A stretch of DNA of 59,816 bases from Methanobacteriota archaeon (GTDB lineage: Archaea; Thermoplasmatota; E2; DHVEG-1), in assembly GCA_043806635.1 (NCBI GenBank), contig JAZDGT010000013.1, positions 1 to 59,816 of the forward strand, written 5' to 3'. Positions 1 through 59,816 of this stretch are shown piece by piece. Under the pieces are notes generated by a model, which was not told the DNA's origin, ran no database searches, and saw nothing but the letters and a program-made list of their open reading frames with translations. The stretch's first letter is position 1; each line of letters begins with the position of its first letter. The position numbers and the translations under genes were made by a program.

Positions 1-51
1 CCACCCACTCAACTGCTATCGATCACGATGGAAACAGGAGAAGAAAACACC

Positions 52-639
52 ATGAAACACTTCATCACATTCGAAGGATTCGACGGCTCAGGGAAATCCA
101 CCATAGCCAAACTCGTCTACGAACGACTACAAAAAGAAGGTTACCCTGTCGTACTCACCTACGAACCCACAGATACACCAGTCGGTAAATACGTCCAAGA
201 CTGCATCAAAACATCCTCAGACCCCTTCATCACCGCGTTCACCTTCATCGCAGATCGAATCCAACATTGCCAACAGATACAACACTGGCTCGATGAAAAA
301 AAGATCGTGCTCTGCGACCGATACGCGGACTCAACCTACGCATACCAAGGCGCACAACTCACCAAAGAAATACGCAACCCCATCAAATGGCTACAAGACC
401 TCTCCAAAAACCGCATCCTCATCCCAGATCGAACATTCCTCTTCATCATCGACCCCAAAGAATCAATCAAACGGATCCAAAGCCGAAATAACCTGATCCC
501 CTTCGAACGAGTCACATTCCTAAAAAAAGTACATGCGAACTATCTGAAACTCTCAACAGAGAAACGCTTTCTGAAGGTGGACGCAACTAAAACAAAAGAA
601 GAAATAGCTGAGCTCTGTTACCGGGATATCCTCTCATAA
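52..639 (+). CDS. tmk: Thymidylate kinase (dTMP kinase)
   Basis: FITFEGFDGSGKST P-loop, YEPT and LCDRYADSTYAYQG motifs; start MKHFI at 52 preferred (track start 28). Confidence 0.95.
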   Translation: MKHFITFEGFDGSGKSTIAKLVYERLQKEGYPVVLTYEPTDTPVGKYVQDCIKTSSDPFITAFTFIADRIQHCQQIQHWLDEKKIVLCDRYADSTYAYQGAQLTKEIRNPIKWLQDLSKNRILIPDRTFLFIIDPKESIKRIQSRNNLIPFERVTFLKKVHANYLKLSTEKRFLKVDATKTKEEIAELCYRDILS

Positions 640-660
640 GACACAAACACAGGTGAAGCT

Positions 661-1311
661 ATGACATCTCGGTATAAGCTCGCGATTTTTGATATGGATG
701 ATACCCTTCTCAAAGGCAGAACCATACACATCATCGGAGCACAAAAAGGATTCCGAGACGAAGTACTCCGACTAGAAGACAGCCCCATAGTCTCCTATCA
801 GAAAAACCGGGAGATCGCAAAACTCCTCCGCGGAATACCCCAACAAGAGATGATACAGATCTTCCGAGGCATCCCCCTACAGGACCACGTCACAGAACTC
901 ATGAAAACACTGAAACAGAAGAAGATACGCACCGCGGTGGTGACGAATTGCTATCAGTTTCTTGCCGATGATCTCAAAAACCGATTGGGTATGGATTACG
1001 CGGTCGCCAACGACATCCGAGTACAAAATGGGGTGATCACCGGTGAACTCATCCTTCAGAACACCGTGTTAAAAGAGAAGTTCCCCGGATGCAAGATACA
1101 TCCGATCTGCAAACGATCAGTCGTTGATTTTTTCTGTGAAAAACTTGGTATCCAACCCGAAGAAATTATCGCAGTAGGAGACGGAAAAATCGATATCTGC
1201 ATGTTGGAACGCGCCGGACTAGGCGTCGCGTTTCATGCGTCCAGGGAGGTACAAGAACATGCAGACATCAGTACCGATGATCTACGGATTATTTTACAGT
1301 ACGTTTCATGA
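661..1311 (+). CDS. HAD-IB family phosphatase, phosphoserine phosphatase SerB-like
   Basis: FDMDDTL motif I, AVGDGKID motif IV, AGLGVAF tail typical of SerB. Confidence 0.8.
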
Positions 1312-2629
1312 TTAGAACATGATTGTTGTTCTGAAGTTTACCCGTGTTATACGCATCATAGGCGCTCAGATCAAAATGACCATGTCCGCTGCAGGAGAAC
1401 ACGATGATTTTTTTCTCCTTCCTCTGCTTCGCTATGCGTGCAAAATCGATGGCTGAGCGGACCGCATGGGCTGTCTCAGGGGCGACGACGAATCCTTCGG
1501 TGCGAGCGAACAGGGTTGCGGCTTCGAAGGACTCGTGTTGATTGTACGCGAGTGCCTCCATGTATCCTTCTTTGGTGAGTTTGGAGAGAAGCGGTGAATC
1601 CCCATGATATCGGAGTCCACCAGCATGGATCGCGGCTGGGACGAAATCATGACCGAGCGTATACATCTTCAGCAAGGGCGTAAGTCCAACGGTGTCACCG
1701 TAATCATACCGATACTCTCCCTTCGTAAGGGTGGGGCAGGCGACAGGTTCAACGGACACGACTCTGAGATCGGGTTTTTTCCCGAGTATTTTATCTCGTA
1801 TAAAGGGAAAGCTTGCTCCGGAGAAGTTACTGCCTCCTCCGACGCAGCCCGTAATAATATCAGGGTATTTGTCAAGCAGCTGGAATTGTTTTTTCATTTC
1901 TAACCCGATGACGGTTTGGTGAAGGACCACGTGGTTGAGGACGGAGCCAAGGGTGTAATGGGTGTCGTCATGGGTGGCGGCGTCTTCGACGGCTTCGCTG
2001 ATGGCGATGCCAAGGCTTCCTGAGGTGTTCGGGTCTTTTTTGAGGATTTCTCTGCCTGCGTTCGTGTAGGTCGTTGGGCTGGGGAAGACTTCTGCACCCC
2101 AGTTCTCCATGAGTATTTTCCGATAGGGTTTTTGTTCGTAGCTGCATTTCACCATGTAAACGCAACATTTCATATTAAACAGTCGAGTGGCAAACGCGAG
2201 TGCTGACCCCCATTGTCCTGCGCCGGTTTCGGTGACGAGTCGTTGGACACCTTCTTTCATGTTGTAGTAGGCTTGGGCGACGGCGGAGTTGGGTTTGTGG
2301 CTACCGGGTGGGCTGACGCCTTCGTATTTGAAGTAGATTTCCGCGGGTGTGTTGAGGTAGCGTTCGAGTCTGGTGGCTCGGTAGAGTGGGGTGGGTCTCC
2401 AGATCCGGTAGATGTCCCGGACTTCGGTTGGTATGGGGATGTATCGGTCCTGGCTCATTTCTTGTTTGATGAGTTCCATGGCGAAGATGGCTTTGAGGTC
2501 GTCTGGTCCTGCGGGTTGTCGTGTTTTTGGGTGGAGTGGTGGGTCGAGTGGTGTTTTGAGGTCTGCTTGTATGTTGTACCAGGATTTAGGGATATCATTT
2601 TCATCAAGAATGATTTTATTTTTCTTCAT
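1289..2629 (-). CDS. trpB2: TrpB2-type tryptophan synthase beta chain (PLP enzyme)
   Basis: [13 protein letters not shown]-terminus, GSHKPN PLP lysine, [22 protein letters not shown]; start MKKNK at 2629 lies ~25 bp after a TATA-like TTTATATA on minus. Confidence 0.93.
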
Positions 2630-2673
2630 GAATATATAATGTGGTGTTCTAGGTATATAAATGTTTCTATTTT

Positions 2674-2728
2674 TGTACATTACAGTACAATTTTGTACAT
2701 TGGTGAATTAGCGGGTGTTGGGTGGTAA
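2674..2728 (-). repeat. Copy A of the TGTACA-phased element (left inverted repeat of the gingipain gene)
   Basis: TGTACA/AGTACA/TGTACA at 2674, 2684, 2694; 2685-2728 is the reverse complement of 6154-6197 at 32/44 ungapped positions (hand count). Confidence 0.8.
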
Positions 2729-2780
2729 AAAATAACTGTTGAACAAAGGGCGGTGAATAAATGGGCGAATTTGGTGAGAA

Positions 2781-5700
2781 TCAATTCCATCCACTTTCGT
2801 TTTGGAATGGGTGATGGTCAATGTTATATTCATTGATAATGTAGGGTTGCGATCCGTCATTAGGATTGCCCGTACACGGCCAATCGCTCCAATAGTTCCC
2901 TCCACAAGGGTAGCCGTTATCCCACAGATTGTGTCTGCCTGTGTTAGCTCTTACATTGAAGTCATTGATGAAGTTGTTATGGTAGATGAGATTATCCGAA
3001 GTAGTTTCAATGTCTATACCGCATTGAGTATTATTTGTGATTGTATTTTCAACAATCGTATTGTTGGAAGAATCAGTTTTAAGAAATATACCATTTCTCA
3101 AATTATTGGTAACGGTGTTTCCCTGAATCATATTGTGATGGGAAGATGAATATAGGTAGATGCCATCTCCCGTGTTACCCGTAATCAGATTTTCAGAAAT
3201 GTTGTTCCGATACGAACGTCCACTGACGATACCATAAGATCGATTGATAATACAATTTCTAATAATCGTATTATTATTTGTTGTATCTAATAGGATTCCT
3301 AGCGAGTTGTTATCCTTAATAAGATTATCTGAGATTGTATTATGATGACCTCCGCAAACAAAAACCCCTCTCCAGTTGCCGATGATCACATTTCGAGATA
3401 CAGTGGAATAATACAGGACCATTAGTGTTATTCCTTCCCAGGTATTATTAAGAATCATATTTGAATGAATGGTAATATTTGTAAGACGCATGGTACAATA
3501 AATGCCGAATTTATTATCGGTGATAATAGTATCACGAATCGTACAATTACTGGCGGTTAACCAGATTCCTGCATTAGCATGTTGTATCGTCAACCCCCTG
3601 ATGGTCACGCGATCAGCTCGAAGACGAATAGAGTGATTTGTCCATGATATGCTGTCGATAATCGTCGTATTTTTTTCTTCACCAACAAGATGAAGAGTCT
3701 TGTTAATCCATATATGCTCATAATACGTGCCATTTACAACATTGACCGTACCACCAGTACATACTGCATCGACACCATCTTGGATTCGTTGAAAAGGAAA
3801 CTGCTGTGATCCATCCCAGGGACCAGCAGTGTTATTATCATCAACCCAGACTACTGCTCTGTGAATCATTACGAGGATCGTATCAGTATCAACGTTCCCG
3901 ATGCTATCGTGTACCGTAAGATTCACGGTATAATTACCTACACGTCTATAGGTATGATTCGCTTGTTGCCCCTTTGAAATATTCCCGTCTCCGAAATCCC
4001 ACCACCAATCTTTATAAGGAGGATAGCCTCCACTCGCATGTCCAGTAAAAGACACGGGTTCATTAAGTACCGCTTCAGAAGGAGCAAGGGCTTTCGCATG
4101 AAGTGCCAGCTGCAGGGAGAGTGTAGGATCGCCGAAGTAATTGAGCTGATAGCACTGCCATCTCCAATCCTGCCCATATTGCCCTTGTATCCTCGGGAGA
4201 TTTTGTTCTTTTGAATATTGATTCGCTTTACTAAGGACCGTGATGTTCTTATCGATAACACCATCCCAGAACCAGCGTGCAAATGCCGTTGAAATACCAG
4301 AGTACGAATCTCGTGTGTTCCAAAGCCCAGCGAACGCACCATGTTCTCGTTTCACGGTAAAATACTCCATGATGCTATCCTCTATCAGAGGATTTGTGTT
4401 TGCATCGCGATCAAACGCCCCTGCAGCACACCCCTGTGAGTAGATAAAGCAAGGTTCATCATTGACAAGACGATCAACATCAGTGGTGCTAAAACCTATA
4501 TCTAGCTTCAGGTTTTTGTTAGGCCCAGAATGGCCCAGATGATTAATAATATGGGTTCCATTGTTGATTTCATTGATGATTTCGTCTTTTGGCCATCCTG
4601 TATCCCATGGATCATTTGGGTCGAACCCTGGCCACGAATGATCGTAGAGCCGCTCAATATCGTATTCATCAGCAGGGATCCCAACGGTATTATCCGTTCG
4701 GTTGATCAGCTGTTCTAAATAGGTATCACCGAATTGTCCTGGTCTCAGATACTCACCAGCCATCACTATTTTTTTCAAATAATTATTATAGACGTCTATG
4801 TTTATCGTACAAAAATTTTTCATCTGAAGATATTTCAACGTTTTATTCACAAAATGACCAACTTCGGTGCGGTTTCCGACACAGGCTCTCCCTACATATA
4901 CCTCTGCTCTTAGGTCAACATCAGTCCCGTTCTCACCATCAGTAGCCTCACCCCACCTATTATTATGATTTGAATTATAAGGGCCATCAAGGCAACTGTA
5001 ATAGAAATCAGAAGGACCATAGACATGATTGTTATAATCATATCCAAAATATAGTGTAGGAGCGGGGACTAGATCGATATCACCACCGAGAAGAAGGTAT
5101 TCAATACCCCAAGTAGTATACATCTCTCTGGTAAAATTCCGAATATTTTCACATGTTTGATTCACTGTATTCCCAAGAGGAATATCGGCCCCTAAGGTTT
5201 TGATAATGGTAGATATGCCTCGTCTATTGTGGACGGTTGCTAACTGAAAAAAACCACCCTTTAACTCGTCTGTTGTAATAATGAGGAGATCATATTTTTT
5301 AACGATTCTCTGAGCAGGTTCGTTCGATATGTATGTTTGTATAACCTCAGGGTTATCAATTTTCTCTTTTACCTCACTGTCGTCCACCTCTAATCCACGA
5401 TAAAGCAAATGAGTATTTTCTTTTATGTGTGTCCGGACAACGATAGTCATCTCAGAATAACATTCAAGTATATTGGTCAGAGGAGTGTATTTAATAGGAT
5501 ATAATGACAAACTAAGAATTCGATAACCCCTGAAACACTGGGTACCAATCTGATCAAAAAGCTTCTCAGGAAAGGGGGCGGCAGATGTATAGATCGTCGG
5601 ATTCGGTGTTGGGAATGTTGCTACGTCTATTTGTGAACAGGGAACTAGGGTATCTGCTGGTTCAATCTTCTTTTCTATCCTGATTGTAACTTTGTCACCA

Positions 5701-6074
5701 AGAATAATATCAACACTGCTCACTTCTTTCCTAGAAGGTATCAGGATATTTGCCATATATACAGGTAAAAGGGGATCGCCAGGGTTACCTAGACAAGGGG
5801 CATTTGGGAGTTCAATACGGGTATATTTGATATCACCAATTAGCACTGTCCTCAGTGTTGGTAAAGTAAACGTATATTTGATTATCATCTGTTGGTCATT
5901 AGGAACCCCTCTAGAAAATTCTGTATTAGAACATGATGATTTTGAGGATGTTTCTATAGTAGATAAAAATTGTTCGCTATGTATCCCATGGGCAACGAAA
6001 TTGGGGAGACATAAGATGGTTATTAAAAGAATACAGACTGTTTCTACTTTAATTCTTAATCCCCTTATTATCAT
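2781..6074 (-). CDS. Secreted gingipain-like peptidase C25 with propeptide, PKD domain and C-terminal CASH/NosD-like beta-helix
   Basis: Signal peptide; C25 propeptide (PGDPLLP); YLLLGGD, SDFYYSCLDG, VYVGR; catalytic INHLGHSG and SQGC; LNYFGDP; PKD WWWDFGDG; N-I-x-x-N repeats. Confidence 0.9.
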   Translation of the reverse strand: MIIRGLRIKVETVCILLITILCLPNFVAHGIHSEQFLSTIETSSKSSCSNTEFSRGVPNDQQMIIKYTFTLPTLRTVLIGDIKYTRIELPNAPCLGNPGDPLLPVYMANILIPSRKEVSSVDIILGDKVTIRIEKKIEPADTLVPCSQIDVATFPTPNPTIYTSAAPFPEKLFDQIGTQCFRGYRILSLSLYPIKYTPLTNILECYSEMTIVVRTHIKENTHLLYRGLEVDDSEVKEKIDNPEVIQTYISNEPAQRIVKKYDLLIITTDELKGGFFQLATVHNRRGISTIIKTLGADIPLGNTVNQTCENIRNFTREMYTTWGIEYLLLGGDIDLVPAPTLYFGYDYNNHVYGPSDFYYSCLDGPYNSNHNNRWGEATDGENGTDVDLRAEVYVGRACVGNRTEVGHFVNKTLKYLQMKNFCTINIDVYNNYLKKIVMAGEYLRPGQFGDTYLEQLINRTDNTVGIPADEYDIERLYDHSWPGFDPNDPWDTGWPKDEIINEINNGTHIINHLGHSGPNKNLKLDIGFSTTDVDRLVNDEPCFIYSQGCAAGAFDRDANTNPLIEDSIMEYFTVKREHGAFAGLWNTRDSYSGISTAFARWFWDGVIDKNITVLSKANQYSKEQNLPRIQGQYGQDWRWQCYQLNYFGDPTLSLQLALHAKALAPSEAVLNEPVSFTGHASGGYPPYKDWWWDFGDGNISKGQQANHTYRRVGNYTVNLTVHDSIGNVDTDTILVMIHRAVVWVDDNNTAGPWDGSQQFPFQRIQDGVDAVCTGGTVNVVNGTYYEHIWINKTLHLVGEEKNTTIIDSISWTNHSIRLRADRVTIRGLTIQHANAGIWLTASNCTIRDTIITDNKFGIYCTMRLTNITIHSNMILNNTWEGITLMVLYYSTVSRNVIIGNWRGVFVCGGHHNTISDNLIKDNNSLGILLDTTNNNTIIRNCIINRSYGIVSGRSYRNNISENLITGNTGDGIYLYSSSHHNMIQGNTVTNNLRNGIFLKTDSSNNTIVENTITNNTQCGIDIETTSDNLIYHNNFINDFNVRANTGRHNLWDNGYPCGGNYWSDWPCTGNPNDGSQPYIINEYNIDHHPFQNESGWN

Positions 6075-6153
6075 AGATTTCTTTCTATCTTTTTTAATAT
6101 CATATAGATTTAAATAATTTTTGTCGATTTTTTTATTAATTATAGGTTGATGG

Positions 6154-6210
6154 TTACCGCCCAGAACCTACCAACCCATTAATGTACAATAATGTACATT
6201 CAATAGGACA
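6154..6210 (+). repeat. Copy B of the TGTACA-phased element (right inverted repeat of the gingipain gene)
   Basis: ttaccgcccagaacctaccaacccattAATGTACAataaTGTACATT; boxes at 6183 and 6193. Confidence 0.8.
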
Positions 6211-6221
6211 AAATAAAAACA

Positions 6222-6620
6222 CTATCTCGTCGGAACCGAATGCCGATAAAACCCCACAATAAAAAACCCAGAAAACACACCACTAAACTGCCCAGGATCC
6301 AACCGAATCTCAGAATCACCCACCACCTTCCGAATCACCCACAGAACAGGAATACTTGGCAACCGCGACTCCGCATCCCACACCGTCCAATCAAAACCCG
6401 CAACCGGCGAAAACACCAGAACACCAGACTCATCAGAATGAGCCTTCCGGATCACCCCACAAAAAAATGTCAAAGCAGGTGCTCGACCAATCAACGAATC
6501 ATTCTCAGGATCAGAAGCCGACACAACACCCTGAACCAACGGCGCACACAACAACAACACACCAAACAGAACACCTACCCTACAATACATTCTCTTCCGC
6601 ATACACAGCCCTCGACTCAT
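6222..6620 (-). CDS. Small secreted hypothetical protein
   Basis: N-terminal signal peptide (GVLFGVLLLCAPLVQG); TATA-like TTTATAT ~30 bp upstream; exact start uncertain. Confidence 0.65.
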   Translation of the reverse strand: MSRGLCMRKRMYCRVGVLFGVLLLCAPLVQGVVSASDPENDSLIGRAPALTFFCGVIRKAHSDESGVLVFSPVAGFDWTVWDAESRLPSIPVLWVIRKVVGDSEIRLDPGQFSGVFSGFFIVGFYRHSVPTR

Positions 6621-6671
6621 ACAACAAATTAAAATATATTCCTTCCTCCATATAAAGTTTTACCAAAAGAA

Positions 6672-7673
6672 TGCTTTGTGTAATTATCTTTTAAAGACAT
6701 AGTCCAATGCATCCAACAGGGATGTAGGATGCAAAGGACTAGTCAAAAGAAGGAAACGTGGGAGAGGCATAAAGAGGTTAGTATCGACTGGAAACACTAC
6801 GATGAAAGCAGACTCAGCGAATGTAAGAGGATTTTAGATCTGACTACGGTGTTTCATGAACTGGATAAACCAGTTCAGCGGAGAGAATTTCAACTCTCCC
6901 GTCTCACCGTTTTGCTCCTGTTTAAAATCCTATTCGGCCTTTCATATCGTAGTATAGCAAATGCAACAAATGATTTGAAAATCTACCATGCGCTTGGGAT
7001 GAAACGAGCACCATGTTACAAGACCATCCAGAACACTATGGAATATCTTGATACATGGTTTCTCTCCCAGATCAATCGACTCTTCCTTCCACAGCGAGTC
7101 GCGCTGGGTGGTGTCGATTCCAGCGGGCTGAAAACCCACCAAAAAGGAGCATGGATTCAGATACGCTTCCAGAAATATCAGAAAAAACGGGATTTCAAGA
7201 AAACTCATATCTTTGTCGACCTGGTTTCGAAGAAAATCATCTATTGTTTAGTCACCAAAGGAACTGCATCTGACCATAAACAGCTGAAAAAAATACTCAA
7301 GGAATGTGACTGGATACGGGTCGACATTATCCTCGGTGACAAAGGGTACGATACCCGGGAATGCTTCAACGAAATTACCAAACAAGGTTCCACACCTGGA
7401 ATAAAAGTACGAAAAAACGCATCGAGAAAAGCCCGCGGTTGCCCCAGCAGACGGAAAGCAGTAATCGCCCAACAAGAGGATAACGATGGTTGGAAAAAGA
7501 AGGTTCAAGCGACCATGCGCTGTGTTGTTGAAGCAATATTTTCTGGGACGAAACGACGATTTGGCGAATACCTGTTCAGCCTCAAAGCACGATTTCGACG
7601 GGTCGAAGTATGGTTGCGTACTCTCCTGTGGAATGTTCTGATTTACCCGAGGTGAGAATTATTACACAAAGCA
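6672..7673 (+). mobile_element. IS5-family (IS903-group-like) insertion sequence, 1002 bp
   Basis: TIR TGCTTTGTGTAAT (6672-6684) and ATTACACAAAGCA (7661-7673); 9-bp TSD CCAAAAGAA at 6663-6671 and 7674-7682; ends resemble IS903 GGCTTTG. Confidence 0.92.
6729..7655 (+). CDS. IS5-family DDE transposase
   Basis: GVDSSGL, ILGDKGYD and RCVVEAIFSGTKRRFG carry the DDE triad; ORF fills the IS. Confidence 0.92.
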   Translation: MQRTSQKKETWERHKEVSIDWKHYDESRLSECKRILDLTTVFHELDKPVQRREFQLSRLTVLLLFKILFGLSYRSIANATNDLKIYHALGMKRAPCYKTIQNTMEYLDTWFLSQINRLFLPQRVALGGVDSSGLKTHQKGAWIQIRFQKYQKKRDFKKTHIFVDLVSKKIIYCLVTKGTASDHKQLKKILKECDWIRVDIILGDKGYDTRECFNEITKQGSTPGIKVRKNASRKARGCPSRRKAVIAQQEDNDGWKKKVQATMRCVVEAIFSGTKRRFGEYLFSLKARFRRVEVWLRTLLWNVLIYPR

Positions 7674-7740
7674 CCAAAAGAACCAAGAAAAACACTAAAA
7701 AACAAAACATTAAAACCCAGCAACACCGTACCATCTACGA

Positions 7741-8241
7741 ATGTGGAACCAACTCTCCATCTTCTTCAAAGACTACCCGAAACAAAAAAAGATCGCACAA
7801 AAAATGCTCGAATACGGACTACGAACCCATAACCAAAAAATCTACTGCGGACCCATCGAACTCTCCGACTCCAAACTTGCACGAGCTTTAGACGTCGACC
7901 GACGAGCCATCACCGCCACCATCACCACCATCACCAACAACCCCGAACTCCAAACCATATTCTCCAAACTCACCCCCACCTGCCACCTCAAAGACGTCGC
8001 ACCAGCCATGAACTGGGGCGTTATCGAAATCATCCCCAAAGACCCCAGCACACCCGGCATACTCGCCGCCGTCGCCACCCTCATCGCCGACCACCACATC
8101 AGCATCAGACAAGCCATCGGAGACGACTTCGAACTCTCAGAAGAACCCCGACTCTTCATCGTCACCGAAAAACCAGTACCCGGAACACTCATACCAAAAA
8201 TACGAAACGCCCACGGAGTCAAAGCAGTACTAATCTACTAA
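7741..8241 (+). CDS. Archaeal HTH + ACT domain regulator of amino-acid metabolism (COG2150-like)
   Basis: YCGPIELSDSKLARALDVDRR HTH; ACT domain PGILAAVA..ISIRQAI..PRLFIVTE. Confidence 0.85.
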   Translation: MWNQLSIFFKDYPKQKKIAQKMLEYGLRTHNQKIYCGPIELSDSKLARALDVDRRAITATITTITNNPELQTIFSKLTPTCHLKDVAPAMNWGVIEIIPKDPSTPGILAAVATLIADHHISIRQAIGDDFELSEEPRLFIVTEKPVPGTLIPKIRNAHGVKAVLIY

Positions 8242-8397
8242 ACCAACCCCCTCCCCTAATACAACAGAAGAAAAAACCACGTTTTAAACTAAAACCTTAT
8301 GTAGGGGAAAACCGATGACTTTTATGAGGAGAACTACTACACCAAGAACATCTTCACCTTACGTAACGTTAGAACACTCACCCAGACAAAGCACCAT

Positions 8398-8499
8398 GGG
8401 GGATCAGGATTTGAAAACTGGGGAGGCAAACAATCTCGGCCACTTGCTCCCAAGACTCAAAGGCACAACATTTCTCCTGTTGAGTGCATCCTATCCCCC
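8398..8499 (-). ncRNA. Candidate ~102-nt three-way-junction RNA of unknown family
   Basis: Three nested stems visible by eye; G-U pairs extend helices on the minus strand; TTTTAATT ~20-25 bp upstream on minus. Confidence 0.5.
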
Positions 8500-8636
8500 T
8501 TCCCACTTAGTATAGAAATTAAAAGAACACAACCAATTATTCTATTTTGATCTACGAATGATTGTTGGGTGTTTTCCGAACATTTTACCATGATTTATAT
8601 ATTCAACAGGATAAATATAGTTTTGGTGAAAAAGCA

Positions 8637-9185
8637 ATGAAACCACAAAACAAACACAGAATCTTTGGGCTGATCATGATACTGATACTCGTAGCTGGAA
8701 GCATCATTTGGATAAAAACAATAAATGATACCACACTGCCCGATATATCAAATAAAAAATATACAGAGTTCAATTTTGTCCTCAAATATGGCCCCTATGC
8801 TCGGAATGAAATAAACACGTTTAACCACACCTTCACCCAAGATATGGTTACTGCTCTCCCACTCACGATCAATCTCACCTTCACACCCGAGGAACTCGAA
8901 ACAATCTATGAAAAAATGAAAGAAATCAATTTTTTTGAATATCCTGAAGAAATTTTTACCCCCTCTCCTTTCAATAACAGTGGTGTTATACCCCCTTCGA
9001 TAATTGACTTCACAGTAAGCGTGAATTCAACAATAAAACGACTCTATTGCGGGGATCATACCTATTATGCTACTGAAGATGAACAAGCAAAGAAACTCAA
9101 CGTCTTACTTTTATTTATCTTCGATATCCTCGAATCAAATGAAGACTATCAAAACATGCCAGAACCAATCGGTGGGTACGACTAG
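8637..9185 (+). CDS. Membrane-anchored hypothetical protein
   Basis: N-terminal TM helix; GGTGA SD before ATG 8637. Confidence 0.75.
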   Translation: MKPQNKHRIFGLIMILILVAGSIIWIKTINDTTLPDISNKKYTEFNFVLKYGPYARNEINTFNHTFTQDMVTALPLTINLTFTPEELETIYEKMKEINFFEYPEEIFTPSPFNNSGVIPPSIIDFTVSVNSTIKRLYCGDHTYYATEDEQAKKLNVLLLFIFDILESNEDYQNMPEPIGGYD

Positions 9186-9248
9186 AAAAAACTACGAATA
9201 CTCTCTTGCATATCACCGATCGAAACCGAGGAGATCCGGTAAATGCTT

Positions 9249-10325
9249 TTATGCTAGGGTGATCTCCTTACACAGATACACGTCTTGGATCTCATGCAGC
9301 AGCTTAATCCCATCATCCATCGGACGCTGGAACGCCTTCCTCCCAGAAATCAGACCAGTCCCACCAGCACGCTTATTAATCACCGCGGTACGCACCGCCT
9401 GAGCAAAATCATTCGCACCAGACTCGCCACCAGAGTTAATCAACCCGACCCGACCCATATAACAATTCGCGATCTGATACCGGGTTAAATCAATCGGGTG
9501 ATCAGAACACAACTCCGTGTACGCGCGGTTATCCATCTTCCCATACTTCACCCCATCCTTATTCAACGCCACATATCCACCGTTGTTAGTCGGGAGTTTC
9601 TGCTTCACAATATCCGCCTCAATCGTCACCCCAAGATGATTCGCCTGACCCGTCAAATCCGCGGCCGTATGATAATCCTTCCCACCCGTCTTAAACGCAG
9701 GATTCCTAAGATAACACCACAGGATCGTCGCAAGCCCGAGCTCATGTGCATACTTGAACGCCTCACTCACCTCCTGGATCTGACGCGTCGACTCCTCAGA
9801 ACCAAAATAAATCGTCGCACCAACCGCAGCAGCACCCATCTCCCACGCCTGATCCACACCAGCAAACATCACCTGATCAAACTTATTCGGATACGTCAAC
9901 AACTCATTATGATTCAACTTCACAATAAACGGGATACAGTGCGCATACCGCCGAGACACCGACCCAAGAACACCAAGCGTCGACGCCACCGCGTTACACC
10001 CACCCTTCATCGCAAGCTCAAGGATATGCTCAGGATCAAAATACAACGGATTCGGAGCAAAACTCGCCGCAGCAGAATGCTCAATCCCCTGATCAACCGG
10101 AAGAATAGACACATACCCAGTCCCCGCCAGACGACCATGATAAAAAATCGATTTCAGATTCCTCAACACCGGCGTCGACCGATCCGTATCCATATACACC
10201 CGCTCCACAAAATCAGGACCAGGGACATGCAGCCAATCCACAGGAATCTTCTCACACCGATGATTCAACAAAAAATCAGCTTCAGAACCTAAATAGCCTC
10301 TAATCTTCTCAAAATCCGGATTCAT
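9249..10325 (-). CDS. fbaB: Class I fructose-bisphosphate aldolase (FbaB/DhnA type)
   Basis: [29 protein letters not shown] Schiff-base lysine, [12 protein letters not shown]; start MNPDF. Confidence 0.95.
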
Positions 10326-10453
10326 ATACGTCCCTACTTCTTGATACTCTGCCAAAACAGGCCACCTCACACACTACCCCAAGCTATACCACCAAATATA
10401 ATAAACCTTTCGACACAAAAAAAAGAAAAAAAATAGAAGAGATACAGGAGAAC

Positions 10454-11440
10454 CTAAGAAACCACCAATGTTCCTTCCTCATGCCGCTTCCCAAGTTTCT
10501 CCAACATATCCTTCGTCATATCACCCAGACGATACTTTGGTTTCCAGCCCCACTCCTTCCGAGCAGCGCTATCATCAATAGACCGCGGCCACGAATCCGC
10601 GATCGCCTGACGAAAATCAGGTTTATACACACACTTAAACTCCGGGATATGCTTCCTAATCTCATTCACCAATTCACTCGCAGAGAAACTCATCGCCGCC
10701 AAATTAAAATCACAATGATGCTGAAGCTTACTCAGATCCGTATCCATCAAATCAATCGTCCCCTTCAAACAATCAGGCATATACATCATCGGAAGCGTCG
10801 TATCCGCCCGCAAGAAACACGTATAACTCTTCTTCGTAATCGCCTCATAAAAAATCTCAACCGCATAATCCGTCGTCCCCCCACCAGGCAACGTCTCACT
10901 ACTAATAATCCCCGGATACCGCACACCACGAACATCAAGACTGAACCGTTTACAATAATAATCACCCAAAAGCTCACCGGACACCTTCGTCACCCCATAC
11001 ATCGTCTTCGGCTTCAACACCGTCTCCTGAGGCGTATCATCCCGAGGCGTCTCCGGCCCAAACACCGCAATAGAACTCGGCACAAACACCCGCGTCATCT
11101 CATGCTCATGAGCAACCTCCAACACATTATACAACCCGTTAATATTCACATCCCAACATATCAACGGTTTTTCTTCCCCAACAGCAGAAAGAATCGCGGC
11201 CATATTATAAATCGTATCAATATTATACTCCTTCACGACCTTCTCAATGGTCTCCCGGTTACCGATATCAATAAACTCAAAAGGACCAGAGTTCAGAAGC
11301 GTATCACTGGGTTTTGTTTTTCGTCCGGTGGCAAGCACGTTATCGTTCCCAAATTTCTTCCGCAACGTCATTGTCAGCTCTGAGCCGATTTGACCAACAG
11401 CACCCGTCACAAGAATCTTTTTCATTTTCTTCTGAGTCAT
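10454..11440 (-). CDS. tdh: L-threonine 3-dehydrogenase, SDR type
   Basis: ILVTGAVGQIG, YGVTK, PGGGTTDYAV, RQAIADSWP. Confidence 0.88.
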   Translation of the reverse strand: MTQKKMKKILVTGAVGQIGSELTMTLRKKFGNDNVLATGRKTKPSDTLLNSGPFEFIDIGNRETIEKVVKEYNIDTIYNMAAILSAVGEEKPLICWDVNINGLYNVLEVAHEHEMTRVFVPSSIAVFGPETPRDDTPQETVLKPKTMYGVTKVSGELLGDYYCKRFSLDVRGVRYPGIISSETLPGGGTTDYAVEIFYEAITKKSYTCFLRADTTLPMMYMPDCLKGTIDLMDTDLSKLQHHCDFNLAAMSFSASELVNEIRKHIPEFKCVYKPDFRQAIADSWPRSIDDSAARKEWGWKPKYRLGDMTKDMLEKLGKRHEEGTLVVS

Positions 11441-11485
11441 AGAGTAAAACCCCAAAAACTGCTATCCTCCATAGGTATAGATACT

Positions 11486-14400
11486 TTACTGTTCACCAGT
11501 GTATTCACGGGAGTCATCAATCCCCTCAAGATTTTTTGGGGCGCCAGGTGAGATGATATATCCTTTTCGTTTCTTCCTCCAACACGCCCAACGAGCAAGT
11601 ACCAGAGGAAGAACTAGGATGGAGGTGAGGAACGCATAAATCAGGGTGATAGCGGTGATGATCCCGAACTGTTGTTGCGGCGGTATAGGTGCGAAGGCGA
11701 GGATGCCGAACCCGAACATGGAGCTGAGTGCAGCGATAAGGATAGCGTTACCTGTGTGGGAGATGGTCTCGGTGACTGCTTTCGTTACATCACCCGTCTT
11801 ATCAGCGACGAGACGGAATCGCTCCGTGATATAGCAGGCGTAGTCGATACCAACGCCGATCGTAATACTGGTGACGGTGATTGTCATAATGTTGAGGGTG
11901 TATCCGATGAAGTACATCGTTCCGAGTACCCAGATGATGGAGATGGTAACAGGGATCATTGCGATGAGTCCGAGGACTGGGTTCCGGTAGATGATGCTGA
12001 GCATGACTGCGGCGAGGAAAAAACAGAGTGTGGTGGAGACGATCTGGCTTTCCGTCATGTTTTTCATGATGGTGAGGGTGATGAGCATGGTGCCGGTGAC
12101 CGTGCTCGTGACATCGCCTAAATCCGCGAGGTCGTTGTTGAGTTCTTTTTTGAGATGCTCGAAATCGCCAGTCATGTCTTCGGTATCCATCTTGAGGTCG
12201 ATGTAGACGCGGATGATGGCTGCGGTGTAGCCCCCGTTGTCTTCGTGGAGGACGCTTTTCACTTGCATACCATATTCATTGCTCTCCATCAGGTAGGTGT
12301 AGAGTGCTTGGATCTGTTGATCGGTTCGGGGGATGCTCGTGGTTTCATCGATATCGTAGAGCGTGATGAGGGTTCGGTTGTTCGCGACTACTTGCTGGAT
12401 AATGGTGTAGATGCTTTGTGTTTTCGGAGAACCATCTGTTTTTCGTGCGATAAACTGATCATTATTCATGTTTTCATGGGTCGATGCGAGTCCTTGAAGA
12501 GCCTGGGTCGTCGCGATATCGCCTTCAAGCAGGATGAACTCCTGATCTTGGCTTGAGAAGGGGAAATCCTCACTGATCCGGTCGAAGAGAGTGAGCGCGG
12601 GGTTGTCCTGAGGGATGAATTGACTCATGCTGAATCCGGTTTTCAGTTGTGAGATCGCGGTGCCCATGAACAGGCAGATGATGATGGTGATAACGAAGAC
12701 TTTTTTCTGATGACGGAGGAGGATGCAGGCGAGATCCGCTAAAACGTTTTTCAGTCGATGAGTTTGTTTTTTCCCGGTTACAGTAATAGCTTGTTTTCTT
12801 CGGTCAATAATATAGCGCAATGAGGTGAGAAGCGTCATGGTGATAATGAAGGTGTACGTGATGCCGAGGGCGAGGAAGATGCCGAAATCCCGTATCGGGG
12901 GGATGGAGGCGCTGAGGAAGGAGAGGAAGGCGACGAAGGTGGTGAACCAGGCGAGGAATATCGCGACGCCGATGTCTTTGATGGAGAGCCGTATCGCCTC
13001 TGCAGGAGTCCTCCCTTTTTCGATTTCGATCCGGTAGTTATGAAGGAGGTTCACAGAATATTCAACACCGAGGCCGATGTTCAGCGGAAGCAGTGCGACC
13101 GCGATGATGCTGAAGCTGATGCCGAGGAGGGCCATGGTGCCGAACAACCAGATGCAGGAGAAAGCGAAGACGATGATGGGGAGGAAGACGTAGGATGGTT
13201 TTCGGAACGCGATGAAAAGGATGCAGAGGATGAGGACGAAAATCATTGGTCCAATGATTGTATTCGCATCCATGGTGACCTGGTTGATTTGTGTGGAGAC
13301 AATGCCTTCCCCGGTTACCTGGATAGAGATAGAATCATATCGGGTGTCAAGACCCGCGATTTCTTTGAGGAGAGTATTACTGACGCGTGCCGTCTCTGCG
13401 GTGTCGCTACTGGTGCTTTCGAGTTGAATGATGATAAGGCTTGATTTCGGGTGCTTGGTTTCCTTGTAATCGGCGGATATGAAGGATAACGCGTTGACGC
13501 GGAGGTCGTCGAAAAACTTCGGGATGAGCGGGAATATAGTATCAGAGACGCCCGTATCTGGTGCATGGTCGGTTTGTACCCAGAGGGTTTCGATGGCGCT
13601 GAGGGAGAGGGTATCGGGAAGAAAACTTGTGGCGGTCATGGTTTGGGTTAGGTTCTCGTATTGATCCCAAGTGAGGCCCCCATATTTTTGGAGGAGTCTA
13701 GTAAGGATGCCGCCGAGTATGGGTCGGTTGTGTAATTGTTCTATGCGATCGAACAGGTAACTCGTGTTGATGGTGATGCGTCCGCCTGGTCGATGCAGGA
13801 TAGGGGATTGGTAGTAGCGTACGCCGGCGAGGAAATCGCTGAGTTTCGCGGGGACTTCGAAGGAGCCGAACTGGGGTGCGATTCCGTAGTCCCCGAGTTC
13901 TTTCCGTGAGACTGACAGTGTGATGTTGTTATTGGTTGCATCAATCGTGATATTGCCTGTGGTGAGCGGGATGGAGAAGGACATGGTTTGCCCTGGTGGT
14001 TTCAGCCAGAGGTACGCGCGGGTGGTGTACGCGGTGAGAAGATTATGGTCTCTGAGGTGACTGATGAGTTGTTGGAGGTTCGCAGGGATTCCTCTCCCGA
14101 TCTCCCACAAGGGGTAAGCAGGTTCAATCCGGACGGCTATCTTGTATTGAATATCAACGTCTTCCGGGAGGAGGACGTTGGTGAATTGGAGGTACCATTC
14201 CATGATGTTCACTTTGGGGAATGGCGGCTGAAGCGGTGTCTCCAGTGTGGAGAGATCATACACTTCGAAGGTGAATAAAAGAGTGCTATTGTCTTTGGAG
14301 AGGTAACAATTCTTAATATCCGTACTCTCAACTGCTTTCCCACGGCTGAGTCGAGTCCGCCCCGGGTAGTCAACATCCTCGTTTGGATCATTGGTTTGCA

Positions 14401-14881
14401 GGAGCTGCCAGGTGGTGGTGTTCGTGATGGTGAGCAGATCCTGTACTGCGGTCTCGAGTTGTTCATCCGTACAATTCTCGAGTGATTCGCCGAACTCCAT
14501 CTGACAGATCGTATCCACGAAGGTGGTGATGCTGACGCTACTGTTTACATCCGGGTTTTTAACGAGTTCCTTCTGAAGCGCGTATTGGTCGCGTAACGCC
14601 TGTGGGGTAAGTACACTGTCCGTATTCTCCGTGTCGATGAGAAGCAGCATGATCTGTTGAGTCGTACCAAAATACTCAGTGATGCGGTTGTTGGCTTTGA
14701 CGAGCTCGTTATCCGGTGCGAAATCTGCGAAATCAGTTTTAAACTCAAGACTAGGGATGAACAAGGAGAAACCGATCGTGATAAGCACGATAAGGATGAC
14801 GACGTGCCAGGGTCTCTTCTCGATGATCCTCCCGAGTTTTTGCAGGACATCTTTTTGATTAAAGAGTCTCTTATCTCCCAT
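11486..14881 (-). CDS. RND/MMPL-family transporter with a large extracytoplasmic insertion
   Basis: Two 1+5 TM repeats, GLGVEYSV and GVGIDYA motifs; 1131 aa. Confidence 0.88.
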   Translation of the reverse strand: MGDKRLFNQKDVLQKLGRIIEKRPWHVVILIVLITIGFSLFIPSLEFKTDFADFAPDNELVKANNRITEYFGTTQQIMLLLIDTENTDSVLTPQALRDQYALQKELVKNPDVNSSVSITTFVDTICQMEFGESLENCTDEQLETAVQDLLTITNTTTWQLLQTNDPNEDVDYPGRTRLSRGKAVESTDIKNCYLSKDNSTLLFTFEVYDLSTLETPLQPPFPKVNIMEWYLQFTNVLLPEDVDIQYKIAVRIEPAYPLWEIGRGIPANLQQLISHLRDHNLLTAYTTRAYLWLKPPGQTMSFSIPLTTGNITIDATNNNITLSVSRKELGDYGIAPQFGSFEVPAKLSDFLAGVRYYQSPILHRPGGRITINTSYLFDRIEQLHNRPILGGILTRLLQKYGGLTWDQYENLTQTMTATSFLPDTLSLSAIETLWVQTDHAPDTGVSDTIFPLIPKFFDDLRVNALSFISADYKETKHPKSSLIIIQLESTSSDTAETARVSNTLLKEIAGLDTRYDSISIQVTGEGIVSTQINQVTMDANTIIGPMIFVLILCILFIAFRKPSYVFLPIIVFAFSCIWLFGTMALLGISFSIIAVALLPLNIGLGVEYSVNLLHNYRIEIEKGRTPAEAIRLSIKDIGVAIFLAWFTTFVAFLSFLSASIPPIRDFGIFLALGITYTFIITMTLLTSLRYIIDRRKQAITVTGKKQTHRLKNVLADLACILLRHQKKVFVITIIICLFMGTAISQLKTGFSMSQFIPQDNPALTLFDRISEDFPFSSQDQEFILLEGDIATTQALQGLASTHENMNNDQFIARKTDGSPKTQSIYTIIQQVVANNRTLITLYDIDETTSIPRTDQQIQALYTYLMESNEYGMQVKSVLHEDNGGYTAAIIRVYIDLKMDTEDMTGDFEHLKKELNNDLADLGDVTSTVTGTMLITLTIMKNMTESQIVSTTLCFFLAAVMLSIIYRNPVLGLIAMIPVTISIIWVLGTMYFIGYTLNIMTITVTSITIGVGIDYACYITERFRLVADKTGDVTKAVTETISHTGNAILIAALSSMFGFGILAFAPIPPQQQFGIITAITLIYAFLTSILVLPLVLARWACWRKKRKGYIISPGAPKNLEGIDDSREYTGEQ

Positions 14882-15039
14882 GATACTCGTCTTCTTTTGG
14901 GGGTAACCGTGAACAGTATAATAATTTTATTATTATATATACATACAATATTATAATGCTTAAGTGTCCCCCGCCAGAAAAACCCTCCATACAAAATACA
15001 AAAAAGAGGAATAAACAAGGAGACTGAGACTACTTCAGC

Positions 15040-15750
15040 TTACACCGTCTCAGACTCGAAATAAATCCAGATCATACCCGTATGTAGATCAATCGTATCA
15101 ACCGTCGGAGGAAGATCAATCGTGACCTGCACCCAGACGAAATCAGACACATTACTCACCGCGTTCGTATTATTAATCGAATACCGAACATGAGACGTGT
15201 TATCCCACGGAGTCGGAATCGTATAATACGTACTATTCGACACGTTCGCACACATCGTCGACGTGTTCCGATCCCCCGGTGCCAGCGTCCACGCAATCGT
15301 CGAACTCGAGTTCATAATCGTCCCATTATTATACATGTACACCATGCTCGGATCCGTGAGGTTACTCTCTGCATTCGCCGTCCGATTCCCATGCAAATAA
15401 ATCCGTAGATACGTGTTATTCTCCGAGGTGACATTAATATACGTGATATGCAGCGTATAATTTTCCTCATTTACAATCCCGAACGCCGCTGAAAACGTCT
15501 TCACCATGTTCGTCGAATAATTCCCAAAATGAAGAATCACCGCGGTGCGGGTACTATTTGCGCCATTCACCCGCAACACCCGAAAACCATCAGAGGCGTT
15601 ATCAGACCCGATATACCGGATATCAGCGTCACTCGGATGAACAACCATATATACATACCCGACCTTCGTCAACGCGTACTGCGTGGCGACCACCATCGTT
15701 GCAATCAGGAATAATAATCCAAGGAGACACAGGCGTTTATCAAGTCTCAT
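15040..15750 (-). CDS. Secreted, heavily N-glycosylatable beta-rich protein
   Basis: Signal/anchor helix; roughly 15 N-x-S/T sequons in 236 aa; GAGGT SD. Confidence 0.75.
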   Translation of the reverse strand: MRLDKRLCLLGLLFLIATMVVATQYALTKVGYVYMVVHPSDADIRYIGSDNASDGFRVLRVNGANSTRTAVILHFGNYSTNMVKTFSAAFGIVNEENYTLHITYINVTSENNTYLRIYLHGNRTANAESNLTDPSMVYMYNNGTIMNSSSTIAWTLAPGDRNTSTMCANVSNSTYYTIPTPWDNTSHVRYSINNTNAVSNVSDFVWVQVTIDLPPTVDTIDLHTGMIWIYFESETV

Positions 15751-15919
15751 TTACTATACCTCTTCTTCACACCTCTTCTTGCATGTTAATCTTTGTCACA
15801 ATCGTATATAAAGGTTCTCTGGTAAACTCACAAAATGGAAAAATGTCACGAACAAAAAATATCAAAAATCACCCTAAAAAAAACGGAAAAAATCCAAAAA
15901 AATGTGACGAAAAAAAAGT

Positions 15920-16834
15920 CTACGGCCGCGGACTCAAACCTGCCTCACGAACCAACGACGGGATAATCTCCTCCCAAAACAACGCCGTGATATGCACCCC
16001 CCGCACCCCACGCATCTTCTTAATCACCTGAATACTCTCCAACGCGAGATCAAACCCCTCCTTCTTCACATCAGAAGCACCCTGCATCCGCGCCTCAACC
16101 TCATCCGGGACAACCGCACCAGGCACATGATACTTCATCCGCTCCGTCATCTTCAACGACTTCAACGGCGTCACCCCCGCAAGCACCGGAATCCTGGTAT
16201 CAAGACCACGAGACCGCACCATATCTATCCACTCCGCAAACCGATCTAGATGAAACACGCTCTGCGTCTGCACAAAATCAGCGCCAGCCCGAATCTTCTT
16301 CTCAAGACGATCCAGATGCAACTCCACCGGCTCCGCGAACGGGTTCACCGCAGCACCAATAAAAATATTTGGCTTCCCCGACGTAATCTCGTCACCACTC
16401 TGAAACACCCCATCATCCCGCATATTCTTCAGGATCTGAATCAACTGCACCGAATCCACATCATACACGCCACGAGCCTGCGGATGATTCCCGAACGACT
16501 GATGATCACCCGTCAAACACAGAATATTCCTCACCCCAATCGCAGACGCCCCCAGCACATCACTCTGCAACGCAAGCCGATTCCGATCCCGACACGTCAT
16601 CTGCACAATCGGCTCTATCCCCAACCGCAACAATAAACAACTCCCCGCAAGACTCGACAATCGAACCACCGCAGTCTGATTATCTGTGATATTAAACGCA
16701 TCAGCAACACCCCTCAACCGTTCAGCCTTCTGCAAAATCTTCTGAGGATCAGCACCTTTCGGCGGACCAATCTCCGCAGTCACCGCAAACCCATGCTCCA
16801 CAAGCACCCGCTCCAGATTACTCCGAAACGTCAT
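15920..16834 (-). CDS. metF: Methylenetetrahydrofolate reductase MetF
   Basis: TAEIGPPKG, NITDN, QMTCRDRNRLALQSD, LCLTGD, GADFVQTQ; ATG overlaps the metV stop (TGATG). Confidence 0.9.
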   Translation of the reverse strand: MTFRSNLERVLVEHGFAVTAEIGPPKGADPQKILQKAERLRGVADAFNITDNQTAVVRLSSLAGSCLLLRLGIEPIVQMTCRDRNRLALQSDVLGASAIGVRNILCLTGDHQSFGNHPQARGVYDVDSVQLIQILKNMRDDGVFQSGDEITSGKPNIFIGAAVNPFAEPVELHLDRLEKKIRAGADFVQTQSVFHLDRFAEWIDMVRSRGLDTRIPVLAGVTPLKSLKMTERMKYHVPGAVVPDEVEARMQGASDVKKEGFDLALESIQVIKKMRGVRGVHITALFWEEIIPSLVREAGLSPRP

Positions 16835-17475
16835 CAAGAAAGCCTCCGCTTCCGCTCCAACGATTTCGACCAATCCTTAGGTTTTTGAATATCATGAAGC
16901 CGTGATGTTTGTTTCTTTTTTTTCATCCGATCATACACAACAACCCAGACGCAATCCAGATCCGGGTCCACCTCACACTTCCCCTGACGAGTCCCACCAC
17001 ACGGACCATTCAACATCGCCTTCGGGCACCGAGCAACAGGGCAGACACCATCAAAAAACTCAAGCAAGCATTCACCACACAGTAGACAACGTTTCTCAAA
17101 CTCTGTCGTCCGCTGGATCTCCCCAAGGAACAACGTATCCGTCCCCGCGACCACATCTTTTGCATCAAACAGTTCCGCGCAGGTCTGCACCCCGTTCCCA
17201 CAGGCGAACACAAGTATTTTCTTAGCTTTTTCCAACGCAGCCTGATGACTCTTTAACAAACGCTTATTATTCTGCAGATGACACGCAGGGTCAAGGATTA
17301 CCGATCCCGTCACCGAGATATCATGGTTTTCAAGCATCTGCTTCATCGCCGTAATCTCCTCCTCCCCGCCCGTATGACACAGGGTTGCACATTCACTACA
17401 CCCGATCAGAAACACAGGACCCTGCTGCACAAGTCGAAGGAGATCATTAAATGATTTCTGTTTTGTGATAATCAT
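16834..17475 (-). CDS. metV: MetV (MTHFR C-terminal-domain Fe-S/Zn subunit)
   Basis: MIITKQK, GCSECATLCHTGG, ACGNGVQ, CLLCGEC..CPVARCPKAMLNGPCGG..CEV..CVW. Confidence 0.88.
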   Translation of the reverse strand: MIITKQKSFNDLLRLVQQGPVFLIGCSECATLCHTGGEEEITAMKQMLENHDISVTGSVILDPACHLQNNKRLLKSHQAALEKAKKILVFACGNGVQTCAELFDAKDVVAGTDTLFLGEIQRTTEFEKRCLLCGECLLEFFDGVCPVARCPKAMLNGPCGGTRQGKCEVDPDLDCVWVVVYDRMKKKKQTSRLHDIQKPKDWSKSLERKRRLS

Positions 17476-17550
17476 GATGCAGGAAAAGATGCTCTAACCC
17501 TTTATTAAAAATGTGTTTCCAAATAGAACCCGATACAAAAGGGTGTTGGT

Positions 17551-18024
17551 TTATTTTTTTTGTTTGCGTTGTCTCCGGACGACCGCAAGCAGTATCCCTA
17601 TGATGCAGACTATTCCAATGACCATGATGAGAAGAGTAAGTTGATTGTTTGATGGTTCAACAGTGAGGTTTACAATATAAGCGTCAATGATGGGGACGAG
17701 TTTCTCCTGGGTGATGTTTTCTTTCGGGATCAGGGTCTCGTTATTGATTACTACACCAGGGTAGGTGTGAAACCGGTAGCTTTCCCATTCGGTTTGATTC
17801 TCCGGGTGTTTCACCCCGATTTGTTTTTCGATGAAGACGACCTGTGTCTCTGAATAGTTCATTTTGAGATCATCGATGAGTTTTTTCGCTATTTTACATG
17901 ATCCACAGGTTGCTGAATAATACAGGACGACCGTCACATGGTCTTCTGCTGCGACAGAATACATACTGATGAAAAGAAGAATGACGAAACAGAACGTTAT
18001 GATGGGGCGGATGACCGGTTTCAT
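17551..18024 (-). CDS. Exported thioredoxin/glutaredoxin-like protein with C-terminal TM anchor
   Basis: Signal peptide, YSATCGSC (CxxC), cis-Pro motif TYPGVVIN, C-terminal TM helix followed by a basic tail. Confidence 0.75.
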   Translation of the reverse strand: MKPVIRPIITFCFVILLFISMYSVAAEDHVTVVLYYSATCGSCKIAKKLIDDLKMNYSETQVVFIEKQIGVKHPENQTEWESYRFHTYPGVVINNETLIPKENITQEKLVPIIDAYIVNLTVEPSNNQLTLLIMVIGIVCIIGILLAVVRRQRKQKK

Positions 18025-18032
18025 ATTGTACT

Positions 18033-18281
18033 TCAGCCTCCTGAGACGATTGGTGGAGCAATCGTTATATGGTCACCAGTAGAAATTTTTCTCTCTTTCG
18101 AGGCGTAGACGCCGTTATAGGAGACAATCATGAATCGTTTATCTTTTTCCAAATCCGGGAATTGTCCGACGAGGAGGTCGACTACATGCCAGATAGTATC
18201 CCCCTTAGTAACTGTGAGGGTGAGCTCGGGTTTCCCGACTATGGTTTTATATCGTCCGATGAATGTTACAGTGATGTTCAT
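18033..18281 (-). CDS. MoaD/ThiS/SAMP ubiquitin-like sulfur carrier
   Basis: Beta-grasp size, ends GDHITIAPPIVSGG. Confidence 0.9.
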   Translation of the reverse strand: MNITVTFIGRYKTIVGKPELTLTVTKGDTIWHVVDLLVGQFPDLEKDKRFMIVSYNGVYASKERKISTGDHITIAPPIVSGG

Positions 18282-18315
18282 GATTGATTCACCTTAGTAA
18301 TGGGATGATCAAGGG

Positions 18316-19032
18316 TTATGATTTACAACAGATACAGGAGGGGTTCTGCTCTATTCGTAATTCCTCAAGAGTATGATTCCATCCGTCATAGATGAGTAAC
18401 CCCGATGGTGCTCTGTTGAGGAGTATTTTGATGACTTCGGTAGTTTGTATCGATGCGATCGTGACCGGGATGTTACCAAGCACCGGGTTCTCCTGGTTCG
18501 TAGGTGTGGGAAGCACGTGACAGATACAATGTAGACACGGGGTTTTCTTGGGGATGATACTCATCACCATCCCAATGGTTCCATACACACCAGCGTACAC
18601 CCAGGGGATGTGGTTATGCACGGCGTAGTCGTTCAGCAGGAACCGCGTCTCTAGATTATCAGTGCCATCAACAAGGATATCCGCGCCCTTGAGGAGTGTG
18701 CTGATGTTGTCTTTCATGAGTTTCTTCGTAATCCCATGGATAGTGCTTTCCGTGTTCACCTGCTTGAGTCGTTTTTCAAGGACCATGGCTTTGGGTTCAC
18801 CGATGTCTTCTTCGGTGAACACCGCAGTTCTGTGCAGATTGGTGAGGTCGACGAGGTCATCATCGATGATGGAGAGATGACCGATACCGGTTCTGATGAG
18901 GATGTTCGCACTGTTACTCCCAAGACCGCCGCCGCCGATGATGATCGTATGTTTCTTGGTCAGGGTTTCTTGTCCCTGTGTACCAAGTTCGGGGACGAGG
19001 GTTTGCCGACGATATCGTTCAAGATTCATCAT
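18316..19032 (-). CDS. MoeB/ThiF/UbaA E1-like adenylyltransferase
   Basis: RYRRQ, IIGGGGLGS, DLTNLHRT, DGTDN..R..LND, two CxxC Zn motifs. Confidence 0.9.
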   Translation of the reverse strand: MMNLERYRRQTLVPELGTQGQETLTKKHTIIIGGGGLGSNSANILIRTGIGHLSIIDDDLVDLTNLHRTAVFTEEDIGEPKAMVLEKRLKQVNTESTIHGITKKLMKDNISTLLKGADILVDGTDNLETRFLLNDYAVHNHIPWVYAGVYGTIGMVMSIIPKKTPCLHCICHVLPTPTNQENPVLGNIPVTIASIQTTEVIKILLNRAPSGLLIYDGWNHTLEELRIEQNPSCICCKS

Positions 19033-19058
19033 TCGCCTCCTTCAGAAAATTATTTTTT

Positions 19059-19904
19059 TTAGTTTGTTTTCTTTACAGGGGTGATCTCTGTTGCGGGGTT
19101 CCCCGCGTAGATTTTCTCCTGTTCAAGTACCCGGTTTTTCGGGACGACTGCCCCTGCGGCGACCACGGCATGGTCTTGGAGCGTAACACCGGGCATGAGG
19201 ATGGCTCCTGCTCCGATGATGCAGCTGTTTCCAACCTTTGTTTTGGTGAAGGTGATCGTGTGTTTTTCGTAGTTGTGAATGTGTGCGTAGAGGATTGCGT
19301 ATTCCCCCATCGTGGTATCTGATCCGAACTCGGTAAGGCAGGGGTCTTTGATGACGCCGCCAACAAGCGTGTTTTTACCGATTTTCATGCCGAGGAGTCT
19401 AAGGTAGGTACGTTGCAGTCCACCCATCGGGATGATCTCCAAGGCTTTCCGCATGGGGGTGTAGAGCTGACAGAGAAGCATCCATTTGAACGCGTTCTTA
19501 TCACGGACACTATACTCGTAGGTTCCCTCCTGGTATCTGATACGGAACATGCGGATGATCCCACCAGATATCAGGAGCTCAGAAACAAAGAGGAGGAGGA
19601 GTTCGAAGACGATGAGGAACGGCAGGAAAACAAGGTGGGTGAATCTCTCGAACGTGGTATAGTACAGGACGAGTCTTATGGTGAGGATGACGGGGATGAA
19701 CCCGAGAGAAAACACAAGGAAGGGTATGAAGGAGAGGAGGAACAGTCGAGGGAAACGCAGTCCTTTCCTTTTCGTATGGGGTACTGGAGGACTTTTTTGT
19801 GGTTCTTCCATCATTAGAGAGTGCATATCGAAGAAATGGTAATTAAACCTATTGCGAACCGATGCGGGGACTAGGCCGAATATTCTGTTACTTTTTCGAC
19901 TCAT
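19059..19904 (-). CDS. Membrane-bound hexapeptide-repeat (left-handed beta-helix) acyltransferase
   Basis: Two TM helices then LLGMKIGKN..KVGNSCIIGAGAILMPGV..AAGAVV..YAGNPA; true start may be downstream. Confidence 0.8.
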   Translation of the reverse strand: MSRKSNRIFGLVPASVRNRFNYHFFDMHSLMMEEPQKSPPVPHTKRKGLRFPRLFLLSFIPFLVFSLGFIPVILTIRLVLYYTTFERFTHLVFLPFLIVFELLLLFVSELLISGGIIRMFRIRYQEGTYEYSVRDKNAFKWMLLCQLYTPMRKALEIIPMGGLQRTYLRLLGMKIGKNTLVGGVIKDPCLTEFGSDTTMGEYAILYAHIHNYEKHTITFTKTKVGNSCIIGAGAILMPGVTLQDHAVVAAGAVVPKNRVLEQEKIYAGNPATEITPVKKTN

Positions 19905-20433
19905 TCACCCATCTGATGAACAACTCAAAATGTTCTCTTGATAAATGCGCGTTTCTCACATCATCTTTTTTCAGTGGCGGTTCTTCCTCAAGGGTTTTCT
20001 CGAGTTGCTGGTAACAATCCGGATAAAAACTGGCGAGATACTCCACGTACGCCTCAAACAACAAGGTGGCGGTGGCACACGCCTCGATACAGTTGATATC
20101 CACGATACCTTTCTTTTGTACGAAGACCGGGAAGTTCCGACACACCCTGGGTCGAACCGAGTAAATGATGCACTGATTCTTTTTGAGGAACGGACACGGC
20201 ATCCTGATCACGAGTCCATCCGTATCAGGATTAAACACGACGTATTGTTTCACAAACGATTTCGGAGTGATGTGCAACTGTTTAGAGATCCTCTTTATCT
20301 CTGTTTCGTTTATATGCAACTCGCCTTCAACACAGCACAAACAGCACAGGGAACAATCAGAAAAATCATGAATAGTAGTGTTTATTATTTCCTGAAAACC
20401 TGTTTTCTTTTTCTTCGCTATGGTCTTCCTCAT
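19888..20433 (-). CDS. YkgJ/CxxCxxCC family Fe-S or Zn cluster protein
   Basis: CSLCCLCC, PCPFL..CIIYSVRPRVCRNFP. Confidence 0.85.
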   Translation of the reverse strand: MRKTIAKKKKTGFQEIINTTIHDFSDCSLCCLCCVEGELHINETEIKRISKQLHITPKSFVKQYVVFNPDTDGLVIRMPCPFLKKNQCIIYSVRPRVCRNFPVFVQKKGIVDINCIEACATATLLFEAYVEYLASFYPDCYQQLEKTLEEEPPLKKDDVRNAHLSREHFELFIRWVNESKK

Positions 20434-20489
20434 AAAAAAAAATCCTGTCTCACAGGTTAATTTACCCCCGTTTCTTGACTGAGAGTACC

Positions 20490-20609
20490 TTACACGATGT
20501 TACGGGTTCTCCCGATATGCGGTACCGCGTTCGCATGTTCAGCTTTCATATGCTCCTTGAGCGCTTCATTGCTTTTAAAAATTTTTTTACAGTGTGGACA
20601 TCTCGGCAT
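20490..20609 (-). CDS. 39-aa single C2H2 zinc-finger protein (not in ORF track)
   Basis: MPRCPHCKKIFKSNEALKEHMKAEHANAVPHIGRTRNIV: canonical C-x2-C-x3-F-x5-L-x2-H-x4-H; purine-rich SD upstream. Confidence 0.8.
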   Translation of the reverse strand: MPRCPHCKKIFKSNEALKEHMKAEHANAVPHIGRTRNIV

Positions 20610-20847
20610 GTTTTTCTCTCTCCCAAATCATGATATTAAAAGCGGGTTATTCATTTTTTATCTTTTTCTTCTTTTACTCTTTTTTCTTCTCTACTTCGTT
20701 CGTGATATACGTCCCTCATTTGCTGATTATCTTCATCCTGTTTTTGTCGTTCCTTCTTTCGTCCCTCTCTCTTTTTTGGTGAACCAATAATAGCATCTAT
20801 CCATTTTCCCATTTCATCATCAACTCCTATACTCTATTGAGAGAAGG

Positions 20848-21042
20848 TTATTCATGTTTATCCTTCTGTTTCCTTTTCTCCCGATATCGCCAACTATATC
20901 CGGGGTATCTCTTTGCTTGAAAACCTCTCAGAAACTCTTCAAATGCGAGTGAGTTATGGAAACGGATTGTCCGAACAACTTTACTTGTTTTTCCATCAAA
21001 TAACTCAATAACTTTTTTATATTTTATTCCACCTCGCCTCAT
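20848..21042 (-). CDS. Small basic hypothetical protein
   Basis: GAGGA SD before ATG 21042; MRRGGIKYKKVIELFDG..YPGYSWRY. Confidence 0.55.
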   Translation of the reverse strand: MRRGGIKYKKVIELFDGKTSKVVRTIRFHNSLAFEEFLRGFQAKRYPGYSWRYREKRKQKDKHE

Positions 21043-21068
21043 GTATCCTCTCTCTCTAATCACGTGTA

Positions 21069-21281
21069 TCATAACTCATGGTTCCTTAAGAATATGTGCG
21101 TCATCGTGCTCGTGTTCCCCGCTAGTTTTTTTTTACTAGATAAAAACAGGGGAATCCCCACTACGATGACGAGTAATCCACCAGTGAACAAAGGATTATG
21201 TATGCTCGAAAACACGCTTTTTAATGATACCACCAGGCCAAGCGTACCAAAACCCACTATCATACCTTTCGTACGTTCCAT
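21069..21281 (-). CDS. Possible small two-TM membrane protein
   Basis: MERTKGMIVGFGTLGLVV..GGLLVIVVGIPLFL; no recognisable family. Confidence 0.35.
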   Translation of the reverse strand: MERTKGMIVGFGTLGLVVSLKSVFSSIHNPLFTGGLLVIVVGIPLFLSSKKKLAGNTSTMTHIFLRNHEL

Positions 21282-21471
21282 ATGATTCGAAATACTATTA
21301 CTCCCCCTTGAAATACTAAAGAAGAGAATACAAGGTTCTTTAAAAATATATCTTTTGACGGGATTCGAAACATATACAAAAATTCGAGACTCTTCCAATA
21401 AACCATATATACATTTACGTGGCATAAATTATCATAATTTATGATGAAAAAAGAGAAAGGTGGAATAGAAA

Positions 21472-22053
21472 ATGCAACGAAAAAATCTGAAAATAGGCAT
21501 AATTGTTGAGCTGATGTTCTTTTTAACCATGGTACTATTTTCAATAACAGTTTCTGCAGTGAGAACGACATTCAATGGCGGTGATATTAACGGGTACTTC
21601 TTTCGTTTGGAATATACAGGTGGATATTCTATCCAGTGCAACGCTCGAGGTAACCGTCCCGTTGGAATAACTCGATTTACCGATGAATTAGGGTGTTCTG
21701 TTGATTATAGTTTCAATTTAGGGGAAAATTATGAGCACAACAATCTTAGATTATCAATGACCGTCTTCCTCGATGCATCTCCGTACACTCTGAATATTTA
21801 TATTAGCGGAGCAAACCACACTTATCAAGGATCCCTAGAAAGCTTTACCCACAATCCATATCTTGGATGGCATTCGTACAGTATCGACGCCACGTTATAT
21901 CGAGATGGAGTTGCAATCGCTTCGGATCGTGCTGTAGGACATGTTTATGTTTTCAGAAAGCTTGTTGATAATATGAATCCGATTAGTACCTCGGTAGATC
22001 AAGAAGAATCTCAAATAGATGAGGAAATAATTATTAATCCTCTATCGCCCTAA
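21472..22053 (+). CDS. Secreted hypothetical protein (AT-rich)
   Basis: Signal peptide ending TVSA; AGGTGG SD; beta-rich mature part. Confidence 0.7.
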   Translation: MQRKNLKIGIIVELMFFLTMVLFSITVSAVRTTFNGGDINGYFFRLEYTGGYSIQCNARGNRPVGITRFTDELGCSVDYSFNLGENYEHNNLRLSMTVFLDASPYTLNIYISGANHTYQGSLESFTHNPYLGWHSYSIDATLYRDGVAIASDRAVGHVYVFRKLVDNMNPISTSVDQEESQIDEEIIINPLSP

Positions 22054-22086
22054 TAAAATTCTTTAATATTCTTCTTTGGGTTATGG

Positions 22087-23715
22087 TTACCGAGGATCTC
22101 TTGGCGGACCACCTGGGTTTTGGATGGGCGTCTCTGGGTTTTTACTATCGATTACGATATTTTGTGGTTCAAATCCATTGATGTTGAACAATAGTGATTC
22201 TGACCATTCGCTCTCCTGATCTCGGTTGTCTTTCGCTTTCACTTTGATTTGATAGAATCCGAGTTGCGTCCATTCATGGGATAGTGAAACGTCGAAATCA
22301 GAGTTATATGGTCCGACCCAGTCGCTTGTGGTGCCATCGCCCCAGCTCCATTGATAATACACTGGGTCGTTTTCACGATCCATCGTCACCGTATGAAACC
22401 AGTACTCAGTATTCGTCCGACCCATGGATGATCCCTCCGGTCTTTCGGGGCGTTGCGGTGCGATGTTCACCCATCGGTTCTGTTCCATGAACGGGTAAAA
22501 ATCATAACTCCCAGCACCACCGACTGTATACGAGGTGTCACCTATCCCATCCTCATCCGTATCATCCCCTGTGTAATCTCCCCAGTAGTTTCCCCCATCA
22601 GGATAACTCAGATTCCAGGTGTTAAGACAATCATCATACCCGTTCTCCATGTTCAGGAAAATATTGTTGTGGTACACCAGGTTGTGTATGCTCCCGAACA
22701 CCATGACTCCTTCACGGTTATGATGAACCGTACACCCAAAGACCACGTTATCATTAGACAAATCTCGGATTTGAATACCAGCCCAGCTGTTATTATGAAC
22801 CGTGTTATTCACGATCGTATCATTTGTTGAGTGGTACAACAGAATGCCGGTGTTCGTACGATACGCCTGGCTATTCATAATACTACAGTAATCCGAGAGT
22901 TCTAGGAAGAACCCGAACCCGAGGTTATCATGGGTTTCACAGTCTGATGCCACCGTATCATCTGTGTCGTAGAAATGGATACCGTACCCGGCGTTCCCAT
23001 ACGCGACGCATCTACTCATACTACAGTTATCTGAGTAATCCAGGTAGAACCCGTAATAGTTGTTGTATGAGGTGCACTCTGTGATAGTGACTCGTTGGAC
23101 ATCGAACAGGACGAACCCGTGATCATGGTAATTCTGGTTATCGTTATCATAGGATGTGCAACGGGTGAGGGTGCAGTCCCTGCTTTTCCACACGTACACC
23201 CCATACCGATGATTATGATGACTACACACATCGACTAGAACACAACGGGAAGAGTTTTTTACGTACACGCCAAACATATAACAGTTCTGTATAGTACAAT
23301 CACGTATGGTGACATCCTGAGTGTTCACAACGTAGAGTCCATAGGTGCTTGCATCACACATACTAAACGATTCCATGGTGACGTTATGTGCTGTTATCGT
23401 CACCAAGGTGCCTGGGTTCTGAATAATCGTGGTACCCTGGTCTTCACCAACTAGCTGAATCCTGTTTTTGCCGATGACAAGGTTCTCATGATACGTCCCT
23501 GTGAAAACATAGATGCGGTCTCCTTCCTGTGCACTATTTATTCCCTCCTGGATAAGTCGGTACGGGTGATCAAGTGATCCATCCCATGGTCCTGCGGTGT
23601 TGTCATCGTTCACATAGATGATAGTACCCTTTGTTGAATCACTGTTGACCACGAAAAAACTGATGGATGAAGTCACCAGCATAAAACAGACTATACCTGG
23701 GGTTATGCTTCGCAT
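22087..23715 (-). CDS. Secreted CASH/NosD-like parallel beta-helix protein with C-terminal PKD-like domain
   Basis: IIYVNDDNTAGPWDGS..IQEGI cap, beta-helix repeats, GGNYWGD, YYQWSWGDG..KVKAKD..SEWS. Confidence 0.85.
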   Translation of the reverse strand: MRSITPGIVCFMLVTSSISFFVVNSDSTKGTIIYVNDDNTAGPWDGSLDHPYRLIQEGINSAQEGDRIYVFTGTYHENLVIGKNRIQLVGEDQGTTIIQNPGTLVTITAHNVTMESFSMCDASTYGLYVVNTQDVTIRDCTIQNCYMFGVYVKNSSRCVLVDVCSHHNHRYGVYVWKSRDCTLTRCTSYDNDNQNYHDHGFVLFDVQRVTITECTSYNNYYGFYLDYSDNCSMSRCVAYGNAGYGIHFYDTDDTVASDCETHDNLGFGFFLELSDYCSIMNSQAYRTNTGILLYHSTNDTIVNNTVHNNSWAGIQIRDLSNDNVVFGCTVHHNREGVMVFGSIHNLVYHNNIFLNMENGYDDCLNTWNLSYPDGGNYWGDYTGDDTDEDGIGDTSYTVGGAGSYDFYPFMEQNRWVNIAPQRPERPEGSSMGRTNTEYWFHTVTMDRENDPVYYQWSWGDGTTSDWVGPYNSDFDVSLSHEWTQLGFYQIKVKAKDNRDQESEWSESLLFNINGFEPQNIVIDSKNPETPIQNPGGPPRDPR

Positions 23716-23944
23716 ACCATTTGTTCCTCCTTCTACTCTCGTATTAAGGATTTTTATGTATGGCTTAAATGTTTCCATAATTATTAACAAATGTTTATAA
23801 TTTAATTGCAACAACCGTCACATAACCATATCCTTCTTTTTTTGAACCCCAGTTTTTTTTGTATAATTTTGACGTTTTACCACCAAACGTTTAAATATGT
23901 TCATTGACAAACCATAGCACAACTCAGGAGTGAAGAGAAAGCGG

Positions 23945-24064
23945 ATGACCAAAAAACAACCCAAAAAAAACTTTTATGAGAAAAAAGCTCGTATTAAAAA
24001 ATATAAGCAAGCCAAAGAAAACAAACCATATTACGCGTTCGGATTTCTCGTCGGCGACTACTAA
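23945..24064 (+). CDS. 39-aa basic small protein (not in ORF track)
   Basis: MTKKQPKKNFYEKKARIKKYKQAKENKPYYAFGFLVGDY; AGGAG SD and TTTAAATA TATA (~23890) upstream. Confidence 0.6.
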   Translation: MTKKQPKKNFYEKKARIKKYKQAKENKPYYAFGFLVGDY

Positions 24065-24068
24065 AAAA

Positions 24069-25382
24069 TTACACTATTATTTTTTGATATTCACCTAACG
24101 CCTGGTTCATCACCTGAATAAACATTTCCAGATCAGACGTATTTTGGAACACATTTAATGCCTGTTTCTGATATTGTACCGCATTCTCATAATACGTTTT
24201 GTTTACACCACTCAGATTCATCCCCAGATAGTGTTGATACGAATGAAACACGTTACTTGTAATCCATGATGCATTTTCCCCAAGAGCCAGAGATGTAACC
24301 AGAGATCCTTCATCAAACATCTGCGACTTACTCCCACGATCACAATCAACGTACACCGGCTCCACAAATGGTGTAGTAATCCACAGCCACCGCTCCTCCC
24401 CCTTCATAAACCGGAAAATATAATCAGTTTTAGTATCCCATTCGTCACCCGGGTAACAAACACGTTCAATCACTTGATGACTCGTCGCATACGGCGTCTC
24501 CCCCTTCGTTGAATCCAGTAGTACCCACCCGTACCCAGGAACATAGTACTCCACCATATAGTGCATCTGGGTCCAAAATCCTTGGTCATTATGCGCGAGT
24601 AAAACCCGTGCGGGGATATGTTGTGACCGGAACAACGCACACGCGAGATGAGACCGACCCACATTATCACCATTAATAAGTAGCGTGGTCAACGCATCTT
24701 GGGAAAAAAATATTTTACTATTCAATTGTACCACGAACAGTCCGTACCGATGATGTTTAATGAAATATGCGACCCGCTCCGCAAACCTGATCATGTTCGG
24801 GCTTATACCCCGAAGCTGCTCAGCCTTATGCTGAAGCAATGGATTATATATTTGAACCACAGGTGACCGTTGCAGCCACACCCTGGTCTCAATGGGCAGA
24901 CTTAAAACTCTTGGAAACCGGACAAACCGGGGGAGATCCGTAAACTCATGATCGTCAACTAGCACCCAGACACTGAAATGAATCAGCACCTCCTCACCAG
25001 TTACTAACGACCCTAATCTGAACACCACCACCTTATTCACCCCAGGGGTCTCATTCTGGATCCTATAATTAATGAGTGGTGCGGTGCTATCATTATATAT
25101 TTCTAAATACAAGGGAACCTGATAGGCGTACTCAGGCGGGAAGACGAACCGGACCTCACATGTGTCCACCGAAGCGGAGGCAGTCAGAACTAGGTAATGT
25201 TCTACTCGGAGCAGATGTACCTCAACCTCATCCTCTGCAAGTGGAGACAAGAATTGGGTGTCCATCGTCTCAGCGCTCACGATAACGGGGAGGAGGAGTA
25301 AGAGTACGCACAGTATTCCTATGATTGTTTTCTGCGGTATCATCGGTCTATGTACTCTTTTTTGAGTAGTCTTCTGTATCAT
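24069..25382 (-). CDS. Secreted transglutaminase-like domain protein with Cys-to-Asn at the catalytic position
   Basis: GDNVGRSHLACALFRSQHIPARV, HYMVEYYVPGYGWVLLDST; signal peptide; start 25382 or 25343. Confidence 0.82.
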   Translation of the reverse strand: MIQKTTQKRVHRPMIPQKTIIGILCVLLLLLPVIVSAETMDTQFLSPLAEDEVEVHLLRVEHYLVLTASASVDTCEVRFVFPPEYAYQVPLYLEIYNDSTAPLINYRIQNETPGVNKVVVFRLGSLVTGEEVLIHFSVWVLVDDHEFTDLPRFVRFPRVLSLPIETRVWLQRSPVVQIYNPLLQHKAEQLRGISPNMIRFAERVAYFIKHHRYGLFVVQLNSKIFFSQDALTTLLINGDNVGRSHLACALFRSQHIPARVLLAHNDQGFWTQMHYMVEYYVPGYGWVLLDSTKGETPYATSHQVIERVCYPGDEWDTKTDYIFRFMKGEERWLWITTPFVEPVYVDCDRGSKSQMFDEGSLVTSLALGENASWITSNVFHSYQHYLGMNLSGVNKTYYENAVQYQKQALNVFQNTSDLEMFIQVMNQALGEYQKIIV

Positions 25383-25448
25383 TATCCTCTGTACAAAGAG
25401 TGGTATTCCTTTGTATATATAGCTTTTGACTATCCTGTGTTTTTGTGT

Positions 25449-25514
25449 GTTACCCCCCACCATATAATGTAAAAAAATGTACATTGAAGTACATTTATTA
25501 GCAACATTTAAATA
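25449..25514 (+). repeat. Copy C of the TGTACA-phased element, abutting a TATA box
   Basis: gttacccccc...TGTAAA/TGTACA/AGTACA at 25468, 25478, 25488, then tagcaacaTTTAAATA. Confidence 0.65.
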
Positions 25515-25546
25515 GGGGACCCTCCATAATAAAAAAATGTGACCAC

Positions 25547-25861
25547 ATGAAAAAAACACTCACAACCCTCTTCTTCATACTCCTCCTCACACTCATCATC
25601 CCCACACACACCATACCTCCAACAAAAGCAGACAACACAAACCGAATCATCCCCATGATCATCATCGGAACCATAGAAAACAAAACCTACTATAACGGCG
25701 TCATGTCATTCAACGCAATAACCATATACAGATTCACACCACTAACCACCCCAGAATTCAGAGGCTTCTACCAAGGAACCATGCGACTCAAAGGCCTCAT
25801 CGGACTTGCAACAAACCACTTCATCTGCGGCTACTGCCAATACCAACCCGAAGGATGGTAA
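25547..25861 (+). CDS. Small secreted hypothetical protein
   Basis: MKKTLTTLFFILLLTL signal peptide; similar motif layout to 6222-6620. Confidence 0.7.
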   Translation: MKKTLTTLFFILLLTLIIPTHTIPPTKADNTNRIIPMIIIGTIENKTYYNGVMSFNAITIYRFTPLTTPEFRGFYQGTMRLKGLIGLATNHFICGYCQYQPEGW

Positions 25862-25904
25862 CACGCCACCCCCCCCCAAAAAAACTTTTACTCGAGAAAA
25901 ATAA

Positions 25905-26570
25905 TTATTTCTCAGCAACAACCAAAAACTTCCAATCCCGCGACTCCCCCTCTTTCTGAATCACCGAGAAACCAGCATCCACCAGGAACCCCTCAACATC
26001 AGACACCGTGAACGCGCGCTCATACGCATTCTTCTGATACAAAATCACCCTCCGCTTTGCCCCATGCAGACCCATTTGACGCAACATCATCCACTGCCTC
26101 CACCCAGAAAGCCGGGCGTTCAACGACTCAATCACCACCCGCCCACCCGGTCGTAACACCCGATGAATCTCCCGACACCCATCCACCGGAGTCTGCCAAT
26201 ACAACAAACTGAACCGGCACACCACCACATCCACCGAGTTCTCCCTGAACGGAAGATGCTCCGCACGCCCCTGCACCGGGATGAACCGAAACACACCCGC
26301 CTCCCGGTTATTCCGCTCCGCAAGCTGAAGCATCGACCGCGACAGATCCACACCCAGCAACCACGCCGCAGGAACACGCTCATGAAGCACCACCGAAAAC
26401 AACCCAGGCCCAGCCCCGACATCAATCACTACAGGCTCACGAGAAAACGAGGGCATATACTCCTTAGTCTTCTCCGCGAGCTCCTCATACAACCCCGCAT
26501 ATTGCCGCATATACTGGTCAAACTGCACCGCTAACTCCGCAGTAACAGATCCATCCTTCTGAAAGACCAT
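25905..26570 (-). CDS. Class I SAM-dependent methyltransferase (UbiE-like)
   Basis: VIDVGAGPG, GVDLSRSML, AEHLPFRENSVDVV, EIHRVLRPGG. Confidence 0.88.
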   Translation of the reverse strand: MVFQKDGSVTAELAVQFDQYMRQYAGLYEELAEKTKEYMPSFSREPVVIDVGAGPGLFSVVLHERVPAAWLLGVDLSRSMLQLAERNNREAGVFRFIPVQGRAEHLPFRENSVDVVVCRFSLLYWQTPVDGCREIHRVLRPGGRVVIESLNARLSGWRQWMMLRQMGLHGAKRRVILYQKNAYERAFTVSDVEGFLVDAGFSVIQKEGESRDWKFLVVAEK

Positions 26571-26709
26571 AAAGACCCAGTACTCCTCAACCGCTCAACG
26601 TCTCCTCTGAATAGGGTACCCTATGAAAAAAACTATCGCCCTCCTCACCTTCATCAAACAGAAACTTAGATAATCCTATTCATACCATACCCTACTGGGA
26701 GGACCAGCT

Positions 26710-27327
26710 ATGGAGTTACCCTTCAAACAACGATGGCGCCAATACCTCACCACCAAAACCTCAGGATACATCTGGCGCCTCATCGACGACCTCGCCTGCA
26801 AACTCACCAGGTTCGCAACCTATTACGAAACATCCATCGGTAATGAATACGCGAAAGAATACGCTAGACTCAACATCACCGAAAAGAAACATATCCTCCA
26901 CATCGGCTGCGGATCCTACCCGCTCACCGCCATCATCCTCGCGAAAAACAATGATGCTCACTCCATCGTCGGCATCGACAACGACACCCGAGCAGTCACC
27001 GCCGCCCACACCATCATCACCAACAAACACCTCACCGACCGCATCAAAATCGAACATCACACCGGACAAGAATACCCCCTCAAAACATATGACATGATCA
27101 TCGTCTCCAGCTGCTCCTGGCCGAAACTTGACATCGTCGACCACGTCCTCACCCACGCCAAAAAAAACTGTATCATCATCCTGCGTGAACTCAACCACAT
27201 CAGCGGACCCATAGACAAACGCATACGAACTAATCCGAATATAAAAATCATGAAACAAGTGGAACACCATCCGTTCCCCTTCCTCGGGCCCTTCGGCTGG
27301 CGCAGCTACTACCTCATCAAAACATAA
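26710..27327 (+). CDS. SAM-dependent enzyme, nicotianamine-synthase-like / methyltransferase fold
   Basis: ILHIGCGSYPLTAIILA resembles NAS FIGxGPLPLT; YDMIIVSSC..PK..I..H. Confidence 0.6.
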   Translation: MELPFKQRWRQYLTTKTSGYIWRLIDDLACKLTRFATYYETSIGNEYAKEYARLNITEKKHILHIGCGSYPLTAIILAKNNDAHSIVGIDNDTRAVTAAHTIITNKHLTDRIKIEHHTGQEYPLKTYDMIIVSSCSWPKLDIVDHVLTHAKKNCIIILRELNHISGPIDKRIRTNPNIKIMKQVEHHPFPFLGPFGWRSYYLIKT

Positions 27328-27331
27328 CGGT

Positions 27332-27631
27332 TTACTTTTTCCGTCTCTTTTTCAAATACGATATCACTAGATACAAAATCAGTGTTCCAAGAATAAAAAT
27401 CGTGATTGGATGAACGATAAAAAAGATCGCCAATGGAAAAAATGCAGGATTATCCCAGAAACCATACGACCGTAAACCTCCGATATGCTCTCCAGTCATC
27501 ATCTCCTCGTGTATATTCTCAATACTCTGAATTATAGGCAATGCAAATAAAGCTAAAAAAATAATCACGTACAACCCAGGCAGAATCATCGCCTGCAACA
27601 ATGTCTTCCAATGTTCTTTCATACTCTCCAT
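27332..27631 (-). CDS. Small membrane protein
   Basis: Two hydrophobic segments and a basic C-terminus. Confidence 0.6.
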   Translation of the reverse strand: MESMKEHWKTLLQAMILPGLYVIIFLALFALPIIQSIENIHEEMMTGEHIGGLRSYGFWDNPAFFPLAIFFIVHPITIFILGTLILYLVISYLKKRRKK

Positions 27632-27681
27632 CTCTCAAAAAAAATCCAATACAGAAATTATTCGTCACGATATAAATTTAT

Positions 27682-28641
27682 TCAAGCTGATCTAGCTTTT
27701 CCACCAACCACATGACGCTTACTCTCAACAAACGTCACCACCGCACCAACAATACTCGGCAGTAGCCAACTCAACACGAACCAGAACAACGAAAACCCGA
27801 TCACGTTCTCCCGTGCCACACCAAACAACGAAAGCAACCCGATCAAAGCTGCCTCACGCGTCCCCAACCCATAAATAGAGATCGGCACTGACGCGATCAC
27901 ATTCGCCACCGCTACTATCATCAAAAACCAGAGGTACGGCACCTGAATCATAAACCAAGGCGCAACCAAATACAATATCGAAAACCAGAGCCACCAACCC
28001 ACCAAAGAAAGACAAAACGGGAGCACTAGATCCTTCACCCGCGGTAATTCCGCATACAACGCATCCACATGATTCAACCATTTCTCCCGCAACGCCGCAA
28101 GCAATCTCGCCTGAAACACCCAATGAATCAACCGCCGCCCGAGATCCTTCCTGATAAGCACCACCGTCACCGATAAAAAAACCAGAAACAAGACCACAAT
28201 CACGGGGAACACACCAGGCACCCGATTCCCAAGCATAAAACCACCCGCCACCCCGAAACACAGCAACGACAGATAATCCACTGTGTTAAACAACAAAATA
28301 TCCACAATACATTTCCGCAGCGACGCCCCACTCTCATCCTTCAAGTACAACGCCCGTGTGTACCCCCCAAACCCACCCGGAGTAACAAACCCGTAAAAAT
28401 ACCCGATGAAAATATTCTTCAACGAATACGAGAAACCAACCCTGATCCCATGCTTCCTCAAAATCAAATGCCACTCAACATTCACTAACAAGATAATCGG
28501 TATAATCGAACCAAACGACACCAACACATACCACGGGTTCAACGAGGAAAACACCGCAAGGATTTTCCCAATATTCAACGTCGACAGGATATAAAAGAAA
28601 ATCACGACACCGACAATCGGAAGCAGCTTCTTTAGATTCAT
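27682..28641 (-). CDS. UPF0104 / lysylphosphatidylglycerol-synthase TM (flippase-like) protein
   Basis: GYFYGFVTPGGFGG..RA, VPISIYGLGTREAA; multi-TM. Confidence 0.85.
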   Translation of the reverse strand: MNLKKLLPIVGVVIFFYILSTLNIGKILAVFSSLNPWYVLVSFGSIIPIILLVNVEWHLILRKHGIRVGFSYSLKNIFIGYFYGFVTPGGFGGYTRALYLKDESGASLRKCIVDILLFNTVDYLSLLCFGVAGGFMLGNRVPGVFPVIVVLFLVFLSVTVVLIRKDLGRRLIHWVFQARLLAALREKWLNHVDALYAELPRVKDLVLPFCLSLVGWWLWFSILYLVAPWFMIQVPYLWFLMIVAVANVIASVPISIYGLGTREAALIGLLSLFGVARENVIGFSLFWFVLSWLLPSIVGAVVTFVESKRHVVGGKARSA

Positions 28642-28732
28642 ACGTCAACACGGTAATACAAAAAAGACTCTATTACTTTTGTTATCACCAAGGAATCATA
28701 CAAGAACCCGAGATGGTACTCGCCCGATCATT

Positions 28733-30340
28733 TTAATGATGAAACCAGGGGAAATCACGCTGGAAGAACTCAAGATCCAGTAAACTCCAATCATCAGAAT
28801 CATGTCTCCCACGACTCCCATCAGAGTAATCCACCATCTTGTACATCCACCCGTAATTCATCACACTTTTATAGGGGAGCCAACGCCACCAATCAAGCTG
28901 ATACGGATATTTACCTGTTTGCACATCAACACCAGGACTCACAAACCCGAGCGTATGACCCGACTCATGCATATACGCACTCGCGTACACGACATCCCGA
29001 ACATTAAAAGGATTAAACAGTTTTAGAATCCGTGTTTCCGCTTTCTGCTCTAACCCGTTACTAGAAACTTGGAACCGGTCATTCCCGAATGCGTTCCCGT
29101 TTGCCACGTTACACTGGTAAATGACGACTCCGTAGTGGAATACGCCACGCCTCCAGTTACTCTCATTCCCGTGCAGGAAATAATCATCATAGATTTGCAT
29201 TAGCTCACTGGAGCCATGCCCCCAGGACATCTCTGTTTGGTTATCAAACGGGATCATCTCAGATCCGCCTTCATCACCCCAGCTCCCATCATCAAGATGA
29301 TACACGACATTCTGCCTATCATACGCGGTATACAAGAGTTCTTTCGCGCCATCAGGGAAAATACTTGCGGGTTCCCCATTCGGCCCCGCCATCATCTGAT
29401 CCATCTCAATGAACAAGTCTTTCCGGAACGGATCAGACCCCCACTGCGACATCAGATACTCCTCATAGTTATCAAGACCATCATGCTCCAAGTCAATCGT
29501 GGAATGATTATCATACGCGAAGGGATCATATCCCCATTTGAAATCCCAGGACATCGGGATACCATCACCATTCGGATCAAACAAGGAATCGTTTACAACC
29601 GGGCTGGTATTATAGATATTCGTCTCAATCCAGTACGGGATCCCATCACCATCAGGGTCGATCTGAGTGATATCAAACCAGAGTTCGCAATCCCGCTCGT
29701 TCTGATAGATACTCCCGTCATCGCATCCATTAAGTCGCCCGTACCCACTGGGATCGAAAAACAACGGGTCAATAAAGGGCATATATCCAGGGGATGTATA
29801 GTTTTCATCATCAAATTCGTCTTCGAACCAATAGAACGCCCAATCATCATAGGCCCAATGACCTGTTTTCAGGCTGTACCAGATCTCAGCATCAGTATCA
29901 TTGGTTCCCGTCGTGTATTGCTCATCAGCACTAATATCACAGATCTTATCTAAAAGGGGTTTCTCCTCCCAGAGTTGTATCTTCATTTGAACCCATTCTG
30001 TGTCCTTTGGGACAACGACGCTGGTTGACCAGTACGGTGTAATATGTTTTGAGTTCTTCCAGGTTGGACTTGTGAATTCTTCACCGTTGATAATGAGTTT
30101 CACATAAAAACTGGGTTCCTTTAATTTTCCAAAGTCGTCTAATGCTCGTATCTCTTTAATCGTGACTGTGACTTGAATCGTCTCAACTAAGGGATCAAAA
30201 TCGACAAGATCTGTGGTGGAAAGTGTAGTCTTTGGTTGTGTGACTCGTTTGCCTGAGACGGAAAATGAAGACAGCAGTAAGATACTTAATATTGTTAGAC
30301 AAGATAACCGTTGGATTAGTTTCATGTTCATAATACTCAT
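28733..30340 (-). CDS. Secreted zinc metallopeptidase (metzincin-like) with C2-like and Ca-binding DxDGDG modules
   Basis: Signal peptide; DPDGDGIP and DPNGDGIP; HESGHTLG plus Met-turn SVMNY. Confidence 0.75.
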   Translation of the reverse strand: MSIMNMKLIQRLSCLTILSILLLSSFSVSGKRVTQPKTTLSTTDLVDFDPLVETIQVTVTIKEIRALDDFGKLKEPSFYVKLIINGEEFTSPTWKNSKHITPYWSTSVVVPKDTEWVQMKIQLWEEKPLLDKICDISADEQYTTGTNDTDAEIWYSLKTGHWAYDDWAFYWFEDEFDDENYTSPGYMPFIDPLFFDPSGYGRLNGCDDGSIYQNERDCELWFDITQIDPDGDGIPYWIETNIYNTSPVVNDSLFDPNGDGIPMSWDFKWGYDPFAYDNHSTIDLEHDGLDNYEEYLMSQWGSDPFRKDLFIEMDQMMAGPNGEPASIFPDGAKELLYTAYDRQNVVYHLDDGSWGDEGGSEMIPFDNQTEMSWGHGSSELMQIYDDYFLHGNESNWRRGVFHYGVVIYQCNVANGNAFGNDRFQVSSNGLEQKAETRILKLFNPFNVRDVVYASAYMHESGHTLGFVSPGVDVQTGKYPYQLDWWRWLPYKSVMNYGWMYKMVDYSDGSRGRHDSDDWSLLDLEFFQRDFPWFHH

Positions 30341-30653
30341 AGTCTCCCAGTAAGGATATTATATGATTCTTCTTAGGTATTAATGTAATTAACACTCCTA
30401 TATATAATTTTTCACAATCTACTAAAAAAATACGGTATTCTTCTGGTCTCTCTAATTAATAAAAAAATTTTATATTGCTGTATTACTCATGTAATGAAGT
30501 ATGTTTGTCTCAAATCCTCCTTGTTTATGGGGGTATATGTGTGAAACCTCCATAAAAAATTAACATGTGTTAATATTTTTTTAGCGTAAACAACCAGAAC
30601 CTCCCCTTTTCCCCACAATCATTTTTTAAAGCAAAAACCAATTCACCAAGACC

Positions 30654-31436
30654 ATGTACCTCATCAAAATCGGCGGAAGCGTCCTCACCGACAAACGAAA
30701 ACAAAACACGTTCAAACAAAGAATCATGCACCAACTCGCCACCGAAATCACACAAACACAACAACCACTCATCCTCATACACGGCGCAGGATCATACGGA
30801 CACATCCTCGCCAAACACTACCGCCTCAACCAAGGATGCACAAACAAGAACCAACTCAACGGCGCTGCACTCACCCAAGCCAATGTCCACCTCCTCAACC
30901 ACCTCGTCCTCAAAGAACTCCACAAACAAAACATACCCGCAATCTCACTCCCCCCGCATACGTACCTTACCCTCAACAACCACCGAATGTCCACCATCAC
31001 TTACACCTTCTTCGACAATTACCTCAAACAAGGGTTCACCCCCATCACCTACGGCGACGTCGTTCTCGACAAAACACTCGGCTTCTCCATCTGCTCCGGC
31101 GACCTCCTCATCGAAACACTCGCAAAACACTTCAAACCAGAAAAAATCATCTTCGTCATCGACGAAGACGGCCTCTACACCACCAACCCAAAACAAGACC
31201 CACACGCCACACTCATCAAAACCATCACTGAAAAAGAACTCAAACGAATCACCACCACCGCCGATAAACACGCAGACGTGACAGAAGGAATGAAAGGAAA
31301 GATTAATACAATACAACGGGTTGCACACATGGGAATACCCACCGTAGTCGTCAACGGAACCATACCCAAACGACTCTCCCAAATCTTAAGAGGAAAGGAG
31401 GCCCTATGCACGAATATTCATGGAACAAAACCATGA
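30654..31436 (+). CDS. ipk: Isopentenyl phosphate kinase
   Basis: IKIGGSVLTDK, HGAGSYGH, ICSGD, DVTEGMKGK; next to fni. Confidence 0.92.
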   Translation: MYLIKIGGSVLTDKRKQNTFKQRIMHQLATEITQTQQPLILIHGAGSYGHILAKHYRLNQGCTNKNQLNGAALTQANVHLLNHLVLKELHKQNIPAISLPPHTYLTLNNHRMSTITYTFFDNYLKQGFTPITYGDVVLDKTLGFSICSGDLLIETLAKHFKPEKIIFVIDEDGLYTTNPKQDPHATLIKTITEKELKRITTTADKHADVTEGMKGKINTIQRVAHMGIPTVVVNGTIPKRLSQILRGKEALCTNIHGTKP

Positions 31437-32488
31437 ACCATGCAAATCAAACAGAAGAACGCAAACGCGAACACATCCAAATCAGCCTAGAAGAAGACGT
31501 CTCCGCCCATCACAACTATTGGGACGACGTTACCCTTATCCACAACGCCCTCCCCGAGATCAACGCAGACGAAATCACTACCACAACCAAACTCTTCGGA
31601 AAAAAACTCGGTGCCCCCCTCATCATCGCTGGCATGACCGGTGGATTCAAAGAAGGAAAAAAGATTAATGAAAACCTCGCCGCAGCCGCAGAAAAATATC
31701 AACTCGGCATGGGCGTCGGATCACAACGCGCCGCACTCGAAAACCCTCAACTCGAAGACACCTACAGCATCATCAAAGACTACAACATCCCTCTGAAGAT
31801 CGCGAACATCGGTGCATCACAAATAGTCCTCTGGGATAAGAAAAAAATACTTGAATACGCGAACACGATCGTCAATATGATCGATGCAGACGTCCTCGCC
31901 GTCTGCCTGAATTTTTTACAAGAAATCGTACAACCTGAAGGACAAGCACACGCGAAAGGCTGCCTCGATACCATCACTATGCTTTCCAAAGAATTCAACA
32001 AACCAGTCATCATAAAAGAAAGCGGCGCAGGCATCTCCGCACATATCGCAACCATGCTCATGAAAACCAAGATAGCTGGTATCGACGTCGGCGGCGCAGG
32101 AGGCACCTCATTCGCTGCTGTAGAATACTATCGAGCACAACTCCTCAACGACGAAAAAAACATGCGCCTCGGAAAAACCTACTGGGACTGGGGCATACCC
32201 ACACCCACATCAATCCTCCAGGTAGAAAAAGCCACAAACAGGAAACTCCCCATCATCGCCACCGGAGGCATACGCAACGGACTCGACGCCGCAAAAGCAC
32301 TCGCCCTCGGCGCACACGCCGCAGGCATCGCCCATGCTATGCTCAAACCCGCAACTCAAGATAAAACCAAAACCATTTTTGAACTTGATGTCATCATAAA
32401 AGAACTCCAAACCGCAATGTTCCTTGTAGGAGCTGATACCATTGATAAACTCACTCACACGGAAGTGGGATATGAACCTAAAAACTGA
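31433..32488 (+). CDS. fni: Type 2 isopentenyl-diphosphate delta-isomerase
   Basis: RKREHI, AGMTGG, GVGSQRA, KESGAG, GGTSFAAVE, WDWGIPT; ATGA overlap with ipk. Confidence 0.95.
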   Translation: MNHANQTEERKREHIQISLEEDVSAHHNYWDDVTLIHNALPEINADEITTTTKLFGKKLGAPLIIAGMTGGFKEGKKINENLAAAAEKYQLGMGVGSQRAALENPQLEDTYSIIKDYNIPLKIANIGASQIVLWDKKKILEYANTIVNMIDADVLAVCLNFLQEIVQPEGQAHAKGCLDTITMLSKEFNKPVIIKESGAGISAHIATMLMKTKIAGIDVGGAGGTSFAAVEYYRAQLLNDEKNMRLGKTYWDWGIPTPTSILQVEKATNRKLPIIATGGIRNGLDAAKALALGAHAAGIAHAMLKPATQDKTKTIFELDVIIKELQTAMFLVGADTIDKLTHTEVGYEPKN

Positions 32489-33455
32489 GCTTGCCAAACG
32501 ATGCGACCTCTTCAAAGCATATTGGCAACGCTACCTCACCGAAGAAGACCCCGTGAACCTCTACCAGGCTGCATATCACCTCCCGCGAGCAGGCGGGAAA
32601 CACCTTAGACCCTGCCTCGCCCTCCTCGCCGGAGAAAGCGTCCAAGGAAAACAAGACTACATCCTCCCTTTTGCATCAGCACTAGAACTCATCCATAACT
32701 TCACCCTCGTCCACGACGACATCATGGACAAATCCACACTCAGACGCAACATCCCCACCGTACACACAAAATACAGCGAGCCCACCGCGATACTCGCTGG
32801 GGACCTCCTCTTCGCAAAAGCATTCGCTGCATTATATGATCTTACCGTCGACTATCCGACCTACAAAGAACTCACCAACGCACTCGTCCACTGCGTCCTT
32901 GAAATCTGTGAAGGACAACAACTCGACATGGAGTACCAACAAAAAACCAAGGTCACCGAAGCAGAATACCTCACCATGGTCCATAAAAAAACCGCGGTAC
33001 TCTTCAGACTTGCCGCACGAGGAGGAGCTATACTTGGGGGCGGAACCACAAAAGAAATACAAGCACTTACGGATTACGGAACCTGTCTCGGGCTCTCCTT
33101 CCAAATCTGGGACGACTACCTTGACCTCAGCAGCTCAAAAGCAGTACTCGGAAAAGACATCGGCAACGACATCAGAAACGGCAAAAAGACACTCATCGCC
33201 GTTCATGCGTTATCCCATGCCCAGGGCAACGACAAAAAAATTTTTTCCACGATCTTCGGAAACCCGAAAGCCACAGAGAAAGACATCCGAACCATTCTCA
33301 CCCTCTTCCGCGACCTCGACTCAATCGATTATGCGAAACGCACCGCCTCCAATTATACCACTGAAGCAAAAAAAACACTTGAGAACCTTAAAGACTCACC
33401 AGCGAGAGAGATATTAACACAACTCATCGACTACACGATGCAAAGAGAAAAATAA
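32472..33455 (+). CDS. idsA: Geranylgeranyl diphosphate synthase (polyprenyl synthase)
   Basis: GGKHLRP, FTLVHDDIMD (FARM), GQQLD, KKT, FQIWDDYLD (SARM). Confidence 0.9.
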   Translation: MNLKTELAKRCDLFKAYWQRYLTEEDPVNLYQAAYHLPRAGGKHLRPCLALLAGESVQGKQDYILPFASALELIHNFTLVHDDIMDKSTLRRNIPTVHTKYSEPTAILAGDLLFAKAFAALYDLTVDYPTYKELTNALVHCVLEICEGQQLDMEYQQKTKVTEAEYLTMVHKKTAVLFRLAARGGAILGGGTTKEIQALTDYGTCLGLSFQIWDDYLDLSSSKAVLGKDIGNDIRNGKKTLIAVHALSHAQGNDKKIFSTIFGNPKATEKDIRTILTLFRDLDSIDYAKRTASNYTTEAKKTLENLKDSPAREILTQLIDYTMQREK

Positions 33456-33456
33456 C

Positions 33457-35178
33457 ATGACTTCAGAGAAAATCCAGAAGACGGCACGCATCTACGCGCT
33501 GCAGAACGCGGTTCTGTTCAATGGGAAAGCAGACGGAAAAGCAGTCACCGGGAAAGTCATTGCTGCATTAAAAAATGAATCTTTTTCACCGAAAGATATT
33601 GTCCCTGTCGTCCGGGCTGTTACTGACGAAGTGAACCGTCTCACCCCTGAGCAGCAAATAAAGGAACTCACCAAGCTCGCGCCAGATCTGCTCCATAAAG
33701 AGAAGAAGGAGCGTGATTTTAGCCTCCCTGAACTCCCTCATGCGGAGAACGGGAAGGTGGTGACTCGTTTTCCTCCGGAGCCGAATGGGTATCTGCATAT
33801 TGGTCATGCGAAGGCCGCGATTATTGATCATGAGTATGCGCGATTGTATGATGGACGATTCATTCTGCGTTTTGATGATACGAACCCGGAGAATGAGCAG
33901 GAGATGTTTTATGAGGTGCAGCGGGAGGATCTCCGCTGGCTTGGAATAACCTGGGATAAAGAGTATAATACTTCTGATAATCTTGAGACTCATTATCGGC
34001 TTGCAGAGCAGTTGATTCACCAGGGTCATGCGTACATGTGTGACTGTGTATCAGAGGTGGTGAAGGATGGCCGTTTCCATGGAAAACCATGCAAATGCAG
34101 GAGTATATCTCCTGGTGAGACGGGTGATCATTGGAAGGAGATGCTTACCTCTGGTGAGTTAACCGGTGCGATTCTTCGGTTGAAAGGTGATCTGAAGAGT
34201 GCGAATACGGCGATGCGTGATCCAACATTGTTCCGGGTTATTGAGACGCCGCATCCGTTGAAGGGGACGCGGTATCGGGTGTGGCCGACGTATGATTTCG
34301 CGGGTGCGGTGGAGGATAGTATTAGTGGGGTGACTCATCCGTTTCGGACGAAGGAGTATGAGCTCAGGGATGAAGTGTATTTCTATATTTTGTCGTTGTT
34401 GAATCTTCGGAAACCGTTTTTGATGGAGTTCGCGCGGTTGAGTATTCAGGGGATGCCGGTGTCGAAGCGGAAGATTAAACCGTTGATTGAGAACGGGCAG
34501 GTTTCAGGGTATGATGATGTTCGGTTACCGACGCTTCGCGGGTTACAGCGACGGGGTATCGTTGCTGAGGCGATTAAACAGTTCGTGCTTTCTCAGGGTA
34601 TTTCGAAGGCTGAGTCTGAGGTCTCGTTTAGTCTTGTTGAAGCGATGAATAGGAAGATTCTGGATCCGCTTTCGAAGCGGTATTTTTTTGTGCCGAACCC
34701 GGTGAAACTCACAGTGAAGGATGCGCCAGAACGTACAGTTCATCTCAAGATGCATCCGACCATGGATTTTGGTGAACGAATACTGACGACGAATACCACG
34801 TTTTTTATCCCTCAGGGTGACGTTGATGAGTTAAAGATGGGGGACGTGTTCCGACTGAAGGATTTACTCAATGTCCGTCTTATAAAAAAAGGGGAAGAGC
34901 TAGTAGGTGAGTACGCGGGGGGGAAACCACTTACGGACACCCCGAAAATCCAATGGACGACAGAGAATCATAAGAAAATGAAGCTTTTCATCCCTGGTCT
35001 CCTGTTTGATGCGAACGAGGTGTATAACCCGGGGAGTCTGCAGGAAGTCGATGGGTTCGCGGAGAACGCGGTATCGCAGGTGAAGACTGGGGAGATTATT
35101 CAATGTGAACGAATCGGTTTTGTCCGAGTGGAACACGCGAAAAATGGGGATATTACCGGGTTTTTTGCTCATAAGTAA
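33457..35178 (+). CDS. gltX: Glutamate-tRNA ligase (archaeal type)
   Basis: RFPPEPNGYLHIGH, RFDDTNP, WPTYDFA, VSKRK, GYDDVRLPTL. Confidence 0.96.
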   Translation: MTSEKIQKTARIYALQNAVLFNGKADGKAVTGKVIAALKNESFSPKDIVPVVRAVTDEVNRLTPEQQIKELTKLAPDLLHKEKKERDFSLPELPHAENGKVVTRFPPEPNGYLHIGHAKAAIIDHEYARLYDGRFILRFDDTNPENEQEMFYEVQREDLRWLGITWDKEYNTSDNLETHYRLAEQLIHQGHAYMCDCVSEVVKDGRFHGKPCKCRSISPGETGDHWKEMLTSGELTGAILRLKGDLKSANTAMRDPTLFRVIETPHPLKGTRYRVWPTYDFAGAVEDSISGVTHPFRTKEYELRDEVYFYILSLLNLRKPFLMEFARLSIQGMPVSKRKIKPLIENGQVSGYDDVRLPTLRGLQRRGIVAEAIKQFVLSQGISKAESEVSFSLVEAMNRKILDPLSKRYFFVPNPVKLTVKDAPERTVHLKMHPTMDFGERILTTNTTFFIPQGDVDELKMGDVFRLKDLLNVRLIKKGEELVGEYAGGKPLTDTPKIQWTTENHKKMKLFIPGLLFDANEVYNPGSLQEVDGFAENAVSQVKTGEIIQCERIGFVRVEHAKNGDITGFFAHK

Positions 35179-35227
35179 ACTATTTATACTTTTTTAGCAT
35201 TTGATTCTGCATTGGATGGGATTGAGC

Positions 35228-35920
35228 ATGAATGCCTTTACACGAGTCGTGATAGGGTTAGTGATAGTTTTAGTAGCAACATTGACCGTAGCTGAAACGG
35301 TTGGAGCTGCGAGTCGGATAGGCCCGGATATGACCGGGGTGACCATTGGGGTTATCGTTGCGGTCATCGCCATCATCATCACCTTGTTTTTTGTTGCTGG
35401 TGGAATAAAATACGTTACCCCTGAGAATGTTCTTGATACGGAGATACGGAAAAACCTGTATGAGTATCTGGATGAATGCCCAGGGTCTCATCTCCGGGAG
35501 ATTGCTCGTGAGCTGAACCTGAAACCGAGTAACGCCGCATGGCACCTCCGGAAACTCGAACAAACGAACCTGGTACGAAGCCGTATGATTGGTGGGAAAA
35601 AAGTGTTTTACCTTGTCGAGGGTGGTATAGAGGTCCGGAAACTCGCGATCGCGGAGTCCATACTCAGAAATGAGAACGCGAAAAACATCATGCAATACCT
35701 GAATGATCACCCAGGGAAACACCTGCTTGAGATCGCTCATGCTCTGGATCTGAATCATCATGTCGTGAAATGGCATCTGAAAAAAATGCATATGGCCGAG
35801 CTCATTGAAGGCGATACCAGCCATTCCGTCTACCCAGTCTATTATCCGACTGAGGTAGGTGCGGAAGCCTTAGAAAGCTTCAACAATTACACTGGAAGAA
35901 TGATCAAGGTCACCGCATAA
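35228..35920 (+). CDS. Membrane-anchored tandem winged-HTH regulator
   Basis: Two N-terminal TM helices; PGSHLREIARELNL..WHLRKLE and PGKHLLEIAHALDL..WHLKKM. Confidence 0.8.
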   Translation: MNAFTRVVIGLVIVLVATLTVAETVGAASRIGPDMTGVTIGVIVAVIAIIITLFFVAGGIKYVTPENVLDTEIRKNLYEYLDECPGSHLREIARELNLKPSNAAWHLRKLEQTNLVRSRMIGGKKVFYLVEGGIEVRKLAIAESILRNENAKNIMQYLNDHPGKHLLEIAHALDLNHHVVKWHLKKMHMAELIEGDTSHSVYPVYYPTEVGAEALESFNNYTGRMIKVTA

Positions 35921-35933
35921 AAAAAATATTTTT

Positions 35934-36206
35934 TTAGAGTCGGCCGACGTCAACGACTTCAACGTTCTCCACTTTTTTTATTGTGGAGAGCGCCTCAACG
36001 ATCGGGTCTAACCCGCCTTCGGAATCTGGGACAAGAACCGTTACGTTCAGCCCTCGTAACCCGAACGCGATGTCTTTTACTTCAACACGGCCGAGTTTCA
36101 CGGGTGGTTTCACTATTTTTTTTATCTCATCCATCATGGTCTGTAGTTGTTTATCCGTCATCATTCCGTCAGGCATTACTCGGATTAATGCGATTACTTC
36201 CCCCAT
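35934..36206 (-). CDS. ef1b: Translation elongation factor aEF-1beta
   Basis: MGEVIALIRVMP..IAFGLRGL..EGGLDPIVE..VENVEVVDVGRL. Confidence 0.93.
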   Translation of the reverse strand: MGEVIALIRVMPDGMMTDKQLQTMMDEIKKIVKPPVKLGRVEVKDIAFGLRGLNVTVLVPDSEGGLDPIVEALSTIKKVENVEVVDVGRL

Positions 36207-36229
36207 ACTATGCTCCCTCTTCTTGTGTT

Positions 36230-36394
36230 CTATGGCCCTATAAACCCGCATTTTAGGCAGGTGAAATGTATGCTTTGTTCCCGGCAACCATTGCACCGTC
36301 CAATGACGGCTTCACAGTGTGGACAGGGGAATGTGGTTGACCCTTGGGTAAGCAGTCCTTTTCCGCAGGTGATACAGGTTTCGGCTTTTTTCAT
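36230..36394 (-). CDS. 54-aa zinc-ribbon protein, HVO_2753/DUF1610 family (not in ORF track)
   Basis: MKKAETCITCGK..FPCPHC..IGRCNGCREQ..FTCLKCGFIGP; conserved archaeal position upstream of EF-1beta. Confidence 0.88.
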   Translation of the reverse strand: MKKAETCITCGKGLLTQGSTTFPCPHCEAVIGRCNGCREQSIHFTCLKCGFIGP

Positions 36395-36477
36395 AGGATG
36401 TGCTGAATAGGGTACCTGTTTTTAAATGTGACGCCTCCAACATTCTCCATCAAAATCCTCATGTAAAACGATAGTTT

Positions 36478-37539
36478 TCATCGATGTTTCTCAAACGCAT
36501 CCAATGAGAACGAGGTGATCGACTTAAAAATACGATACTGAAACACGGCACCAACCAGGAGACCCATATGGTAGGTAATCAATCGGAACAGGATCACAAA
36601 CACCCCGATGAACGGTGATTCAACAAACAAGGTGTATAACCCGGCGAAACTCAACTCAACCACCCCCGTACTCCCAGGAGTCGTCGGCATCATCGCGATC
36701 ACCACCAACAACACCTGAGCAGCAATCGACTGAATAAACACCGGCGGAAGATTCAACCCGAGCAGGATCATCGATGGAATCAAAAACCCGGATATCCACA
36801 TCAGCACCGTCAGAGCACTCGCACCAAGAAACGCTTTCTTTCCCCCGGTAAGAAAAAACACCATACTCGAATGGAAATTATCTACTTCACGATTAATCTT
36901 ATTCACAATCTTCTTCGTGTTTTTTTTCTTCAACAATCGATTAAACTTCTCATTCGCACGAATCAAAAACGATTTCGTCTTCTCAGGATATTTTATCGCC
37001 AACGCAAACAAGAGAACGAAAAAGATAAACACAATTACCGCTATCGTTAACCCGATACTTAGGTACTCGACATGGACGAGATCTTTCAGGATGAACACCG
37101 CAAAAGGAAGACAGACCAATAGGAAGATCGCATCAATCAACCGTTCACCCAATACCACCGCGGTTGCGCTACCCGTACTCAACCCATCCTTACTCAACAA
37201 ATAAATACGAACCGGCTCACCACCCGCAAGCGACGGAGTAATCGACGCTAAAAACAGGTTCGCCAACACGATTTTCGTTGACTCCCACCACCCGATACGA
37301 ACCTGGGGATCAATCGCGTTACTCAGCACCTTCAACCGAGCACCCCACAACACCCAATACAGGATACTCAACACCACCGCCACCACAAAAAACTCGTACC
37401 GAAGGGACACCGTGGACAAATACTGGAATGTACTCACATCAACGGTCAGATACAAAATAACCAGAATCACGGTAATACTCAGTGCGACACTGACGATCAC
37501 AGAGAGTTTGATATTCCTCGGTTTTTTCCTATTACCCAC
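36478..37539 (-). CDS. UPF0104 flippase-like membrane protein
   Basis: ASITPSLAGGEPVR, ERLID, PTTPGSTGVVE, FRLITYH; GTG start. Confidence 0.87.
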   Translation of the reverse strand: MGNRKKPRNIKLSVIVSVALSITVILVILYLTVDVSTFQYLSTVSLRYEFFVVAVVLSILYWVLWGARLKVLSNAIDPQVRIGWWESTKIVLANLFLASITPSLAGGEPVRIYLLSKDGLSTGSATAVVLGERLIDAIFLLVCLPFAVFILKDLVHVEYLSIGLTIAVIVFIFFVLLFALAIKYPEKTKSFLIRANEKFNRLLKKKNTKKIVNKINREVDNFHSSMVFFLTGGKKAFLGASALTVLMWISGFLIPSMILLGLNLPPVFIQSIAAQVLLVVIAMMPTTPGSTGVVELSFAGLYTLFVESPFIGVFVILFRLITYHMGLLVGAVFQYRIFKSITSFSLDAFEKHR

Positions 37540-37658
37540 AAGCAGTCATTTTACAAGCGGTTTAATTCCCTTGTGGTTTACACAAAAAACAGGGGGGTTG
37601 AGTAAAACATAAAAAACCTTACATACTGTACGATGATGCAAACACGTACCGTGAACAT

Positions 37659-38609
37659 ATGAAGAAACTCCCCGTAAAAAAATATCTACAAACAATGAAA
37701 TACGCGGCTTCGAACTACCTCGCCAAAGAAAACATTTACCCCTTCTACGCATCCTTTAAAATCACCCATATCTGCAGCCTCCGCTGCAGCTTCTGCAACG
37801 TCTGGATGGAGAAAACACCTGACCTCCCAAAAGAAGACGTCTTCAGAGTCATCGACAACATCGCTAACTCCAGCATCATCGTCCTCAGCCTCGAAGGCGG
37901 AGACCCCCTCACCAGAAAAGACCTCGGCGACATCCTCCAATACGCCCATCAAAAACCGTTCTACCTCTTCTTCACCACCAACGGTCACCTCCTCGATAAA
38001 CGACCAATGAAGGAATACGGGAAACACATCGACTACCTCCACATCAGCATCGACGAAGGACATGACAACCTACAATTCTTCGAACGACTCGAAGAATTCC
38101 AAAGCTACGGCCCAGAGATCTGCATCCAGATCGTCGTCACCAAAGACACCCTCCCCGACTTAGAAGAAAAAGTCAAACGAATACACAAAGTAAATGCCAG
38201 AACCGTGGTCATGCCCGCCTGCCACCTCGACGGAACCGACGACTACTACCCCTCACCAGAAACATTCCGCGCCGAACTCCTCAGACTCAAAAAGAAATAC
38301 CCCAACACCATCACCACACCCAAAGGATTCCTCGACAACATCAACAAACCACACGGGTGCTCGCCTTCCTCCGTCATCATCGACTCAGACGGCGGCCTCT
38401 TCTACCCCTGCCGAACCGTCGGAGAACGATTCTACAACTTCACTGAAGGATCCTTCATGGACTTCCTCAAAACCAAGGATGCACAACACGCAAGAGACGC
38501 GATGAAACAATGCCCGCGCTGCTGCGGCTGGTATCAATACTTCGCCACCGACGTCTTCGCGTCCCCACTCTCGATACTCTCTTCACTCAGCCCGTATCTC
38601 TTCAAATAA
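37659..38609 (+). CDS. Radical SAM protein with C-terminal SPASM/twitch-like cysteines
   Basis: CSLRCSFC, EGGDP, TTNG, ISID; C-terminal C..IDSDG..YPC..CPRCC. Confidence 0.9.
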   Translation: MKKLPVKKYLQTMKYAASNYLAKENIYPFYASFKITHICSLRCSFCNVWMEKTPDLPKEDVFRVIDNIANSSIIVLSLEGGDPLTRKDLGDILQYAHQKPFYLFFTTNGHLLDKRPMKEYGKHIDYLHISIDEGHDNLQFFERLEEFQSYGPEICIQIVVTKDTLPDLEEKVKRIHKVNARTVVMPACHLDGTDDYYPSPETFRAELLRLKKKYPNTITTPKGFLDNINKPHGCSPSSVIIDSDGGLFYPCRTVGERFYNFTEGSFMDFLKTKDAQHARDAMKQCPRCCGWYQYFATDVFASPLSILSSLSPYLFK

Positions 38610-38640
38610 AAAAAACTGATACACACAAATTTTTTTTTTT

Positions 38641-39339
38641 TTAGTCTCTCACCGGCTCATACTCATCCTGAATCGGCTGCTTATACTTCAGTAAATGAAA
38701 AAAATTCCTCGTATTAAACACCACATATTTCAACAGCCCCCACCGCCGAATCCGACGCATCGACACCCGCACACAAGAAAACGAATGAACAATCTTCCCC
38801 TCTTCCTTAATCCTCAGAAACATACTCGTATCCTCACCCGTGATCTGATCAACCAGGAACCCCCCTGCCTCCAACGCCTCTTTCCTACGAAACGCCATGT
38901 TCTGCCCCGTCACCATCGGAATACCCACCTTAAACAACATTCCCGCGAGCACCCCCAACACCGCAGCCATACCAAACGACTCAAACCACGTCCCATCATG
39001 AGGAATGGCAATCCCTGCAACACCGACTACCTTCGGGTGAGAAAACGGATGAACAATCCGCTCAAACCACAACTCCGCAGGCACCACATCCGCATCCACA
39101 TAACACACAATATCCCCTGTCGCTGTCCGCAACCCGGTATCCCGAGCAGCCGCGATCGTCTTCTTCTTCTCTACAATCACTACTGCGCCAAGACGTTCCG
39201 CGATACCCGCCGTGTTATCCGTACTCTCCCCATCCACCACGATGATCTCAGCAGACGGCGCCTGCTTTTTCACCTCAGTGATACAAGCAACGATATTCTC
39301 CTCTTCATTCAACGCCGGAATAACCACCGAATACCTCAT
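38641..39339 (-). CDS. Glycosyltransferase family 2
   Basis: SVVIPALNEE, VVDGESTD, VDAD, GED, SMRR. Confidence 0.9.
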   Translation of the reverse strand: MRYSVVIPALNEEENIVACITEVKKQAPSAEIIVVDGESTDNTAGIAERLGAVVIVEKKKTIAAARDTGLRTATGDIVCYVDADVVPAELWFERIVHPFSHPKVVGVAGIAIPHDGTWFESFGMAAVLGVLAGMLFKVGIPMVTGQNMAFRRKEALEAGGFLVDQITGEDTSMFLRIKEEGKIVHSFSCVRVSMRRIRRWGLLKYVVFNTRNFFHLLKYKQPIQDEYEPVRD

Positions 39340-39377
39340 ACTTTATCCCTCTCACACAAATACGGAAACAGGAACAT

Positions 39378-41255
39378 CTACTCCTGCTCCACCTCAACCA
39401 GGAACTCTTCATGCTGCTCAAGATACGACCAGTTCACCGCATACAACTCAGTCCACCCAGTCTCCACGCCATCATCAGAAACCGATGCATTCCGATACAC
39501 CAACTCGAACAGAGGAGCCAGGAACTTCTCATATGACGCGTTCGTCATATACTGCATCTCACCAAAATGCACGTGAACCACCTGCTCCTTCATCACCTCA
39601 TCAATGAGCACATGCGTAATCCTCGAATAATTCTTCCCCGACCCCACCAACTCCGGTAAATACTCACTCAAATTCGTAGCAACCCACAACACACTCGCCT
39701 CATCAAGCGTCGTCCGAAAACCGACCGCCTCCGCCATCCGCGCAAGACGATGATCAGACGCAACAACACTCACATTCTTATCAACATACACATCCATCCA
39801 CTCAAGAACCGCCATATTATCATCAGAGATCACCTCATACGCCGCGTTTAACGACACAAAAGAAGGATACACAGAGACCGCGTTCGTCGTCACCAAAATA
39901 ACGATCACCACAAAATATACGACCTGACGTTTCTGAATAATACGCGACGTCCTCACCGGAAAAATTGTTGTCGGACGAATACGACGAACCGTCGTCTTCC
40001 ATTTCGAAATCACCTCAGAGCGGAGGTTAAAAAAAATCCCCTGCAACCCAAACACCGCGATAATACTCAACGGCACCATAATATACTCAAGATGACGATC
40101 CGGCGGCAACGTCCCATTCCGAGACACCAACGAATACACAAACGAGACCAACAACGCAAGCATCCACCCCCGGATAAATCCCCCATTTTGTACAAAACGC
40201 GTAAAACGAAAACCAGCGACACCAAAACTAATCATCATCAACAACGGCACAGCAAACAAGATGGACGAAAGAGTAAACCGGAAGTTCGTCCACGGCAACG
40301 TCACCACAGAGAACACACTCATCGCCGCAACACACACAAACATCGACACAGAAAACTTCCATAAACACGACATCCTTGTCGGCTCCTTCACCTCGAGGAA
40401 GAGATGAAGCTTACGTTTCATCCAGATAACCCCAAACAACGAAAAAAAGAACACATAAAACAACACAATCACCACAATGGAATCAATCTCAAGAGGCCCC
40501 AACCGAAGACCACCCATCATGAAACTCTCAAACACCGGTTTTGCTACCACAATCCAATACGAAAACACGATACCACTCGTGAGAAGAATATATGCAACAT
40601 CAGCCTTCACCGTCTTCACCCACTCAATACTCCCCGCGTTTTCAATGAACACAATAAAAATCAGGGAGATGAGATAGAAGTACGTTGTGAGATGATGAGA
40701 CATCGTCAACAAAACAGTGGAACATAATAAGGGAACCACATACCGTTTGTCTTTTCTGAATTTAATAAAAAAGTACAAAGACAACACCATAAAAAAATGA
40801 CCAATGGTGAGCGGCGCGGCATGACTCGTCTGATACACATGAAACGGTAACACCGCAAGGAACGCGCTCGCAAGCAATGCCTTCTTCCGATCCCCGATGA
40901 GCTCATAGACAACAAAATAAAACAATAAAACCGACAGACCACCAAAGATCGGAGCTATCTTCGGCATCAATGTGATCACATCAAGACCCGTAATCCAATG
41001 AGAAACCCCAGTAATCACATACAACACTGGGAAAAATTGATAGGAGCTTCCCCACCCAGTATACGCGCTAAACAACTCCTTGTTTTCCACGAAGGAGTTC
41101 GCCAGACCATAGTAGATCCCGAAGTCGCATCCCCAGGCAGCATGAGTCCATGCAGGGACAGAGCGAAGAATAATCGCTACAATGGTAATGATGAGCAGCC
41201 AGAACACCCAATTCTGTCTCCCCTCATGCAGTAGTTCTTTTATTTTCTGTATCAT
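39378..41255 (-). CDS. Polytopic membrane protein, GT-C-like
   Basis: ~13 TM helices, WGCDFGIYY first loop, soluble C-terminal domain (VASDHRL). Confidence 0.65.
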   Translation of the reverse strand: MIQKIKELLHEGRQNWVFWLLIITIVAIILRSVPAWTHAAWGCDFGIYYGLANSFVENKELFSAYTGWGSSYQFFPVLYVITGVSHWITGLDVITLMPKIAPIFGGLSVLLFYFVVYELIGDRKKALLASAFLAVLPFHVYQTSHAAPLTIGHFFMVLSLYFFIKFRKDKRYVVPLLCSTVLLTMSHHLTTYFYLISLIFIVFIENAGSIEWVKTVKADVAYILLTSGIVFSYWIVVAKPVFESFMMGGLRLGPLEIDSIVVIVLFYVFFFSLFGVIWMKRKLHLFLEVKEPTRMSCLWKFSVSMFVCVAAMSVFSVVTLPWTNFRFTLSSILFAVPLLMMISFGVAGFRFTRFVQNGGFIRGWMLALLVSFVYSLVSRNGTLPPDRHLEYIMVPLSIIAVFGLQGIFFNLRSEVISKWKTTVRRIRPTTIFPVRTSRIIQKRQVVYFVVIVILVTTNAVSVYPSFVSLNAAYEVISDDNMAVLEWMDVYVDKNVSVVASDHRLARMAEAVGFRTTLDEASVLWVATNLSEYLPELVGSGKNYSRITHVLIDEVMKEQVVHVHFGEMQYMTNASYEKFLAPLFELVYRNASVSDDGVETGWTELYAVNWSYLEQHEEFLVEVEQE

Positions 41256-41335
41256 GATTCAGTCGCTTATAAGATTCTGAGTATATATGTTCTTTTCTTT
41301 GAAAAAGACATCTCATCGTTCCCCCACATATTTTT

Positions 41336-42409
41336 TTAGGTGGACATGATGATATCCAGGATGTGATCAACGGTTTTTTGAACGGAGCACTGCCGCGTAA
41401 TCCCCGTGGTTTTTTGCGCATGAACAATATCGTTATGTAAATCTACATGTTGTTGGTGAACCGTATAGAACGTGCCTTTCTTTGTATGATATCTGGCGAG
41501 GTATTCTTGTTCAATCTGACCCGGGGTTGGAATCATGAGTGCTTTCGTCCCAATCACGGCGAGATCCAAGATTGTTGAATACCCTGATCGGGAGATCACC
41601 AGTTTCGCCCGGTTCAGAAGTTCCTCCCGTTTTTCTTTCGGGAGAAACGAATACGTTGTAATGTTTTTCTTTTTCGTCACCTCAAAAGGTTTTTCCGTTT
41701 TACCTAGAGTAACAATAATAGTTCCCTGAAGCTCATGAAGCTGGCCGAGTAGTCGCTCCTGTAACATGCTTCGTTGAGGCTCCGGACCAGACAAGGACAA
41801 GAAAAAATCAATATCTTTTTTCAGGTTTTTTTTCGTGAAATCAGACAATGCACCAACATAGTGTAGTTTGTCCTCATCGATTCGTTTCAGATTATGTGAT
41901 AAATCCCCGGAGAGATCATCCGTCCGATAATCTGGGATGATCACCCCGCGGAACCGTTTGAAAAAAAACAGGTTGAACCATTCCATCGCATTCTCAAACA
42001 TGCGAATACGCAATGGATTCATAATCCGCATCTGATGGGAGATAAAAAACGAAGGGATTTTCTTGCTATACATATCATAGCGGCCATCAGAAACGATAAG
42101 ATCGTAATCTTTCGTACTCAATATCTCCCCGAGGCTCCTTAACCCATCCTCAATTCTTTTAATGAACACTGGCCAATACAGCATACTCTTCGCCATGAAC
42201 TGCCGCGTGTTCTCTGAAAGCAGCATCGGGTAATCAGGGACATCCTCATACTGAACAGAGTCTCCTAACTCTTTCTGTAATAGCTCTAATGCTCGCCCAT
42301 TCGAAATAACGGTCACCTGTTGCTGTTCACTCACCAGTTTCCTGAGTACTGGCAATGATCTGGTCGCATGGCCAAGACCCCATGAACAGATACCGTAAAT
42401 AATCTCCAT
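41336..42409 (-). CDS. Glycosyltransferase, GT28-like (MJ1255 type)
   Basis: WGLGHATR, ISRSGYST, PTPGQIEQ. Confidence 0.85.
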   Translation of the reverse strand: MEIIYGICSWGLGHATRSLPVLRKLVSEQQQVTVISNGRALELLQKELGDSVQYEDVPDYPMLLSENTRQFMAKSMLYWPVFIKRIEDGLRSLGEILSTKDYDLIVSDGRYDMYSKKIPSFFISHQMRIMNPLRIRMFENAMEWFNLFFFKRFRGVIIPDYRTDDLSGDLSHNLKRIDEDKLHYVGALSDFTKKNLKKDIDFFLSLSGPEPQRSMLQERLLGQLHELQGTIIVTLGKTEKPFEVTKKKNITTYSFLPKEKREELLNRAKLVISRSGYSTILDLAVIGTKALMIPTPGQIEQEYLARYHTKKGTFYTVHQQHVDLHNDIVHAQKTTGITRQCSVQKTVDHILDIIMST

Positions 42410-42505
42410 CTGAAAGAAGGAATTCAACAGGATGTTAAATAGCTAACTGGGGGCACCCTAGTTTTTATAGGCGAAATCCTATGTCCCTCGCAAAGGGGTT
42501 TTCTT

Positions 42506-43318
42506 ATGAACTGGAGAGAAAAATACTTGGATGCCGTTCATACCAATAATAGTCTACTCTGTATTGGATTGGATACAGACACAGAAAAACTACCCCGTTT
42601 CTTAATTGAAGCCAAGAAACACCCGGTGTTTGATTTCAACAAAGCAATCATCGATGCAACCAAGGACTTGGTGTGCGCCTATAAACTCAACATGGCATTC
42701 TACGAGATACTTGGAAAAAACGGTTTCACTGTCCTTGAAAAAACTATCAGTCACATCCCGAAAGACATCCTCATCATCCTTGATGGCAAACGCAACGATA
42801 TCGGGAACACCGCCCAGAAATACGCACAAACCCTGTTTGACACCTTTAAAGCAGACGCAGTGACCGTGACCCCCTATCTAGGAAAAGATGGAGTCGACCC
42901 CTTCCTCACCTACACGGAGAAATGCAGTTTTATCCTCTGCCGAACCTCAAACCCTTCCGCACGCGACTTTCAAGATTTATCGGTCTCATCGGTTCCCTTA
43001 TACCAGATTGTTGCCCAAAAAATTCGAGAATGGAACACAAACGGGAATTGCGGCGCTGTCGTCGGAGCAACCTACCCTGAGGAGCTTAAAATCGTGCGAG
43101 GCATACTCGGCGAAGAAATACCGCTGCTTATACCCGGTATCGGGAAACAGGGTGGTGACATCGAAAAAACCGTACAAAACGGGACTAACGCACACGGTGA
43201 AATGATACTCGTGAATTCATCACGGGATATCATATTTGCAGGTGGGGACGTAGATTTCGCTGAGCATTCACGTAAGAAAGCAGAAGCCATTCGTAATCAG
43301 ATGAATACCTTTCGATAA
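42506..43318 (+). CDS. pyrF: Orotidine-5'-phosphate decarboxylase
   Basis: LCIGLD, LDGKRNDIGNT, CRTSNP, VVGAT, PGIGKQGG, VNSSR. Confidence 0.95.
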   Translation: MNWREKYLDAVHTNNSLLCIGLDTDTEKLPRFLIEAKKHPVFDFNKAIIDATKDLVCAYKLNMAFYEILGKNGFTVLEKTISHIPKDILIILDGKRNDIGNTAQKYAQTLFDTFKADAVTVTPYLGKDGVDPFLTYTEKCSFILCRTSNPSARDFQDLSVSSVPLYQIVAQKIREWNTNGNCGAVVGATYPEELKIVRGILGEEIPLLIPGIGKQGGDIEKTVQNGTNAHGEMILVNSSRDIIFAGGDVDFAEHSRKKAEAIRNQMNTFR

Positions 43319-43371
43319 AAAAAACAGGGGAGTCGAAACGTTAATAAAACAATCAGATATGATTCTTTTTC

Positions 43372-43625
43372 ACCCTTGATAAGAAGATCTCCATGAGACC
43401 GTGATTGGAGACGCAAGGTCAAGGGCACAGGTTGATACTGATAGGGTCCCTCGTTGATCGATCAGACGAAACGTCAAGAAATGATATTTGAGGATAACCT
43501 CGGTATCCGAGAACTGTCGCGAGATACGTAGTGGTCTTTCTTCCGCTGCTGCAATAACGGCAGAGAGACTATGACCACACCCAACATCGAAACATTTTTT
43601 TCGTGATGTTGGGTGACAGCGACTA
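43372..43625 (+). ncRNA. Candidate ~250-nt multi-stem non-coding RNA of unknown family
   Basis: At least six stems; TTAATAAA TATA at 43341; T8 tract at 43633-43640; no ORF. Confidence 0.55.
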
Positions 43626-43835
43626 ACAAAAATTTTTTTTGTTCGAAAATTTCGTTACAAAATATCAATATTTTTATGGTATTTTATGCATAAAGAAATA
43701 GATAATATTATAATGTTAAAGAGGATACCAATAACTAGTCTTGGAGTCGAGTTGGAAAGGTACACCGAATATCAAAAATAAGAGAATCCTGAATACGGTA
43801 AAGGACTTCTCTTTATGGAGGAGAAAAACACAAAC

Positions 43836-43866
43836 CTTATATACAAGAGAGTGTTCCCAGACACTC
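43836..43866 (+). promoter_or_regulatory. Putative TATA box plus palindromic operator for the glycogen operon
   Basis: CTTATATA at 43836-43843, then GAGTGT-N6-ACACTC at 43849-43866. Confidence 0.4.
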
Positions 43867-44030
43867 CCCAACTAGAGTAAAAAAATTAGGAAAAAAATAG
43901 AAAAAATAGAATATGAGAACGATACTATTTCCTTCACAGAACATCCGGCTACTGATATTCCGCTAACGAGTGGATATACCGGGATAAAAAGGAAGGATAA
44001 CTCGTTCTATTCAATGGTGAGGAAACAGGA

Positions 44031-45143
44031 ATGAAAATCGCGATGATAGGCTGGGAATACCCACCGTTCAAAGTGGGTGGCTTAGGAACTCATTGTTACG
44101 GGCTTACACACGGTCTTGCCGATAAAGGTATCCAGATTGATTTTTATATGCCGAAAATCCGGAACAAAATCAAAAGCGATAAGAAAAACATCAACATCAT
44201 CGAAGTCGGAGAAACCGAGATTTTCCCCTACGACCGACCCGATGATAAATCCCTCGGCGGAAAATTTTTTGAGAAAGTGTACAAGTACAACGAACTCCTC
44301 GTTTCAAAAGTGAAAGGAAAATATAATGCGGTTCACTGTCATGATTGGCTGACGATGAAAGCAGGAATCCAGATCAAGGAAAAACTCGGGATCCCCCTCA
44401 TCGTCACCGTGCATTCCACAGAATACGACCGTGCCGGATGGCTGTACCCGAATCAATGGTTTATTGATATCGAACGCGAAGGCATGGAGAAAGCAGATAG
44501 AGTTATTGCAGTCAGTAACTTCACGAAACAAGTCATCGTAGAAAAATACGGGATCAACCCTGATAAAATCAGTGTTGTCCACAACGCGGTGTACCCCATT
44601 GGTGGTGGAGAAAAAAAGAATCTGGTGCTATTCCTCGGCCGACTCACCCTCCAGAAAGGTCCAGAGTTTTTTTTGAAAGCAGCGAAAAAAGTGTTAGAAC
44701 ATGAAGACACCCATTTTGTGATCGCAGGGACCGGCGATATGCTCCCCCGTCTCATCAACCAAGCGGTGGACATGGGGATTTCAAGCAAAGTGATTTTCAC
44801 GGGGAAACTCACTGATGAGGAAGTCCGCCATATCTACAAAATATCCAGCGTGTACGTGATGCCTTCTGTGAGTGAACCGTTTGGGATCACCGCGCTTGAG
44901 GCATGCTCCGCAGGCACCCCAACGATCGTGTCAAAGAGCTCCGGCGTTTCCGAGGTGTTCCATAACTGTTTCAAAGTGGATTTCTGGGATACCGATGAAA
45001 TGGCGAATAAGATCATTTCGATCATCCGCTATCAGCCGCTGCGGGAAACCATGATGGATTATTCTAAACAAGAGATAAATTTATTTACCTGGGATCGTGT
45101 TGCAGATAGGACTTTAGACGTGTACAACGAAGTCGCGAGGTAA
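44031..45143 (+). CDS. GT4 glycosyltransferase (glycogen synthase-like)
   Basis: WEYPPFKVGGLG, HCHDWLT, HSTEYDR, EPFGITALEA. Confidence 0.88.
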   Translation: MKIAMIGWEYPPFKVGGLGTHCYGLTHGLADKGIQIDFYMPKIRNKIKSDKKNINIIEVGETEIFPYDRPDDKSLGGKFFEKVYKYNELLVSKVKGKYNAVHCHDWLTMKAGIQIKEKLGIPLIVTVHSTEYDRAGWLYPNQWFIDIEREGMEKADRVIAVSNFTKQVIVEKYGINPDKISVVHNAVYPIGGGEKKNLVLFLGRLTLQKGPEFFLKAAKKVLEHEDTHFVIAGTGDMLPRLINQAVDMGISSKVIFTGKLTDEEVRHIYKISSVYVMPSVSEPFGITALEACSAGTPTIVSKSSGVSEVFHNCFKVDFWDTDEMANKIISIIRYQPLRETMMDYSKQEINLFTWDRVADRTLDVYNEVAR

Positions 45144-45149
45144 TTACGA

Positions 45150-46340
45150 ATGCCGTCTATCTGCATATATTTTGAAGTTCATCAGCCCGTGAGGTTAAAC
45201 CATTTTTCTGTGTTTGATATCGGGAATAATGTGGCTGACCCGTACTCCTCCTATTTTGATCATAAGAAAAACCGTGCTATTTTTGAGAAAGTCGCGGCAA
45301 AATGCTATTTGCCCACAAACAAACTTTTACTTGATTTGATCAATGAGTATGACGGGAAATTCCGCATCTCATTCAGCCTCACAGGGACGTTTGTGGAATA
45401 TTGTGAATTGTTTATGCCGTGGGTGCTGGAGAGCTTCCAGGAGTTATTCGCCACGGGCGCAGTGGATTTCATTGAGGAGACATACTTCCATTCCCTCTCA
45501 GGGTTGTATGACGACCTTGATGAGTTCCAAGACCAGGTGAAGATGCACCGGAATATGATTAAACGGATTTTTAACTACAAACCGAAAGTGTTCAGAAACA
45601 CGGAAGCGATCTATGATAACCGAGTCGCAAAAAAAGTCGAAGACATGGGGTATAAAGGAATCATCACAGAAGGTGCAGATAAAATCCTTGACTGGCGATC
45701 ACCAAATTATCTGTACAGACCAGCAAACGCTAATCTCAGTGTCCTCCTACGGAATTATATGTTGAGTGATGATGTCGGTTTCCGGTTCTCAGCCCGAGGC
45801 TGGCAGGGATGGCCGCTCACCTCAGATAAATACGCGCAATGGATGGCGAAAACCGATGGTGACCTGATTAACTTGTTCATGGATTATGAAACCTTCGGGG
45901 AGCATCAGTGGACGGAGACCGGGATATTCGAATTCCTCCGACATCTCCCTGGTGAGGTCCTCAAATACGGAAACCTTGATTTCGTGACAGTCAGCGAAGC
46001 AATCCATCGGTATCACCCGGTGGGAACGATTGACGTCCCCTGGGCGATCTCCTGGGCAGACGCGGATCGCGATGTCTCCACATGGCTGGGGAACAACATG
46101 CAGATCGCGTGTTTTAATGAACTCAAAGACATCGGTCGGAAACTACGAGAGAAAAAAGACGAGGATCTCCTCTACACATGGCGATTACTGCAAACCTCGG
46201 ATCATCTGTATTATATTTCCACGAAAGGGTTTGAGGACGGCGCAGTCCACGCGTACTTCAGCCCGTACGAAGTCCCGTACGATGGCTTTATTAACTACAT
46301 GAATATCTTACAGGATTTAAAACAACGAGCATCACAATAA
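45150..46340 (+). CDS. GH57 alpha-amylase
   Basis: FEVHQP, ETYFHSL, FRNTE nucleophile, FMDYETFGEH, LQTSDH. Confidence 0.92.
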   Translation: MPSICIYFEVHQPVRLNHFSVFDIGNNVADPYSSYFDHKKNRAIFEKVAAKCYLPTNKLLLDLINEYDGKFRISFSLTGTFVEYCELFMPWVLESFQELFATGAVDFIEETYFHSLSGLYDDLDEFQDQVKMHRNMIKRIFNYKPKVFRNTEAIYDNRVAKKVEDMGYKGIITEGADKILDWRSPNYLYRPANANLSVLLRNYMLSDDVGFRFSARGWQGWPLTSDKYAQWMAKTDGDLINLFMDYETFGEHQWTETGIFEFLRHLPGEVLKYGNLDFVTVSEAIHRYHPVGTIDVPWAISWADADRDVSTWLGNNMQIACFNELKDIGRKLREKKDEDLLYTWRLLQTSDHLYYISTKGFEDGAVHAYFSPYEVPYDGFINYMNILQDLKQRASQ

Positions 46341-46377
46341 CATAAATAATTGAAGTGTTGAGGAGAGTTTACTTACT

Positions 46378-47619
46378 ATGAAAATCGTCCATTTTTCCTG
46401 GGAGTTTCCCCCAGTAATCTACGGCGGACTAGGAACATTTGTCACAGAAATATCTCAGAAACAACAATCATTCGGCAACGAGGTCGCCGTCTTTTCATTG
46501 AATCCTGAGAACCGTCTTGCCACCTCAGACATCTATAACGGTGTTGAAGTCTACCGACCAAAAACCCTTGATCTCACCTCCGCATTGTTTCTCTGTGCAG
46601 ACCATGATCTCCGCTCATGGGGATCTCATTTCAAGTTTTTTGCTGATGTCTGGAGCTACAACGTCATGTCCGCATCACAACTCGTGAACTTACTCGTGAA
46701 AAAAAACGGGAGGAAATTTAATGTCATCGATGCCCACGATTGGCTCGGAATCATCGGTGGTATGACCGCAAAAAAAGAGTTGGATCTCCCGTTAATGTTT
46801 CATGTGCATTCCACTGAGGTCGGACGATCTATTGGACGCGGATCTCATACGATTAAAGATATTGAGTTTGAAGGTGGGCAAGTTGCTGATTGCGTGATCA
46901 CCGTTTCGTATGCGATGGCGGATGAGTTACAAAAACTTGGGTTCCCACCCAACAAGATCGAGGTGTGTTGGAACGGGGTTGACCCTGTGAAATACGACCC
47001 GAAGGCAGTCTCCTCCGCGCAGCGGAATGAACTCCGACACCGATACGGCGTCCAGGATCATGAAACCCTCGTGTTTTTCATCGGTCGCCTAGTCACCGTG
47101 AAAGGAGTCGATAACCTGATGAAGGCCTTCCCTAGCGTGGTGAAGGAATTCCCGAATGCGAAACTGTTGATTCTCGGGATCGGTGATCTCGAAGGCAGCC
47201 TCCGTTATCAGGCTGAACAACTCGGGTTACGCGATAAAGTTATTTTCAGGTCAGAGTTTGTGAGTGAACCCGAACGTATCCTGCATTATGCTGCAGCAGA
47301 TGTCGTCGTCCTCCCCTCTCTCTACGAACCATTCGGTATCGTCTGCACCGAAGCAATGTCCATGGCGAAACCAGTCGTCGTCGGTGCACGAGGAACAAAC
47401 GGGATGCGTGAACAAATCATCCCTACTGGGGATGAACAATGCGGAGTCCACATCAACCCGTTCACCCCTGAGGATATCGCCTGGGGAATCAAGGCTGTGT
47501 TACAATCAAAAGAAAAAAGTCAACTGATGGGGCAAAAAGCCCGCGAGCGAGTACTGCAGGAGTTCAGCTGGGATGTCGTCACGAAACGTACCTTAGAAAT
47601 CTATGATAATTTTATTTGA
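46378..47619 (+). CDS. GT4 glycosyltransferase (second glycogen synthase-like copy)
   Basis: WEFPPVIYGGLG, AHDWL, HVHSTE, YEPFGIVCTEA. Confidence 0.88.
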   Translation: MKIVHFSWEFPPVIYGGLGTFVTEISQKQQSFGNEVAVFSLNPENRLATSDIYNGVEVYRPKTLDLTSALFLCADHDLRSWGSHFKFFADVWSYNVMSASQLVNLLVKKNGRKFNVIDAHDWLGIIGGMTAKKELDLPLMFHVHSTEVGRSIGRGSHTIKDIEFEGGQVADCVITVSYAMADELQKLGFPPNKIEVCWNGVDPVKYDPKAVSSAQRNELRHRYGVQDHETLVFFIGRLVTVKGVDNLMKAFPSVVKEFPNAKLLILGIGDLEGSLRYQAEQLGLRDKVIFRSEFVSEPERILHYAAADVVVLPSLYEPFGIVCTEAMSMAKPVVVGARGTNGMREQIIPTGDEQCGVHINPFTPEDIAWGIKAVLQSKEKSQLMGQKARERVLQEFSWDVVTKRTLEIYDNFI

Positions 47620-47628
47620 GAAAGATTT

Positions 47629-49482
47629 ATGAGAGAATGGATTGTCACCAACGGATTAGGCAGCTATGCTTCATTAACCTACAATAACGAGAACACCAGA
47701 AAATTCCATGGTCTCCTAGTTGCCAGTCTTGACCCACCAGCAAAACGATGGATGTTCATCTCCAACGTCTACGAGAAAATACAGATCGGGAAGAAAACGT
47801 ATGACCTCAGGAATCTTCGAGGACAATTCACCTATCAGTATCTCCCAACGTTTCACTACGATGTTGACGGAGTCCACATAAAAAAAACCGTGTTCATGGA
47901 AAACGGGAAGAACACCACGGTTATGAAATATGAGATAACAACGGATACTCCAGTATCCTTTTTTTATCATCCGGTGGTGAACTCTCGTCATTTCTACGAT
48001 GTCACCTCTCAACGCCACCTCAAAATCCAGGAAGATGTACTCCCCAACGGGATACAATTGAAACCAAATAACGTGCAAAACACCATCAAAATATTCCTGG
48101 AAGACGCCCAGTATGAGCCATCATTTTATTGGGAGGAGATGTACTATCAAAAAGACCATGAACGACGTGACTCCTGGATAGACAACAACATCCATCTTGG
48201 CGATTTCCATAAAATCATCAAAACATCATCAGACTACTACCTCGTCTGCACCCTTGAAGATACACTTGATCATCCTGCTGCGCACCTCTACGAGCAGGAA
48301 CTCCAACGAAAAAAGAACCTTCTCGACCATGTGAACCTCCCAAAACAATTCGAGAAACTCGTACTATCAACGGATAACTTCATCGTGAAGAAGAAAGGAA
48401 GAAAATCGATCGTCGCCGGGTATCATTGGTTCAGCGACTGGGGAAGAGACACCCTCATCGCACTCCCCGGAATCTGCCTAGTCACCAAACGATTCGCTGA
48501 TGCGAAACAAATCCTCCTCAGCTTCGGTGAACACACCAAACACGGACTCATCCCGAACACGTTCATGGATCGCGACTCCCAACCCCTCTACAACACCGTC
48601 GACGCCGCATTATGGTACGTGGACCGTGCATACCAGTATCTGAAATACACGAACGACCAAGAATTCCTCAAAGAAATCTGGGATGTCCTCCAATCCATCA
48701 TTAACGGGTACATGAAAGGCACCGATTATGGTATCCACATGGACCACGATTACCTCATAAGCCACGATGAAGGACTCACCTGGATGGATGTAAAACTCGG
48801 AGACTATTACCCGACCCCCCGCTCAAAGAAAGCCGTCGAAATCCAAGCACTCTGGTATAACGCCTTAGAAATCATGAGCGCATGCACCGCCGTACTAGGA
48901 GAAGAAGATGTCTATGGGGAACTCGCAAACCACGTGAAAAAAAATTTTACCAGACAATACACCCACCGCTACGATGTCATTGATACGAAAGACCTCGCCT
49001 GCCGGCCGAATCAGATATTCCTCGTCTCCCTCGACTTCTCAATGATTCCTCAATCAGTTCAAGAAAACATCGTCACGGACGTACAAGAACATCTCCTCAC
49101 CCCATTCGGACTTCGCACCCTCTCACCCGAAGACTCCCGCTATAAAGGAACCTATATCGGCGACTACAACAAGGATCTCGCTTATCATAATGGCACAGTC
49201 TGGCCATGGCTCATCGGGCCATTCATCAGAGCATTTATCAAAGTCAAAAACCGTGAACCACAATGGAGAAAATACGCATACCAGAACTTTTTATACCCCA
49301 TGCTCAACGTGTTTGGTGACACCTGGGACGGATCCATCTACGAGATATTCGATGGAGACCCCCCATTCCTCCCACAAGGCTGCATCACCCAAGCGTGGAG
49401 CGTCTCAGAACTACTCCGATCCTGGGTGGAAGACATCGAAGGGATAACCCCCGAATACGAACAACTCTTACTCGCTACATGA
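47629..49482 (+). CDS. Glycogen debranching enzyme (amylo-alpha-1,6-glucosidase, GH133)
   Basis: REWIVTNGLGSY, AGYHWFSDWGRDT, LTWMD, YHNGTVWPW, QAWSVSE. Confidence 0.93.
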   Translation: MREWIVTNGLGSYASLTYNNENTRKFHGLLVASLDPPAKRWMFISNVYEKIQIGKKTYDLRNLRGQFTYQYLPTFHYDVDGVHIKKTVFMENGKNTTVMKYEITTDTPVSFFYHPVVNSRHFYDVTSQRHLKIQEDVLPNGIQLKPNNVQNTIKIFLEDAQYEPSFYWEEMYYQKDHERRDSWIDNNIHLGDFHKIIKTSSDYYLVCTLEDTLDHPAAHLYEQELQRKKNLLDHVNLPKQFEKLVLSTDNFIVKKKGRKSIVAGYHWFSDWGRDTLIALPGICLVTKRFADAKQILLSFGEHTKHGLIPNTFMDRDSQPLYNTVDAALWYVDRAYQYLKYTNDQEFLKEIWDVLQSIINGYMKGTDYGIHMDHDYLISHDEGLTWMDVKLGDYYPTPRSKKAVEIQALWYNALEIMSACTAVLGEEDVYGELANHVKKNFTRQYTHRYDVIDTKDLACRPNQIFLVSLDFSMIPQSVQENIVTDVQEHLLTPFGLRTLSPEDSRYKGTYIGDYNKDLAYHNGTVWPWLIGPFIRAFIKVKNREPQWRKYAYQNFLYPMLNVFGDTWDGSIYEIFDGDPPFLPQGCITQAWSVSELLRSWVEDIEGITPEYEQLLLAT

Positions 49483-51211
49483 AATACGCGTTCAGCACGT
49501 ACTGCTGAATCATCCGGCTCGTGTTAAAAAACGACGCATTAATCGCGATACAGCTCCGCATCGTCCGAATCCAGTTTTCCCGGTCATGATAAAACTTCGG
49601 CATAATCAAATGCTCAAGTTTCTCATATAAATCATTCCGATCACAGTCATCATCAGACTCTCGCTCATTGGATTTCCTCGACCCGATCGCCCACCCAGTA
49701 ATATTTTCAATACGACCCTCAATCCACCAGCCATCCAGCGTGCTGAACTGCGGCACACCATTATGCGCAGCCTTCATCCCCGACGTCCCCGACGCTTCTT
49801 GCGGCCGTCGCGGCGTATTCAACCACAGGTCCACACCAGCAGTCATCATCTTCGCAATCGCCATATCATAATTATGAATATAGACGATCTTCACTTTCCC
49901 TTGAATACTTTTCATGATCGAAAAAATCTTCTTAATCGTATCCTTCCCGGTGCCATCCTTCGGATGCGCCTTCCCCGCGTAAATGATTTGGATCTGCCCC
50001 GCCTTCTCCGCAAGAGCCATCAGACGCTGCGGATCAGAGATCAACAGATCAGGCCGTTTATATGCAGTCTGCCTCCGAGCAAACCCGATCGTGAACGGCT
50101 CATACGTCATCCCTACATTATACCGACTGTTAATGAAATCAATAAGCTTTTTTTTCGCTTCCATATGAGCGTCCCAGATCTCCTGTTTATCCATACCAAA
50201 CGCGGCACGTAAAGAATACGAGTCAGTACGCCACCCCGAGATGTATTTATCAAACAACCGCTGGAACGGTTCACACACCCACGTGGCGGAATGAACACCA
50301 TTCGTGATCGAATCAATAGAATACCCGGGGAACATCATCCGCGACACCTCACCATGCTTCTTCGCAACCCCGTTCACATAATGACTGAAAAAAAGCGCAA
50401 GACGCGTCATATTCAACTTATTCTCATACGTGACATCCTGCAACAAAGAATCAGGCATCATATCACCCAGCATCGATTTCGCAAGACCCATGTCGAACTG
50501 ATCATGCCCTGATGCTACGGGGGTATGCGTCGTGAACACGCATTGTTCTCGTACTTTTTCAATATCCCTAAATCTGCGGAACAACTCCAACGTCCCTAAC
50601 GCGGCATGCCCCTCATTCATATGATACTTATCAATAGATGAATACCCAAGTGCATGCAACGCACGTACACCACCAACACCAAGAATAATTTCTTGTGAGA
50701 GACGATACTTGTTATCACCACCATACAAATACTTCGTTATCTCTCGATCAACAGCAGCGTTCTCCTCAAGGTTCGTATCAAGGAAAAACACGGGAATCAT
50801 ATAGTTGTTAATCCCTTTCACGAGATAATACCAAATCTGAATATTCACGGTTCGATTCTCGATCTTCACCTGAGTCTTACTCGGTAGTAACGTCAGAAAA
50901 TCGCTGATGTTAAAATTAAACGGGAGCTCAATCTGGTTTCCTTCCGCATCAAGTTTTTGGTAAAAATATCCTTTCTCAGAGAGTAACGTCATCCCAATGA
51001 TAGGCACGTTCAGATCTGCGCAGGATTTTAACGTATCACCAGCAAGAATACCTAACCCGCCACTGTAGGTTGGGATGTGTTCATCGATGCCGATCTCCAT
51101 CGAAAAATACGCTATTTTTGGTTTCCCCGTCGATTTTAAACCATTATTTCCTAGATCTGCCTTCAATTGAATCGTAGACGTTTCCTCCATGCTCTCCATC
51201 CACCTTCTCAT
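49475..51211 (-). CDS. glgP: Alpha-glucan (glycogen/maltodextrin) phosphorylase, GT35
   Basis: AYFSMEIG, YSGGLGILAGD, NEGH, FARR..YKR, EASGTSGMKA. Confidence 0.93.
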   Translation of the reverse strand: MRRWMESMEETSTIQLKADLGNNGLKSTGKPKIAYFSMEIGIDEHIPTYSGGLGILAGDTLKSCADLNVPIIGMTLLSEKGYFYQKLDAEGNQIELPFNFNISDFLTLLPSKTQVKIENRTVNIQIWYYLVKGINNYMIPVFFLDTNLEENAAVDREITKYLYGGDNKYRLSQEIILGVGGVRALHALGYSSIDKYHMNEGHAALGTLELFRRFRDIEKVREQCVFTTHTPVASGHDQFDMGLAKSMLGDMMPDSLLQDVTYENKLNMTRLALFFSHYVNGVAKKHGEVSRMMFPGYSIDSITNGVHSATWVCEPFQRLFDKYISGWRTDSYSLRAAFGMDKQEIWDAHMEAKKKLIDFINSRYNVGMTYEPFTIGFARRQTAYKRPDLLISDPQRLMALAEKAGQIQIIYAGKAHPKDGTGKDTIKKIFSIMKSIQGKVKIVYIHNYDMAIAKMMTAGVDLWLNTPRRPQEASGTSGMKAAHNGVPQFSTLDGWWIEGRIENITGWAIGSRKSNERESDDDCDRNDLYEKLEHLIMPKFYHDRENWIRTMRSCIAINASFFNTSRMIQQYVLNAYFM

Positions 51212-51325
51212 ACGTTGTTTATACTATAAATACTGTATTATTAGCAGACCGGAACGACATAGTAGTTTATCTTTTTTTTCAATCATTTCAACTATATTAC
51301 ATGAATAAATCAACAACAGAGGATA

Positions 51326-51634
51326 TCAGGTGTACATGATGCCGTCGTATTCTTTCGGTTCATATTTTTTCTGCATCCGACGATGTTTCACTGGTTTTTT
51401 TTGTTGTTTTCTGCCGACAAAACAGAAATCATGTCGCATGAGTCTAATATATATTGTGTCTGGTAATTGGTCTAACCGGACGATGCCTTTTGTCTGTAGT
51501 TTTTTAAGCTCCCGTAGGAGAAGCGGTTTAGCTACCCGTAACTCCTTCTGTAAATCGTTCAGGGTTACCGGATACTTTTTTTGTAAGATTTTTATGATCT
51601 GCCCTTCTAATGATCCTGCTGTAATCTCGATCAT
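51326..51634 (-). CDS. Small winged-helix protein
   Basis: PVTLNDLQKELRV..LLRELKKLQTKGIVRL HTH-wing; basic tail. Confidence 0.7.
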   Translation of the reverse strand: MIEITAGSLEGQIIKILQKKYPVTLNDLQKELRVAKPLLLRELKKLQTKGIVRLDQLPDTIYIRLMRHDFCFVGRKQQKKPVKHRRMQKKYEPKEYDGIMYT

Positions 51635-51691
51635 ATACATCAACTGTTAACGCAGAAGCATCTGCTCTCTGCTCCTATTTTTCTCAGGGTT

Positions 51692-52786
51692 TTATTGATA
51701 TGACCGTTGATTATCTTTTGTTATAACGAGTTGTTTAGATTCTCTCTCAGAATATAAAGATAATTCAGTGAATGCATCAGCGGTGATGGTGATCGAAGAG
51801 CTGTACACCCATGAAATACCAGATAATGAGAGATTCAAGGACTCATTACTTCCTTCATCGACAAAAAGCCTCAGGTGAAACGCGTTTTCAACCCCGAAGT
51901 TCTGATGCACCTCAGCCTGTAAGGTTGCAACACCTGCGCATTCAACGGGTACCCACCCGTTGTTCCCCATACCGCCGCCGACGAACACCTCGACCCACGC
52001 ATGAGGACCTGCGACTGCATCACCTTGGTTTGATTCTATGAGATAACCCCGGATGAACCGTGCAGGTATACCCAGTGAGCGACAGAGGGAAATATACAGG
52101 AATGAGAGATCATCACAGTCCCCGGTCCTGAGTATAAAGGTTTCTGAGGCAGGTTGAACCACGGACTCACTCTCATGAAGACGGTACTCAGTGTTTTGTT
52201 TTAACCAGACAAATATCGCCTGCGCGAGTACAAACGCGTTCTTACTCTCTGATTGGTTATAAATGCGACGTGCAGTATCCTGGATATCTGGTTGATACGG
52301 GTCTATATATCGTGTTTCGTCGATTGCTTGTAATCCGCAATACTGCATCACCAGGGTAGGATGTTGAGAGGGAATTTGCTCGAGGGTTAACGCGTTTTTT
52401 CCAGTCAGGTCTGAGACAAGGTAACTTCGTGCGACCACCGAGGTCGTCACCCCTAACTCGTACGTGTTCGCAGAGGAACCGTTGATGTCCCAGACAATTC
52501 GTTTATTTCCACCTACCATGATTTCTTGATACTCGCCGGGGTACAGGATGGTGACTGGGGTTACCTCACCCTGAAGAACCTGTGGTGTATCACACGCAAA
52601 ATGAATCGAATACGAACCGGTACCTGCTACGGAAAGGTTATACCCGTATCGGATCGTGTATTGAATTGCTGTTGGATAGGATTCATACCGGGTTGAATCA
52701 TCAAACACGATATCCATGCATCCCGTGGTTAGGAGAGTAATAATGACGACACCGATCAACAGAAACGACACAATTTCTTTTTGCAT
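51692..52786 (-). CDS. Lipoprotein-like transglutaminase/cysteine-protease domain protein
   Basis: Lipobox-like LLTTGC; GDCDD..LCRSLGIPARFIRG; HAWVEVF; WVPVE. Confidence 0.85.
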   Translation of the reverse strand: MQKEIVSFLLIGVVIITLLTTGCMDIVFDDSTRYESYPTAIQYTIRYGYNLSVAGTGSYSIHFACDTPQVLQGEVTPVTILYPGEYQEIMVGGNKRIVWDINGSSANTYELGVTTSVVARSYLVSDLTGKNALTLEQIPSQHPTLVMQYCGLQAIDETRYIDPYQPDIQDTARRIYNQSESKNAFVLAQAIFVWLKQNTEYRLHESESVVQPASETFILRTGDCDDLSFLYISLCRSLGIPARFIRGYLIESNQGDAVAGPHAWVEVFVGGGMGNNGWVPVECAGVATLQAEVHQNFGVENAFHLRLFVDEGSNESLNLSLSGISWVYSSSITITADAFTELSLYSERESKQLVITKDNQRSYQ

Positions 52787-52797
52787 ACGCCCCTAGG

Positions 52798-54666
52798 TTA
52801 TCTCCTAAAAATTTTTATTTTTTTACTATGCGTATTCCGGTACGCGCATCCGTTACTCATTGGGCATTGAGGGCACTCTGGGTTTGACTCATGACAAAAA
52901 TCTTCTCCAAGACGTGCTAACGACTCTAGATACTGATACACGTTCTCCTTCATTTTTTCTGCTTCTTTTGTTAAGAACTGTATTGTTTTTTCTGGGTCAT
53001 CATAGGATACCCAGCCGAGTCGTTTCGCAACCCTATTCACCTGGGTGGCTTTCGTTGTCACAGTGTTCTTCGATGGTGACGTGCTTGATTGCGGTTTTGT
53101 GATTGATGATGGCGGTGCTTCACTGGGGAGGTCACCCCGTTCCTGGGGGTTAGGCATCTTTGGTATCTTCGAAGGACTATAATCATCCCCGTCTTTGAAT
53201 ACGGTCACTGATTTCCCGCCATGGCTGGTTTCTCGGGTACGTATCTCCGCCATAACCGGTATCTGCAACGATGCACCAGAGATTAATGCAACACCAATAG
53301 GGAGCCGCTGGATCTCCTCATATGTCTGATGCGTCAGCCCTTCAACCGACTGAATAATTGCTTTCAGATCATTTGGGTTCGTGACCTTCAAAATAATATT
53401 CGTGTTACATTGAGAGATGATGTTTTTGTCAATCTTCGCAGGACGTTGACTCACCACACAGAGACCCATACCGAACTTCCGCCCCTCAGATGCCACTGTC
53501 CGAAGAACATTGGAGGACACCGCACGACCTAGCCCGTGCTCAGGACAATAATTATGTGCCTCCTCAACAACCAGGAGGAATGGTGGGATTTTCCCTGCCT
53601 TCCGGGTTTCAAACAACTCCTTGGTCAACCGTGCCACGACGACATCTTGCACATCAGGCGGTACACCCTTCATATTAATGAGTGAGCATAATCCTTTCTT
53701 GACGACATCCTGCGCAGGAGTCCCCTGTTCAGAGAAAATACCGATTGAATCAAGTGATTCTAATGAGGCGATCACGTTCCATCGGGCGTTACTTTTACTC
53801 CGGTTCACGGTATCGATGATATCACGCATGGTGTACGTTTGTTTGAATTCTTTGATTTCTTTTATCGCCTGGTATAAGACGCCGATTTGCGGGCCGGATA
53901 GTTTCGCAGAGAGGAGATCAATGATTTCGCGTGCTTCAAGGTTCATCCCGTTCAATGTGAGATGTTTCGCATTGGGTTTCCCGCCGATGGGTGAATACTC
54001 TTGGATTTGACTTGCGTAATCTCTTGGTTTTACGTTGAATCTTGTCATGTTTTTTTGGTCTTTCTTCTCTTTGTTGGGTGATTCCAGAGACGAGTATTCT
54101 CCGTGGGTGTCGATGATGACGAGAGGGATTTTCTTTTTCAGGAGTTCTTCGACGAGGACGCCGCAAGCGTAGCTTTTTCCTCCACCTGTCTTGGCAAGGA
54201 TGCAGATGTGTTTCTGCACCATCGCATCGATGTTGAGGTAGACGGGGAGGGTGTGTCCTTTGAGGAGTCCGATGTAGGCACCGCTTTCTTTATCAGAGTG
54301 TAACCCAAGGATATGTCGAATGAAAGTTTCTTCTGCGTTGGTGATCCGACTCCCTGATTCGAAGGGTGATCGTGGGACTTGGAGTTGTCCTTTGTCATCT
54401 CGGTAACCTATGACTCCTGCGTATGCGGAGAGGTCACTGTGGACGCTGGGGAGATCACCAGTGCTTTTGAACGTTTTAGCATCATCAAAAGAGAGGTCAG
54501 AGAAGCGTTTGATATCGAGGACTTGAGCAAGAATATAGCCTTCTTTGTGGGGGGCAGCAACGTAATCGAATTTCCGTAGATTGCGATCATCTACCGTAAA
54601 GTTGAACTCGTTTGATCCGACATCACCGTAGATAATACCTACGCCGTTATTCTTCTGTTGTGGCAT
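52798..54666 (-). CDS. HerA/FtsK-family ATPase (HAS barrel + DUF87) with C-terminal endonuclease III-type Fe-S domain
   Basis: HICILAKTGGGKS, IIDTHGEY, VVEEAH, EGRKFG, SQRP; C-terminal C-x6-C-x2-C-x5-C. Confidence 0.88.
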   Translation of the reverse strand: MPQQKNNGVGIIYGDVGSNEFNFTVDDRNLRKFDYVAAPHKEGYILAQVLDIKRFSDLSFDDAKTFKSTGDLPSVHSDLSAYAGVIGYRDDKGQLQVPRSPFESGSRITNAEETFIRHILGLHSDKESGAYIGLLKGHTLPVYLNIDAMVQKHICILAKTGGGKSYACGVLVEELLKKKIPLVIIDTHGEYSSLESPNKEKKDQKNMTRFNVKPRDYASQIQEYSPIGGKPNAKHLTLNGMNLEAREIIDLLSAKLSGPQIGVLYQAIKEIKEFKQTYTMRDIIDTVNRSKSNARWNVIASLESLDSIGIFSEQGTPAQDVVKKGLCSLINMKGVPPDVQDVVVARLTKELFETRKAGKIPPFLLVVEEAHNYCPEHGLGRAVSSNVLRTVASEGRKFGMGLCVVSQRPAKIDKNIISQCNTNIILKVTNPNDLKAIIQSVEGLTHQTYEEIQRLPIGVALISGASLQIPVMAEIRTRETSHGGKSVTVFKDGDDYSPSKIPKMPNPQERGDLPSEAPPSSITKPQSSTSPSKNTVTTKATQVNRVAKRLGWVSYDDPEKTIQFLTKEAEKMKENVYQYLESLARLGEDFCHESNPECPQCPMSNGCAYRNTHSKKIKIFRR

Positions 54667-54705
54667 CCAGAACCCCTTGTACTGCAGACATATAACGCGT
54701 GGTTA

Positions 54706-55515
54706 TTATAGTTTTTGTATTTTTTTAGCGGTTTCTTCAGGCAAACCCGCGAATGAGGTGAGGGCTTGGATCTCCATGAAATGGAGTTCTCCGGGGACGA
54801 CGAGGGTGTGGAGTGGTGGCCCGAACTGCTTCTTTATTAAACGGGAGATGGTATCTGCTGCGAGTATCATATCTGCTGAGCCTGCTCGTGCGACAACGCA
54901 GACGATGCGCTGTTCGTTCAGTATGTGTTCTTTTTTTTCTTGTTCCATTCTGAGTAAGAGGTTGAGTCCTTCATGGGCGGTCATGTACTGGTTCTTTTCT
55001 GCTTGGATATCGAGGAGGACGAGGGTGTGTAATCCCATCTGTGTGTTGTCTTTTATTACGGTATATGGGCTGGTTGGAAAATAGTTTTTTTCAGGGAAGG
55101 GGAGCGTGGTGGTCCTCCCAAATTTATAATTTTGTAAGCCTAACAGGCCGGGGACTGCGGTCATAATACTACTATTATGAATGATGTTCGTGACGATTCC
55201 ACGTTCCCTGGCGCGTAATCGTAAATCTATGTGGGTGGTCGCCATCATCGGGTCTCCTCCGATGAGGAGTGCAACGGTTTTTTTCTCTGCCTCGTCGAGA
55301 AGAGCTGTTGCGTTTTCGATATCCTGTCGTGATAGAATCGTGATTTTTTTCTTAATTTTTTTTTCTAACGCGGGGATGGCGGTGTTGGTGAGTCGTGAAG
55401 TGTAGAACTCCGCGTAAATAGTATCACAGTGTTTGATTTCTTCAAGTCCTTTGAGGGTGATGTCGTTTTCGTCGTGGAGTCCTAGGCCGATGAAGAGGAG
55501 TCGTCCTTTTGTCAT
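54706..55515 (-). CDS. dph5: Diphthine synthase
   Basis: LFIGLGL, YAEFYTS, GDPMMATTH, GLQNYKFGRT, GLHTLVLLDI, GPPLHTLVVPG. Confidence 0.95.
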   Translation of the reverse strand: MTKGRLLFIGLGLHDENDITLKGLEEIKHCDTIYAEFYTSRLTNTAIPALEKKIKKKITILSRQDIENATALLDEAEKKTVALLIGGDPMMATTHIDLRLRARERGIVTNIIHNSSIMTAVPGLLGLQNYKFGRTTTLPFPEKNYFPTSPYTVIKDNTQMGLHTLVLLDIQAEKNQYMTAHEGLNLLLRMEQEKKEHILNEQRIVCVVARAGSADMILAADTISRLIKKQFGPPLHTLVVPGELHFMEIQALTSFAGLPEETAKKIQKL

Positions 55516-55803
55516 GGGGTGTTCACGAGGTATCATGATTTCGTGGGTCTAGAAAAATGTTTGTTTTCTATGTGAATTATTTCGAAATCTTTAAAATCAA
55601 TAAAACGATATCAGTATTGGGGAGACAACTACCGGCTCTTTTTTAACCATTTTTCTGTCTATTTATTAATCTCTTTTTATATTGGGTCTCTATATGTCTA
55701 AGATATGGTGTTATATACTCCTGAGCGGCAATGTTTCGCAAGGAGGAAAATAAGGAAAGATTTAAATTCTCTGATATCTATTCCGTATCTGGAGGTAAAA
55801 ATT

Positions 55804-55989
55804 ATGGCATATAAACACGAAGGATGGACTTTGTACACCCGGGATGTGAAACTGAAAGGCGGAAGAAACCAAACAATCTATTTCTTTAGCAAGAGATCAC
55901 CGAAGAGTGGAACCCCCTGCGAATTACCGAATGGGTACGCTGTTGGTGTGAACAAGCGAACTGGCCTTCCTTATCTGAAAAAGAGGTAA
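55804..55989 (+). CDS. 61-aa basic beta-rich protein of unknown function
   Basis: GGAGGT SD, TTTAAA TATA, T-rich terminator; MAYKHEGWTLYTRDVKLKGGRNQTIYFF..ELPNGY..NKRTGLPYLKKR. Confidence 0.8.
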   Translation: MAYKHEGWTLYTRDVKLKGGRNQTIYFFSKRSPKSGTPCELPNGYAVGVNKRTGLPYLKKR

Positions 55990-56072
55990 ATATTTACCTC
56001 TCTTTTTTTATTTTTTATTAGGGCACGTTTTTTTCGTAGGGTTTTTGTATCCCCTGTTGGTTGATTGGTTGT

Positions 56073-56405
56073 ATGGTGCGAAGAACAGCAAAGGAGAAAT
56101 CAGCGAATAAAAAAATAGCAATCGTGCGTATCACTCGTTTGTTTCGTCTTGCTGAGTATTATGCGATGTGTGGGCGTATGAATCTGGCTGATCGGTATGT
56201 GGCGTTAGCGCGGAAGATTTCCATGCGGTATCTTGTTTCGATTCCCGCTGAGTTTAAACGGTGTTATTGTACGCATTGTTATCGGTATTTGTTGCCGGGG
56301 GTGACTGGGCGGGTGCGCGTGCATCGGGGGCGTTTGATTATTTCTTGTTTGCGATGTCATGGGCGTACTCGAATGCCTTTGCGGCGTCGTTCAATGGTTT
56401 CCTAA
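56073..56405 (+). CDS. rnp4: RNase P protein component 4 (Rpp21)
   Basis: IAIVRITRLF, RYVALARKISMR, KRCYCTHC..L.PG, CLRC..R.P. Confidence 0.9.
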   Translation: MVRRTAKEKSANKKIAIVRITRLFRLAEYYAMCGRMNLADRYVALARKISMRYLVSIPAEFKRCYCTHCYRYLLPGVTGRVRVHRGRLIISCLRCHGRTRMPLRRRSMVS

Positions 56406-56504
56406 GGATAAAACTGGTCTGGTGTTGGCATCCGCTAGGCTTAAATAACTTATGGTTTATTACCGTTACCCGTTTCATACCTATACATATAGGAAGAGAA
56501 CCCT

Positions 56505-56957
56505 ATGACAACAACATATGACATCCCTGCAAAGGATTTGATTGATGCGTTGCATAAGAAGTTACAGAATGAGAAAGCAGTAGCTCCGCCAGAGTGGAGT
56601 AAGTATGTACGCACTGGTGTTCATACGGAGAAGTCTCCTGTGGATAAGAACTGGTGGTATACTCGTTGTGCTTCTGTTCTGCGGAAGATTTATATTTCTA
56701 ATGGTATCGGTGTTCAGCGTCTCCGTGAGGAGTACGGCGGGTATCGTGATCGTGGGTCGAAACCGAACCGGGCGCGTGCTGGGAGCGGTGCGATCATACG
56801 AACCATGGTTCAGCAACTAGAGGAAGCAGGGTATGTGATGACGATTAGAGGGAAAGGCCGGGTCCTGACTGGTAAGGGTAGGTCTTTTCTTGATAATACT
56901 GCTCATGAAGTCATGCAGGGTCTCTTAACCGTGCATCCTGAGCTTAAAAAATATTAA
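56505..56957 (+). CDS. rps19e: 30S ribosomal protein S19e
   Basis: MTTTYDIPA, PEWSKYVRTG, WWYTRCASVLRK, GSGAIIR..QQLE. Confidence 0.97.
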   Translation: MTTTYDIPAKDLIDALHKKLQNEKAVAPPEWSKYVRTGVHTEKSPVDKNWWYTRCASVLRKIYISNGIGVQRLREEYGGYRDRGSKPNRARAGSGAIIRTMVQQLEEAGYVMTIRGKGRVLTGKGRSFLDNTAHEVMQGLLTVHPELKKY

Positions 56958-57020
56958 GAAGGCCTCATGATTAAATAGCACTGATTGGTATAGGAAAAGG
57001 ATAGGAGGCTTTGATTGAGT

Positions 57021-57359
57021 ATGGATGATGAGTTGGAGGCGTTACGGAAGAAACGGTTGCAGCAGCTCCAACAGCAGCAGTTCCTCTCTCAGGATTCGTT
57101 TGATGAGCAGGCGGATCAGCAGAAAGAGCAGGATAAACAGCGACAACAGATCCTACGGGCGATCCTAACCACCAAAGCGCGGGAGCGTCTTGGGAATATC
57201 AAGGTTGCTCGTCCTGAGATTGCGGAGAATATCGAGAATCAGTTGATAATGCTCGCGCAGAATGGACGATTACAAAGCAAAATAAATGATGAACAACTAC
57301 GGGAGTTACTCTCACGGATACTCCCCCGGAAGAAAGATATCACGATACGGAGAAGGTGA
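57021..57359 (+). CDS. PDCD5/TFAR19-like DNA-binding protein
   Basis: [36 protein letters not shown]. Confidence 0.92.
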
Positions 57360-57366
57360 AAAGAAG

Positions 57367-57525
57367 ATGGCTAGTCATAAAACACTCGGTAAAAAACTCA
57401 GATTAATGAAGGCGACCAAGAGTAATCGACGGGTCCCTGCATGGATTATGATTCGTACGAACCGGCGGTTCACCCGGCATCCGAAGATGCGGAACTGGCG
57501 GCGGAATAAACTGAAGATAGGCTGA
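57367..57525 (+). CDS. rpl39e: 50S ribosomal protein L39e
   Basis: [31 protein letters not shown]. Confidence 0.96.
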
Positions 57526-57534
57526 TGAGAAAGT

Positions 57535-58158
57535 ATGGCTGAAGAAACCAAAGAGATTGAACGGATTTATGTTATTCCTCTTACCAAAGTGAAACAGAGT
57601 CGGTATACGAATGCTGCGCCGAAGGCGATTAAAGCAGTTCGGAAATTTCTCATCCGACACATGAAAGTGACGGAGGAGAACGTCTGGATTGACGACTCTG
57701 TGAACCAGGCAATCTGGTCGCGGGGGAAATACAAGATCCCCAGCTCCATCCGAGTTCGTGCGGTAAAATTTGAGGATGGCGTTGTGGAGGCATCGATCCC
57801 TGAGCTCGGATTAAAGACATCTCGACGTGAACTCTTGAAGGAGGAGCGGGAGAAGAAAGAACCGATCCTACGGAAAGAGGAAGCAGAGAAACCCGCGGAA
57901 GGAGAAATCTCTGGGACTGAGGGTGTCAAGGTCGTCCCCACTGGTGAAGGTAAAGTCAAGGTGAAGAAAAAGAAAGCACCGAAAGAAGAAAAAGAAGAGA
58001 CTGCAGCGGAGAAAAAGGAGAAGCCGGCTGCGAAAAAGAAGAAAACCATGAAAGAGAAACCGGAGAAACCGGCTGCGAAGAAGAAATCTGCGAAGAAAAC
58101 CGAGAAACCTGCTTCGAAATCGAAACGGAAGCCTTCGACGTCAAAAAAAGAAAAGTGA
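57535..58158 (+). CDS. rpl31e: 50S ribosomal protein L31e with long Lys/Glu/Ala-rich C-terminal extension
   Basis: ERIYVIPL, APKAIKAVRKFL.RHMK, VNQAIWSRG..P..IRV. Confidence 0.93.
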   Translation: MAEETKEIERIYVIPLTKVKQSRYTNAAPKAIKAVRKFLIRHMKVTEENVWIDDSVNQAIWSRGKYKIPSSIRVRAVKFEDGVVEASIPELGLKTSRRELLKEEREKKEPILRKEEAEKPAEGEISGTEGVKVVPTGEGKVKVKKKKAPKEEKEETAAEKKEKPAAKKKKTMKEKPEKPAAKKKSAKKTEKPASKSKRKPSTSKKEK

Positions 58159-58165
58159 CCAGGGT

Positions 58166-58831
58166 ATGCTTCAGCTATTGGATTTCAATGAGAATCCTAA
58201 TCTAGGGGTGTACTGCCGGGCGAATGACTCGGTAGTTTTTGTGCAGAAACAACTCGGTAAAAAAATTGAGAAACAGATCGCGGAAACCCTTGGTGTGAAG
58301 GTTGTTGGACTCAGTATTTATGATGCCACCATTATCGGTTCGCTTCTGGTGATGAACTCCTCTGGTGCTATCGTGACTGATTTTGCTGATAAGGGAACCA
58401 TTAAGACGATTGAGGCTGAGGGATTCCGTGTGTATGTGATTAAGGATATCATTAACGCTGCGGGGAACGATATCCTGGTGAATGATACGGGGGCGTTGGT
58501 GCATCCGGAGATCCGTGATCCGACGATAAGAACGATTGAGAAAACACTTGGTGTGCCTGTGTCTCGGGGGACGATTGCGGGGTTATCCACGGTGGGTATG
58601 GCTGCTGTTGTTACAAACAAGGGGTGTTTGTGTCATCCGAAGGTGACGGATGATGAGAAACAGGTGTTGCATGACGTGTTCGGTGTTGAGGTGATGATTG
58701 GGACGGTGAATCATGGGTTCCCGATGATTGGGAGTGGGTTGGTGGCGAATAGTAAGGGTGCGATTATTGGGAATCAGACGACGGGTATTGAGATGGGTCG
58801 GATTGAGGAAGCACTCGGGTTTTTACCATAG
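58166..58831 (+). CDS. eif6: Translation initiation factor 6 (aIF6)
   Basis: NLGVYCRAND, GNDILVND.GALVHP, GTVNHG..IGSGLVANS.G, TTGIE. Confidence 0.96.
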   Translation: MLQLLDFNENPNLGVYCRANDSVVFVQKQLGKKIEKQIAETLGVKVVGLSIYDATIIGSLLVMNSSGAIVTDFADKGTIKTIEAEGFRVYVIKDIINAAGNDILVNDTGALVHPEIRDPTIRTIEKTLGVPVSRGTIAGLSTVGMAAVVTNKGCLCHPKVTDDEKQVLHDVFGVEVMIGTVNHGFPMIGSGLVANSKGAIIGNQTTGIEMGRIEEALGFLP

Positions 58832-58939
58832 ATAAAAAAGAAGTGTTATACCTACTGCCTTTAATCTACTCCAAATTCTCTTCATGTTTTGTTTCCTCTC
58901 CCCACGTTTCAAAGTTTACTACTTAAATTTTATATTTTT

Positions 58940-59188
58940 TCAACTTCCTCCAAGATTAAGCCATATATTTGCATAAAACCATACGAACAAGCGGATAAGA
59001 ATAAAAATTAATGTCTCAAGCCAATATCCAGGATAATCGCCAAGATTCAAACTTTTAAGCTTTTCAAAAAAAATCTCACTAATAACATTTGTTTTAATTG
59101 TTTGTGCATTACCAACTGTGGGAAACACCATCATTAATAAAATAATCACTGCTCCAATGCTTCCCCCAACTACTACAATTTTTTTCAT
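58940..59188 (-). CDS. Small AT-rich secreted/membrane protein
   Basis: MKKIVVVGGSIGAVIILLMMVFPTVGNA signal plus C-terminal hydrophobic helix. Confidence 0.6.
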   Translation of the reverse strand: MKKIVVVGGSIGAVIILLMMVFPTVGNAQTIKTNVISEIFFEKLKSLNLGDYPGYWLETLIFILIRLFVWFYANIWLNLGGS

Positions 59189-59205
59189 AGACCAATACTC
59201 TTTTT

Positions 59206-59565
59206 TTACATTATCATAACAAAACAACCAATGATATACCCATATTTTATCAACCGCCCCTGCCCGGTATCCCCTGGATCAAGCAGGACTGATATCTCAG
59301 AAAAAATAGCTATAGGATAAACAGACCGTCTCGCTGAACTACCATAGGAGCAATACACAACACCTTCGAGAACAGAACGCCCCGTCCTAATCGTATAATT
59401 CACAGTCACATTATAAGGAGTATCATTTTTTACAAAAAAGTGAACACCAAAACCCCCATGCATTCTCATCACAACAGCAGCATCGCTCTCCTGTATCTCA
59501 GCAAGAGTACATGTAGGAAAGACACACAATATTACAATAAAACATATAATACCAATCCTTCTCAT
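59206..59565 (-). CDS. Small secreted hypothetical protein
   Basis: MRRIGIICFIVILCVFP signal; GGFGVHF; C-terminal GYIIGCFV. Confidence 0.6.
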   Translation of the reverse strand: MRRIGIICFIVILCVFPTCTLAEIQESDAAVVMRMHGGFGVHFFVKNDTPYNVTVNYTIRTGRSVLEGVVYCSYGSSARRSVYPIAIFSEISVLLDPGDTGQGRLIKYGYIIGCFVMIM

Positions 59566-59816
59566 GTTCAATGGACCTTCCTCCTGATTCATAACAACCT
59601 ATACAATATCTATCAAAAAACTCTTATATAATTGTATGTCACAAAACTTCTCTCTTATTTTAACAAAAAATATCAAATAATAAAATGCCCAACAATGAGT
59701 AATGCAACATCACGTGTTTGATAGTAAGATGATGATATCAGTTACAAATTCCCCATAAATTGGACTCCCACTCAATTCAGAAAAACAACAAGAACACCAA
59801 AAAATTGAACAAAAAC

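What the first reader, a model, noticed from the sequence alone, without database searches (positions are those of the whole stretch)
43372..43625. Unannotated ~250-nt highly structured RNA between pyrF and the glycogen operon
Seen: a GC-richer, ORF-free stretch with its own TATA (TTAATAAA at 43341) and T8 tract (43633-43640). Stems: CCCTTGA/TCAAGGG (43373/43419) enclosing TCTCCA/TGGAGA; CTGAT/ATCAG; GACG/CGTC; GTATC/GATAC; GTGGTCTTTCT/AGAGAGACTAT with three G-U pairs favouring the plus strand; a perfect 11-bp CACCCAACATC/GATGTTGGGTG; and a possible long-range pairing CTGTCGC (43514)/GTGACAG (43613). I see no RNase P (GAGGAAAGUCC), SRP helix-8, tRNA or hammerhead core motifs. Inference: a novel archaeal ncRNA or ribozyme.
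Basis: partly seen in the sequence, partly recalled or inferred. Interest (0 to 1): 0.7.

Follow-up and report, generated by a model that had tools for sequence, protein, structure and literature searches.

The report
Divergent archaeal box H/ACA guide RNA
The structured stretch is a real, conserved small RNA gene, but not a new kind: it is a diverged pseudouridine-guide (box H/ACA) RNA of the Pab40/Pf7/Afu-4 family whose third guide hairpin has decayed.

Summary
Window 43373-43623 (+) is a conserved, single-copy, about 255-nt RNA gene with its own TATA box and T8 tract. It folds better than shuffles (z -3.6). On 30 homologues, 26 of 47 pairs show compensatory changes.

It is not a new class or a ribozyme. 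It is an archaeal box H/ACA pseudouridylation guide sRNA.
- Hairpin 1 has a lower stem, pocket, upper stem, K-loop and an ACA box 14-15 nt from the pocket top.
- Hairpin 2 has a K-turn and an invariant ANA box.
- Cbf5 and L7Ae genes are in the same genome.

Rfam's HgcG/Pab40 model scores only 13 bits here. It scores 53 bits (E 1.5e-12) on sister-family homologues that my own model links to the window.

Predicted targets:
- Hairpin 1 matches the 23S helix-89 site that Pab40 motif 1 guides.
- Hairpin 2 matches the same two candidate sites debated for Afu-4/Pf7 motif 2.

The 3' domain is a lineage-specific three-way junction. It holds a hairpin with an invariant CUGCUG loop and a plain hairpin followed by ACA. 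That plain hairpin is the remnant of the third, helix-69-guiding motif. Families with the remnant have C where other families keep the helix-69 target U.

The parts
43334..43348 (+). Archaeal promoter: purine-rich BRE-like CGAAAC (43334-39) and TATA box TTAATAAA (43341-48), about 25-30 nt upstream of hairpin 1
   Evidence: One search prints the 50 nt upstream of hairpin 1 for 26 homologues. By eye, not counted by a program, nearly all show a CGAAA/CAAAA element followed by a TTAAT/ATATTAA-type element at the same distance.
43373..43425 (+). H/ACA hairpin 1. Lower stem 43373-79/43419-25. 5' guide 43380-87 (UAAGAAGA). Upper stem 43388-93/43406-11. K-loop 43394-43405 (UGA...UGAU). 3' guide 43412-18 (CGCAAGG).
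   Evidence: the 7-bp and 6-bp helices are 93.8% and 97.8% paired, with 4 and 6 pairs showing compensatory change; the guide cores GAAG and GCAA and the UGA/UGA of the K-loop are kept in 87-92 of 88-92 sequences; the HgcG model aligns its motif 1 onto this hairpin stem for stem.
43427..43429 (+). ACA box of hairpin 1, 14-15 nt 3' of the pocket top
   Evidence: One search gives the coordinates. A 95 of 95 and C 88 of 95 at the first two positions.
43433..43508 (+). H/ACA hairpin 2. Lower stem 43433-40/43501-08. 5' pocket strand 43441-48 (AUAGGGUC). Upper stem 43449-55/43485-93. K-turn: GA 43456-57 opposite AAUGA 43480-84, with C-stem UC/GA. Conserved apical stem-loop 43460-77. 3' pocket strand 43494-43500 (AUAACCU).
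   Evidence: lower stem 95% paired, with 4 pairs compensatory. K-turn GA in 92 and 95 of 95 and UGA in 94-95 of 95; pocket GGGUC and A-Y-A-A-C-C nearly invariant; the HgcG model aligns its motif 2 (GGUCCCCUC ... AACCC) to the homologous hairpin of sister families.
43510..43512 (+). ANA box (AGA) of hairpin 2, 14-16 nt from the pocket top depending on where the upper stem is taken to close
   Evidence: A-N-A with both A present in 95 of 95 sequences. One search gives the coordinates.
43516..43623 (+). 3' domain, a three-way junction closed by GUCGC (43516-20) pairing with GCGAC (43619-23)
   Evidence: helix 97.9% paired, C-G to U-A in 2 sequences and U-G-compatible changes in 4; single-sequence MFE folds recover the closing helix in 61 of 77 homologous domains.
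43529..43577 (+). Hairpin 3, with the invariant loop motif CUGCUG at 43546-51. It has no pocket, no K-turn, and no known function.
   Evidence: the exact 6-mer is found downstream of 87 of 95 hits, and at least 4 of its 6 bases are unpaired in 60 of 77 folds. The stem sequences differ widely between homologues.
43578..43618 (+). Hairpin 4 (CACCCAAC.../...GUUGGGUG, 43578-85/43608-15) followed by the invariant ACA (43616-18). It is a vestigial third H/ACA motif: stem and ACA are kept, pocket and K-turn are lost.
   Evidence: 99.1% paired, 4 of 8 pairs compensatory; the hairpin at this position in other families is a full H/ACA motif complementary to the helix-69 loop flanks. The window has no such complementarity.
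43633..43640 (+). T8 tract, the likely archaeal terminator
   Evidence: One search prints the downstream 45 nt of homologues; most show T-runs, read by eye.

Best explanation
Window 43373-43623 (+) encodes a box H/ACA guide sRNA. It is transcribed from its own BRE/TATA promoter and ends near the T8 tract.

The inferred mechanism follows the family's established one:
- Each of the two 5' hairpins binds L7Ae at its K-loop or K-turn.
- Each binds Cbf5-Nop10-Gar1 at its lower stem and ACA/ANA box.
- The two strands of the internal loop pair with 23S rRNA on either side of an unpaired U-N, and that U is isomerised to pseudouridine.

Predicted targets:
- Hairpin 1 is predicted to guide the U at the 3' end of helix 89. 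This is position 2535 of relative G019, which I number E. coli 2496, equivalent to P. abyssi 2588, the target of Pab40/Pf7/Afu-4 motif 1.
- Hairpin 2 is predicted to guide either the U that I number E. coli 2586 (the site of H. volcanii sR-h45 stem-loop 1) or the A-loop U2555, or both.

The RNA is a diverged member of the HgcG/Pab40/Pf7/Afu-4 lineage. In this class a hairpin with a CUGCUG loop and a closing helix were inserted. In this family the third, helix-69-guiding motif has decayed to a plain hairpin plus ACA.

Shown here: conservation, structure, box positions, complementarity, and presence of Cbf5 and L7Ae. Inferred: protein binding, pseudouridylation and the exact targets.
For: 1. Conservation. 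Homologues are single-copy in 30 of 36 same-family genomes by BLAST. My model R1 finds them in 63 of 67 family genomes, 114 of 151 class genomes and 47 of 151 phylum genomes.

2. Structure. Of 47 pairs, 95.2% pair, 26 are compensatory, and 0 of 500 shuffles reach this.

3. H/ACA signature in 95 aligned sequences:
- The K-loop UGA...UGA and the K-turn GA...UGA are nearly invariant.
- The ACA box has A 95 and C 88 of 95. The ANA box has A-N-A in 95 of 95.
- The spacing from the upper-stem closing pair to the box is 14-15 nt for hairpin 1 and 14-16 nt for hairpin 2. This agrees with the 14-16 nt rule read in PMC4652768 (passages) and the 14-15 nt rule in PMC2377435 (section 22 passage).
- The GA stem has 9-10 layers, against the 10 stated in PMC4652768.

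4. Family link.
- HgcG is the only H/ACA family hit in the window (13.2 bits), and its motif 1 aligns stem for stem with hairpin 1.
- On 16 sister-family loci that R1 matches, HgcG matches 10 at E <= 1. The best are 53.7, 53.6 and 53.1 bits, E about 1.5e-12.

5. Hairpin 1 target.
- The consensus guides pair with CUUGC-UA-CUUCGA, 11 contiguous pairs, in 5 of 6 full LSU rRNAs of the class and 10 pairs in the sixth.
- The same criterion finds 62 sites in 3.86 Mb of the own genome, so 0.07 are expected per 4.4 kb of rRNA.
- The site coincides with the Pab40 motif 1 target.

6. Hairpin 2 targets. The two best LSU matches, GGUUGU-UC-GCCC and GGUU-UA-GACC, are the two sites discussed for Afu-4/Pf7 motif 2 in PMC2377435, section 27.

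7. Machinery. Cbf5 (418.6 bits) and two L7Ae-family genes are in the own genome. Nop10 is in 33 of 36 family genomes.

8. Independent transcription unit. A conserved promoter-like element lies upstream.

9. Weak hint of expression. Metatranscriptome contigs of 57-207 nt from 4 runs in 4 studies lie inside the RNA at 80-95% likeness. Their loose ends continue as homologous RNA, not as flanking genes.
Against: - The window's own HgcG score (13.2 bits, E 0.15-0.33) is far below the gathering score of 77. No homologue seen reaches it either (best 53.7).
- Nop10 and Gar1 were not found in the own MAG, which is 85.7% complete.
- The own rRNA is not assembled. Targets are therefore read from relatives.
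- The window's 5' guide of hairpin 1 (UAAGAAGA) gives only 4 + 5 pairs, not 6 + 5. This variant occurs in 11 of 92 sequences.
- The 0.07 chance expectation for the hairpin 1 site is not negligible on its own.
- Hairpin 2 fits neither candidate cleanly:
  - The A-loop site needs a 16-nt spacing.
  - The 2586 site leaves two guide bases unpaired at the pocket top.
  - The 2586 site's 3' flank changes in other families without a compensating guide change, and in f6 the U itself is replaced by C.
- Hairpins 3 and 4 meet no H/ACA criterion except the ACA.
- The metatranscriptome contigs come from relatives, and DNA carry-over cannot be excluded.
- My E. coli numbering rests on recalled landmarks.
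Confidence: 0.88

Rival explanations
1. It is a structured RNA of a new class, a ribozyme or a protein-binding scaffold, unrelated to pseudouridylation.
For: There is no Rfam hit at gathering score. The 3' domain (43516-43623) has conserved elements that no H/ACA rule explains: the CUGCUG loop and the closing helix.
Against: Every defining H/ACA element is present and invariant in hairpins 1 and 2. HgcG matches sister-family homologues at E 1.5e-12. The pockets are complementary to known H/ACA target sites. In other classes of the phylum the same RNA is a plain three-hairpin H/ACA RNA.
Confidence: 0.03
2. It is a diverged RNase P RNA or SRP RNA. The own MAG lacks a detectable RNase P RNA.
For: RNaseP_arch finds nothing in the own genome. 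The size of about 255 nt would fit a reduced RNase P RNA.
Against: RNaseP_arch matches 27 of 36 family genomes on contigs other than those holding this RNA's homologues. For example, G024 has RNase P on C19 and this RNA on C27. SRP RNA sits on contig C38 at 207 bits. No RNase P family appears even at E <= 10.
Confidence: 0.01
3. It is an H/ACA RNP whose main role in this family is no longer modification. It would act instead in rRNA folding or processing, as a chaperone, with the guide pockets serving as docking sites and the 3' domain as the functional novelty.
For: The third motif has lost its pocket but keeps its stem and ACA under selection. The invariant CUGCUGC loop is complementary to the GCAGCAG loop of LSU helix 91, which lies between the predicted target sites. 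In G031 the gene lies about 440 nt upstream of the 16S gene on the same strand.
Against: The guide cores and box spacing of hairpins 1 and 2 are conserved exactly as for active guides. No covariation supports the helix-91 pairing, because both partners are invariant. A 7-mer match in 4.4 kb of rRNA is expected by chance about 0.3 times (my arithmetic). In most relatives the rRNA genes are 10 kb or more away, or not on the contig.
Confidence: 0.07
4. It is a cis-acting element of the neighbouring genes: a pyrF 3' UTR or a leader of the glycosyltransferase/GH57 operon.
For: pyrF lies next to the RNA in 25 of 29 relatives' loci.
Against: It has its own conserved promoter-like element and T-tract. 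The downstream glycosyltransferase is adjacent in only 10 of 29 loci and starts 390 nt after the T8 tract. The anatomy is that of a trans-acting guide RNA.
Confidence: 0.01

Closest known systems
Pab40 / Pf7 / Afu-4 three-motif H/ACA sRNA (Rfam RF00064, HgcG)
   Same: - Order and predicted targets of motifs 1 and 2. Motif 1 targets the helix-89 U (P. abyssi 2588). Motif 2 has the same two candidates as in PMC2377435, section 27.
- Conserved motif-2 pocket (GGUCCC ... AACC).
- ACA/ANA boxes, K-loop and K-turn.
- The model hits sister-family homologues at E 1.5e-12.
- Other classes of the phylum have the plain three-hairpin form, with a third motif complementary to helix 69.
   Different: - The window scores only 13.2 bits.
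- The third motif has lost its pocket and K-turn.
- A hairpin with a CUGCUG loop and a 5-bp closing helix turn the 3' part into a three-way junction.
- Hairpin 2 carries a conserved extra apical stem-loop beyond the K-turn.
Haloferax volcanii sR-h45 (PMC7075261; abstract and passages read)
   Same: - A multi-hairpin H/ACA RNA. One stem-loop guides the U next to the peptidyl-transferase centre (H. volcanii 2605) and the last stem-loop guides the two helix-69 uridines.
- A non-guide linker of 56 nt lies between the guide hairpins.
- Two unpaired guide bases sit at the top of the 3' pocket strand of the 2605 guide, as hairpin 2 would have for that target.
   Different: - sR-h45 has no helix-89 guide.
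- Its helix-69 guide is active, whereas here it is vestigial.
Pyrobaculum H/ACA-like sRNAs with truncated lower stems (as described in PMC4652768; passages read)
   Same: They are examples of decayed H/ACA motifs that keep only part of the canonical architecture.
   Different: There the lower stem is lost and the pocket and K-turn are kept, so the RNAs still guide. Here the lower stem and ACA are kept and the pocket and K-turn are lost.

Membership tests
Archaeal box H/ACA guide sRNA | Hairpin made of lower stem, internal loop (pocket) and upper stem | tested here: met
   Hairpins 1 and 2. All four helices are supported by compensatory changes.
Archaeal box H/ACA guide sRNA | K-turn or K-loop (tandem sheared G-A) about 10 stacked layers above the pocket | tested here: met
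   The sequence motifs are nearly invariant. The layer count is 9-10 for both hairpins, by my count. L7Ae binding itself was not tested.
Archaeal box H/ACA guide sRNA | ACA/ANA box 14-16 nt 3' of the closing pair of the upper stem | tested here: met
   Hairpin 1 is at 14-15 nt and hairpin 2 at 14-16 nt. The box A residues are present in 95 of 95 sequences.
Archaeal box H/ACA guide sRNA | Both pocket strands complementary to a stable RNA around an unpaired U-N | tested here: met
   Hairpin 1 makes 5 + 6 pairs with LSU helix 89 in 5 of 6 LSUs; the window's own guide makes 5 + 4. Hairpin 2 has two candidates, of 6 + 4 and 4 + 4 pairs, which remain unresolved.
Archaeal box H/ACA guide sRNA | Cbf5, Nop10, Gar1 and L7Ae encoded by the organism | tested here: inconclusive
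   Cbf5 and L7Ae are present in the own MAG. Nop10 and Gar1 were not found in it (85.7% complete). Nop10 is present in 33 of 36 family genomes. Gar1 was not searched in relatives.
Archaeal box H/ACA guide sRNA | Guide-dependent pseudouridine at the predicted site | not testable with these tools
   This needs pseudouridine mapping or in vitro reconstitution.
Rfam RF00064 HgcG (Pab40) | Score at or above the gathering score of 77 bits | tested here: not met
   The window scores 13.2 bits. The best sister-family homologue scores 53.7 bits.
Rfam RF00064 HgcG (Pab40) | Statistically significant homology, direct or transitive | tested here: met
   R1, built from the window's family, matches loci L199-L214 at E 1e-9 to 1e-24. 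HgcG matches 7 of those 16 loci at E 1e-6 to 1.5e-12 over the same hairpins.
Rfam RF00064 HgcG (Pab40) | Three functional H/ACA motifs | tested here: not met
   The third motif in the window has no pocket, no K-turn, and no complementarity to helix 69. It is intact in families f6, f8, f9 and in other classes.
RNase P RNA / SRP RNA | Match to the family model, and being the only copy in the genome | tested here: not met
   There is no match in the region at E <= 10. SRP RNA is on another contig. RNase P RNA is elsewhere in 27 of 36 relatives.

The most novel reading that the evidence does not exclude
The 3' domain is not dead weight. After helix 69 of the 23S rRNA lost its near-universal target U, the third guide motif was stripped to a Cbf5-binding stem plus ACA. 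The loss is to C at the position I number 1915, in 8 of 8 genomes of the two families with the plain hairpin, against U in 10 of 10 genomes of other families. The remnant is retained because a third protein set, or the three-way junction, is needed for RNP assembly. The class-specific hairpin 3 would use its invariant CUGCUGC loop to kiss the GCAGCAG loop of helix 91, which lies between the helix-89 and A-loop/2586 target sites. This accessory docking would place one RNP on neighbouring targets of the peptidyl-transferase region. This would be a case of guide RNA and rRNA co-evolving through loss of one of the most conserved modification sites known.
Probability: 0.15. Interest if true: 0.6.

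Novelty: new member of a known kind. Interest (0 to 1): 0.38.

Why it matters
The RNA family is ordinary biology, rRNA pseudouridylation guides. Three points give the result some value.

1. Rfam's HgcG model misses this lineage at its gathering score. These abundant sediment archaea therefore carry an unannotated guide RNA in most genomes. The alignment and model made here would let it be annotated across at least one class of Thermoplasmatota.

2. The family gives a natural series: a plain three-hairpin RNA, then a form with an added CUGCUG hairpin and closing helix, then a form with a decayed third motif. The last step coincides with replacement of the helix-69 target uridine by C. This links guide decay to target loss. 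It fits the H. volcanii finding that the second helix-69 pseudouridine needs the first U (PMC7075261, abstract).

3. A whole family-level lineage appears to lack the U that is pseudouridylated in helix 69 in nearly all organisms studied (so stated for that site in PMC2377435, section 19 passage). That is of interest to ribosome specialists.

Tried and rejected
- RNase P and SRP readings were rejected.
- No tRNA or tmRNA is found in the whole window.
- The sigma-70/intrinsic-terminator scan was uninformative for an archaeon. It gave 1 promoter-like and 1 terminator-like site, both on the minus strand and at shuffle level.
- My first target scans, with wrongly set pocket borders, found nothing.
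- No 16S target of 8 or more pairs was found for hairpin 1.
- The own genome and the 'complete' relatives G008 and G002 gave no usable rRNA. G008's rRNA loci hold runs of N.
- A pseudoknot between the CUGCUG loop and the CAGCG of the 3' strand was considered and rejected. The G-to-A change in L021 and L023 is compensated in the closing helix, not in the loop.
- An ACA box directly after hairpin 3 was considered and rejected. Its middle A is paired in hairpin 4 and covaries.
- Helix-69 complementarity was sought in the window's 3' domain and in family f10; none was found.
- The search of earlier findings was not open.
- Sequencing runs: only small shares (0.07 of the words) in 5 RNA runs. The contigs laid come from relatives at under 95% likeness. 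They show no start, end, strand or level, and parts without cover say nothing.
- Literature search: among the 12 listed of 121 papers holding at least 2 of my 5 terms, none combined an H/ACA term with Thermoplasmat*/MBG-D. This is a thin basis for saying the RNA is not in print.
- Complex prediction, protein searches and structure prediction were not used, because the finding is an RNA.
Full report
**What is there.** The + strand folds to -89.6 kcal/mol against -71.65 +/- 4.98 for 200 dinucleotide shuffles (z -3.60). The minus strand is nearly as good (z -3.33), so energy does not choose the strand. No Rfam family reaches its gathering score anywhere in the 59.8-kb window, and ARAGORN finds no tRNA.

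**It is a conserved gene, and not RNase P or SRP.**
- BLAST of 43330-43650 against 60 relatives finds one copy in 30 of 36 same-family genomes, at 68-81% identity, and in 4 of 10 genomes of two other families of the order.
- The archaeal SRP RNA sits on another contig of the same genome (207 bits).
- RNaseP_arch finds nothing in this 85.7%-complete MAG. It does match 27 of 36 family genomes, on contigs other than those carrying this RNA's homologues. The missing RNase P RNA is therefore an assembly gap, not this locus.
- Record titles of 68 of the 80 listed loci from a pattern scan of GTDB species genomes name Thermoplasmatota, Thermoplasmata, Thermoplasmatales or unclassified archaeal MAGs. 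The other 12 are bacterial and look like chance matches; 111 stretches were found in all.

**Structure.** A MAFFT alignment of 30 sequences (A1) gives an RNAalifold consensus of 39 pairs, 22 of them with compensatory changes. I then tested a hand-completed model of 47 pairs in 8 helices.
- 95.2% of cells pair, against 89.3 +/- 0.4 in shuffles.
- 26 pairs have changes on both sides, against 9.6 +/- 2.1 in shuffles. None of 500 shuffles reaches any measure.
- Partners slid by 1-3 columns pair only 32-43%.

**Anatomy: a box H/ACA guide RNA.** Coordinates are.

Hairpin 1:

| Element | Window position | Sequence |
|---|---|---|
| Lower stem | 43373-79 / 43419-25 | 7 bp |
| 5' loop strand | 43380-87 | UAAGAAGA |
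| Upper stem | 43388-93 / 43406-11 | 6 bp |
| Apical loop | 43394-43405 | UGA...UGAU |
| 3' loop strand | 43412-18 | CGCAAGG |
| ACA box | 43427-29 | one base after the lower stem |

The apical loop can form the U-U, G-A, A-G stack of a K-loop.

Hairpin 2:

| Element | Window position | Sequence |
|---|---|---|
| Lower stem | 43433-40 / 43501-08 | |
| 5' loop strand | 43441-48 | AUAGGGUC |
| 3' loop strand | 43494-43500 | AUAACCU |
| K-turn, non-bulged strand | 43456-57 | GA |
| K-turn, bulged strand | 43480-84 | AAU bulge plus GA |
| C-stem | 43458-59 / 43478-79 | UC / GA |
| ANA box | 43510-12 | AGA |

The upper stem of hairpin 2 ends in this canonical K-turn.

In 95 sequences aligned to my covariance model R1, the following hold:
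- The guide cores of hairpin 1 (GAAG and GCAA) are kept in 87-92 of 90-92 sequences.
- Both K-motifs are kept in 88-95 sequences.
- The ACA box has A in 95 and C in 88 of 95.
- The ANA box is A-N-A in 95 of 95.

The 95 came from 99 sources: the window, 84 of the 111 pattern loci (12 with bacterial titles and 15 beyond the cap were left out), and 14 of the 16 loci.

The distance from the closing pair of the upper stem to the box is 14-15 nt for hairpin 1 and 14-16 nt for hairpin 2. The stack from that pair to the second G-A is 9-10 layers. These are the values given for productive archaeal guides: 14-16 nt and 10 layers (PMC4652768, passages read), and 14 or 15 nt with a 6-bp helix H2 (PMC2377435, section 22 passage read).

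The enzyme Cbf5 (418.6 bits, above the curated cut-off) and two L7Ae-family genes are in the same MAG. Nop10 and Gar1 were not found in it. Nop10 is in 33 of 36 family genomes and 57 of 61 relatives.

**Family.** The only H/ACA family that touches the window is HgcG (RF00064, Pab40), at 13.2 bits (E 0.33 in 901 nt; E 0.15 in 421 nt). That is weak, but the alignment puts the model's motif 1 onto hairpin 1 stem for stem, K-loop on K-loop and ACA on ACA.

The decisive link is transitive.
- R1 finds the RNA in 114 of 151 genomes of the class: f1 63/67, f2 4/4, f4 24/25, f10 10/13, f8 3/4, f9 2/2, and f6 7/32, the last only partial.
- R1 finds it in 47 of 151 genomes sampled across the phylum.
- On 16 fetched loci of the other families, all of which R1 matches, cmscan gives HgcG on 10 at E <= 1. 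The top scores are 53.7, 53.6 and 53.1 bits (E about 1.5e-12), and four more lie at E 1e-6 to 1e-7.
- Both motif 1 and motif 2 are aligned, including motif 2's GGUCCCCUC ... AACCC pocket.
- None reaches the gathering score of 77. That is why these genomes stay unannotated.

**Targets.** The own rRNA is not assembled, so I used LSU rRNAs of relatives.

Hairpin 1:
- With pocket borders fixed by the structure, the consensus guides of hairpin 1 (UUCGAAG and GCAAGG) pair with CUUGC-UA-CUUCGA. That is 5 + 6 contiguous pairs, in 5 of 6 full LSUs of the class, and 4 + 6 in the sixth. No other rRNA site exceeds 8.
- The same criterion finds 62 sites in 3.86 Mb of the own genome, both strands, so 0.07 are expected in 4.4 kb of rRNA.
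- The site is the last U of the 3' strand of helix 89. By recalled E. coli landmarks I number it 2496.
- PMC2377435 says that Pab35 makes the pseudouridines made in E. coli by RluE, RluB and RluC. Its Table 1 gives Pab35 sites 2549, 2672 and 2697. With the recalled E. coli sites 2457, 2580 and 2605, this gives an offset of +92. E. coli 2496 is therefore P. abyssi 2588, the experimentally confirmed target of Pab40 motif 1 (Table 1, sections 18-19 and 26 read).
- The window's own 5' guide (UAAGAAGA, a variant seen in 11 of 92 sequences) keeps 4 of the 6 pairs.

Hairpin 2:
- The two best LSU matches are GGUUGU-UC-GCCC (the A loop; E. coli 2555 = P. abyssi 2647) and GGUU-UA-GACC (E. coli 2586 = P. 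abyssi 2678).
- These are exactly the two sites discussed for motif 2 of Afu-4 and Pf7: the earlier proposal and the one preferred by Muller et al.'s rules (PMC2377435, section 27 read in full).
- The second site is also the pseudouridine 2605 that H. volcanii sR-h45 stem-loop 1 makes (PMC7075261, abstract and passages).

I cannot decide between the two.
- For 2586: the spacing is 14 nt. The geometry, with two unpaired guide bases at the top of the 3' strand, resembles what the sR-h45 mutants C56 and G57 imply.
- For the A loop: the two variable guide positions vary only U/C and would face G. The A loop is invariant in all 13 LSUs that cover it. By contrast the 2586 site is C in both f6 LSUs, and its 3' neighbour changes in f25 and f44 without a guide change.
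- Against the A loop: its spacing would be 16 nt.
- One motif guiding two sites is known (PMC2377435, section 21 passage).

**The 3' domain.** After the ANA box, the closing helix encloses hairpin 3 (43529-77) and hairpin 4 (43578-43615).
- Hairpin 3's loop holds CUGCUG (43546-51). The exact 6-mer is present downstream of 87 of 95 R1 hits.
- Hairpin 4 is followed by an invariant ACA (43616-18).
- ACA plus the closing strand is found in 78 of 95 R1 hits.
- The three-way junction is recovered by single-sequence folding in 61 of 77 domains.
- Neither hairpin has a pocket or K-motif.

Comparison with other lineages explains hairpin 4.
- In other classes of the phylum (f23, f25, f27, f37, f44, f47, f48), the RNA is a plain three-hairpin H/ACA RNA.
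- In f6, f8 and f9 of this class, the hairpin in the position of hairpin 4 is a full motif. It has a lower stem, ACA and a GAUGA K-turn.
- Its loop strands contain the reverse complements of the 5-mers flanking the helix-69 loop. The 5' guide is found in 6 of 6 sequences. At least 4 nt of the 3' guide are found in 5 of 6. This makes it the counterpart of Pab40 motif 3 and sR-h45 stem-loop 2.
- In f1 (the window's family) and in f10, only the stem and ACA remain, and no such complementarity exists.
- f2 and f4 RNAs end after hairpin 2.

**Guide decay goes with target loss.** The helix-69 loop reads GGGUAAC-C-AU-GACCCUC in 5 of 5 f1 genomes from five genera. After I had predicted it from their plain hairpin, it read the same in 3 of 3 f10 genomes. 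It reads ...AAC-U-AU-GACC... in 10 of 10 genomes of f5, f6 (2), f7, f8, f9, f23, f25 (2) and f44.

Same-genome pairs:
- Intact motif with U: G058, G229, G248, G180, G194.
- Plain hairpin with C: G019, G001, G015, G031, G028, G071.

The changed base is the one I number E. coli 1915. In H. volcanii the second helix-69 pseudouridine is not made without the first U (PMC7075261, abstract). That would make the guide useless once the U is lost.

Caveats: relatives share labels, and f1 and f10 may be sisters, so this may be a single event. The order of the two losses is unknown.

**Expression.** Five metatranscriptome runs from five studies hold a small share of the words. I laid four of them. Their 11 contig pieces (57-207 nt records, mostly 90-95% alike or less) all lie within 43402-43555. 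Their loose ends read on as homologous RNA sequence, for example into the CUGCUG loop and hairpin 4, and not into pyrF or the spacer. This shows relatives' copies present in RNA libraries. It is a weak hint of expression and says nothing about ends or strand.

**Verdict.** It is a diverged member of the HgcG/Pab40/Pf7/Afu-4 H/ACA guide RNA lineage. What goes beyond the ordinary is the lineage-specific three-way-junction domain with an unexplained invariant CUGCUG loop, and a vestigial third motif that tracks loss of the helix-69 target uridine.

The loop is complementary to the GCAGCAG loop of LSU helix 91 in every LSU that covers it here except that of f7, but no covariation is available to test that pairing.

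Noticed in passing
LSU rRNA of relatives: L046 (G019), L215-L218, L226-L228: All 8 LSU rRNAs seen from families f1 and f10 have C at the helix-69 loop position that I number E. coli 1915. This U is pseudouridylated in nearly all organisms studied. Ten LSUs of eight other families have U.
   Followed up: partly
L050 (G052, family f8), LSU rRNA: An insertion of about 900 nt interrupts the LSU gene a few bases 3' of helix 69 (alignment). It may be an rRNA intron with an ORF.
   Followed up: no
L049 (G056) and L219 (G049), family f6; L238 (G229), L239 (G248): The f6 LSUs have C instead of U at the position I number E. coli 2586. The f25 and f44 LSUs have C instead of G two bases further on. This bears on which site hairpin 2 guides.
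   Followed up: partly
G031 contig C52 (L007, L052, L217): In this relative the RNA gene (4893-5140, minus strand) lies about 440 nt upstream of the 16S gene (2987-4454, minus strand), which is followed by the 23S gene. In G028 and G019 the 16S gene is 10-14 kb downstream on the same strand. The window's contig ends 16 kb downstream of the RNA.
   Followed up: no
whole genome G000: The MAG (85.7% complete, 83 contigs) has no detectable 16S, 23S, RNase P RNA, Nop10 or Gar1. The 59.8-kb window has no tRNA.
   Followed up: no
window 44010-44067 (+): A weak match to the archaeal C/D box sRNA family sR20 (16.7 bits, E 1.2, gathering score 44) straddles the start of the glycosyltransferase ORF.
   Followed up: no
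window 42506-43318 and relatives' loci L003-L031: pyrF lies next to the RNA gene in 25 of 29 relatives' loci. The downstream GT4 glycosyltransferase is adjacent in only 10 of 29.
   Followed up: partly
LSU helix 91 of relatives (G019 positions about 2565-2575): The helix-91 loop reads GCAGCAG in all LSUs that cover it except G050 (f7). It is the exact complement of the invariant CUGCUGC of hairpin 3. The same 7-mer also occurs once in the 16S rRNA.
   Followed up: partly
L028 and L030 (G010, G021); L024 (G040): Two family members lack hairpin 4 altogether, so hairpin 3 is followed directly by ACA and the closing strand. One same-order genome lacks hairpin 3.
   Followed up: no

Follow-up and report, generated by a model that had tools for sequence, protein, structure and literature searches.

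A HerA-clade ATPase of uncultured sediment archaea with an apparent endonuclease III/MutY-like iron-sulfur tail

Some members of the FtsK-HerA superfamily translocate proteins. Archaeal HerA, the motor of HerA-NurA end resection (4d2i), shares with the ATPase described here the same order of regions, aligns with it from end to end and has the same intact Walker A/B, arginine finger and sensor motifs, whereas the present protein carries a C-terminal extension of ~130 residues, reaches no more than 27-29% identity with the phylum's NurA-adjacent HerA, and has no mre11 or rad50 gene nearby; NurA was found neither in its genome nor in 39 sampled genomes of its order. Bacterial anti-phage HerA proteins (such as Sir2-HerA and DUF4297-HerA; 8wiv, 8xau, 9c1m, 8j4u) are homologous to it in the ATPase domain (aa ~327-480, E 1e-20 to 6e-25), but the present gene differs from them in lacking an effector partner, in its core-gene distribution and housekeeping context, and in scoring under the cut-offs of the anti-phage models.

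The extension resembles the last ~65-75 residues of the glycosylases EndoIII, MutY, MIG and ROS1, with which it shares an H/N-R-V-x-x-R-L-G helix, two further helices and a Cys motif with Pro before the second Cys. In contrast to EndoIII/MutY it lacks the first ~138 glycosylase residues (six-helix barrel start, HhH, GPD loop and catalytic Lys), has Ala at the Asp position and ends an ATPase instead of forming a stand-alone enzyme. In the glycosylases the cluster loop contacts DNA in a structural role, while the purpose of the Nth/MutY cluster is still debated and, to our knowledge, the loop has been studied only within glycosylases. The domain fusion in a housekeeping motor is real and apparently undescribed; the available portions of the literature, including PMC11090510, PMC2643942, PMC6393860 and PMC12680538, yielded no description of a HerA-FeS fusion.

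The locus lies in a window of 59,816 nucleotides, the whole stretch of DNA that was analysed, and has the following features.

54706..55536, minus strand: upstream neighbour, a putative diphthine-synthase-like TP_methylase (276 aa; TP_methylase E 2.5e-19)
52798..54666, minus strand: whole gene of the FeS-tailed HerA-family ATPase (622 aa and a stop codon; open reading frame, translation, and Pfam, PDB and NCBIfam matches)
54415..54642, minus strand: putative N-terminal HAS-barrel region, aa 9-84 (Pfam HAS-barrel and alignments to Sulfolobus HerA 4d2i and HerA_Thermprot)
53200..54276, minus strand: RecA-like ATPase core, aa 131-489, including a helical insertion (DUF87 aa 131-350, HerA_C aa 361-463)
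53071..53199, minus strand: linker rich in Pro, Ser and Thr, aa 490-532 (differing among relatives in both length and sequence)
52846..53070, minus strand: C-terminal module resembling EndoIII/MutY, with a predicted [4Fe-4S] cluster, aa 533-607 (Cys motif preceded by the RVAKRLGW helix and two more helices)
52801..52845, minus strand: basic C-terminal peptide, aa 608-622, AYRNTHSKKIKIFRR (conserved hydrophobic pair)
51692..52786, minus strand: neighbour gene for an exported transglutaminase-like lipoprotein (364 aa; Transglut_core)
51326..51643, minus strand: small wHTH-like protein, a neighbour only in the source genome (105 aa; weak wHTH matches)

The TP_methylase gene lies on the same strand, 39 bases before the HerA start, while 11 bases (52787-52797) separate the HerA stop from the transglutaminase start and a further gap of 48 bases precedes the start of the wHTH gene. 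The latter begins with TTG, or with a nearby ATG. Among the window ORFs, translation genes and glycogen genes flank the HerA gene.

Profile matches and alignments show the product of 52798..54666 to be a HerA-clade member of the FtsK-HerA ring ATPases, with the full HerA layout and intact motifs. Pfam DUF87 matches at E 1.3e-36 (127 bits against a cut-off of 23.2), aa 10-477 align to residues 4-462 of the Sulfolobus HerA chain (4d2i; E 1.6e-33), and NCBIfam HerA_Thermprot matches aa 10-485 at 1e-40 with a score far under its cut-off, as are the scores for the HerA-proper equivalogs NF040819 and NF040937 under theirs (150.5 bits where 970 are required, and 139.6 where 800 are). The translation contains Walker A as AKTGGGKS (aa 158-165), Walker B as LLVVEEAH (aa 364-371), EGRK (aa 394-397) within SEGRKFG and SQRP (aa 406-409) within VSQRP, and all four are invariant in 16/16 aligned sequences. 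The Pfam HAS-barrel match (E 6.6e-5) is slightly below cut-off at 23.4 against 25.2 bits. The full-length AlphaFold model is weak overall (mean pLDDT 56.7), with aa 170-420 at pLDDT 70-92 and the HAS-barrel region, where it is unreliable, at 24-40; the barrel is assigned tentatively, from sequence alignments only.

Beyond this core each subunit of one sub-clade has three added pieces, in the order of a low-complexity linker, a glycosylase module of ~75 residues and a strongly basic peptide. The Pro/Ser/Thr-rich stretch spans about aa 496-541 of the translation; the linker columns of the alignment (501-560) are gapped and unconserved, and its pLDDT of 21-33 in the full-length model is a weak indication, the model being poor throughout. 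The tail that follows reads ATQVNRVAKRLG...CHESNPECPQCPMSNGC, with the Cys ligand motif exact (C591-x6-C598-x2-C601-x5-C607), and in the tail alignment (A2) the columns R13, V14, R17, G19, C59, P64, C66, C69 and C75 are invariant. NCBIfam mutY matches aa 543-612 at model positions 139-212 (E 8.3e-6), the tail scoring under the curated cut-offs of both mutY (25.5 against 286.5 bits) and nth (18.8 against 211.7 bits), and in a phmmer search of the PDB the tail matches EndoIII at E 0.002. A profile built from 33 tails reaches E 9.4e-9 with EndoIII 9nzc (profile positions 8-72 onto chain positions 139-201 of 209), and the best-ranked 38 of 44 distinct PDB sequences among the matches listed are glycosylases of the EndoIII/MutY/ROS1/MIG type. 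Pfam EndIII_4Fe-2S by itself is insignificant on the tail (E 0.95). The likeness to EndoIII/MutY is greater than chance.

The tail is predicted to take the Nth C-terminal fold. Its AlphaFold model (pLDDT 90, pTM 0.80) retrieves EndoIII, MutY, MIG, NTHL1 or ROS1 at all of Foldseek ranks 1-48 with probabilities up to 1.00, the E-values being weak (best 0.013, none <=1e-3), and in VIA-align the best 9 of 48,161 entries belong to the same glycosylase families (Z 5.7-7.9; next unrelated entry 4.9), including a superposition on 2abk 117-209 with Z 7.6 and an rmsd of 3.0 over 78 residues. According to the tool, Z values below 8 may reflect a common arrangement, and since the Foldseek E-values are also weak the fold claim leans on the sequence profile. 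Nothing ahead of positions ~136-139 of the glycosylase models or chains is matched, and neither HhH-GPD (PF00730) nor HhH is matched anywhere in the ATPase protein by Pfam or NCBIfam. The tail residues ATQ align with glycosylase DTH, placing Ala at the catalytic Asp, and the region of the catalytic Lys is missing. The glycosylase-derived piece starts at the catalytic Asp position and stops where the Fe-S cluster loop ends. The protein thus reads as a fusion of a HerA motor with the iron-sulfur end of a DNA-repair glycosylase, the catalytic part being left out. Finally, the C-terminal peptide has a median net charge of +6 across 33 tails, where the FeS module has 0, and its endings in the tail alignment are of the form GLFKK, FFKR or RRLWRR.

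A preliminary description of this DNA had reported a complete HerA-type motor, a Pro/Ser/Thr linker, an EndoIII-like Fe-S tail at 52845-53043 without HhH and with ATQ for DTH, a transglutaminase gene 11 bp away, and no nurA, mre11 or rad50 in the window. On re-reading all of these sequence statements were borne out: Q542 begins at base 53043 and C607 finishes at 52846, and Pfam finds none of the NurA, Mre11 or Rad50 families among the 59 window ORFs. The Nth fold and the conservation in orthologues of the Cys motif, on which its proposal depended, were likewise upheld by the models above and the counts below.

The gene is core, near-universal and single-copy in an order of uncultured sediment archaea (Thermoplasmatota), occurring in 114/118 genomes of the order and in 43/43 of those of high quality; one of the 114 (G097) is counted on a match of only 7e-22, equal to the level of the second paralogue. 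The source genome (G000) has one full copy and one 28%-identical paralogue, and homologues are 63-83% identical over 45 genera. The C-x6-C-x2-C-x5-C motif is exact in 120/120 homologues, and a pattern in which the first spacer may be x6 or x7 finds it in 49/49 order loci and 79/79 named loci. A precomputed Pfam call for the tail is carried by 0/120 homologues, and the tail has therefore been missed by database annotation. Ten further FeS tails, two of them with C-x7-C, occur in families f5, f6 and f8, so that the tail is also found in related families without a transglutaminase neighbour; among 150 representatives the motif is confined to P0050, P0123, P0124, P0125 and three fragments.

The clade is a distinct one, its core being 41-54% identical across Thermoplasmatota, against the 27-29% shared with the NurA-adjacent HerA. 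The tail-less or differently tailed members (P0126-P0151 and others, from Thermoplasmatota and other archaea) share a core at this level and a linker following the R-x-T-x-H-G-G core end, but stop after the core or bear coiled-coil-like or ~210-aa globular extensions, that of P0149 with a weak wHTH match; the extension beyond the core in relatives measures about 230-280 aa. Several have a basic-hydrophobic last peptide, with longer G-F-L-K-K-I-F-G-G-like endings in P0146, P0246, P0221, P0134 and P0130. In a core tree of 40 rows the 18 FeS rows form one group (1 change; 79% of bootstrap trees), and the FeS tail apparently arose once, with modest tree support (82/53).

Neither NurA (PF09376) nor the Rad50 zinc hook has a match in the whole source genome, which is 85.7% complete, and NurA is matched in 0/39 sampled genomes of the order (0/35 in f1, 0/4 in f2). 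Across the phylum sample NurA is present in 76/301 genomes, the control being positive in 6-7 named genomes, and the best-scoring NurA sits beside a HerA with the 27-29% identity to the FeS-tailed protein given above (4/6 loci). The order thus has no detectable NurA, where a very divergent NurA would escape the profile search, and the end-processing machinery of this lineage must differ from the textbook archaeal one.

The neighbouring transglutaminase matches Transglut_core at E 3.2e-20 (72.9 bits against a cut-off of 23) and shares the core domain and the Cys and His motifs with the transglutaminase-like cysteine protease superfamily (PF01841). GDCDDL, HAW.E and GW..EC are invariant among 14 aligned sequences, the Glu of GW..EC being the putative third catalytic position by alignment reading, and a signal-like N-terminus with an invariant G-C (14 aligned) places the protein outside the cytoplasm because of its signal sequence and lipobox Cys. 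It differs from the superfamily in being a lipoprotein with an N-terminal region of ~180 aa of no known family, and in that full-length orthologues do not extend beyond one order and a sister family (f1, f2 and f50 among 151 class genomes).

Synteny separates the three genes that the preliminary description had joined into one operon and system. The transglutaminase part stood: this gene adjoins the HerA gene at 29/29, 19/20 and 74/76 loci of the order (sets overlapping in genomes) and in one sister-family genome, G379, with gaps of -35 to +41 bases in 13 measured loci. The wHTH part did not, the gene being near HerA at 0/80 named loci (+/-3 kb flanks), 0/20 and 0/29 (1.5 kb flanks). The wHTH gene, with weak protein matches (best HTH_24, E 4.3e-4), is real and conserved in 104/118 order genomes (45-60% identity) but located elsewhere, 14-25 kb from the HerA gene on the same contig in ten listed genomes and hundreds of kb away in five. 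The TP_methylase, a putative diphthine synthase named from sequence reading, lies upstream of HerA at 18/20 and 75/77 loci, and because it is as syntenic as the transglutaminase, a joint function cannot be read from gene order in this clade. Outside the order a transglutaminase is found within ±4 kb at 0/20 loci, including 10/10 FeS-tailed genes without one. The transglutaminase link looks like conserved gene order rather than a system.

A membrane-linked system for DNA uptake or export, or an envelope system, in which the exported transglutaminase and the wHTH protein work with a motor that its basic-hydrophobic C-terminal peptide anchors to the membrane, would account for the near-constant adjacency of the first two genes, their short gaps (11 bases in the source genome) and the resemblance of several relatives' C-terminal peptides to amphipathic membrane-targeting ends, presumably like that of MinD. 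It is nevertheless distinctly unlikely, since the wHTH gene lies elsewhere in every other genome examined, the TP_methylase is equally syntenic, the transglutaminase is extracytoplasmic and absent from the 20 loci outside the order, and no membrane channel or pilus gene adjoins the pair. An anti-phage or other defence role, which the preliminary description had also entertained, is highly improbable: PADLOC HerA models (best E 3.7e-48) and NCBIfam anti-phage HerA models (1e-28 to 1e-31) match by family homology only, the anti-phage scores being far under the cut-offs (108.7 against 800 and 98.6 against 850 bits), PADLOC matches neither neighbour gene, no Sir2, nuclease or other effector adjoins, and the gene is single-copy, near-universal and well conserved between translation and glycogen genes. 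Proteostasis genes beside some relatives (PAC2 directly upstream in L053 and near in L048, Hsp20 in L048, a PAN-like AAA proteasome-ATPase-like gene in L052), together with the protein-moving members of the superfamily, leave room for a protein substrate, in which case the motor would be an ATPase of proteostasis or secretion and the FeS tail an adaptor. We consider this very doubtful, as the closest solved or curated relatives are DNA-translocating HerA proteins, the added module derives from a DNA enzyme, and DNA-metabolism neighbours of relatives are at least as frequent (Hef/ERCC4 in L043, L045, L046 and L050, MCM in L039, PolD DP2 in L047 and SMC-ScpA in L052).

The account we favour, and consider probable, is of a housekeeping, NurA-independent HerA-clade motor with a tethered glycosylase-derived Fe-S module and a basic peptide, whose neighbours are not parts of the machine. 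By analogy with its family the protein would form a hexamer moving double-stranded DNA through its pore, and the four invariant cysteines would, as in Nth/MutY, bind a [4Fe-4S] cluster. Lacking the HhH-GPD pocket and both the Lys and the Asp, the module would be unable to excise bases and may act as a tethered accessory, six per ring, whose likeliest task is to hold or sense DNA, or to sense the redox state, close to the motor; its median net charge of 0 does not favour a simple DNA clamp. Through its basic C-terminal end the protein would bind more readily to an anionic surface, whether DNA or membrane. A purely regulatory switch, in which oxidation or loss of the cluster reports oxygen, redox or iron status and gates the motor or its partner contacts, is unlikely. 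The host archaea are an anaerobic sediment lineage. The switch is consistent with the near-neutral charge of the module, any DNA- or membrane-like affinity residing in the separate basic peptide, with the loss of all catalytic and HhH DNA-binding elements of glycosylases, and with invariance limited to the cluster ligands, the RV..R.G helix and the Pro before the second Cys, but the neighbours of relatives are DNA enzymes and the cluster loop contacts DNA in the parent glycosylases. A further reading, that in an order with no detectable NurA six tethered, glycosylase-derived [4Fe-4S] modules replace the nuclease partner as DNA-bound redox or damage sensors, with cluster state or cluster-mediated DNA contact recruiting or licensing the translocase at lesions or ends, is speculative and unlikely.

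Here the cluster loop, with its supporting helices, stands by itself as a strongly conserved module attached to another DNA machine, a clean natural construct for asking what the cluster does without base excision. If the sensor reading were true, nature would here offer an example of the Nth/MutY cluster loop as an autonomous signalling module. The fusion also marks a core, unannotated gene of a large uncultured lineage, whose public relatives include entries titled Thermoplasmatales archaeon SG8-52-3 and SM1-50, which we take to be Marine Benthic Group D.

The ATPase core of the 622-residue protein, hereafter the motor, aligns end to end with Sulfolobus HerA (4d2i; aa 10-477 on chain 4-462, E 1.6e-33), is matched by NCBIfam HerA_Thermprot across aa 10-485, and carries the Pfam families DUF87 (E 1.3e-36), HerA_C (6e-5) and HAS-barrel (6.6e-5, just below the cut-off). 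The Walker A (AKTGGGKS), Walker B (LLVVEEAH), EGRK and SQRP motifs are all present and show no variation among 16 aligned homologues. The core ends at …RTRETSHGG, near aa 484, and is followed by a Pro/Ser/Thr-rich stretch, a low-complexity linker that varies among relatives; a full-length structure model built from the 16-row alignment was poor (mean pLDDT of 56.7). Within the Thermoplasmatota order of the window's own genome, a match to the motor at E <= 1e-20 was found in 114/118 genomes, including 43/43 of high quality. One of the 114 (G097) reaches only 7e-22, comparable to a second DUF87 paralogue (28% identical) that the window's own genome also has. The motor is shown to be an intact ATPase of HerA type, and its clade is distinct and vertically inherited. 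The paralogue in the window's own genome is a short DUF87 ATPase of 427 aa (contig C29, L002:1486-2769); the gene after it (L002:2753-3385) encodes a 210-aa protein weakly matching DUF7311, and many genomes of the order have similar frames of 425-441 aa.

The motor is one of three consecutive minus-strand ORFs, which lie exactly where the preliminary description had placed them, and is preceded by a methylase gene:

54706-55536, minus strand: TP_methylase (E 2.5e-19), read as diphthine-synthase-like, 39 bases upstream of the motor
52798-54666, minus strand: motor, HerA-family ATPase, 622 aa (ORF)
51692-52786, minus strand: transglutaminase gene, 364 aa (ORF), 11 bases downstream of the motor
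51326-51643, minus strand: wHTH gene, 105 aa (ORF), 48 bases beyond the transglutaminase gene

The window as a whole has the content of an ordinary chromosome, with translation, isoprenoid, glycogen and glycosylation genes, and a DDE transposase gene (6729-7655, plus strand, E 8.4e-18) lies amid housekeeping genes. A scan for promoters and terminators gave 6 sites of each kind, where 8.5 and 4.9 were expected, and is uninformative for an archaeon.

Beyond the Pro/Ser/Thr-rich stretch the C-terminus of the motor reads TKATQVNRVAKRLGW…CHESNPECPQCPMSNGC…KKIKIFRR. Searched as a single sequence, this tail matched the NCBIfam models mutY (E 8.3e-6, aa 543-612 on model positions 139-212) and nth (9.8e-4), and the EndoIII structures 1p59/1orn in the PDB at E of about 0.002, while the 17-position Pfam model EndIII_4Fe-2S by itself was insignificant on the motor (E 0.95). 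Taken by itself, the single sequence offers modest evidence of EndoIII/MutY homology. An alignment of 33 tails (that of the window, 22 from loci of the order and 10 from loci of other families) has nine invariant columns: R13, V14, R17 and G19, which form an RV..R.G helix, the four cysteines, and P64. The profile of this alignment matched 44 distinct sequences at E <= 1 among all PDB sequences, the 38 best-ranked of which are all EndoIII, MutY/MUTYH, NTHL1, ROS1 or MIG-type glycosylases, with EndoIII 9nzc at the top (E 9.4e-9; profile 8-72 on chain 139-201 of 209). In that alignment the D-T-H of 9nzc, which holds the catalytic Asp, faces A-x-x in the motor tail, and the first ~138 residues of the glycosylase, its HhH-GPD part, have no counterpart.

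AlphaFold2 run on the same alignment returned a confident four-helix model (mean pLDDT of 90, pTM of 0.80). In a Foldseek search of the PDB ranks 1-48 are all Fe-S HhH-GPD glycosylases, none at E <= 1e-3; the best is 4uob (E 0.013, TM of 0.58 on the query), and 2abk superimposes with an rmsd of 2.4 Å across 73 columns. Against 48,161 representative chains, VIA-align placed nine Fe-S HhH-GPD glycosylases at the top (Z of 5.7-7.9, a range that may be unspecific by the tool's own warning), among them E. coli Nth 2abk (Z of 7.6, rmsd of 3.0, 78 aligned, chain 117-209), with the first unrelated chain at a Z of 4.9. Because the Z values fall in this possibly unspecific range, the assignment of the fold depends on sequence profile and structure ranking agreeing, rather than on either score by itself. 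From the ESM Atlas came only clusters of proteins of 75-91 aa, some with EndIII_4Fe-2S or HhH-GPD (score of 0.92), a lead that agrees with the EndoIII homology and brings no further architecture. The tail is shown to be a conserved, glycosylase-derived cluster-loop module without any catalytic element. The FeS module itself is neutral, and the last 15-30 residues of the tails have a median net charge of +6 and a conserved hydrophobic pair.

The cysteine motif C-x6-C-x2-C-x5-C lies within the last 120 residues of 120/120 full-length homologues returned by a word-indexed search (603-638 aa, 70-83% identical, query coverage of 98-100%), none of them with the tail among its precomputed Pfam calls. 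It is likewise present in 49/49 loci of the order (45 by the first pattern and 4 more once the Walker A variant GAGKS was allowed) and in 79/79 named public loci with a match extending to residue 600, the named public records and our own genome set being largely one and the same species set. A fusion artefact or a decaying Nth remnant is ruled out, the tail being intact and constrained in every orthologue examined, and the preliminary description of a HerA motor with an EndoIII-like FeS tail was correct: the motif is conserved in orthologues and the tail is predicted to adopt the Nth fold. A search for shorter tail proteins gave 26 matches, most on contigs of 1-5 kb and resembling cut C-termini. 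Three 96-aa tail-only calls (P0282, P0287, P0289) begin with an internal Met (MVNRVAKRLGW), the contig of one of these three being 205 kb long, and two of the 26 (P0287, 96 aa, and P0296, 98 aa) bear the source name 'endonuclease III'; such calls may be split genes, stand-alone forms or gene-caller artefacts.

In a sample of 301 phylum genomes, 178 have a motor match at E <= 1e-30, and outside the order the alignment ends at about residue 483-541 (41-54% identity), many of the frames extending to 600-880 aa. Among the best 150 of the 50%-identity cluster representatives of 1.84 billion proteins the cysteine motif occurs in seven: P0050 (the query's own cluster), P0123 (773 aa, 56% identity), P0124 (715 aa), P0125 (717 aa) and three fragments. 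The others end just past the core or carry coiled-coil-like or ~210-aa globular extensions without a strong Pfam match. Of 20 loci fetched outside the order 10 have the FeS tail, all from families f5, f6 and f8, which belong to the same class; in two of the ten the spacing is C-x7-C. In a maximum-likelihood tree of 40 cores all 18 FeS-tailed rows fall on one side of a single branch (1 change; 0/500 shuffles as low), with support of 82/53 and presence in 79% of 200 bootstrap trees, while the same-class families f4 and f7, which lack the tail, branch elsewhere. The core tree thus fits a single acquisition of the FeS tail. Many HerA-like clade representatives of 1058-1339 aa have a match split in two (once three) stretches (P0147, P0154, P0156, P0158, P0167, P0173, P0185, P0190, P0192-P0197, P0200, P0201, P0217 and P0219), where an element such as an intein could be inserted in the ATPase core.

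The transglutaminase gene follows the motor in 29/29 close loci, in 74/76 named loci with enough flank, and in 19/20 loci across f1, f2 and f3 (L068 is the miss, and in L065 the gene is ~900 bases off). Where the pattern filter took both genes (13 loci), the intergenic distance ranges from -35 to +41 bases, the other seven loci having been dropped by the filter and not for absence. The hydrophobic N-terminus of the protein ends in an invariant, lipobox-like G-C motif, the motifs GDCDDL, HAW.E and GW..EC are invariant too, and the protein is therefore predicted to be an exported transglutaminase-fold protein, probably lipid-anchored. Among 151 genomes of the class, full-length orthologues occur only in f1 (63/67), f2 (4/4) and one f50 genome, in which the gene again follows an FeS-tailed motor of the P0123 type. 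In other families the matches are domain-level only, inside frames of 530-740 aa elsewhere, and no transglutaminase was found within ±4 kb of the motor homologue in the 20 loci outside the order. The upstream methylase is equally conserved (18/20 and 75/77 loci), and beyond the transglutaminase the genes vary by genus (rpS12-rpS7-EF2, a membrane protein, methyltransferases, Cdc48). A second transglutaminase-core protein (24069-25559, minus strand, 496 aa, E 8.2e-10) and a gingipain-like C25 peptidase of 1097 aa that has PKD and NosD/beta-helix domains (2781-6074, minus strand) are encoded in the window, in keeping with a lineage that has many exported enzymes for protein modification. Near the methylase, a 94-aa ORF without a Pfam match (55705-55989, plus strand) has a 74%-identical frame in the same relative place in genome G016, between the methylase and an Rpp21 gene, and is probably a real small conserved gene.

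The wHTH gene is, by its distribution, a real gene (104/118 genomes, 45-60% identity), found near the motor in 0/80 named loci. Among genomes with both genes on one listed contig, it lies 14-25 kb from the motor in ten (G060, G024, G028, G046, G025, G085, G086, G043, G048 and G022) and hundreds of kb away in five others, several of them single-contig. Its position beside the transglutaminase gene in the window is a local rearrangement, probably a rearrangement or deletion of 14-25 kb in size. Three-gene synteny, the third check set in the preliminary description, does not hold for the wHTH gene, and for the transglutaminase it survives only as a clade-limited gene order, one common to the unrelated methylase gene too. 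On its other side the wHTH gene adjoins a glycogen cluster (44031-51211) of two GT4/GT5 starch-synthase-like transferases, a GH57 protein, a debranching enzyme (GDE_N/GDE_C) and a phosphorylase.

NurA (PF09376) had no match in the window's own genome, and was found in 0/35 f1 and 0/4 f2 genomes as against 76/301 in the phylum sample, with positive controls. Four of the six best NurA loci (family f37) have a HerA homologue immediately next to NurA, and it shares only 27-29% identity with the motor; where NurA and the motor clade are both present (e.g. G239, G250, G181, G140, G254) they are on different contigs or far apart. Judged by gene content and position, the motor is not the NurA partner. 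No Rad50 zinc hook turned up in the window's own genome, with a model that is insensitive, having missed the Haloferax control. DUF357 lies directly downstream in 9/20 loci outside the order (L036:5941-6354, L037:2872-3864, L038:3237-3659, L039:3246-3542, L041:3225-3524, L043:3141-3440, L044:2944-3639, L045:3207-3506, L052:5428-5757), often overlapping the HerA-like stop, and is fused to a GNAT acetyltransferase domain in L037 and L044. Against DUF357 as a functional partner stand its location in the window's own genome, on another contig (C25) than the motor, and its distribution, that of a near-universal archaeal gene of unknown function (463/524 genomes; PMC6393860).

From knowledge of the families, the motor would form a hexameric ring pumping dsDNA, and the four tail cysteines would hold a [4Fe-4S] cluster, so that six tethered modules per ring might contact DNA or report redox state, with the basic C-terminal end sticking to DNA or membrane. 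The tail-less relatives have similar but longer ends (…GGFLKKIFGG, …NLFRKIFGGG), which we take to resemble the amphipathic membrane-targeting ends of MinD-type ATPases. No description of the HerA-FeS fusion was found in the literature searched. The fusion is best regarded as a known kind of ATPase in a new domain architecture, with a housekeeping role, and not as a new system.

Outside the order, Hef, MCM, PolD, SMC-ScpA, PAC2, Hsp20 and a PAN-like ATPase are also encoded near HerA-like genes. Hef-type helicase/ERCC4 nuclease genes adjoin the FeS-tailed HerA gene in four f5 loci (L043:6208-8493, L045:6311-7066, L046:1149-3506, L050:5481-6440). In five f5 loci a large serine recombinase with Resolvase and Recombinase domains lies ~0.8-1.2 kb past the 3' end of the HerA gene, beyond DUF357 where that gene is present (L036:7241-8092, L039:1217-2068, L041:1782-2654, L045:1776-2660, L050:1199-2026), and so constant a place in different genera is unusual for a gene of a mobile element.
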